32,000 bases of DNA from Propionibacteriaceae bacterium (GTDB lineage: Bacteria; Actinomycetota; Actinomycetes; Propionibacteriales; Propionibacteriaceae), in NCBI GenBank assembly GCA_031256725.1, contig JAIRQE010000021.1, forward strand, positions 1-32,000, read 5' to 3'. Of the stretch, positions 1 to 32,000 are shown piece after piece. The position numbers were made by a program, and so were the translations under genes. The notes beneath the pieces were generated by a model. The model was not told the DNA's origin. It made no database searches and saw only the letters and a program-made list of their open reading frames with translations. Positions within the stretch are counted from its first letter, which is position 1; every line of letters begins with the position of its first letter.

Positions 1-1320
1 GGTGATGAGCCTGGCAATGAGATCACAGTGACTGAGGATGGCGAGGTGTTGTGTACTGCCATCGTTCAGGAGGATCTGTCGTGGTCGTGTACCCCGTCGA
101 AGCCATTGGAGGATGGTGAGCATACGATCACCGCAACCGAGACCGACCCGACTGGAAGCGAGTCAGCTCCATCCGATGAGGTGACCTTCACAGTGGACAC
201 CACGCCGCCGAACCCGCCAGTGATCACAGGCCCAGAAGATGGATCAGTGACCACCGATAGGACTCCACTGATTGAGGGTACAGGCGACGAACCTTTCAAC
301 GAGATCACGGTAACCGACTTGGAGGGTAATGAACTGTGTACCGCTATTGTCCAGTCGGATAAGACATGGGGTTGTACCCCTGTCACACCACTGGAAGATG
401 GTGACCATACGATTATCGCGACCGAGAAGGACCCAACAGGGAACGTCTCTGATCCGTCGAACGAAGTGACCTTCACGATCACTCCACCAGTGATCAAGGA
501 TCTCGATCCCCCGAATCCGCCAGTCATCACTGGTCCGGAGGATGGGGAAACGGTCACGACCGACACCCCTGAGATCACGGGTGCAGGCGACGAACCGGGG
601 AACACGATCACGGTGACCGATGAGGATGGCAACGAAGTATGTACAGCCATAGTCACGGAGAACAAGACGTGGGCTTGTACTCCGGAGAACCCCTTCGAGG
701 ATGGACCACACACGCTCACAGCGACGGAAACCGATGACGAGGGGAACGAATCCGACCCCTCTGATCCGATCGACTTCATCGTGGATACGACTCCTCCGAA
801 GCCGCCAGTGATCACCAACCCATCAGATGGTGATGTGACCACGAACAACACTCCGACGATTACGGGTACTGGCGATGAGCCAGGCAACACGATTATCGTG
901 ACTGAACCAGGTGGCAAGCAGGTGTGTACTGCTGTTGTACAGCCAAACAAGACCTGGTCGTGTACCCCATCCAAGCCGATGCCTGATGGTGACCACACGA
1001 TCACGGCGACCGAGACGGATCCTGCTGGAAACATCTCCGATCCGTCGAACGAGGTCAGTTTCACGATTGATTCGACGCCACCTTCTGACCCGACGATTGG
1101 GCCCTCCAATGGTACCGAGTTGACGGGTACTACCGATCCTGACACCACTATCACTGTACGCGATGAGGATGGCAATGAGGTGGAAGGATGCGTGGACATC
1201 AAGCCGGACAACAAGGGTACGTGGATCTGCTGGCCCAAGGAGAAGCTGAATGAGGGTGACAAGGTCACAGTGACCGCCAAGGACCCTGCAGGAAACGAGT
1301 CCAACCCGGTGCCCGGTATT
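1..1320 (+). repeat. In-frame tandem coding repeats of ~282-303 nt. Units start at ~1, 283, 586 and 871, with a degenerate fifth unit from ~1135.
   Basis: The unit start GG(C/T)GA(C/T)GA(A/G)CC recurs at 1, 283, 586 and 871. The translated units align residue for residue, including both cysteines. The fifth unit (DPDTTITVRDEDGNEVEGC...WIC) is divergent, with C-x12-C. Confidence 0.9.
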
Positions 1321-1719
1321 ATCACTGGTCTGGGGATCGACATCGCTTTCAAGCAGAGGAACCCTCTGCAGACCCAGATTGTTACAGGTAGGAACTTCAA
1401 CCCAGGCGAGACAGTGTGTGCCTTCGTGTACTCCGAGCCAATGCCATTGGGTTGCAAGGTAGCGGATGCCAAGGGTGAGGCAACCTGGACCTTCACGGTA
1501 CCATCTGGCTTCGCAGCAGGCAGCCATAGAGTTGAGATAGTTGGCAAGATTTCCGGGAAAGTATCGGACACTTTCATGGTCACCTTGGTTCCAAGGGTTG
1601 AAACTGGTGGTATCGCCGTTCAGACAGGTTCAGGTCTCGCAGCCGTGGCCATGGTACTGGTCGCAGTAGGAGCCGCCACATTGATAGGTGTAAGGCGATA
1701 TCTGGGTAATGTTAACTGA
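1..1719 (+). CDS. Cell-surface repeat protein, 5'-truncated by the window edge. Tandem bacterial Ig-like (Big_3_4-type) domains plus a C-terminal sorting-signal-like tail.
   Basis: Frame 1 is open from base 1. GDEPGNEITVTEDGEV... already matches the internal repeat, so the gene starts upstream of the window. There are four ~94-101 aa repeats of the form GDEPGN.ITVTD..G.E.CTA.V....W.CTP..P..DG.HT.TATETDP.GN.SDPS..V.F..D..PP.PP.ITGP.DG, each with a C-x11-C pair. The C-terminus is PRVETGG + ~24 hydrophobic residues + RRYL. Stop TGA at 1717-1719. Confidence 0.85.
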   Translation, partial: GDEPGNEITVTEDGEVLCTAIVQEDLSWSCTPSKPLEDGEHTITATETDPTGSESAPSDEVTFTVDTTPPNPPVITGPEDGSVTTDRTPLIEGTGDEPFNEITVTDLEGNELCTAIVQSDKTWGCTPVTPLEDGDHTIIATEKDPTGNVSDPSNEVTFTITPPVIKDLDPPNPPVITGPEDGETVTTDTPEITGAGDEPGNTITVTDEDGNEVCTAIVTENKTWACTPENPFEDGPHTLTATETDDEGNESDPSDPIDFIVDTTPPKPPVITNPSDGDVTTNNTPTITGTGDEPGNTIIVTEPGGKQVCTAVVQPNKTWSCTPSKPMPDGDHTITATETDPAGNISDPSNEVSFTIDSTPPSDPTIGPSNGTELTGTTDPDTTITVRDEDGNEVEGCVDIKPDNKGTWICWPKEKLNEGDKVTVTAKDPAGNESNPVPGIITGLGIDIAFKQRNPLQTQIVTGRNFNPGETVCAFVYSEPMPLGCKVADAKGEATWTFTVPSGFAAGSHRVEIVGKISGKVSDTFMVTLVPRVETGGIAVQTGSGLAAVAMVLVAVGAATLIGVRRYLGNVN

Positions 1720-1777
1720 ATACGGCGGTTAAGGTGATGGTTGAACACTAGAGGGGATCACCTTTTCGGGAGACCGA

Positions 1778-1811
1778 CAAGAGGGAGGAAGCGAAAGCTT
1801 CCACCCTCTTG
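1778..1811 (+). terminator. GC-rich hairpin downstream of the repeat-protein gene; candidate intrinsic terminator without a U-tract.
   Basis: CAAGAGGGAGGAAGC-GAAA-GCTTCCACCCTCTTG forms a 15-bp stem with one mismatch and a GAAA loop, ~60 nt after the stop. It is followed by TCCCCCGCG, so there is no T-run. Confidence 0.4.
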
Positions 1812-1984
1812 TCCCCCGCGTGAATCAGAGTGGTGTCAGCCCGTATCCCCTGACACCCAAAATCAAGAAAGCAAGAAACAGTGCAAGAAGATATGTTCCT
1901 GACACCACTTGAACCGTTTCAGTTGAAGTGGCAGATGGAGAAGTAGAATAATTCGACAGTATAAAAATAAGCAATTCGACTTGC

Positions 1985-1994
1985 GGGGGGGGGG
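1985..1994 (+). repeat. G10 homopolymer tract in the upstream region of the adhesin gene.
   Basis: ttgcGGGGGGGGGGtgatgt: ten consecutive G, about 95-105 nt upstream of the ATG at 2090. It overlaps a TTGCGG -35-like hexamer (1981-1986) and lies upstream of TANNNT-type -10 candidates (TAGACA 2003-2008, TAGAGT 2017-2022). Confidence 0.95.
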
Positions 1995-2089
1995 TGATGT
2001 GCTAGACATATCTTTGTAGAGTCTTAAGTTCCCAGGGGGGATATGAATCGGTTCGATACCGTGAAACGACTCATACAGGAAGGAACATT

Positions 2090-3691
2090 ATGCGAAAACT
2101 GCTTAAAATAGCCGCCGGTGCACTGGCTTTGACCTTGTCGGCCTCGATGTGGATGGGCGCACCAGCCCATGCAGATGAAGAAGAAGCTTGGGGGTACGGG
2201 TCCACCCCGAAGAACGCGGACGGGAGTCTGGATTTCTCGGGCTGGTCGTCGGTGGGAGCCCTTGAGGGTTACATTGATTCTTCTTTGGGGACGACTCAAT
2301 TCACGAGGAATGATTCTGATTATCAAATAGAACTGAGGACTCCGGTCTTTTGGGAAGGGACTCCTATGCTTGTGTCGAATGTTGTTGTAGAGCTGCTTCA
2401 ACAGGCACGGTGGACCTATTCATTTTCTTACGGAAGTGGGAGTACGAGTGACTTCTATACAGAAATCGCTGGTAAACGGCAGGTAATTCTGGTGGATGAG
2501 GGGGAGTTCTTTGTTAAATATGATAGCCAGCATTTGGCAGCCGCATTTCAGGGCAAGGCTCGTGTAGGAGCTGACGTTGAGGGGCATTATGATGAAGACA
2601 ACGACGAATACATTATTGACAGCGAAGTTGAAGGTGCTCCAATAACCTACAGTGAAGTCGTGGATGTTGATACTAGTGGGCGAATCCTGCATAACGTAAC
2701 ATTCACCAATTCGGGCGACGAAACAATTACTGACGTTTCTTTCTCCGCTCTTATTGATACCATGCTCAATAGTGACGACTGGATTCCGATTATGGCCAAT
2801 GGAACGAACTCGGTGTACATCCAGAATGGTTCCTTCCGAATCTATTTCGATATGTTCCAAGGGGACCAGATGCTTGTGGGCGATTGGGAAAATTCGTTGG
2901 GTCCCGTTCCTGTATCTGAGAGCCTCATGTCTCCCAATGGTTATGCAAAGGGGGCTGTTATAGCTGATGGAATGGATACTGCTGTTAACTATGCCATCAA
3001 GGCCACAGACTTGACCCCCGGTAAGTCCGTATCAATGTCCTATGCTGAGAGCCTCTATGCTCCTGAGGAAATCTGCACAGTCGACCTTCAGTATATTGAC
3101 CGCGACAACGGTAATGCTGTGGTGACCCCAATTGAAGGTACAGAGGTCCTCTTTGAAGGTGTCAATGGGACGCGTGTTGGTGTTACTGATGCTGCGATCA
3201 CTGCTGGGATTCCTGAGAAGTATGTTCTTGATGCTATCGATAATCACACCAACTACCAGTGTGGGGCGAATCAGGTTATCAGGGCTTATCTCCGGCATAC
3301 GTTGACTGAGGTGGGTACCCATGAAACCACTCGGACTGTGACCTATGCTGGTGCAGGGAATCTGACTCCGAAGCCTGTGGTTCAGACCCTGGCCTGGACC
3401 GTATACACAGATGATATTACTGGTGCTACTGTGTGGGTGAGTGAGTCTGGTTATGCTGCTGTGGCGTCACAGAGCATTGAAGGGTACAAGCCCAATATTG
3501 CTGCAGTTGGAGCTACGGATGGTACAACCGTTAGGGTCGAGCCGACAAGCACTGAGGTGACTGTTACTTATGCTCCAGCAGTCAAAGCAGATACTGGTGG
3601 TACTGTCGAAAGTTCAAGTGCTCTCCTGATCGCGATGGTGGTAAGCCTCGGATTCGGAGCAGTTCTGATGAGGCGTTACCTAACCGCCTGA
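2090..3691 (+). CDS. Secreted, wall/membrane-anchored adhesin-like protein. N-terminal domain unknown; C-terminal half resembles MucBP-type repeats.
   Basis: ATG is preceded by GGAAGGA. The signal peptide is MRKLLKIAAGALALTLSASMWMGAPAHA. CTVDLQYIDRDNGNAVVTPIEGTEVLFEGVNGTRVGV...GIPEKYVLD and TRTVTYAGAGNLTPKPVVQTLAWTVYTDDITGATVW...SIEGYKP resemble lactobacillal MucBP / adhesin repeat patterns (from memory, not searched). The C-terminus is PAVKADTGG + hydrophobic segment + RRYLTA. The gene is visibly AT-richer than its neighbours. Confidence 0.8.
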   Translation: MRKLLKIAAGALALTLSASMWMGAPAHADEEEAWGYGSTPKNADGSLDFSGWSSVGALEGYIDSSLGTTQFTRNDSDYQIELRTPVFWEGTPMLVSNVVVELLQQARWTYSFSYGSGSTSDFYTEIAGKRQVILVDEGEFFVKYDSQHLAAAFQGKARVGADVEGHYDEDNDEYIIDSEVEGAPITYSEVVDVDTSGRILHNVTFTNSGDETITDVSFSALIDTMLNSDDWIPIMANGTNSVYIQNGSFRIYFDMFQGDQMLVGDWENSLGPVPVSESLMSPNGYAKGAVIADGMDTAVNYAIKATDLTPGKSVSMSYAESLYAPEEICTVDLQYIDRDNGNAVVTPIEGTEVLFEGVNGTRVGVTDAAITAGIPEKYVLDAIDNHTNYQCGANQVIRAYLRHTLTEVGTHETTRTVTYAGAGNLTPKPVVQTLAWTVYTDDITGATVWVSESGYAAVASQSIEGYKPNIAAVGATDGTTVRVEPTSTEVTVTYAPAVKADTGGTVESSSALLIAMVVSLGFGAVLMRRYLTA

Positions 3692-3706
3692 CATATAGTT
3701 TGAGAC

Positions 3707-3750
3707 TTCGGGCGTCGGTCAGTACCAACTGATCGGCGCCCGAATGTTTT
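3707..3750 (+). terminator. Rho-independent terminator of the adhesin gene.
   Basis: TTCGGGCGTCGGTCAG-TACCAA-CTGATCGGCGCCCGAA forms a 16-bp stem (two G-U wobbles on the + strand), followed by TGTTTT. It starts 16 nt after the stop. Confidence 0.75.
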
Positions 3751-3807
3751 CCACTCATTCTGTGTCATAGGTGTGGCAGTGAAGGGGAATATCGCGCTAG
3801 CTTACAA

Positions 3808-3823
3808 CTGAAACGCGTTTCAG
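3808..3823. promoter_or_regulatory. Perfect 16-bp palindrome; LacI/CcpA-type operator candidate upstream of the GH13 gene.
   Basis: CTGAAACGCGTTTCAG is a perfect palindrome. The core TGAAACGCGTTTCA fits the TG-AAA-CG-CG-TTT-CA layout of LacI-family operators / cre sites. It lies 80 nt upstream of the GH13 ATG. Confidence 0.45.
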
Positions 3824-3902
3824 GTGGAGCGTTGACTGGAAGAGAAGTCGTAGCTCGCTGTTTTCGTGGGGCGAAGGTCATGAAAATGGCTAGACTGGAA
3901 GT

Positions 3903-5624
3903 ATGAACGAGGTCGTGCGCCCATGGTGGAAGGATGCTATTTTCTACCAGATTTATCCACGCAGTTTTCAGGACTCGAACGGTGATGGGATCGGGGATAT
4001 TCCTGGGATTATCTCGCGGTTGGATGAGTTGGCGCATTTGGGGGTGACCTGTTTGTGGCTTTCGCCTGTGTACTGTTCTCCTGATGCTGACAACGGGTAC
4101 GACATCTCGGACTACCGACAGATCGACTCACGTTATGGGACCCTTGAGGATTTCGATCAGTTGGTGACTGAAGCTAAGACGCGCGGGATGAGGGTGATCA
4201 TGGATCTGGTCATCAACCACACCTCGGATGAACATGAATGGTTCCAGGCTAGCCGCCGCCGTGAGGAGTCGTACTCAGATTATTACATCTGGAGGCCAGG
4301 GAAACTGCCAGATGGGAGTGAAGCGGAGCCCATAGAGGGGGTCTTCGATCCGAGCGGTGCTGTTGAACCACCGAACAATTGGACTGGGTTCTTTATGGGG
4401 AGCGCCTGGGAGTGGGATGATCTGCGAGGGGAGTACTATCTCCATCTTTTCGACAAGAAGCAACCGGATCTGAACTACCACAACCCGGCTGTGATCGAAG
4501 AGATCAAACAGATCCTAAGGTTCTGGTTGGATCGGGGTATTGCGGGCTTTCGATGCGATGTCATCTCTTTGCTCTATAAGGAGTCATTGGAGGATGGGCA
4601 GGGGCTGCCAATCATCAGGGGTTTGGAACATTACAAGGGCCGTGAGGGAACCCATAAGTTCCTTCAGGAACTGCGTCGCGAGATACTGGAACCCTATGGG
4701 GCTTTCACCGTGGGTGAGACGGTGATGGTCAGTTTGGATGAGGCCAAGCAACTGTGTGATCCTGATCGCGGGGAACTTGATCTGCTCTTCTACTTTGATC
4801 ATCTGGAAGTTGATCGTCTTGTTGCGAGGTACGGCCCGAAGCCTTTCCGTGCGGATCGTCTCCTCGAGAGGCTGACCACGTGGCAGCAGGGTTTGGAGTG
4901 GAATGCTTTGTACCTTGAAAACCATGACCAGCCAAGGATTGTCTCCCATTATGGGGATGACAAGAAGTTTTGGGCAAGGAGTGCCCAGTTGTTGGCTGTG
5001 ATGCTCATGACCCTCAGGGGTTCCCCCTTCCTCTATCAGGGTCAAGAAATCGGTATGACCAACTTCGATTACACCTCCATGGATGACCTTGATGATGTCG
5101 AAAGCCACAACATGAATGGGCTCATGAAGAAAGCCCATATTCCGTACAATGTACGGTGGTGGATGATTCGTTCCTCCTCGCGAGACAACGCGCGTACACC
5201 TGTTCAATGGGATGATTCCGAGGGTGCTGGGTTCACTGCTGGCACACCATGGATGGCCATTAACGCCAACTCTTCATGGCTCAACTATGCTGCTCAGACC
5301 AAGGATCCTCACTCTGTACTCAACTTCTATCGACGCCTCATCAGGTTGCGAGGCAACTGCGAAACCCTCGCCCAGGGTGGGTTTGAACCGATCTACGCCA
5401 ACCGATCTGTGATGGCCTACAGACGTACCTCCCAAGGATCCACGCACGGGGATTACACCATCTGGCTTAACTTCTCGGGACGTACCCAAAGACTGCCTTA
5501 TGATTTGATCATCGAAGCCGGATTAGATGACTCCCATCAATGCATGGTTTCCAACACCGGAAGAAGACAGATACACGACCATCTTCTCCCCTGGGAAGCA
5601 ATCGTACTCAGGCAAGAACAATGA
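3903..5624 (+). CDS. GH13 alpha-glucosidase (oligo-1,6-glucosidase / trehalose-6-P hydrolase subfamily).
   Basis: The N-terminus WWKDAIFYQIYPRSFQDSNGDGIGDIPGI, then DLVINHTSDEH, GFRCDVI (nucleophile region), VGETV and YLENHDQPR are the canonical GH13 conserved regions. Confidence 0.95.
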   Translation: MNEVVRPWWKDAIFYQIYPRSFQDSNGDGIGDIPGIISRLDELAHLGVTCLWLSPVYCSPDADNGYDISDYRQIDSRYGTLEDFDQLVTEAKTRGMRVIMDLVINHTSDEHEWFQASRRREESYSDYYIWRPGKLPDGSEAEPIEGVFDPSGAVEPPNNWTGFFMGSAWEWDDLRGEYYLHLFDKKQPDLNYHNPAVIEEIKQILRFWLDRGIAGFRCDVISLLYKESLEDGQGLPIIRGLEHYKGREGTHKFLQELRREILEPYGAFTVGETVMVSLDEAKQLCDPDRGELDLLFYFDHLEVDRLVARYGPKPFRADRLLERLTTWQQGLEWNALYLENHDQPRIVSHYGDDKKFWARSAQLLAVMLMTLRGSPFLYQGQEIGMTNFDYTSMDDLDDVESHNMNGLMKKAHIPYNVRWWMIRSSSRDNARTPVQWDDSEGAGFTAGTPWMAINANSSWLNYAAQTKDPHSVLNFYRRLIRLRGNCETLAQGGFEPIYANRSVMAYRRTSQGSTHGDYTIWLNFSGRTQRLPYDLIIEAGLDDSHQCMVSNTGRRQIHDHLLPWEAIVLRQEQ

Positions 5625-6211
5625 TAGACAAGGCAGTGTTTCACCTCGATACCCGCAACTCAAGCTATTGGTTTCGGATTACTGAACACGGGTATCTGGA
5701 ACACCTCCATTACGGCGTCAGGCTTCCACAGGATCAGGACCCTACAGCACTAGCCATCAAGAGAACCATGGAGATTGGTACCTCGATCGCCTATAAGGAA
5801 ATCGATCCCACCTATCAACTTGATCATCTCTGCCTCGAATGGTCTGGCATAGGGATGGGGGACTTCCGTACCTCTCCTTGCGAGATTGTGACAGGAGACG
5901 ATTCCTATTCCACGGACTTCAGATACCGCGAACACGAATGGGTGCCCGGCCCCATGGTAGGCGCTACCCTGCCTGGACCTCACGCAACCAGCGACGAAGC
6001 CAAGACTCTCACCGTCCATTTGAAAGACCAACAAGCCCATCTGAGTCTCGCCATGGAGTACGCAGTCTTTCCGAAAACTGATGTGATTTCTAGGCGATCT
6101 ACCCTCCACAATCACGGCGACCGACCCATCTCCATCAGGTGGATGGCCTCAATGATGATCGACCTTCCCGATAAGCAGTACAGAGTACTTGATCTTTGCT
6201 GTGTTACTTAA
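5621..6211 (+). pseudogene. Truncated GH36 alpha-galactosidase; only the N-terminal ~190 codons remain.
   Basis: ATG 5621 overlaps the GH13 stop (ATGA). MIDKAVFHLDTRNSSYWFRITEHGYLEHLHYG...DFRYREHEW...ISRRSTLHNHGDRPISIRWMASMMIDLPDKQYRVLDL follows the GH36 N-terminal domain pattern up to the point where family members continue with the conserved G-A-W-x-R-E segment. Here it reads CCVT-stop instead. Full-length enzymes are ~700+ aa, and none of the catalytic domain is present downstream. Confidence 0.85.
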
Positions 6212-6270
6212 ATAGTGGAGTCACAAACAATGAATATGGCTTTGACAAGGGATTATTCTCTGAAACCCTA

Positions 6271-6299
6271 TTGCGTGGCGAAAGCATTAGTACTAGATT
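6271..6299 (+). promoter_or_regulatory. Candidate housekeeping-sigma promoter (TTGCGT-17 nt-TAGATT) for the htpG-like operon.
   Basis: TTGCGT (6271-6276), a 17-nt spacer and TAGATT (6294-6299) sit in an AT-rich stretch just after the GH36 breakpoint. This would give a ~235-nt leader before GTG 6541. Confidence 0.35.
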
Positions 6300-6304
6300 A
6301 TGAG

Positions 6305-6540
6305 CAGAGCTAATGCTCCAGGAATTGAAGGACCCACTAGTGTCAGATGGGTGTCCTAAGTCCTGTAGCCCAGGCAGTGAGACGCGAGGCGCTGTCGGGC
6401 TCTCCCACAGCCGGTTCGCGTCCCGTACGACCCGCGGGGCGCGAATCGGCATGGCACCAACACAGTTAAACTCCACATGGACCTTGTTGGTTCACTCACA
6501 CTGCCCTTGGTAGATTGGGTACCAAATCGAAAGGGGTGCT
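6305..6540 (+). promoter_or_regulatory. GC-rich structured 5' leader or small RNA upstream of the htpG-like gene; class unknown.
   Basis: Three consecutive hairpins. (1) 6330-6357: GGACCCA...TGGGTGTCC. (2) 6368-6400: GCCC(A)GGCAG...CTGTCGGGC. (3) 6411-6449: CCGGTTCGCGTCCCG / CGGGGCGCGAATCGG, 15 bp. Hairpins 2 and 3 contain G-U wobbles that pair only on the + strand transcript. No convincing ORF is present. The SD sequence AAAGGGG lies just before GTG 6541. Confidence 0.35.
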
Positions 6541-8388
6541 GTGTCCGAGGCGCGACCATTCCAAGTCGACCTCCAGGGAGTCGTAGATTTACTGGGTCGC
6601 CATATTTATTCGAGCCCGAGAGTGTATCTTCGTGAACTCCTCCAAAATGGAGTCGATGCAATTACCGCACGCCGGTCAGCGAACGAAGAAGAGGCGACGC
6701 ATTCCTGGGGGATCACCATCTATCCAGCAGATGAATCCGACTTCATTCTCGTGGATGAGGGGATCGGTCTGACCGCAGATGAGGTGAGTGAACTCCTTGC
6801 CACAGTCGGGCGAAGCTCCAAGAGAGACATCCTCGGCATGGCACGTACTGACTACCTTGGGCAGTTCGGAATCGGACTACTCTCCTGTTTCATGGTCTCG
6901 GATTCGATTCGAATCCTCTCCCAGTCAGCCACTGGCGCGCCAGCCGTCGAATGGATCGGCTCAGGCGACGGTACCTTCGAGGTACGCCCCTATGGTCAAG
7001 AGATTCCTATCGGTACCCAGGTTTTCCTCACCCCACGATTCGACACAGTGGAACTCCTCAAACGTGAGAGCGTACTTCAGATGGCGAAGGAATACGGTGA
7101 ATATCTCCCCGTACCCATCCACATCGCGACCACTGCCTATGCCCCCGGTCGTAAACCCACGACGACCACACTCAACTCTCATCCCGTCTTCCTTGACGAT
7201 GATCCTGACCATGCGGCCCTCGCTGCCTTCGCTAAGGATGCCCTAGGTTTCGACCCACTTGGTGTCATCAACCTCTCAGCACCAGGAACGGGTACACGAG
7301 GAAAGGGCTTCATCCTCCCCTTCTCCCCACCACCGAATGCCCACCAATCCACCCGCGCTTATCTTGGTGGGATGCTCCTGTCCAAGAGGGTCGACGACCT
7401 TCTCCCCGATTGGGCCTTCTTCATTCGCGCTGTCGTCGACTCGACAGGACTCTCCCCGACTGCATCCCGCGAGGGGATTGTTGAGGACTTCAACCTTGAG
7501 TACACACGTGAACAGCTCGGTACCTGTGTGAGGGCCTGGGTCATGGATATGGCCGTACATCAGCCCCACCAGTTCACAACATTCCTAGCCGTACACGAGG
7601 TCGCCATCAAGCAACTCGTCATCCACGACGAAGAGATGGCACGGATCTTCATGGGGTGGCTGTCTGTGGAAACCTCAGCGGGGAGGATCACCTTCGACCG
7701 ACTAGTGAAGATGTCACCGAACGTGAGGTATACCCGTACCCGTGACGAGTTCCGGCAGGTCTCCAGTTTGGCTCGTAATGATGCACCACTGGTCAACGGT
7801 GGTTACGTTTACGACTCTGATCTCGTGCAGTTGCTTCCCACGGTGTACCCCTCTGTGATGGTCACCCAGGTTGATGTACTCACCGAACTGGATCGCCTCG
7901 ACCCGCCATCTCTGGAGGATCGTAGTGTTACAGTAGCCCTCGAAGATCGAGCCACGAAGGTACTCGAATCCAGGGAGTGCCAGGCTGTGGTACGTATCAT
8001 GGAATCTGAGGATATTCCGGCGCTTTTCGTCGCCGATCCTGAAGTCTTCCGTCATATTGACCGGGGGCGGGCGAGCCAGGCTTCAGCGGGTTCCCTCTGG
8101 GAGGAGATCCTGGCCCAAACTGATGCTTTCGCCTTGTCGCGCAGCCAGTACGCTGATTCGGGTTTCTCAGCCAGGCTCTGCCTGAACTGGGCGAACCCCC
8201 TGATCCGATCCCTGTCCTCATTAGAAGACCAGGCCATATTTGACCGATATGTCCAGCTGCTTTATGTGCAATCTCAGTTGGCCGGAAGTTATCCTCTCAC
8301 TCAGGCAGATCGCAACCTTATGACGACTGCCCTCAGTGACCTCATGCACCTCACCACCCCACCAACTGGAGGAAGTTCCAATGTCTGA
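6541..8388 (+). CDS. htpG: Hsp90-family molecular chaperone (divergent HtpG-like GHKL ATPase).
   Basis: Bergerat-fold motifs are present: RELLQNGVDA (E..N..D), VDEGIGLT (DxGxG) and GQFGIGLLS (GxxGxG). A middle-domain SRE-type motif (TASREGIVED) is also present. Length is 615 aa, similar to HtpG. The N-terminus FQVDLQGVVDLLGRHIYSSPRVYLREL parallels FQAE...LL.L...SLYSNKEIFLREL. GTG start has an AAAGGGG SD. Confidence 0.9.
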   Translation: MSEARPFQVDLQGVVDLLGRHIYSSPRVYLRELLQNGVDAITARRSANEEEATHSWGITIYPADESDFILVDEGIGLTADEVSELLATVGRSSKRDILGMARTDYLGQFGIGLLSCFMVSDSIRILSQSATGAPAVEWIGSGDGTFEVRPYGQEIPIGTQVFLTPRFDTVELLKRESVLQMAKEYGEYLPVPIHIATTAYAPGRKPTTTTLNSHPVFLDDDPDHAALAAFAKDALGFDPLGVINLSAPGTGTRGKGFILPFSPPPNAHQSTRAYLGGMLLSKRVDDLLPDWAFFIRAVVDSTGLSPTASREGIVEDFNLEYTREQLGTCVRAWVMDMAVHQPHQFTTFLAVHEVAIKQLVIHDEEMARIFMGWLSVETSAGRITFDRLVKMSPNVRYTRTRDEFRQVSSLARNDAPLVNGGYVYDSDLVQLLPTVYPSVMVTQVDVLTELDRLDPPSLEDRSVTVALEDRATKVLESRECQAVVRIMESEDIPALFVADPEVFRHIDRGRASQASAGSLWEEILAQTDAFALSRSQYADSGFSARLCLNWANPLIRSLSSLEDQAIFDRYVQLLYVQSQLAGSYPLTQADRNLMTTALSDLMHLTTPPTGGSSNV

Positions 8389-11206
8389 CCCACGCCAAGA
8401 AATCAAGGATCTCCTAGAGAAGATCGACGAAACCTATTGGGGTCCTGAAGAACGGGCCATGATCGATAGGGCCCTAGAGCTCAGCCGCGAGTTGGGCGAC
8501 GAGGAGCTTGAATACCAGGTACGAGTACGGCTGACCGCGTCAGCTGTACGTACTGGAGACTCAGATGCACTCCTGTCATCCTTTGCCTGGTGTCTCGCCA
8601 AACATGATGAGGATCCCCAGAGATTCCCCACCGATGTTGAGAATGGCGCTGCAGATCTGATGTGGCAGTTCAAGTGGATGATTGGTGCACTCGACGATTC
8701 ACCAATCTTCAGCCTCACTCAAGGCGAGGCCATGCTCGACGACATGGAAGCCCACTATGTTCGTGAAGGTTTGGGGCTCTCGGGAGTGATCACCGCCCGC
8801 TTCCAACACGCCTGGGGTATTGGGGACATTGAGAAAGCCAAGGAACTCAGAACCCTTCTTGCAGCAACTCCGCGAGACGAACACAGCCACTGTGATGCCT
8901 GTGGGCGAAGCGAACTCGCTGGATTCGCCCTAGAAATCGGTGAGGAGGAACACGCACTCACTCTCGTAGACGAGATCATGGAGGGCGGGTTCTCCTGTGG
9001 CGAGGAGCCTGAACATGCCCTTTCGCGTACCCTTGTAGCCAAGCTTAAGGCTGGGAGAAACGATGATGCCCTCGATTCGCATATGCGCTCCTATCGTCTG
9101 GCACGCAACAATCCTGACAACATCTCTATCGTCGCTGACAACATGATCTTCTGCGCGATCACAGGCAACGAGGCTCGCGGGTTGGCCATGGTTGAAAGAC
9201 ATGTACCCTGGCTCTCCCACGATGCGCTCAATGAGGCAGGACAGCTCAACATGCTCACCGCCATCGGTGTTGTCCTTGAGTCTGTGGGTCGAGCCGGATA
9301 TGGGGAACAAGTGGTACGTGGGGCAAACGACCCGTCCTTGGATCGTTTCTTCGGTACCCGGGAAACACCCTGGACGGTGGCGGAGTTGATTCCAGCCGTC
9401 TGGGCGTCAGCAGCAACAATGTCGGCAGCATTCGACCAACGTAATGGCAACGATTACATCTCGTCCGAGGTTGCACGCAAGAAGGCAATGCTGGATCAGA
9501 GGTACGACCTGCCTATTGCCAGCGAGGTCTTCCTTCCAAGGGAAACCGCCATCCAACCTTCCACACCCGAACAGTGGCTGGCCTTGGGGGAGATCTATGT
9601 GTACGCCGGACTCTCGGATGCGAAGGAACCTCTGGAGCGCGCCCTTGAGGGTGCCAATCCAGCCACGAAATCAAGGGCCCTCCAAATCCTTACTTCGACG
9701 CTCTACCACATAGGTGAAGTTGAGGAGGCCAAGCAAACTCTCAAAGCCCGCTGCGAGGCCCTGGAAGCCGAGGGTGAACACCTTCAAGCCGAGTTGGAAA
9801 CCCGAGCAGGATTGTCACTCTATGGTTCAACTGGCCCAGAGGATTTGGCTGTACTTGAAGCTGAATGTGCCCGCTTGGCGGATACCGGTGGAGCCGAATT
9901 GGGTGACGCAGAGATCACCCTCGCTGGCTGTCTTATGGAACAGGAAGAATTTGACTCTGACAGGGTACTCCAACTCCTAGAATCCGCTGCGGTACATTGC
10001 ACCAGTCGACCCAATCTGAAAGCCTCAGTCCTCAAAATGCTCATGGTCCAATATGCCAACAATGATGACAACGAGAAAATGGAAGCAGCCTTCGAGGAAG
10101 CCACAGCACTGGATCTCTGTGACGGAGCTAGGGCCTCTGTACTCACCCAACAGGCACGAATCATGGGTGGGAAGCAGCGTTTTGAGGAAGGTGCTGCCCT
10201 CGCCGACGCTGCCCTGAAGATCTATGTCAACTATGGAGCCTCCAAGCCTCAGATTAATGCAGCCGTACTAGCCTCAGCCTTGTACCAGGATGCTGGGCGT
10301 CATGAGGAGGAACTGGCGAGAGTTCGTTTCGCCCTGCGTGAAGCTGAGCCTCTAGAGATCGACACCACAGGTATCCGGTACAGACTTGGCAGAGCTCTCC
10401 TGGCAACCAGTCATCCCCATGAAGCTGTGGAGATCCTGTGGGAGGTACTCCAAGACGAAGAGAAGATGGAGGTACCTGCCGCCAGCCGAGCAGAAACCTG
10501 TGAGGTCTTGGCTCAGGGTTTCGAAGCCGCTGAGAAATATGGGAATGCCGTGTCAATGTACGGCAGGGCTGCAGATCTCCTAGTCGAGGGCGAACAGCCT
10601 GTTATGGCGGCAAATATGCTGCGTCGTAAAGCCAACATCTTGAGGGAATTCGAAATCTATGACGATGCACTGGAGGCGCTATCACAAGCCTGGGATCTTG
10701 TGCAAAACAATGACGCCCCAGGCATGGAGGTACAGGTCCTTGAAGCCTGGGCATTCACCAAATCCAATACTGGTGATGCAAGTGCCCTTGATGATATTCG
10801 TCGCGCCATCACCACTGTCGAGAATGATCCCGACGGCCCCTTCACATGGAAGGTGGCGGACCTCATCGACTCTCAGGGACGGGTACTCATGGGCCTGGAA
10901 CGTCGTGATGAAGCCGTCGCCTGTTTCCTCCAAGCCGGAGATGGTTATGCCGAGGCTGGCGACTTTGTCAGTGCTGCACGAGCCGAGCATTTCGCTGCCC
11001 AAAACCTGGCTGGTCCCCTGGAGCGTATCGAGGAGGCCGTACCAATCTGGGCGGATTCTTTGGCCCACGCCGATCAGGCCACAGCCCAAGGACAGGATGC
11101 TGCAGGTCTACTAGAGTCGATCCTTGTGAAGTACGCTGAAGCCTTGGAATCCCTCGGTCGTAATGGTGAAGCTGCCGAGTTGCGCTCCCGCATGTCTCAG
11201 GGGTGA
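8381..11206 (+). CDS. Large (941 aa) all-helical TPR-like repeat protein, translationally coupled to the htpG-like gene.
   Basis: ATG 8381 is preceded by GGAGGA (8367-8372) and overlaps the htpG-like stop (ATGTCTGA). The sequence is acidic and helix-repeat rich. The C-terminal two-thirds has recurring A/L/E-rich ~34-aa-like units, for example AETCEVLAQGFEAAEKYGNAVSMYGRAADLL and EAVACFLQAGDGYAEAGDFVSAARAEHFAA. No TM segment or signal peptide. Confidence 0.8.
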   Translation: MSDPRQEIKDLLEKIDETYWGPEERAMIDRALELSRELGDEELEYQVRVRLTASAVRTGDSDALLSSFAWCLAKHDEDPQRFPTDVENGAADLMWQFKWMIGALDDSPIFSLTQGEAMLDDMEAHYVREGLGLSGVITARFQHAWGIGDIEKAKELRTLLAATPRDEHSHCDACGRSELAGFALEIGEEEHALTLVDEIMEGGFSCGEEPEHALSRTLVAKLKAGRNDDALDSHMRSYRLARNNPDNISIVADNMIFCAITGNEARGLAMVERHVPWLSHDALNEAGQLNMLTAIGVVLESVGRAGYGEQVVRGANDPSLDRFFGTRETPWTVAELIPAVWASAATMSAAFDQRNGNDYISSEVARKKAMLDQRYDLPIASEVFLPRETAIQPSTPEQWLALGEIYVYAGLSDAKEPLERALEGANPATKSRALQILTSTLYHIGEVEEAKQTLKARCEALEAEGEHLQAELETRAGLSLYGSTGPEDLAVLEAECARLADTGGAELGDAEITLAGCLMEQEEFDSDRVLQLLESAAVHCTSRPNLKASVLKMLMVQYANNDDNEKMEAAFEEATALDLCDGARASVLTQQARIMGGKQRFEEGAALADAALKIYVNYGASKPQINAAVLASALYQDAGRHEEELARVRFALREAEPLEIDTTGIRYRLGRALLATSHPHEAVEILWEVLQDEEKMEVPAASRAETCEVLAQGFEAAEKYGNAVSMYGRAADLLVEGEQPVMAANMLRRKANILREFEIYDDALEALSQAWDLVQNNDAPGMEVQVLEAWAFTKSNTGDASALDDIRRAITTVENDPDGPFTWKVADLIDSQGRVLMGLERRDEAVACFLQAGDGYAEAGDFVSAARAEHFAAQNLAGPLERIEEAVPIWADSLAHADQATAQGQDAAGLLESILVKYAEALESLGRNGEAAELRSRMSQG

Positions 11207-11227
11207 CACCAAGGCTAGGATGAGTTC

Positions 11228-12961
11228 GTGAATATCCCACTCAACTCTGTGAAACAGGTCTTATCCCAGATGGGTAGCCGATACCGTGCTTTCACAGCTG
11301 AAGCCTATGATCAGTTCACTGGACGAGTCAGGGTGGGTGTTTTCTGCTGCAACCTTTTCTTGAGCCTATACCTCTGTGCAGTGGTGGTCATGCTCTGCGT
11401 GGTTCATACCGGTTCCGGGGTCCCCCAGTTGAGAGACCTCGGTACGGCCATTATTTATCTTCCCTTCCTCTTCTATCAGGGTTTCAAGTTTCTCTTGGTC
11501 AAGAAGCCATCTTTGTCTATTCATCGCAGTGCGGAGAAGACCCGGTTGACACCCACGGTCATCCTCATTGTGACTGGCATCATCTCTGCTGTCTTCCTTC
11601 TCAGATTGCTGGCCTACTTTCCAGGCGGGATGGGTTGGGATTCCATCCAACAATGGAAACAGGTACAAGCTGGCGCCTTCAACGATTGGCATCCCGCCAT
11701 CCATACGATGATCATCTGGCTGGTGACCCGCATCGTCGACCACTACACCTTCTTCCTGGCTGTACAGATCCTGGTCTTCGCTTTCGTGGCTGGGTACCTC
11801 GTTGCCACCCTCCTGTCTTGGGGTGTACATAGGTACTGGGCATACGCCTTCGTGGGGATCATCCTTCTCAGCCATTCGACCCCACGGATCTTCATGCATC
11901 CGTGGAAAGACACGATGGTGACCATTCTCATGGTGGCCCTGGCTGCCTATGTGGTCAACATTGTTTTCTCGAATGGCCGATGGATCGCGAAGTGGTACAA
12001 CGCGGTCGCCCTTGCCATCGTTGGTGCCCTGATTACCGTTGTACGGCACAATGGCTTTTTTATTACCCTGCCTTGTGCGGTTCTTCTGATCATCTTCTAC
12101 CGCAAGACATCCATGGATCCTGGGACTGCGCGCAGGATGACTGGTGGTCGCGGTGTACTCATCGCTGTTCTGGGTGGCCTCCTCATCGTGATAGGAATCA
12201 CCCAGGGGCTCTATCGCCTTGCCGATGTGGAGAAACCACCATCACAGACCTATATAGAATCGGTGGGAATCCCCATGTCGATGCTCGGCCATGTGATGGT
12301 CACCAATCCAGATGCGCTTGACGCGGATACTCTAGCCTTTCTCACCTCGATTGCTGACGAGGACACCTGGCAGGAATGGTTCACGACAGGGTATAACTCC
12401 ATCAAATGGGAGACCGAAGCCTATGAGAAAGTGGGGGAACTGCCTCCACGTGATCTTGCTTCCATGACAATGCGTACGATCCGTAGTGCCCCATTCGAGT
12501 GCCTGGTCGGCTTCGGTAATGCTACGCGCGTTGTCTGGAGCCCCATCGACTGGCTTCACACAGTCAACGTGGGTCGCGGCGATTTTGCCTTGGATGTTGC
12601 ATACACCCAAGCCGAGGTGGATGCGTGGGAGCCTGTCATCAAGCCGGCTCGATATGTACACCTGGCTCTCGATAGCGTCATCCAACTCTTGGCGCCTGAT
12701 CGGGTACTATCAATTGTGGGTCTGCATGCATTCCTCCTGCTCGTCATTGGAGTTTATTCGGTGAACCGTCGACTGGGGATGAAAGCCCTGTTCATTATTG
12801 GCCCAGTTCTTGTGTACAACATGGGTACCATGCTGCTCTTGGGCGGGCCTGATTATCGGTACTTCCACTTCAACATACTCGTGAGCCTTCCATTCATCAT
12901 CGCCCTATTGGCGAAAACCACCAACGAGAACCTCGAGGTTTCAAAGGAGAGCAACTCATGA
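11228..12961 (+). CDS. Polytopic integral membrane protein with a periplasmic-type loop domain; GT-C-like glycosyltransferase candidate (paralog 1).
   Basis: About 10 hydrophobic segments in the first ~330 aa, a ~170-aa soluble domain, then 2 C-terminal TM segments. The first loop contains GWDS...FNDWHPAIHT. It shares blocks with the next gene. GTG start is 22 nt after the TPR gene stop. Confidence 0.85.
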   Translation: MNIPLNSVKQVLSQMGSRYRAFTAEAYDQFTGRVRVGVFCCNLFLSLYLCAVVVMLCVVHTGSGVPQLRDLGTAIIYLPFLFYQGFKFLLVKKPSLSIHRSAEKTRLTPTVILIVTGIISAVFLLRLLAYFPGGMGWDSIQQWKQVQAGAFNDWHPAIHTMIIWLVTRIVDHYTFFLAVQILVFAFVAGYLVATLLSWGVHRYWAYAFVGIILLSHSTPRIFMHPWKDTMVTILMVALAAYVVNIVFSNGRWIAKWYNAVALAIVGALITVVRHNGFFITLPCAVLLIIFYRKTSMDPGTARRMTGGRGVLIAVLGGLLIVIGITQGLYRLADVEKPPSQTYIESVGIPMSMLGHVMVTNPDALDADTLAFLTSIADEDTWQEWFTTGYNSIKWETEAYEKVGELPPRDLASMTMRTIRSAPFECLVGFGNATRVVWSPIDWLHTVNVGRGDFALDVAYTQAEVDAWEPVIKPARYVHLALDSVIQLLAPDRVLSIVGLHAFLLLVIGVYSVNRRLGMKALFIIGPVLVYNMGTMLLLGGPDYRYFHFNILVSLPFIIALLAKTTNENLEVSKESNS

Positions 12962-14673
12962 ACACTTTTCGCGAGATGATCACAGCAGTACCCTCAAAGA
13001 TCACCGAGCTACGTGAGTTTTATCGAGAGTTCACCGCCAAGGCTTATGCTCCCCATCATGGTGTACGCAAGGTAGGGGCCTTCCTGTGCTATACCGCAGT
13101 GTCGATCTATCTGGGGATGATCGCGGTCTTGCTGCTGATCCTGATGACCGCTTGGTACTATCACAACAGACTTCCCAATCTCGCAAGCCTGGTGGTACTC
13201 GCTGTGGGGGCACCTGTCATCTTCTATCAGGGCATCAAACTCTTGATCATCAAGGTTCCTGACCTGGGTGTGACCAGGAGCGAGCACAGGGGCAGGCTGT
13301 CATGGAAACTCATGGTGGCGATCTCGGCGGGCCTGGGTGTTTTCTTTGTGGCGGGGCTCCTAGCCTATTATCCAGGCGCGATAGGTTGGGATTCGGTCCT
13401 GCAATGGGAACAGGTACTCTCAGGGAAGTTCAATGATTGGCATCCAGCACTCCACACAATGATCATGTGGATCTTCTATCAGATCGTACCGAGCTACCCC
13501 TTCTTTCTTGGGGTTCAGTCCGTGGTCTTCGCAATCCTATGTGGGTACATGGTTGCCACGTTGAAAGCCTGGGGTTTCGCCACACGCTGGCCTGTGCTCT
13601 TCCTCGTGTTTGCGGTTGGTACCCATTCGACGTCGAGGATCCTCCTGCATCCGTGGAAGGATACGACCTTCACGATCCTCATGCTGTGGATGGCGGTCAT
13701 CCTGATCAACATCATATTCACTGAGGGGAAATGGCTGGCGAAATGGTACAACGTCCTCGCAGTCATCATGGTGGTTGCGCTCTTGTCCACGGTTCGCCAC
13801 AACGGGATCTTCATCACCATCCCATTGGTTGTACTTCTCGTCTTCTTCTATCGCAAAGCGAGCAGGAATGTACTGGTTGCCGCTGTCGGGTCGATCCTCG
13901 TCTGGTTGGGCATCACCCAGGGTCTGTACAGACTTGCTGATGTTGAACAGCCTGAATCCCAAAGCTATGTCGAAGTCGTTGGGATACCCATGGTGATCAT
14001 GGGGGAGGTACTCACCAGCAATCCTGATGCTCTTGATCCAGAAACCAGGGACTTCCTTTACGCGATCACCGACGATGAATCCTGGCACACTAGGTACGAA
14101 ACAGGCAACTTCAACTTAGTGAAGTGGCAGTGCGACGCCAACAGTGTGGTCGCTCAGGTACCTCCAGCAGATTTTGCCGCCATGACTTGGCGTACTATGA
14201 AGAATGCTCCCAACGAGTCACTGGTTGCCCTAGCCGCCGTGACCCGGGTGGTGTGGAGCCCCATCGATTGGCAGTACTCAGTCGGGTACTGGATTAACGA
14301 ATATGCCAAAGATGTTGCCTACACTGATGCCCAAGTGGAAGCGATGAAACCCATCGCTGAGCCTGTGGGCGCAGTCTATAAGGTCATCAAGGGTGGGGTC
14401 AGTATGTTGCTCCCAGACCGGATCATGGGTTGCATTGGCCTACATATGCTGGCATTACTATTCTTCGGGATCTATGCCCTCAATCGAGGTCGGGGCTTCA
14501 CAAGTCTTCTCGTTTTGGTCCCCATACTTGCGTACAACATTGGTACGATGCTCCTGCTGTGTGGCCCTGATTATCGGTACTTCCACTTTAATGTGGTCCT
14601 AACTCTGCCTGTGATTCTCACCCTCCTGGCAAGGGTATGCCCAGCAGAATCCATGACAGAGGAAATTACCTAA
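12958..14673 (+). CDS. Polytopic integral membrane protein; GT-C-like glycosyltransferase candidate (paralog 2).
   Basis: ATGA overlap with the upstream paralog. Colinear conserved blocks: NDWHPA(I/L)HTMI, HPWKDT, KWYN, VRHNG(F/I)FIT, ITQGLYRLADVE, VGIPM, TNPDALD, TRVVWSPIDW and GPDYRYFHFN. Confidence 0.85.
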   Translation: MNTFREMITAVPSKITELREFYREFTAKAYAPHHGVRKVGAFLCYTAVSIYLGMIAVLLLILMTAWYYHNRLPNLASLVVLAVGAPVIFYQGIKLLIIKVPDLGVTRSEHRGRLSWKLMVAISAGLGVFFVAGLLAYYPGAIGWDSVLQWEQVLSGKFNDWHPALHTMIMWIFYQIVPSYPFFLGVQSVVFAILCGYMVATLKAWGFATRWPVLFLVFAVGTHSTSRILLHPWKDTTFTILMLWMAVILINIIFTEGKWLAKWYNVLAVIMVVALLSTVRHNGIFITIPLVVLLVFFYRKASRNVLVAAVGSILVWLGITQGLYRLADVEQPESQSYVEVVGIPMVIMGEVLTSNPDALDPETRDFLYAITDDESWHTRYETGNFNLVKWQCDANSVVAQVPPADFAAMTWRTMKNAPNESLVALAAVTRVVWSPIDWQYSVGYWINEYAKDVAYTDAQVEAMKPIAEPVGAVYKVIKGGVSMLLPDRIMGCIGLHMLALLFFGIYALNRGRGFTSLLVLVPILAYNIGTMLLLCGPDYRYFHFNVVLTLPVILTLLARVCPAESMTEEIT

Positions 14674-15064
14674 TGTTTCAGGTTTATTAGCAAAACCTGC
14701 CACCAAAATCCGTGATAGGACTTGGCTCTTGAAGAATTCTGGTGAAAGTTCCGAGGGCTATGTCCAGTGACGACACTGGGGATTCCTGTGGCCTTAACGC
14801 GGAATCTATTCTCTTCCCGATGCTTCCCCCTTTCCCACTGCCCGTCTCCTCGCCCAGTTGTACCCTGCACTCTCAGGTACGGACCCAGCCACTGCATTAT
14901 GGCTGACCCAACACGAAGCGTGGGTCGCCTATGCTGCTCCTCACACGTGGGCTGGCGTCATCCACACCACCACATCTGTAGCGTGAGGGCGACTGGTGGA
15001 TAGCCTTTGTCCCAGGTCGATATACTGTGGTTGCCCACATAGGGGCTAGTTCTAGGGAATCTCC

Positions 15065-15520
15065 TTGAAAGAAGTGCTGCGCCTCGTCTTGAGGTTCGAT
15101 CTCAAGGGGCTGCTGCTTACCCCAACAACAAATGTTGTCGTGCAGGTTTTCCGGGCATTGTTTGTTGCGGCGCTCGCCTTTATTGCTGATGCCGGGCTCT
15201 TATGGGTACTCTCCCTCACGGGGATGCACTATCTGATCTGCGCTGCTTTCGGGTTCATCCTTGGTGTCATCGTCAACTTTGTACTCAGCATCAAATTTGT
15301 TTTCAAAGAGAAGGCTCCGGTTGGGCGCAGAGTCGAGTTTCTCGTTTATCTACTTGTGGGCCTCGGAGGCTTTGGGATCACCATAGGGTTGATGTGGTTC
15401 TTCACAGAGATTGTGGGGTTCCATTTCATGGTGTCTAAACTGGCGACAATCGTGGCGACATTCATCTGGAATTTCGGGGTACGAAAGCTCACCTTGTACA
15501 GGAAGGATTCATCCGAATGA
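15065..15520 (+). CDS. GtrA-family small membrane protein (putative polyprenyl-phosphate-sugar flippase).
   Basis: About 150 aa with four hydrophobic helices. The overall GtrA-like layout is present: [21 protein letters not shown]..., ...FVLSIKFVF and a C-terminal [14 protein letters not shown]. Start is TTG 15065 or GTG 15074. A TATACT -10 candidate lies at ~15022. Confidence 0.8.
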
Positions 15521-17061
15521 AGAAAGTGGTGATCATCGGGGGAGGTCCAGCAGGACTTACGGCAGCCTATGAGCTTCTAGAAGCCGGAGGATTCGAGGTA
15601 ACCCTCCTGGAGGAATCTGAGGTCTTCGGAGGCATCTCACGTACAGTCGACTCCAATGGCAACCGAATGGATATCGGTGGCCATCGATTCTTCTCCAAGG
15701 ATACCCGGGTCACCGATTGGTGGGCTAAGTTTGTACGTCCTCAAGGAAAGCTGGCCAAGGACCAAATCCTCTTGGGTACGAAAGTAGACCTCGTGGAAGG
15801 CGGTGCTGATCCGGAATCTGAGGACCTTGTCATGCTGGAAAGAATCCGCGTATCAAGGATCTATTACCGCAATGCCTTCTTCGATTATCCTGTGTCTCTC
15901 AACTGGAACACCATCAAGAATATGGGCCTGGTGACCACCATGCGTGCAGGTTTCAGCTATCTGGCTACTCTCTTCCGCAAGCTCCCAGACGACAACCTGG
16001 AAAACTTCTATATCAACCGCTTCGGTAAGGTGCTCTATTCGATGTTCTTTGAGGGGTACACAGAAAAGCTCTGGGGTCGCCACCCTCGCGAAATCTCTGC
16101 CGAGTGGGGTGCCCAGCGGGTCAAGGGCCTATCTATTAGGGCTGTTCTTGCTGACATCTTTGGCAAGATCTTCAAGGTCAAGAACCGCAAGGTGGAGACC
16201 TCCCTGATTGAGAAATTCATCTACCCCAAGTACGGCCCAGGTCAACTGTGGACTCAGGTCGCTGAGGAGATTAGGACTCGAGGGGGAAAGGTCATCACAG
16301 GCGCATCCGTCACAGGTATCACCCGTAATAAGGTGGGCAAGATTACCAGCGTGACATGCTCCAATGGAGACAAGTACCCCTGCGATGAGCTCATCTCATC
16401 CATGCCAGTCAAGGATCTGGTTACTGCGATGGCTAAGGTTCCTGAGGAATCTGTACGTATTGCTGAGGGTCTGCCCTACCGTGATTTCCAGACTGTTGGG
16501 TTGCTCGTGCCCAATCAAAAATTCCTCCTGCGTAACAACGGGAAACACCCCACTGTTGGTGACATCACTCCGGATTGTTGGATCTATGTACAAGACACTT
16601 CTGTGACCCTGGGGCGTCTCCAGGTCTTCAACAACTGGTCCCCGTACATGGTCAAGGACCTTGAGAACACCGTGTGGATGGGGTTGGAGTATTTCAACGA
16701 CGAGGGGGATAAGTACTGGGAGATGTCCGATGAGGATTTCACCCGATTCGCCATCGAAGAGCTCATTAGAATCGGAGTGATCGCCTCTAAAGATGACGTG
16801 ATCCATTCCCACCGTGAGCACGTCAAAAAGGCCTACCCTGCGTACTTCGATACCCATGCTGAGTTCGATGAACTGCGAGCCTTCCTCGATACCATCGACA
16901 ATCTTTATTGTGTTGGGCGTAATGGACAGCATCGGTACAACAATATGGATCACTCCATGGTGACTGCCTTCGAAGCAGTATCCAACATCCTTTCGGGTAC
17001 CACCGACAACTCAAACATCTGGGATGTGAACACCGACCAGGAGTACCACGAGGAAAAGTGA
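15517..17061 (+). CDS. NAD(P)/FAD-dependent oxidoreductase (amine-oxidase / UDP-galactopyranose-mutase-like Rossmann flavoenzyme).
   Basis: ATGA overlap with the GtrA gene. The N-terminal dinucleotide fingerprint is [37 protein letters not shown], followed by GGHRFF. 514 aa. Confidence 0.9.
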
Positions 17062-17067
17062 GGGAAT

Positions 17068-17310
17068 GTGTCAGGGAACGTATCTCGTGTGTCGTGGCAC
17101 CCCTTGAACATGAACGTGCCAATTCCGAACCGGCCCCAGAAGGAGTATCTGAGTTGGGAGCTTTCTGACGTAGATATACGAGGTGACTACAAGGGAACGA
17201 CACCAGGAAAGTGGAGTATGGATGTTTATTGGGATGAATCGAAGAATCGAGTCCCAGCAGGAGGAACGGTAGTTGAAAGTGGCGGTGTCGGTGGCGGCGG
17301 TTCTTGGTGA
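17068..17310 (+). CDS. Hypothetical small protein (80 aa, or 66 aa from ATG 17110) ending in GGVGGGGSW.
   Basis: Open frame starting 7 nt after the oxidoreductase stop. I recognised no family. The C-terminus mimics that of the DUF2207-like protein 2.5 kb downstream. The start codon and SD are weak. Confidence 0.3.
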   Translation: MSGNVSRVSWHPLNMNVPIPNRPQKEYLSWELSDVDIRGDYKGTTPGKWSMDVYWDESKNRVPAGGTVVESGGVGGGGSW

Positions 17311-17320
17311 GAACCTGACG

Positions 17321-17731
17321 ATGAGTACGGAACAACTTGAATTCCTGGAATTGCTAAATACAATTCCAGTTCCAAGTAAATGCTCACTCGAAGCCATCAT
17401 TGATACTTTCCAAGCAAATATCATTAAAATATCTACAGAAATCAAGGGAGACTCCCTTGTATTTCTTTCTTCCGGGTTTATTATTACAGCGTCAAGCGAT
17501 ATTTCTTCGTCCGTGGTTATCCAGACCAATATTGATTTAGATATAAATAAATATCCGGAGCTAGCCGTCCTTGCGCGGGCGTATGCGATGAAACACCGTG
17601 TGTCCCTGGAAGCGTATTACTTTCACGACACTCGTCAAGCCATGTTTGCCTTTGGAACCATGGATGGGACTTTACAACTTGAAAACCTTAGTGAGATTCC
17701 AGTTTCCGGAGCACTGAGCCGTCAACTATGA
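17321..17731 (+). CDS. Hypothetical protein (137 aa), AT-rich orphan gene.
   Basis: ATG lies 10 nt after the preceding ORF stop. This is the only long frame in a region whose hand-counted G+C is 23/60 and 20/60 for lines 17341 and 17401, versus 37/60 for line 16081. No TM segment and no recognisable motif. A hairpin follows at 17779-17816. Confidence 0.5.
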   Translation: MSTEQLEFLELLNTIPVPSKCSLEAIIDTFQANIIKISTEIKGDSLVFLSSGFIITASSDISSSVVIQTNIDLDINKYPELAVLARAYAMKHRVSLEAYYFHDTRQAMFAFGTMDGTLQLENLSEIPVSGALSRQL

Positions 17732-17877
17732 AATGATATTGCATTGAAATACGAGTCATGCCAGGTTTGGAGAGCAACCACCAGCAATCCATCCATCAAT
17801 GGATCCGCTGGTGGTAGGCAAGACGGTCCGGGTTCAGTGTAGAAGCTATAAAAAGATGGCGAATTTGTTAAGGGTGC

Positions 17878-17915
17878 GGAACCTGATAATCATAAAGGAA
17901 CCTGATAATCATAAA
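17878..17915 (+). repeat. Perfect 19-bp tandem duplication (2 copies) upstream of the DUF2207-like gene.
   Basis: GGAACCTGATAATCATAAA occurs at 17878-17896 and again at 17897-17915 with no mismatch. The pair ends 30 nt before the GTG at 17946. Confidence 0.95.
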
Positions 17916-17945
17916 ATCGTGAGGCAAGGGCGTACACTGGGATAT

Positions 17946-19775
17946 GTGAAGCGTCTACTCCATGCCATTGCGGCGGCTCTGATTGTCATTGGTCTTTCGT
18001 TTATCGCGCCTAGTGCTCATGCTGCGAGTGACACCATCACTCGGTTTGATGTACACGCTGTTGTTGATAAGGATGGTGTCTTCACGGTGACCCAGACTAT
18101 CGACATGGCTTTCGCCTATTCTGGCCACGGTATCTATGCGTGGTACATCACCCGCCAAGGATACGATGACACCCAGGATCGACGCATCAACTACACAAAC
18201 TTCAAGGTCAGTTCTCCAACGGGAGCTCCCACTTGGATGGAAACCTCAACAGGAGACAAGCACATATCCCTGAGAATTGGTGATCCAGATAGATCAGTCA
18301 CTGGTACTCAGACCTATGTCATCACCTATACGGCATCTGGGATAGTCAACCCCCATGTTATTCAGTCGGGCATGGATGAAATTTATTGGAACGTTGTCGG
18401 CACTGCGTGGGAGGTGCCAATCGAGAACATCTCAATCACTATCGAGAGCCCCTCCGATGTTCAGCAGACCATCTGTTATACCGGTTCTGACTATAAGGCT
18501 CCCTGTACGAATCACACTGCGGAGGGCCGTGTGGCAAGCTTCCATCAGGATTCTTTGAATCCCGGCCAAGGGTTCGCAGTTGTGGGTGGCTGGCCTGTCG
18601 GCTCCTTCCCTGGAGCAACACTTGATCTGGTACCCAGTTCCCAGAATCCCTTCGATCTTGCTAGTGGTGGAGCCAAAGCAGCAGGTGGTGCTGGTGTACT
18701 CTCAGTCATCGCTGGATTCCTGCTGACCAGGATCAACAAGAGGGGCCGTGACGAGCAGTTCGCCAACGTCACTCCTGGGATGGTCCCAGTAACCGGCGAC
18801 AAGGTCGAGATTAAGTACGAAGAGGTCAAGGATGCAGCCGTACAATTCCAACCTCCACAAGGGATTCCACCACGCCTAGTCTCAGCAGTGGTACGCGAAG
18901 GTACCTCCGACGATGACATCACAGCAACCATCATCGATTTGGCGGTACGAGGGTACCTCCACTTTGAGCAGGGTGAGGGTAGCGACTTCACGATCAGACG
19001 TACATCACTCGAACCCCATGGGCTCACAGCTGTGGAACAAAGAATCTATGACGGGTTATTCTCCTTGGGGCCGGTTGTCACCAGAGCGACCATGTCGAGT
19101 CAGGGTTTCTATTCGACCTATCAAAGCTTCCAGTCCCTGACCAGCAAAGAGTTCAATGCACAGGGGTGGTACAAATCCAGCCCACGAGCCGTCGTCAGTG
19201 CCTGGCGCATCGGTGGTCTGCTTATCGCTCTCATGGGTGGCGCAGGGGCAGTATTCGTTGGTGGACAATTCGCGCGAAACGGACTCCTTGGCGTTGGATG
19301 GATGGCCATCCCCTTCATCCTCCTCGGATTGGGGATGATGGCTCTCGCCAAGAGGATGCCCGTACGTACCGCTGTCGGCTCAGCTGTAGCCATCCAATCC
19401 TTCGGCTTCAAGAAATACCTGGAAACTGCGGAAGCCAAACAGATTAAATGGGAGGAAGGACAAGATATCTTCTCGCAATACCTTCCCTATGCCATTGGGT
19501 TTGGTTGCGCCGACAGGTGGGCCAAGATCTTTGAAGAATTGGTCGCCATGGGTGCACCTGTACCTCACCCCATTTGGTACACAGGGTATGGACGGATGCC
19601 CATCTGGATGTCGATCAACAACTCTGTTGGTTCCATAGAGTCGACCTTCGGGGAGTCACTGCGTGAGCATGTGGCCGCCCAGGCTCAGGCCACGGGTGGT
19701 TCCTCGGGAGGATCAGGGTTCTCAGGTGGCGGTTTTGGTGGTGGCGTCGGCGGCGGAGGCGGCGGATCCTGGTAG
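17946..19775 (+). CDS. DUF2207-like membrane protein: N-terminal extracytoplasmic domain, internal TM cluster, glycine-rich C-terminus.
   Basis: From GTG 17946 the protein begins with a signal/anchor, KRLLHAIAAALIVIGLSFIAPSAHA. The architecture is an extracellular domain, a TM at GGAGVLSVIAGFLLT, a cytoplasmic segment, 2-3 further TM segments, and a tail GGSSGGSGFSGGGFGGGVGGGGGGSW, as I recall for DUF2207. The track start at 17799 lies inside a hairpin and is unlikely. Confidence 0.75.
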   Translation: MKRLLHAIAAALIVIGLSFIAPSAHAASDTITRFDVHAVVDKDGVFTVTQTIDMAFAYSGHGIYAWYITRQGYDDTQDRRINYTNFKVSSPTGAPTWMETSTGDKHISLRIGDPDRSVTGTQTYVITYTASGIVNPHVIQSGMDEIYWNVVGTAWEVPIENISITIESPSDVQQTICYTGSDYKAPCTNHTAEGRVASFHQDSLNPGQGFAVVGGWPVGSFPGATLDLVPSSQNPFDLASGGAKAAGGAGVLSVIAGFLLTRINKRGRDEQFANVTPGMVPVTGDKVEIKYEEVKDAAVQFQPPQGIPPRLVSAVVREGTSDDDITATIIDLAVRGYLHFEQGEGSDFTIRRTSLEPHGLTAVEQRIYDGLFSLGPVVTRATMSSQGFYSTYQSFQSLTSKEFNAQGWYKSSPRAVVSAWRIGGLLIALMGGAGAVFVGGQFARNGLLGVGWMAIPFILLGLGMMALAKRMPVRTAVGSAVAIQSFGFKKYLETAEAKQIKWEEGQDIFSQYLPYAIGFGCADRWAKIFEELVAMGAPVPHPIWYTGYGRMPIWMSINNSVGSIESTFGESLREHVAAQAQATGGSSGGSGFSGGGFGGGVGGGGGGSW

Positions 19776-19894
19776 CCCGGATGACGTGACATTGTAGGCG
19801 ATGGTAGAGTTTAGGGGCGACTTGGGAAAGGGTCGCGCAACCTACGATCCGAGTTGAAGTCAGCCGGTTTGTACATGTGGAAAGGGGTGCAGGA

Positions 19895-21781
19895 ATGTTC
19901 TGCCAACAGTGCGGCTTCAACTTTTCTGACGATCAGTCCGCGTGCCCATCGTGTCGTACACCAGCGACACCAGTCAATCCTTGGGTGACGGCTTTTCCTG
20001 CCTCTGATGGCGCACAATTGCCTTCCAACCCTTGGTCTGGGTTCGGTGCAGCGGGTGCCACTTCACAGCCTCCCGCGCCCAAGCCTCCCGCGACGACTCC
20101 CACACCACTGCCATGGGAGACCTCCCAGCCAGCGGCAACACCGTGGACTTCCGCAGCTCCTTCAGCCCCTTCAGTACCTGCGTATCCTCAATCGTCCACT
20201 CCTACTCCACCACCGAGAACACCAGACGAATCCCATTCGGGTGGAATCGGGGATCTTGTTGCCCGATTCCGCGACCAGGCGATTACGCCGACCCCCGCTT
20301 GGGATGACAGCCTCCCAGATCTCTCTACCGACTCTGGTATTGCGAAATTTGAGGCTATGTACGGGCCGGGCGTCCCTCCTCTTACACCACCACCTCCAGC
20401 GCCTGTGACTCCACCAGTGAGCCAGCCGCCACCGGTTCCATTCACAGCGAGTCAACCACCTGTGGCTGTACCTCCCCCGGTTCCTCCGATGAGTTCATCT
20501 CCCCCAAGTTCTCAAATGCCATCTTTCCCACCTGCTGTGTCACCGCTCGCGTCGCCTCCAGTGACTGCACCTATGGCAACCCCACCTGTCGAAAGCCCAC
20601 AAGCGGATTCTTCGGCCCGATCCTGGTTGGGTGCAGGCCTTCCATCAGTGGTACCACCCTCCCAAGTTCCTCAGTGGGCTGCCGGATCCCCGCCACCGCC
20701 TGTGGCTCCTTCGCCGATCAAGCCGCCCCCTCCAGTTGTGGATGAGTCTGCTCATCCGCCTCTGATCTCGTCAACCCCTTCTGCGGAAGATACCCCACCT
20801 TCGACTCTCGAGTTGATGCTGGGCGTGGCCTCACCGCCACTTCCTCCAGGGATACTTCCTCCCAAGCCGACTGCATCGACTGGGCCTTCCACGACTCCAC
20901 GTCTGGATGCCCTTGTTGCTGAGCCACCGCCGACTCCGCTAACTCCACCGGAGCCCGCCTTCCCATCCATGGCACCTGGGCCATCTCAGCCCCCCCCATG
21001 GACTATCTCCTTGACTCCGGTCGTACCACCAGAGCCTATTTCTGTGCCAAGTGTGGATTCTCTTCTGGAATCGAAACCGCGAACTCCTGAAACACCAGAA
21101 AAGCCTTTCGCTACGCCTTTGTTGGACTCGGAGTTGACTTCAAGCGAGTCCAAGTCTTCGCGCCCGAGGTCCACCTTCGACAGCCCATTGCTCGACATAG
21201 GTCTTGGTGACGATCCTAAGCCTGTGGCTCCGAAGGCCCCTGTACTTGACTCCACAGCCCCCATGGCTACGCCTGTTTTTGATGATCCGCCGCCGGCTAT
21301 ACCTCCGTGGGCGCAGCCACAGAAACCGCAGACCTCGTCGTTGCCAGATTCGCTCTTCCGTGACGCTGATTCTTCCTCAGTACGCTCCGATGCCGGATAT
21401 ACCCCAGCCTTATCGGCACAAACCAGCGGTATTCAGCATCCTGAGGCTCTGGGATTGGATTCGATTCTGCGCGATGATCCTCGTCCCCCGACAGGTCCCT
21501 CAGGATTCCCTGGAGCTCCTAGACCTGCCAATGATCCGTGGGGCCCCTCAGGAATCGGAGATCGTACAGGCCCTCAGCAACGGTTGGAGGAGACTGGCTC
21601 CGGTTACCTTGAAGCGCCCTTGGGTGACGGCAAGGCAGTGATTGTGGGTGGGCGTACCTCCCATGAAGTGACCAATAACAACGCCAAACGGGACAAACAA
21701 ACCCTATCTATCGTCTTGTTTATCGTCTTTGGCATGGTACTCATCGCTATTGCTGCAGCCCTCTTCCTGCTCCTGTTCTAA
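19895..21781 (+). CDS. Zinc-ribbon / proline-rich / C-terminal TM (tail-anchored) protein.
   Basis: MFCQQCGFNFSDDQSACPSCRTP is a CxxC...CxxC zinc ribbon. About 560 aa of P/S/T/A-rich low complexity follows, then a single C-terminal TM (LSIVLFIVFGMVLIAIAAALFLLLF). An AGGGG SD lies ~10 nt upstream of ATG 19895. Confidence 0.75.
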   Translation: MFCQQCGFNFSDDQSACPSCRTPATPVNPWVTAFPASDGAQLPSNPWSGFGAAGATSQPPAPKPPATTPTPLPWETSQPAATPWTSAAPSAPSVPAYPQSSTPTPPPRTPDESHSGGIGDLVARFRDQAITPTPAWDDSLPDLSTDSGIAKFEAMYGPGVPPLTPPPPAPVTPPVSQPPPVPFTASQPPVAVPPPVPPMSSSPPSSQMPSFPPAVSPLASPPVTAPMATPPVESPQADSSARSWLGAGLPSVVPPSQVPQWAAGSPPPPVAPSPIKPPPPVVDESAHPPLISSTPSAEDTPPSTLELMLGVASPPLPPGILPPKPTASTGPSTTPRLDALVAEPPPTPLTPPEPAFPSMAPGPSQPPPWTISLTPVVPPEPISVPSVDSLLESKPRTPETPEKPFATPLLDSELTSSESKSSRPRSTFDSPLLDIGLGDDPKPVAPKAPVLDSTAPMATPVFDDPPPAIPPWAQPQKPQTSSLPDSLFRDADSSSVRSDAGYTPALSAQTSGIQHPEALGLDSILRDDPRPPTGPSGFPGAPRPANDPWGPSGIGDRTGPQQRLEETGSGYLEAPLGDGKAVIVGGRTSHEVTNNNAKRDKQTLSIVLFIVFGMVLIAIAAALFLLLF

Positions 21782-21803
21782 ATCTGACGACTACAATAGT
21801 CTT

Positions 21804-22829
21804 GTGATCCTTGCTGCAGTTGATGGGTCTTCCCTCGCGAACCCTGGTCCAAGTGGGTGGGCGTGGTACATCGACGACTCCCATTGGGAGGCTGGCGGTT
21901 GGGTCAGGGGTACGAACAACATGGGTGAACTCCAGGCTGTCATTTCGCTCTTGGAGGCCACAGCCCATCTGGATGACACTTTGAGGATCCTTGCCGATTC
22001 ACAGTATGTGATCAATTGTTGTACTCGGTGGATTCCGACGTGGAAGAGCCGTGGGTGGCGTAAAGCAGACAATAAGCCGGTCTTGAACCTGGACATGATG
22101 AAGGCCTTGGATGAGCTTCTCACGGACCGCAAGGTCACTTTCCAATGGGTACGTGGCCACACGGGGAACCCTATGAATGAGAAGGCCGACGAACTGGCGA
22201 GGGCGGCTGCTACAGCTTTTCAACAGGGTATGCCTTTGAGATCTGGGCCAGGATTTTCCAAGGTTGCCAAATCTCGCGACAGCAAGGGATCCGACATCAA
22301 TGCAGTGGATGTGGATGAGATCCTTGCTGTGGCTGACAACACCGTTGACAACACTATTGAGGATTCTGACAACACCCTACCCCTTCAACCGGACCTCGGG
22401 ATTCCTCTCGGTCCCATGGACACGGGCACCAAACCCCAAGGAACCGACACCACATCCATGGAAACGACCACCACCGTGAGGTCGGACAACACTTCCTTGA
22501 TTGTGGACATCACCGAACTCACACGCGAACTCATGAGTGATGAAGTACAACTCGACCGTGACCGCTTAGCAGACCTCATGCATCCAGAATTCGTGGCACA
22601 CCTACCGGAAGGGATCATCCGTACAAAAGGTTCGATCATTGCCCGCCCAGCAGCCCTATCCGGTACAGTTCACCTAGATGTCTATGGGGCGGATCTTCTG
22701 GGAGAGGACGCCATCCTGTTGAGGTACAGGATGAAAAGGAACTCCCAAGATTACCTCTGTGCGATCCTATGGCAGCGTACAGGCCGTGAATGGCAGGCAC
22801 GGTTCCATCAGATGACGGCTGTCACCTAA
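21804..22829 (+). CDS. rnhA: Ribonuclease HI fused to an acidic linker and a C-terminal NTF2/SnoaL-like (DUF4440-like) domain.
   Basis: The RNase H core is ILAAVDGSSLANPGPSGWAWY...GTNNMGELQAV...ILADSQYV...WVRGHTGNPMNEKADELA, with the DEDD residues in order. A D/T-rich linker follows, then ~120 aa (ELMSDEVQLDRDRLADLMHPEFVAHLPEG...WQRTGREWQARFHQMT). GTG 21804 is the first start after the upstream stop. Confidence 0.85.
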   Translation: MILAAVDGSSLANPGPSGWAWYIDDSHWEAGGWVRGTNNMGELQAVISLLEATAHLDDTLRILADSQYVINCCTRWIPTWKSRGWRKADNKPVLNLDMMKALDELLTDRKVTFQWVRGHTGNPMNEKADELARAAATAFQQGMPLRSGPGFSKVAKSRDSKGSDINAVDVDEILAVADNTVDNTIEDSDNTLPLQPDLGIPLGPMDTGTKPQGTDTTSMETTTTVRSDNTSLIVDITELTRELMSDEVQLDRDRLADLMHPEFVAHLPEGIIRTKGSIIARPAALSGTVHLDVYGADLLGEDAILLRYRMKRNSQDYLCAILWQRTGREWQARFHQMTAVT

Positions 22830-22844
22830 AGGAAAGGGGAAGTA

Positions 22845-24176
22845 ATGCGATCCAAGCGCGCAAGCCTGATTGCCATCTTCATGGCCTTAATTGTACTTAT
22901 CTTAAGCCTGGGAGTCCTGGGAGCATCCTCGTTCGGAGTCTTCTCTCCACCCTATGGAACCCTTGATCCTGAGGAATATGCCCTACCCCTGCCTGAGACC
23001 AAGTCTCCCGATCCTGGATTCGATGACATTGATCCGAGTCTCACCCTTGACAAAGCCGCTCTCCAACAGAATCTCATGGCCCTGTCGCGGACAAGTGCCT
23101 CAGCCTTCAGTTTCAGCGTATGGGACCTTCAAGGTACCCAACTTGCAGCCTTGGAGCCCACGACCACGAGGGTACCAGCCTCATCCATGAAGAGTCTCAC
23201 TTCCATGGCTGTACTGGCCGCCTATGGATCCAATCATCGCTTCCCAACCACTGTGGTACCTTCTGCTACTGGGATCGTCCTCGTCGGGGGAGGGGACCCG
23301 TACCTTACAGGGAAGGATCGCTTCCACCCATGGCAGGCGCATATCAACGATCTGGCTGACCAAGTCGTTGAGAAGCTTGCTGCCCAGGGCACAACCAGCG
23401 TCACCCTTGGCTACGATGATTCCCTCTTCTCCGGTACAGGGTGGGCCCCAACCTGGCTAGCGAGTTTCGGAGCAGATGTCGCGCCGATCACTGCCCTATC
23501 CGTTGATCCGAAGGTATCGAACTCAGCCAATACCTCAGCCCTAGCTGCTAATGCCTTCGCGGCAGTACTCGCTTCCAAGGGGATCAAGGTGACGGCAACC
23601 CGCTCGGAGAAGGCTCCCCAAGCTGATCCCCTGGGTGTCGTCAAATCCGTTCCCCTAGGCCTGATCGTACAAAGGGCTATGGAAAACTCCGACAACTTCG
23701 CCACCGAAGTACTCTTCCGACATGTAGCGATCGCTGCTGGTCTCGCTGGTTCCCATCAGGGGGGACAACAGGCTTTGGAGTCCTATCTGCAGTCTGTGGG
23801 TCTGTGGGCTCCAGGCATGGCTGTCCATGACGGTTCAGGGCTCTCCCTTCAAAACAGGGTGTCCACAGATGTCTTTGCTAAGGCCATGAACATAGCCCTC
23901 AAAGACCCGCAGCTCTCCGATGTCATACGAGGGTTGCCAGTGGCAGGAGTTGAAGGTACCCTCACCTCGCGGTTCGATGATGCGGCTGAATTTCCAGGAC
24001 GTGGGGTGGTACGAGCCAAAACTGGTACACATTATAAGGAGCGTTCTCTGACTGGGATAGTACAAACTCAATCAGGGGCTGTAGTCACCTTCTCGTTCCT
24101 TGTTGAAGGCATCACCAACCACGCAGCTGCCCTCAACTGGTTGGATCGGGCTGCAGCGATCCTAGCCTCCTCTTAA
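22845..24176 (+). CDS. dacB: D-alanyl-D-alanine carboxypeptidase/endopeptidase (PBP4, peptidase S13).
   Basis: N-terminal TM/signal segment. Motifs: SxxK (ASSMKSLT), SxN (NSDNFATE) and KTG (AKTGTH). The SD GGAAAGGGGAAG precedes the ATG. Confidence 0.9.
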   Translation: MRSKRASLIAIFMALIVLILSLGVLGASSFGVFSPPYGTLDPEEYALPLPETKSPDPGFDDIDPSLTLDKAALQQNLMALSRTSASAFSFSVWDLQGTQLAALEPTTTRVPASSMKSLTSMAVLAAYGSNHRFPTTVVPSATGIVLVGGGDPYLTGKDRFHPWQAHINDLADQVVEKLAAQGTTSVTLGYDDSLFSGTGWAPTWLASFGADVAPITALSVDPKVSNSANTSALAANAFAAVLASKGIKVTATRSEKAPQADPLGVVKSVPLGLIVQRAMENSDNFATEVLFRHVAIAAGLAGSHQGGQQALESYLQSVGLWAPGMAVHDGSGLSLQNRVSTDVFAKAMNIALKDPQLSDVIRGLPVAGVEGTLTSRFDDAAEFPGRGVVRAKTGTHYKERSLTGIVQTQSGAVVTFSFLVEGITNHAAALNWLDRAAAILASS

Positions 24177-24179
24177 GCC

Positions 24180-25151
24180 ATGGCCCGCCAGGCATTAACA
24201 CCGTCGTGTCTCGCCCTTGTAAAGGCGCTGGAGACTCACGTACCACCGGCTTTGGAAGCTCTGGGTCTGACCTCCTGTCGCATCGGGTTATCGGGAGGTG
24301 CGGATTCCTTGGCACTCACAGCAGCAGCAGCCTGGGTACGAGATCGGCGCGCGGGGCCTTTGGCTGGAATGGATGTCACTGCGCGAATCATTGATCATGA
24401 GCTCCAACACGGGTCCCATCTGGTTGCGGAGCGCGCTCGTACCCAGTCTGAGGGTCTGGGGGTTTCTGCAGAGATCATCCGTGTGAAGGTGAACTCAACC
24501 CACGGTGGGCTTGAGGCGGGTGCCCGGGCAGCCCGCTATGAGGCTCTCACCTGGGGCGATGGGGCCCTTGTACTGCTGGGACACACCTTGGATGATCAAG
24601 CTGAGACTGTACTACTGGGGCTTGGACGAGGATCAGGGACACGATCCCTGTCAGGGATGCCACGTTCACGTGACCACCTGCTGAGGCCTTTGCTGGATCT
24701 TCGTCGATTCGATACTGAGCAAGCATGCAAGGACTGGGGATTGTCCTGGTGGGATGATCCTATGAATGAGGACCCATCCTTCTCCCGTACTCGCGTACGA
24801 CAAGCAATGGTGACTCTGGAAGCAGCCTTGGGCCCGGGCCTCACACAGTCATTGGCGCGTACAGCCCAATTATGCCGAACCGACGCAGACTATCTCGACC
24901 TACTGGCCTTCACCACGGGTATAGATACCCAGGCACGCGAGATTTCCGTCGATGCTCTTGCTGTACTCGACCCTGCGTTACGTCACCGAATCCTTTTAGC
25001 GTGGCTACGGGGATGCGGAAATGACGCTGTGACCAGAGACCATGTCTTAGCGGTGGACGCCCTTGTCACCAACTGGCACGGACAAAAAGAAATTTGTGTA
25101 CCAGTCGGGTCGGTTGTACGTACAAAGGGAGTGATCCAGCTTCTCAACTAG
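24180..25151 (+). CDS. tilS: tRNA(Ile)-lysidine synthetase.
   Basis: PP-loop motif GLSGGADSLAL, then LLGHTLDDQAETVLL. It lies immediately downstream of dacB, as in other Actinomycetota. Confidence 0.9.
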   Translation: MARQALTPSCLALVKALETHVPPALEALGLTSCRIGLSGGADSLALTAAAAWVRDRRAGPLAGMDVTARIIDHELQHGSHLVAERARTQSEGLGVSAEIIRVKVNSTHGGLEAGARAARYEALTWGDGALVLLGHTLDDQAETVLLGLGRGSGTRSLSGMPRSRDHLLRPLLDLRRFDTEQACKDWGLSWWDDPMNEDPSFSRTRVRQAMVTLEAALGPGLTQSLARTAQLCRTDADYLDLLAFTTGIDTQAREISVDALAVLDPALRHRILLAWLRGCGNDAVTRDHVLAVDALVTNWHGQKEICVPVGSVVRTKGVIQLLN

Positions 25152-25184
25152 GGTCCCGTTAGACGAAACCACTAGTTGAGAAGC
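25139..25184. terminator. 13-bp perfect inverted repeat spanning the tilS stop; candidate bidirectional terminator between convergent genes.
   Basis: GCTTCTCAACTAG (25139-25151) and CTAGTTGAGAAGC (25172-25184) are separated by a 20-nt loop. The structure sits between tilS (+) and the RHH gene (-). No clear U-tract. Confidence 0.45.
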
Positions 25185-25195
25185 AGGACTAATCC

Positions 25196-25432
25196 TTACT
25201 TGTATGTAGCAAGCGGCGGACGGCCTGGCCTGCGCAGAGGCTGCACATTGGCCGGAAGCCTGTTTGCACCTGCAAGGTCGTCCCTCAAGAGAAGCTCAAT
25301 GTGCGAGTTGAGGCTACGTGAGTCCTCTTCCGCCCACTGGGCAAGAGCTGCATGCACAGCTGGGTCCAGTCTCAGGAGCATTGCCTTGCGTCCTGGAGCT
25401 GGGTTTCTCACATCTGATTCCATATTTACCAT
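25196..25432 (-). CDS. Ribbon-helix-helix (Arc/CopG/antitoxin-like) DNA-binding protein.
   Basis: KAMLLRLDPAVHAALAQWAEEDSRSLNSHIELLLRDDL has the beta-strand/helix/helix pattern of small actinobacterial RHH proteins. The overlapping + strand ORF (25176-25490) has no such signature. Confidence 0.7.
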   Translation of the reverse strand: MVNMESDVRNPAPGRKAMLLRLDPAVHAALAQWAEEDSRSLNSHIELLLRDDLAGANRLPANVQPLRRPGRPPLATYK

Positions 25433-25670
25433 GTTAACCTGTCCGTTTCTGTGTCGCCCCCCATTTGTACCTACATTGCCCCCCTGCTAGATACTTTACA
25501 CGATGAAACCGGAAAAACCGGATATTGTCGTCAAAATACTTACAAGTAGTCTGAGGTACTGGGTTCCACTGTTGAATGATGTTACCACAATTTCGAGAAG
25601 ACGATACCGTAGAAACCTAAGAGATTCCTGAGAAAACATGAGATTGCTGTGCTATGAAGTGGGGTAGACT

Positions 25671-26762
25671 TTGGGAGTTGGTTCGCCAATAGTGGGATTT
25701 ACGGATTGTGCGCAGAAGCATATCCTGGAAGAAAACCTGGGTGGGAATAGGACAAACGAGAAAGGTACTGACAAGCCCGTGAGAAACTCATCTTCGCCAC
25801 GAAGGGCAATACCTGACTCCTACGGTCGGTCTCATCGTTCCTCCAGACGAGGCCTGAAATGGGTAATACTCCTTGTCATCCTGGTATTAATTGGAGGTGG
25901 AGGTGCTGGCGCCTATTTCACTGGGCTTTTGGACCCACTCATCGAACGCGTGATAAAACTACTTCCCAACTCTGGAAACCACGCTACGCCCGATGTTCAA
26001 GAGGTACCCCAGCAGTGGCCACTCACTGGAATAACGGGACAAATCGAGCTGCGTCCAGGCCTCATTGTTGAGGTAGAAAATTCATCTGAAAATCGTCCAC
26101 TCATTGGGATAGAAGCAGCCGATTATGTGATAGAAGAAGCAGCTGGGGAGGGTAGTACCCGTTTATCATTGGTCTTCAATTCCAAGGTGCCTACCGAAGT
26201 TTCGACACTCGGAAACCTCACACCCACATACGAAAATCGATGGTCTGAAGGATTCGTTGTCTTAGGGAGTGGACAAACACCCGCCACCTATGTGCTAGAC
26301 CCAGATCCCCAACTTCCCCCCAAACTAGCGGACTTTGACTTGGAGGGGCGGGGATGTACAGCTCAACGCCATGGAGCAATGACAAATGAGATCCTTATCC
26401 AACTGCCACCCTCCATCGACGCCAATTGGACATGGGACATCACTACCTCGCTATGGCAGCGATCCGAATCCGAACAACCAGCGGTTTCAGCAAGCGGATC
26501 CCAAATCACTGCTACAAACATCATCATCCTTGACGTGGATCTTGGCCCCGACACTGGTTCTGGCCCTCAACCCATTCTCACAGGACAGGGTACGGGAGCC
26601 GTCGCCTCTGGAGGGATGTCAGCCTCAATCACCTGGTCCCGCGACTACCTAACATCCATGTGGGAGTTCACTGATGCTGATGGTGAGCCAGTGGTACTTC
26701 TTCCAGGTACGACCTGGATTGAGATCATCCCCAAGGGTGCTGGAGAGTGGTACGCCTTTTAG
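25671..26762 (+). CDS. DUF3048-like membrane-anchored extracytoplasmic protein.
   Basis: An N-terminal basic segment and TM (LKWVILLVILVLIGGGGAGAYF), then WPLTGITG...RPGLIVEVENSSENRPLIGIEAADYVIEEAAGEGSTRLSLVFNS, which matches the DUF3048 N-domain pattern (PLTG...RP...V.N....RP..G...AD.V.E....G.TR). The start is uncertain: TTG 25671 or GTG 25779. Confidence 0.7.
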   Translation: MGVGSPIVGFTDCAQKHILEENLGGNRTNEKGTDKPVRNSSSPRRAIPDSYGRSHRSSRRGLKWVILLVILVLIGGGGAGAYFTGLLDPLIERVIKLLPNSGNHATPDVQEVPQQWPLTGITGQIELRPGLIVEVENSSENRPLIGIEAADYVIEEAAGEGSTRLSLVFNSKVPTEVSTLGNLTPTYENRWSEGFVVLGSGQTPATYVLDPDPQLPPKLADFDLEGRGCTAQRHGAMTNEILIQLPPSIDANWTWDITTSLWQRSESEQPAVSASGSQITATNIIILDVDLGPDTGSGPQPILTGQGTGAVASGGMSASITWSRDYLTSMWEFTDADGEPVVLLPGTTWIEIIPKGAGEWYAF

Positions 26763-27002
26763 CTCTTCATCGTGGCGTTTGGCGATGATTCAGTTTTGGG
26801 TCAGACATCTGTCGTGGGGACGCTGTACTTTCGCGTCTTGAATAGTGGCTCTTCTCATGTGCGGTGGGGGTAGTTGAGTTGAGGGTGGTTGAAGGCTCCG
26901 CCGATGAGGAGCATTCTGAGTCGGTAGTGGTGGGGTTGGTGAAGCCTCTGGCGACAGATTTAGAGTTCTCGGGTTTGGGCGATTTGGGGCATACTGGTAC
27001 TC

Positions 27003-27974
27003 ATGCGTGCAATCACTGTTCTAGAGCCTGGTGGGCCGGAAGTCATGGTTTTGGGCGAGGTTCCAGATCCTCAGCCAGCTGTGGGGGAGGTCCTTATCTC
27101 CGTACAGGCGTCGGGGGTGAATCGTGCTGACATCCTTCAACGTCGTGGGTACTATCCACCGCCTCAGGGGATCTCCGAGATCATTGGTCTTGAGGTTGCT
27201 GGGGTCGTTGAGGCGGCCAATGGTACTACTGCGTTTAAGCCGGGAGACACGGTGATCGCCCTTCTTGCTGGTGGTGGGTATGCAGAGAAGGCTGTGGCTC
27301 CAGCCGGTCAGTGTGCGCCCATTCCGGCGGGCCTGGACATGATTCAGGCGGCTGCCATCATGGAGACGGCAGCAACGGTGGCCTCCAACTTCGATCACAT
27401 TAACCTTGTTCCGGGCGAGACGATTTTGATTCACGGTGGAGCTGGGGGTGTTGGTACCTTTGCTATCCCGTATGCCAAGTACATAGGACTGACTGTTGTG
27501 ACGACCGTTGGATCTGAGACCAAGGCAGAATTTGTTCGTGGACTGGGTGCAGATGTCACCATTGACTATCACGGGGATTGGGCCACAGAAGTACTCCACG
27601 CTACAGATGGGCGAGGAGTGGACGCCATCCTTGACATCATGGGAGCCAAGTACCTCGAAGCCAATGTCGCCCTCCTGGCCCGAGGAGGCAGAATGACGGT
27701 CATAGGCCTCCAGGGAGGCACAAAGGGCACCCTGGACCTCAATCGGCTCCTCTCAAAAGCGGCGACCGTCACGGCCACTAGCCTGCGCTTTAGGCCCGTA
27801 CCAGAGAAAGTGAAGATCGTCTCTGAAGTTATCGCTAGAATCTGGCCCCTCTTTGAAGCAGGAACCATCCCCCTTCCACCCATGACAACCTTCCCCTTGG
27901 CCAATGCTGCGGCCGCCCACGCCCACCTAGACTCAGGCGCCAACGTAGGCAAAGTAGTACTAACTGCTCAGTGA
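27003..27974 (+). CDS. NAD(P)H:quinone oxidoreductase (zeta-crystallin / MDR family).
   Basis: MRAITVLEPGGPEVMVLGEVPDPQPAVGEVLISVQASGVNRADILQRRGYYPPP, the nucleotide-binding motif IHGGAGGVGTFAI, and a C-terminal GKVVL. Confidence 0.9.
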   Translation: MRAITVLEPGGPEVMVLGEVPDPQPAVGEVLISVQASGVNRADILQRRGYYPPPQGISEIIGLEVAGVVEAANGTTAFKPGDTVIALLAGGGYAEKAVAPAGQCAPIPAGLDMIQAAAIMETAATVASNFDHINLVPGETILIHGGAGGVGTFAIPYAKYIGLTVVTTVGSETKAEFVRGLGADVTIDYHGDWATEVLHATDGRGVDAILDIMGAKYLEANVALLARGGRMTVIGLQGGTKGTLDLNRLLSKAATVTATSLRFRPVPEKVKIVSEVIARIWPLFEAGTIPLPPMTTFPLANAAAAHAHLDSGANVGKVVLTAQ

Positions 27975-28055
27975 CTACACGAAAGTCGCAGAATCGGTCA
28001 TGTCTTGGATGCTGCGACTGACGCGCAGTATGACGGATGGGAGCAACCCTAACGT

Positions 28056-28187
28056 CGAGATCACTAGCCGACTGTGGAGGGGTGCCAGACATCTATTTTG
28101 GATCGTATCCCCGAACGGAGGAGTTGCTTCCGAATGGAAGCAACTGCGTGAGTGCATCCAGAATAGATGTCTGGCACCCCTCCACAC
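28056..28187. repeat. Nested-palindromic intergenic element, copy A (~130 nt).
   Basis: The outer 30-bp stem is GTGGAGGGGTGCCAGACATCTATTTTGGAT / ATCCAGAATAGATGTCTGGCACCCCTCCAC, with one G-U/mismatch. The inner hairpin is AGTTGCTTCC-GAAT-GGAAGCAACT. It lies between the convergent qor-like and acyltransferase genes, and a second copy lies at 31526-31657. Confidence 0.9.
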
Positions 28188-28222
28188 ACCAGCCACAGAG
28201 TTAAAGAAAACACAAGCTAAAA

Positions 28223-30322
28223 CTATTCAAGAGCCGAAAGTACAGCGTCCTCAAGATAGGGCTGAAGAGTACGAGTGAATGTGGTTGTCAGGTGTCCAGG
28301 GTCATAGTAGGCGATGACTCCGCCGATGACATCCCAGCAGGTGGTGTCATCACAGAGGGCATCGCTGAAGTTGATGGTTGAGACCTTGGGGCTGGTGGAT
28401 TCTTCTGCTGCTTGGAAGAGGGGGTCTGAGGAGAGTTGCCAGTATCGGGGTCCGTCACAGGCACCAATGTTGTCACGGTTCTGTTCAACACAGTCGGGAG
28501 TGTGATGTGACTGGTAGGGCACATCGTGGATAACGAGTACGCTGAGCCCCTCAGAGGTGATGAGTTCAAGCAGATCAGTGAACATTTCTATTCGGACTTG
28601 GTGTTGAGCTTCCCAGCCCGTATAGGCCATGATGGCTGACTGGGGTCGTATAGACATGACAACAAGTTCGATTCCGGCTGCTTTCATGTCTTCCAGGGAG
28701 CGTGTTGTGTACTCTTGGCAGGCTTGCTGGGTGCCAGGCAGGGGCATGACCAGTGGCTGGAGGGAGGGGAAGCACACAGCGGCCAGATAGGTACGAATCC
28801 CCCAGCCGTGTGTGGCACCTATGTCGATAAGCGGCTCAAGGTAGGGGCCAGCGTGGGAGTTTCCCCACAGGGCTACCCGCTCGGGGAGTTCGCCTGTGTT
28901 CGGGTAGTGGCATACGGGGAATCGGGTTGGTTTGGTTTGCCACCACCAGCAGTCGTCCTTGTAGGCCACACTACGGTCGTTGGCGGCTTGGAGTGGTTCG
29001 GTCAGCAACTGTTCACCGTGGGGATCCTGTCCCGCACAGGCAGGGTCCAAGCGTATTGCTGCGCCCACGCAGGTGGCGTTTTCTGGGATCTGTGGACGGT
29101 CATTGGGTCTGCCGACGATATGGGTGATGGCTATGGCGGAGGTCCCAACTGCGGAGGTCGCAACCATGCCTAACACCAGGAAGATGAATGTACGGCGAAG
29201 CGGTACCCCCAGTGGACGTGATCCTCGGAAGCGGTCCTCAATGAAGGTTTTGGACAACCAGGAGAGTCCCAGGGTGAGCGCAATGGCCCCAAGTTTGATG
29301 GGCCAGTCCATGGGTCGCCCGATTGTCCAGGGAATGAGTATTACGAGGGGCCAATGCCACAGGTAGATCGAATAGGAGGCATCCCCGACGAATCGGATGG
29401 GTTTGAATGCGAGAATCCGGTCGAGGGAGTACCGATAGTTCCCGGGCCCGGCAGCGATGACGAGAAGTGCGCCCAGTACTGGGATTGCTGCAATGTAGCC
29501 AGGGAACCCTTGTCCGGTCACAGTGAACCCTGACCAGACCATGGCTGCTATTCCTGCGGCGACCATTGCCAGTCGTACCCACCACCAGGGTTCCAATCGT
29601 GGGGCCAACCGGGGATAGATGACAGCCAGAAGGCCACCGGCTCCGAGTTCCCACATTCGGGTTGGGGTAATGAAGTATGCCCTCGTTGGCATGGCTGAAG
29701 TGAAGAGGGCCGAGAAAGCGAAGGAGAGGGCAACCACACCCAGGATGACCAGCCCTGCCGCCAGCCGGAATCGATGCCAGCGCTTTCGTACCAGCAAAGC
29801 AACTAGGGCAAGGAGTATAGGCCAAATTAGGTAGAACTGTTCCTCAACTGACAGGGACCAATAGTGTTGAAGGGCGGTCGGTGGCGCTGTTGAGGCGAGG
29901 TAGTTGGTACCCACCCAGGCCAGGTTCCAGTTTTCTATGTACAACCCGGACCAGATCGCTGACCAACCGTTGGCCTGCCACTGGGTCATCGGGAGGATGA
30001 GGAGTGTAGCAATCACTGTGACGATGATGACTGTGAAGGCGGCAGGGAGGAGGCGCCGTACTCTTCTTCCCCAGAAAACGACGAGGTCGTGAGCGCGTCG
30101 CGGAGGTTTGGTGAGGAGGTGTGTGGTGATCAGGAAGCCCGAGATGACGAAGAAGATGTCGACACCGACGAAGCCACCTTTCACGTTGGTGGGCCAGAAG
30201 TGGTACACAAGAACAAGGGTCACCGCGAGTGCTCGCATCCACTGGATGTCGATCCGTGCGGTGTGAGTGTCAGTGGGCTTTACGCCTTCATTAGTTCTTG
30301 AGACCATAGCAGTGGTTCTCAA
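28223..30322 (-). CDS. Acyltransferase-3 family O-acyltransferase with a C-terminal SGNH-like domain (OatA-like).
   Basis: IQWMRALAVTLVLVYHFWP...GGFVGVDIFFVISGFLIT is the AT3 signature. It has ~10 TM segments followed by a ~300-aa soluble domain (VALWGNSHAGPY...). The start may be the internal ATG at 30307. It overlaps the upstream TagF-like gene end. Confidence 0.9.
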   Translation of the reverse strand: MRTTAMVSRTNEGVKPTDTHTARIDIQWMRALAVTLVLVYHFWPTNVKGGFVGVDIFFVISGFLITTHLLTKPPRRAHDLVVFWGRRVRRLLPAAFTVIIVTVIATLLILPMTQWQANGWSAIWSGLYIENWNLAWVGTNYLASTAPPTALQHYWSLSVEEQFYLIWPILLALVALLVRKRWHRFRLAAGLVILGVVALSFAFSALFTSAMPTRAYFITPTRMWELGAGGLLAVIYPRLAPRLEPWWWVRLAMVAAGIAAMVWSGFTVTGQGFPGYIAAIPVLGALLVIAAGPGNYRYSLDRILAFKPIRFVGDASYSIYLWHWPLVILIPWTIGRPMDWPIKLGAIALTLGLSWLSKTFIEDRFRGSRPLGVPLRRTFIFLVLGMVATSAVGTSAIAITHIVGRPNDRPQIPENATCVGAAIRLDPACAGQDPHGEQLLTEPLQAANDRSVAYKDDCWWWQTKPTRFPVCHYPNTGELPERVALWGNSHAGPYLEPLIDIGATHGWGIRTYLAAVCFPSLQPLVMPLPGTQQACQEYTTRSLEDMKAAGIELVVMSIRPQSAIMAYTGWEAQHQVRIEMFTDLLELITSEGLSVLVIHDVPYQSHHTPDCVEQNRDNIGACDGPRYWQLSSDPLFQAAEESTSPKVSTINFSDALCDDTTCWDVIGGVIAYYDPGHLTTTFTRTLQPYLEDAVLSALE

Positions 30323-31457
30323 TAATACCGGCTAGGCGGACAGTGTTCCCCGTTCTGTGAACCACCTCCAGATTCGTGAAATCATGGATGGCTTTCAGGT
30401 CGAAATCCTCGTTGTCGATGGCGGTGAACAGAGCGTGAGCATCAGTGTACTGCTGGGCTGGGAAATCAGATGGTGAGGTGAAGAAGCCCCGGATTTCATC
30501 ATATCCGTCAGCATCCAAATGATAGAAGAAGACGGGTTTGCCAAGTACCAACATCTCGTAAGTGATGGCGGAATAGTCGGTGATGAGGTAATCGGAGACG
30601 GTCAGCACTTCCAGTGTGGAGTACCCGTTGATCTGGATGGCCCGGGGATCTTCGATAGTGAGTTTCGTGAGGGGATGTACTTTGATGATGAGGTTGTACC
30701 TCTCGAAATCCACAGCTTCAATAAGGTGATCGATCTCTTCATGAACGGTTTCACCACGACGAAAAGTCGGGGCGAAAGTAATGGTCTTCTTGTCGCCAAG
30801 TTCCGGATGTTCTGTCCGTATTTTCCCTTGTATTTCAGAGTTTTTCTCCGAATCGCTGAGGAGGTCCACGCGGGGTAGTGAAATCACTGAAACCGTGGAA
30901 GGATCACAGTTGAAGGCCTGAGCAAAGTTGTGAACACTGCGTTCGCCACTGGCAATAACGAGGTCGTAGTTTTCGTGCATATGCATGAGCTGGGCCAACT
31001 CAAAGCTGGTGAGTCCTCGTCCTCCTGAACGAGCCTCCGCCTTATCGAGTATGGCGTACCCAAATTTCTTGAAGGACCCGAGCGCGTGCCAGATCTGGAT
31101 TACTTGGAGTGTTTTCTTGTGTGTGAAGATGCAGACGGGAATGCAGTAGGTATCAAGGACAACAGTCTTGCTGGTTGCGATATGGTACGCCTGGGTGAGC
31201 AGATGGAAGAGGTACCCAACGATTGCGGGTCCTTTGGGTACTGGCCGACACAGTAGCTTCACCTCCAAGTCAGGCTGATCACAGTGAAGCTGGTCGATCA
31301 GGAGAGTGAAATCCAGGGGTACATCCCAGCCTTGACGGCTGATAAAGATTACCTTGTTGCGGGTCGGGAAGAGCTTGATCGCAGCGTACAAAGCTCGTGC
31401 AGAACCTATGGCCACCTTGATGCCTAGGATCATGATTCCGCGCTGGAGCTTTTTCAC
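30291..31457 (-). CDS. CDP-glycerol glycerophosphotransferase (TagB/TagF family).
   Basis: KTITFAPTFRRGE, YNLIIKVHP, LITDYSAITYEMLVLGKPVFFY and DEIRGFF are typical TagF-family blocks. The SD AAAGGAGAA precedes the ATG on the minus strand. Confidence 0.9.
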   Translation of the reverse strand: MKKLQRGIMILGIKVAIGSARALYAAIKLFPTRNKVIFISRQGWDVPLDFTLLIDQLHCDQPDLEVKLLCRPVPKGPAIVGYLFHLLTQAYHIATSKTVVLDTYCIPVCIFTHKKTLQVIQIWHALGSFKKFGYAILDKAEARSGGRGLTSFELAQLMHMHENYDLVIASGERSVHNFAQAFNCDPSTVSVISLPRVDLLSDSEKNSEIQGKIRTEHPELGDKKTITFAPTFRRGETVHEEIDHLIEAVDFERYNLIIKVHPLTKLTIEDPRAIQINGYSTLEVLTVSDYLITDYSAITYEMLVLGKPVFFYHLDADGYDEIRGFFTSPSDFPAQQYTDAHALFTAIDNEDFDLKAIHDFTNLEVVHRTGNTVRLAGIIENHCYGLKN

Positions 31458-31525
31458 GGTTCTCCTTTCATTTAGGAACTAGCCTACTCAAGAACACCCT
31501 CGTCACCGACTATTCCGTCATCACT

Positions 31526-31657
31526 CAAGATCAGTAGACGACTGTGGAGGGGTGTCAGACATCTGTTCTGGATCGTATCCCGAACGGAGGAGTTGCTTCC
31601 GAATGGAAGTAACTGCGTGAGTGTATCCAGAATAGATGCCTAGCACCCTCTCCACAG
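31526..31657. repeat. Nested-palindromic intergenic element, copy B (more degenerate).
   Basis: It aligns to copy A in the same orientation with ~13 differences over ~130 nt by eye. The inner hairpin is retained and the outer stem carries several mismatches. It lies in the divergent region between the TagF-like gene (-) and the GT2 gene (+). Confidence 0.9.
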
Positions 31658-31694
31658 CACAAGAGATCCTGGGTCAAGGTTATAGACTCAGTTC

Positions 31695-32000
31695 GTGGCT
31701 GCTACGCGAAAAGGTTCATCAGGGTCCGGCTCATCTCCCAAGGTGAGTGTCATTGTTCCGATGTTTAATGTGGCTGAGTACATCGCCCACGCGGTAGACA
31801 GCCTAAAGCAACAAACATTGGTCGATTCTGAGTTCATTCTCATTGATGATGGTTCTACCGATGGTACAGCTGAGGTCGCTATTACTGCGATAGGGGATGA
31901 CGACCGTTTTTGTCTCATAGGTCGTGAGAATCATGGGGCTGCAGCCACCCGAAACTTTGGGCTCTCAGTCGCCACGGGTGACTATCTGTGTTTTCTTGAC
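31695..32000 (+). CDS. Family 2 glycosyltransferase, 3'-truncated by the window edge.
   Basis: The + frame reads VSVIVPMFNVAEYIAHAVDSLKQQTLVDSEFILIDDGSTDGTAEV...NHGAAATRNFGLSVATGDYLCFLD, the classic GT2 N-terminus. It is open to base 32000. Start is GTG 31695 or GTG 31743. The ORF is absent from the track because there is no stop within the window. Confidence 0.85.
   Translation, partial: MAATRKGSSGSGSSPKVSVIVPMFNVAEYIAHAVDSLKQQTLVDSEFILIDDGSTDGTAEVAITAIGDDDRFCLIGRENHGAAATRNFGLSVATGDYLCFLD

Follow-up and report, generated by a model that had tools for sequence, protein, structure and literature searches.

In eukaryotes, Hsp90 works with TPR co-chaperones (Hop/Sti1, PP5, FKBP51/52 and CHIP) that dock on the MEEVD peptide at its C-terminus. 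The canonical bacterial HtpG cooperates with DnaK and is not known to have co-chaperones of its own. Two other kinds of bacterial system are relevant to the locus described here. Hsp33 is a redox-regulated chaperone with a zinc-cysteine switch, and defence systems include GHKL ATPases paired with repeat proteins.

Divergent, shorter HtpG groups have been described in Actinobacteria and Firmicutes (Chen, Zhong and Monteiro, 2006; PMC1525184), among them a 615-aa second HtpG of Streptomyces coelicolor (PMC1525184). From protein length and taxa, the NCBIfam family NF010683 (PRK14083) is probably the 'HtpG group C' of that study (PMC1525184). Neither the NF010683 entry nor Chen et al. (PMC1525184) mentions a partner gene. 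In Listeria monocytogenes, the products of lmo0941 and lmo0940, two genes located directly after lmo0942, figure in the literature only as hypothetical proteins to which no function is assigned (PMC6901971). Both are homologous to the N-terminal domain of the partner protein analysed below. The Hsp90 paralog family is already known, and the N-terminal domain of its partner is uncharacterised and belongs to no Pfam or NCBIfam family.

Gene organization of the locus

The window, i.e. the whole stretch of DNA that was analysed, is 32 000 nt long and comes from a Propionibacteriaceae bacterium (contig JAIRQE010000021.1). The Hsp90 paralog gene (gene 1, 'HSP90c') lies on the plus strand at 6541–8388, starts with GTG and encodes 615 aa. 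It is followed on the same strand by the partner gene (gene 2, 8381–11206, ATG at 8381), whose 941-aa product combines a conserved N-terminal solenoid domain with a C-terminal TPR array. Two genes for polytopic membrane proteins come next, also on the plus strand: paralog a, which is DUF6020-like (11228–12961, GTG start, 577 aa), and paralog b, a DUF6020 protein (12958–14673, 571 aa). A GtrA gene (15065–15520) and a FAD oxidoreductase gene (15517–17061) lie further downstream.

Genes 1 and 2 meet at a translational-coupling junction (8369–8388, plus strand), in which GGAGGA (8369–8374) precedes the partner ATG (8381) and the Hsp90 stop codon TGA occupies 8386–8388. Read from the sequence (ccaATGTCTGAc), the two genes overlap by 8 nt (8381–8388), the end of the partner gene is separated from the GTG at 11228 by a 21-nt gap (11207–11227), and paralogs a and b share an ATGA overlap (12958–12961). 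The arrangement of these genes in the initial annotation matches the sequence.

The public gene call for the Hsp90 paralog (P0411) gives a protein of 588 aa, against 615 aa here. Alignments with its homologs begin at residue 2–7 of the 615-aa form, and the GTG at 6541 is therefore preferred. This start codon is preceded by AAAGGGG, within a non-coding leader (6212–6540, plus strand) in which a consensus promoter scan of the plus strand gave no match, no Rfam family was detected and neither the HAIR nor the CIRCE heat-shock operator was found.

Gene 1 encodes a divergent Hsp90

The gene 1 product matched the NCBIfam model NF010683 ('HSP90 family protein') over residues 3–607 with 658.7 bits (E = 7.8e-198), where the curated whole-protein cutoff is 455 bits. 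The same model was matched by Hsp90 genes of Listeria (799 bits) and Paenibacillus (715 bits). With the canonical HtpG model NF003555 the score was 158.9 bits, under the curated cutoff of 371 bits, and the match was confined to residues 5–380. The initial annotation had not recognised the arrangement as a described one; this does not apply to the Hsp90 paralog itself, which falls into a named family.

The catalytic motifs are all present. Those for ATP binding in the Bergerat fold are E-x-x-x-N with the catalytic Glu and the Mg-binding Asn, D-x-G-x-G with the adenine-binding Asp, and the glycine-rich G-Q-F-G-x-G. The corresponding segments RELLQNGVDA (E32, N36), DEGIGL (D72) and GQFGIGLLS aligned with TRAP1, as did PTASRE, which carries the middle-domain catalytic Arg (R310) and is aligned to NLSRE of TRAP1. 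This alignment bears out the earlier claim that the GHKL motifs and the middle-domain SRE are intact. The GHKL motifs and residues A308, S309, R310 and E311 did not vary among eight sequences drawn from two phyla.

Sequence similarity to solved Hsp90s ends at about residue 360. The AF2 model of the protein (pLDDT 83.7) was aligned by Foldseek over 630–670 columns with full-length Hsp90, TRAP1, GRP94 and HtpG (TM 0.56–0.63, E ~1e-33). On the combined sequence and model evidence, the protein is a full three-domain Hsp90, with a GHKL N-domain, a middle domain and a C-terminal domain. This architecture and the catalytic motifs are common to the canonical bacterial HtpG (E. coli type, NF003555; structure 2IOP).

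The translation confirmed the C-terminus reported earlier, ...TTPPTGGSSNV, from which MEEVD is absent. Tails differ between lineages: many Microbacterium proteins end in GD-x-IPF-x-DA-x, and those of Listeria have none. Because the tail is unconserved, a MEEVD-like mode of docking is ruled out.

Gene 1 and its partner are paired in two phyla

Loci were fetched either with the partner or with the Hsp90 paralog. The 92 partner-fetched loci formed two sets (84 + 8), and their sampling is weighted toward Microbacterium. In 89 of the 92, the partner is immediately preceded by the Hsp90 paralog in the same orientation; among these 89 paired loci, 21 show an overlap of 1–11 nt (both phyla represented) and 66 a spacing of 0–84 nt. 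When loci were fetched with the Hsp90 paralog, the partner was directly downstream in nine of ten. All seven full-length HSP90c matches in PLSDB had a partner match immediately downstream, and beyond PLSDB the partner was present in two of three Hsp90-fetched loci. By contrast, none of the five partial HSP90c matches in PLSDB had a partner; four of them were canonical htpG genes, which thus differ from the Hsp90 paralog in this respect, and one was a cyanobacterial 'ATP-binding protein'.

The pair was found in Propionibacteriaceae, Microbacteriaceae, Micromonosporaceae, Thermomonosporaceae, Streptomyces, Paenibacillus and Listeria. Four-nucleotide overlaps occur in Asanoa, Thermomonospora and a metagenome lineage at ~25–30% partner identity, and in Paenibacillus a 607-aa Hsp90 overlaps a 353-aa partner by 4 nt. 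In Streptomyces, an annotated 'HSP90 family protein' is followed by a 1040-aa hypothetical protein. In Listeria, lmo0942 (HSP90 family, NF010683) is followed by lmo0941 and lmo0940, tandem N-domain homologs of 324 and 320 aa which, unlike the gene 2 product, have no TPR extension. Tandem partner copies beside a single Hsp90 were also seen at one other locus (L002), which fits an adaptor that diversifies. Throughout the genus Microbacterium, the pair occupies one conserved chromosomal position adjoining secE-nusG-rplK.

The pairing is real and old. The fixed pair of an Hsp90 paralog with a helical-repeat protein suspected in the initial annotation holds in 89/92 and 9/10 loci, down to ~25% partner identity, and the adjacency of the two genes is conserved far beyond close relatives, in both Actinomycetota and Bacillota. 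Exceptions exist: among the partner-fetched loci, HSP90c is convergent and downstream in L009 and missing within 6 kb in L013; the partner of Actinomyces oris (L089) has no adjacent HSP90c; and in L104 the Hsp90 paralog has no adjacent partner. Such exceptions are in line with an adjacency that is inherited gene order only, the two proteins being independent in function. However, from Listeria to Micromonosporaceae the order, the strand and the near-zero or overlapping junction are kept while all flanking genes change, and the canonical htpG genes of the same collection are never found with the partner. Persistence of order and junction at such divergence goes beyond neutral synteny, and we regard independent function as very improbable. 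Gene linkage is evidence of shared function, not of a co-chaperone mechanism.

The downstream membrane protein genes are not part of the pair

The earlier description of two ATGA-coupled membrane-protein paralogs downstream was correct; they are 46% identical, and with Pfam DUF6020 (gathering cutoff 28.3 bits) paralog b passes with 44.5 bits and paralog a, with 28.0 bits, falls just under. It had also been suggested that the four genes are one system, in which the chaperone pair would assemble or regulate these membrane glycosyltransferase-like proteins. In line with this, all four are on the same strand, the 21-nt gap contains no terminator-like site (11206–11228, consensus scan only), the paralogs overlap, and read-through transcription in the source genome is plausible. 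However, no homolog of the DUF6020, GtrA or FAD oxidoreductase genes was found in any of the 92 partner-fetched loci, and the genes downstream of the pair differ in every lineage examined. The DUF6020 relatives found elsewhere (L093 and L095) are not beside Hsp90 or the partner; they adjoin homologs of the 15517–17061 oxidoreductase (51–53% identity), a FAD oxidoreductase of the PRK07208 type. A truncated GH36 gene just upstream of the Hsp90/partner region indicates, moreover, that the region has been rearranged. As a general system the four-gene idea is contradicted by these results, and a four-gene system is highly unlikely. Even if transcription continues into them here, the DUF6020 genes lie outside the Hsp90/partner module, and that the four genes stand together is an accident of this genome; paralog b probably belongs with the GtrA and FAD oxidoreductase genes.

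The partner protein has a conserved N-terminal domain and a variable TPR extension

No Pfam, NCBIfam or PADLOC family matched the partner above its cutoff. Its own family comprises 1867 representative clusters at a threshold of E<=1e-3, and 394 when this is tightened to E<=1e-30.

The N-terminal domain (residues ~1–365; 8381–9475, plus strand) is predicted to adopt an all-alpha helical-repeat fold, and it is the portion of the partner found together with the Hsp90 paralog in either phylum. The AF2 model of residues 1–440 has 22 helices (pLDDT 94, pTM 0.87), and Foldseek matched it only with generic TPR/PPR solenoids (TM 0.3–0.45). Residues F68, W95, K98, W99, G148, A153, C171, C174, C206, P210, A230, F351, D352 and R354 are invariant across phyla and include a W-x-x-K-W / F-D-x-R set. 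The Listeria and Paenibacillus partners (320–353 aa) consist of this domain alone.

The C-terminal TPR array (residues ~550–935; 10028–11185, plus strand) is weakly conserved and restricted to Actinomycetota. A profile built from alignment A1 matched solved TPR proteins (engineered TPR, 5.5e-30; Pins/LGN, ~1e-17 to 1e-19; AfsR TPR, 1e-10), and all of these matches fall within positions ~550–935. This half is missing from the Bacillota partners. The label 'TPR-like' given to the whole protein therefore stands for residues ~550–935; residues 1–440 are an alpha-solenoid, and the TPR half is not the element linked to Hsp90. On sequence comparison, it is the cysteine-bearing N-terminal domain that accompanies the Hsp90 paralog, and the TPR array is a lineage-specific C-terminal addition.

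These features define how far the pair resembles the eukaryotic system. Both associate an Hsp90 with a helical-repeat protein, and in actinobacteria the partner includes a genuine TPR array. In contrast to the eukaryotic system, no acidic tail peptide is conserved at the C-terminus of the Hsp90 paralog, what is conserved in the partner is a distinct cysteine-bearing solenoid rather than a TPR array, and the two proteins are encoded in one operon by overlapping genes. A MEEVD-docking system was rejected: the tail is variable and missing in Listeria, and the TPR is absent from Bacillota partners. The analogy with MEEVD-docking co-chaperones drawn previously fails on the same tail.

The cysteine triad

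The codons of three invariant cysteines lie within 8891–8998 (plus strand; C171, 8891–8893; C174, 8900–8902; C206, 8996–8998) and belong to the motif H-C-D-A-C ... S-C-G-E-E-P. Alignments A1 (24 sequences), A3 (49) and A4 (10, two phyla) show no substitution of C171, C174 or C206, and the AF2 model places these residues in two successive inter-helix loops (163–171 and 203–210). A candidate fourth ligand, H234, is invariant in Actinomycetota and varies in Bacillota, and no fourth ligand invariant across both phyla was found in the alignments. From conservation and modelled position, the triad is possibly a metal or redox site.

The partner could then be chiefly a metal- or redox-sensing switch that activates the Hsp90 paralog under oxidative or metal stress, in the manner of the zinc-thiolate switch of Hsp33. 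The invariance of the triad in every sequence examined, on adjacent loops of a confident model, is consistent with this, as is the Listeria pair adjoining the ferritin-like gene fri, a HesB-family gene and the nitroreductase gene nfsA. The likeness to Hsp33 lies in invariant cysteines, a C-x-x-C among them, within a protein of a chaperone system; it differs in that the partner is modelled as an all-alpha solenoid and has three conserved cysteines where Hsp33 has four, and neither a sequence profile nor Foldseek matched Hsp33 with the partner. Three loop cysteines could equally form a purely structural zinc site, and the Listeria neighbourhood is a single case, with no recurring redox-related neighbour in the other loci. 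A role chiefly as a switch seems unlikely, and it is a refinement of the cofactor explanation given below, not an alternative to it.

A proposed dedicated Hsp90 cofactor, or a possible defence module

A GHKL ATPase next to a repeat-protein sensor may also be read as a conflict, defence or signalling module, as in MORC-like and other GHKL immune systems. The GHKL head alone gave weak matches to PADLOC TmtA (28.9 bits), to a type II restriction enzyme (21.9 bits) and to the BbrUII restriction model. The variation in flanking genes implies that the two genes move together, the partner is duplicated in tandem, and a SMI1/KNR4 gene follows the pair in Listeria. However, the PADLOC and restriction matches span ~120 residues and are far under any cutoff, whereas gene 1 encodes an entire Hsp90, in which middle and C-terminal domains follow the GHKL head. 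The partner has no match in PADLOC-DB 2.0, and neither protein of the pair carries an effector domain such as a nuclease or a protease. The pair also sits at the fixed secE-nusG-rplK site in Microbacterium and within the numbered core gene set of L. monocytogenes; a fixed chromosomal site and core-gene status are housekeeping-like and unlike defence islands. A defence role is accordingly judged improbable.

The linkage of the Hsp90 paralog with its partner in two phyla suggests instead a dedicated bacterial Hsp90 cofactor. We consider it fairly probable that 6541–8388 and 8381–11206 are a translationally coupled module, made of an ATP-driven Hsp90-type clamp and an obligate helical-repeat cofactor or adaptor that is possibly metal- or redox-dependent. 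The two proteins would form a complex whose components are produced in a constant ratio. The N-domain of the partner would bind the body of the Hsp90 rather than its C-terminal tail peptide, and would tune the ATPase cycle or deliver clients. In actinobacteria, the added TPR array may offer a second protein-binding surface and make the partner an adaptor. The cysteine triad would bind a metal (most likely Zn) with a structural or regulatory role, or act as a thiol switch. Against a cofactor role, the HAIR and CIRCE operators are absent upstream in this window, and the pairing is not absolute (L009, L013, L089 and L104).

A broader proposal, put forward tentatively and with rather less confidence than the module itself, is that an ancient Hsp90 paralog lineage (NF010683, Actinomycetota and Bacillota) works only with an unnamed cysteine-bearing solenoid of ~360 residues. 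This solenoid would attach to the body of the chaperone, govern its cycle or its selection of clients, and possibly act as a metal or thiol switch, with a TPR-extended adaptor form in actinobacteria. Bacteria are generally regarded as having no dedicated Hsp90 cofactor. If the proposal is true, the pair would be a bacterial Hsp90/co-chaperone system with an origin independent of the eukaryotic MEEVD/TPR system.

Organization of the locus

Four ORFs were called in tandem on the + strand: the Hsp90 paralog (gene 1, 6541-8388, GTG start), its 941-aa partner (gene 2, 8381-11206, ATG start), a DUF6020-like membrane protein (gene 3, 11228-12961, GTG start) and a DUF6020 membrane protein (gene 4, 12958-14673). 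The window derives from a metagenome-assembled genome of Propionibacteriaceae, and a protein on deposit under this name matches the 941-aa product with 100% identity. Each junction was read in the sequence, and the four-gene layout proposed in the initial annotation was confirmed. The ATG of gene 2 at 8381 lies inside gene 1, whose TGA stop occupies 8386-8388; a GGAGGA motif is present at 8369-8374. The GTG of gene 3 is located 21 nt past the gene 2 stop, and this start is backed by homology to the gene 4 paralog. Genes 3 and 4 are joined by an ATGA overlap. No terminator-like site was detected in the 11206/11228 gap by a consensus scan. One public annotation of the Hsp90 paralog (P0411) gives 588 aa, 27 residues fewer than the ORF used here (start at 6622 vs 6541), and would drop the N-terminal F-Q-V-D-L strand that is common to all homologs. 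HAIR and CIRCE heat-shock operators were not found near the Hsp90 operon, which thus gives no indication of classical heat-shock control. The window was also scanned for Rfam families and tRNA genes, and none was detected.

Immediately upstream of the operon, an ORF at 5540-6211 (223 aa) matches the GH36 N-terminal domain only (profile positions 1-163 of 253). There is an overlap with the end of a GH13 alpha-amylase-family gene (3903-5624) on one side and a non-coding stretch of 330 nt on the other. The ORF is probably a truncated GH36 gene marking a rearrangement at this point. Further upstream lie genes for two predicted surface proteins, each with a hydrophobic anchor at its C-terminus: that at 28-1719, which is incomplete at the start of the window, contains Ig-like repeats (five Big_13, four Big_6) in near-identical units of ~90 aa, and that at 2090-3691 carries a Muc_B2-like domain. 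On the other side of the operon, in the 634-aa protein encoded at 19877-21781, an N-terminal C-x-x-C...C-x-x-C motif is followed by a middle section of extreme proline content (local GC 0.62, GC skew -0.28) and a C-terminal transmembrane helix; Pfam gave no match. The next gene (21729-22829), called from a TTG start that gives an overlap of ~50 nt with the preceding gene, encodes an RNase H domain with a DUF4440 (SnoaL-like) domain fused at the C-terminus.

Gene 1 encodes an intact Hsp90

The gene 1 protein belongs to NCBIfam NF010683 (PRK14083, 'HSP90 family protein'; 658.7 bits, cutoff 455). It fails the canonical HtpG model of NCBIfam (158.9 bits, cutoff 371) and scores slightly under Pfam's own cutoff for HSP90. 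Sequence similarity to solved structures ends at about residue 360, with TRAP1 as the top match; in this alignment, the catalytic Glu and Asn, the adenine-binding Asp, the GQFGxG loop and the S-R-E arginine of the middle domain are all present. These catalytic motifs are invariant among homologs from two phyla. The AlphaFold2 model (pLDDT 83.7) was aligned to full-length chains of Hsp90, TRAP1, GRP94 and HtpG over ~650 columns (TM ~0.6, E ~1e-33), which identifies even its divergent C-terminal third as an Hsp90 C-terminal domain. The protein is thus an intact Hsp90. Divergent, shorter HtpG copies have been described in Actinobacteria and Firmicutes (Chen et al., 2006; PMC1525184), and the gene 1 family probably corresponds to the 'HtpG group C' of that study.

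The partner protein

None of the Pfam, NCBIfam and PADLOC models passed on gene 2. An exhaustive search gave 1867 representative clusters at E <= 1e-3, a list whose weak tail may contain generic TPR proteins, and 394 at E <= 1e-30. The family, ~1,900 clusters at 50% identity, is currently labelled 'hypothetical' or 'tetratricopeptide repeat protein'. Its length is very constant in Actinomycetota (~930-960 aa).

The first ~380 residues carry most of the conservation in the partner alignments: C171, C174 and C206 never vary, and motifs such as W-x-x-K-W, T-G-N-E-A-R-G-L and F-D-x-R-N are likewise invariant. When the family profile was compared with solved structures, TPR proteins were matched within positions ~550-935 only, and this profile search gave no solved-structure relative for residues 1-550. 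AlphaFold2 predicted residues 1-440 to be entirely helical (pLDDT 94, pTM 0.87), and in this confident model the Cys triad of the conserved N-terminal domain sits in neighbouring loops. Foldseek retrieved generic TPR/PPR-type solenoids alone with the N-domain model (TM 0.3-0.45), and no specific relative. Pfam, NCBIfam and PADLOC searches of the N-domain and of the Bacillota partners identified no family, the only signal being sub-threshold TPR repeats in Listeria. The gene 2 protein is thus solenoidal along its whole length, with an N-terminal domain forming a distinct unnamed family and a C-terminal half made of an ordinary TPR array.

Conservation of the gene pair

The 24-sequence partner alignment (A1) was unsuited to a genome scan, as it offered no conserved stretch. 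A narrower alignment (A2) was used instead, and its best 80 loci were mostly from Microbacterium. A cluster look-up of ten distant partner representatives likewise gave little besides this genus. Wider taxon coverage came from tblastn searches of PLSDB and from a second protein search, for which a family member of 25% identity served as the query.

In the first related loci, collected by look-ups and by the scan of one genome per species, the Hsp90 paralog lay upstream of the partner on the same strand in 82 of 84 cases. With distant lineages added, the Hsp90 gene was directly upstream in 89 of 92 loci. Stop and start overlapped by 1-11 nt in 21 of these 89 loci and were separated by 0-84 nt in 66. 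Most weight falls on the distant lineages: one partner clade, with Micromonosporaceae and Thermomonosporaceae among its members, has only ~25% identity to the window protein, and its representatives from Asanoa, Thermomonospora and a metagenome lineage show the same gene order with 4-nt overlaps. In Streptomyces records, an 'HSP90 family protein' is immediately followed by a 1040-aa hypothetical protein. Searching gene 1 against 72,556 PLSDB records, of which those matched were mostly chromosomes or chromids filed as plasmids, gave seven full-length matches (four Streptomyces, one Paenibacillus, two Listeria). A partner match was immediately downstream in all seven, and next to none of the five partial matches (four canonical htpG, one cyanobacterial ATP-binding protein). 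Further Hsp90 look-ups found the partner in two of three loci (Agromyces, with a 4-nt overlap, and L105). The exceptions to pairing were L009, which is rearranged, L013 and Actinomyces oris, with a partner and no adjacent Hsp90, and L104, with an Hsp90 and no adjacent partner.

In Bacillota the partner is short. The Listeria monocytogenes HSP90 family gene (799 bits on NF010683) is followed by two tandem partner genes of 324 and 320 aa (L088, 4980-6948), and the Paenibacillus partner gene (353 aa) shares 4 nt with the gene for a 607-aa Hsp90 paralog. These short partners align to residues ~1-365 of the window protein and keep F68, W95, K98, W99, G148, A153, C171, C174, C206, P210, A230, F351, D352 and R354. 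It is therefore the N-terminal domain that accompanies this Hsp90 lineage, and the TPR array is an addition made in actinobacteria. The Listeria genes are lmo0942, lmo0941 and lmo0940, identified by position adjoining fri (PMC3534079). The sole statement found on lmo0941 describes it as a protein of unknown function (PMC6901971).

Operon linkage of the two genes is thus conserved across two phyla and is often translationally coupled. The adjacency noted in the initial annotation extends well beyond close relatives, and a functional link between the Hsp90 paralog and the partner is very probable. The partner is also duplicated in tandem beside a single Hsp90 gene, as in Listeria.

Several features of the neighbourhoods were recorded. 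Tandem partners of 954 and 962 aa follow one Hsp90 paralog in a Micrococcales MAG (L002, 6978-12768; also L003 and L008). A conserved third gene was sought and rejected, the neighbours differing in every lineage. In Listeria (L088), the Hsp90 and partner genes are preceded by fri, a ferritin-like gene, and by a gene of the HesB family, and are followed by SMI1/KNR4-family and low-molecular-weight tyrosine phosphatase genes (7044-7790). A ClpB-type AAA+ disaggregase gene was seen 2-7 kb from the pair in a Propionibacteriaceae MAG (L004, 726-2858) and in Agromyces atrinae (L103, 1249-3402); this proximity may be due to chance.

Downstream membrane proteins

The two downstream membrane proteins are 46% identical to each other and belong to, or lie on the margin of, Pfam DUF6020, for which no PDB relative was found by sequence and no mention was found in the literature searched. 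In the window, a GtrA-like gene (15065-15520) lies between them and a PRK07208-type FAD oxidoreductase gene (15517-17061), the group spanning 11228-17061. Homologs of these three types were present in none of the 92 Hsp90-pair loci. Conversely, a metagenome scan seeded with both DUF6020 paralogs gave ten loci, none with the Hsp90 or the partner. In two of the three closest loci, DUF6020 directly adjoins a 51-53% identical homolog of the window oxidoreductase: one contains the oxidoreductase and three tandem DUF6020 genes (L093, 736-7365), the other a single DUF6020 gene and then the oxidoreductase (L095, 401-3453). The DUF6020 genes therefore probably belong with the downstream envelope-glycan genes, and their position beside the Hsp90 pair is a local arrangement. 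The earlier suggestion that the Hsp90 pair might serve the membrane proteins is not supported. Tandem DUF6020 paralogs with a PRK07208-type oxidoreductase look like an uncharacterised envelope-glycan module.

Discussion

The C-terminal tail of the Hsp90 paralog was compared across loci. The absence of MEEVD had been pointed out at the outset, and the tails proved not to be conserved. In many Microbacterium paralogs (L001, L015-L083), the last ~12 residues form an acidic/hydrophobic (E/D)-G-D-x-(I/L)-P-F-x-D-A-x motif that is missing from other genera, whose tails are unrelated; it may serve in this lineage as a site of contact with the TPR array. The Listeria protein stops directly after the last helix. 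Any complex must use the Hsp90 body. Here lies the chief contrast with eukaryotic TPR co-chaperones: the present pair could not dock on a conserved Hsp90 tail.

We propose that the Hsp90 paralog and the partner form a complex, in which the partner N-domain would bind the chaperone body and act on the ATPase cycle or on client delivery. The actinobacterial TPR array would add a second binding surface, and the cysteines may bind a metal or serve as a thiol switch. That the partner is a cofactor or adaptor of the Hsp90 paralog acting in this way is somewhat favoured. The pair might instead be read as a defence system, given that PADLOC models matched gene 1, but these matches cover the ~120-residue GHKL head only of what is a complete Hsp90. 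There is no effector domain and the chromosomal position of the pair is stable within genera, which leaves the defence reading weak.

The family of the Hsp90 paralog is a known one that already has a name; the libraries searched hold no name for the partner family. A literature search that reached few of the subscription journals gave no account of the partner or of its pairing. In textbook accounts, no dedicated co-chaperones assist bacterial Hsp90 (HtpG), and the physiological role of HtpG is still poorly defined. What seems new is an Hsp90 system with an obligate-looking cofactor family, whose docking would be unlike that of MEEVD and TPR. A large unannotated family thereby gains a name and a context, the 'TPR' label marking its less informative half. 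A second Hsp90 lineage genetically tied to one partner over two phyla offers a tractable test of Hsp90 specialisation: only two genes are involved, they are present in the models Listeria monocytogenes (lmo0940-0942) and Streptomyces, and the partner has a confidently predicted fold with few invariant residues open to mutation.
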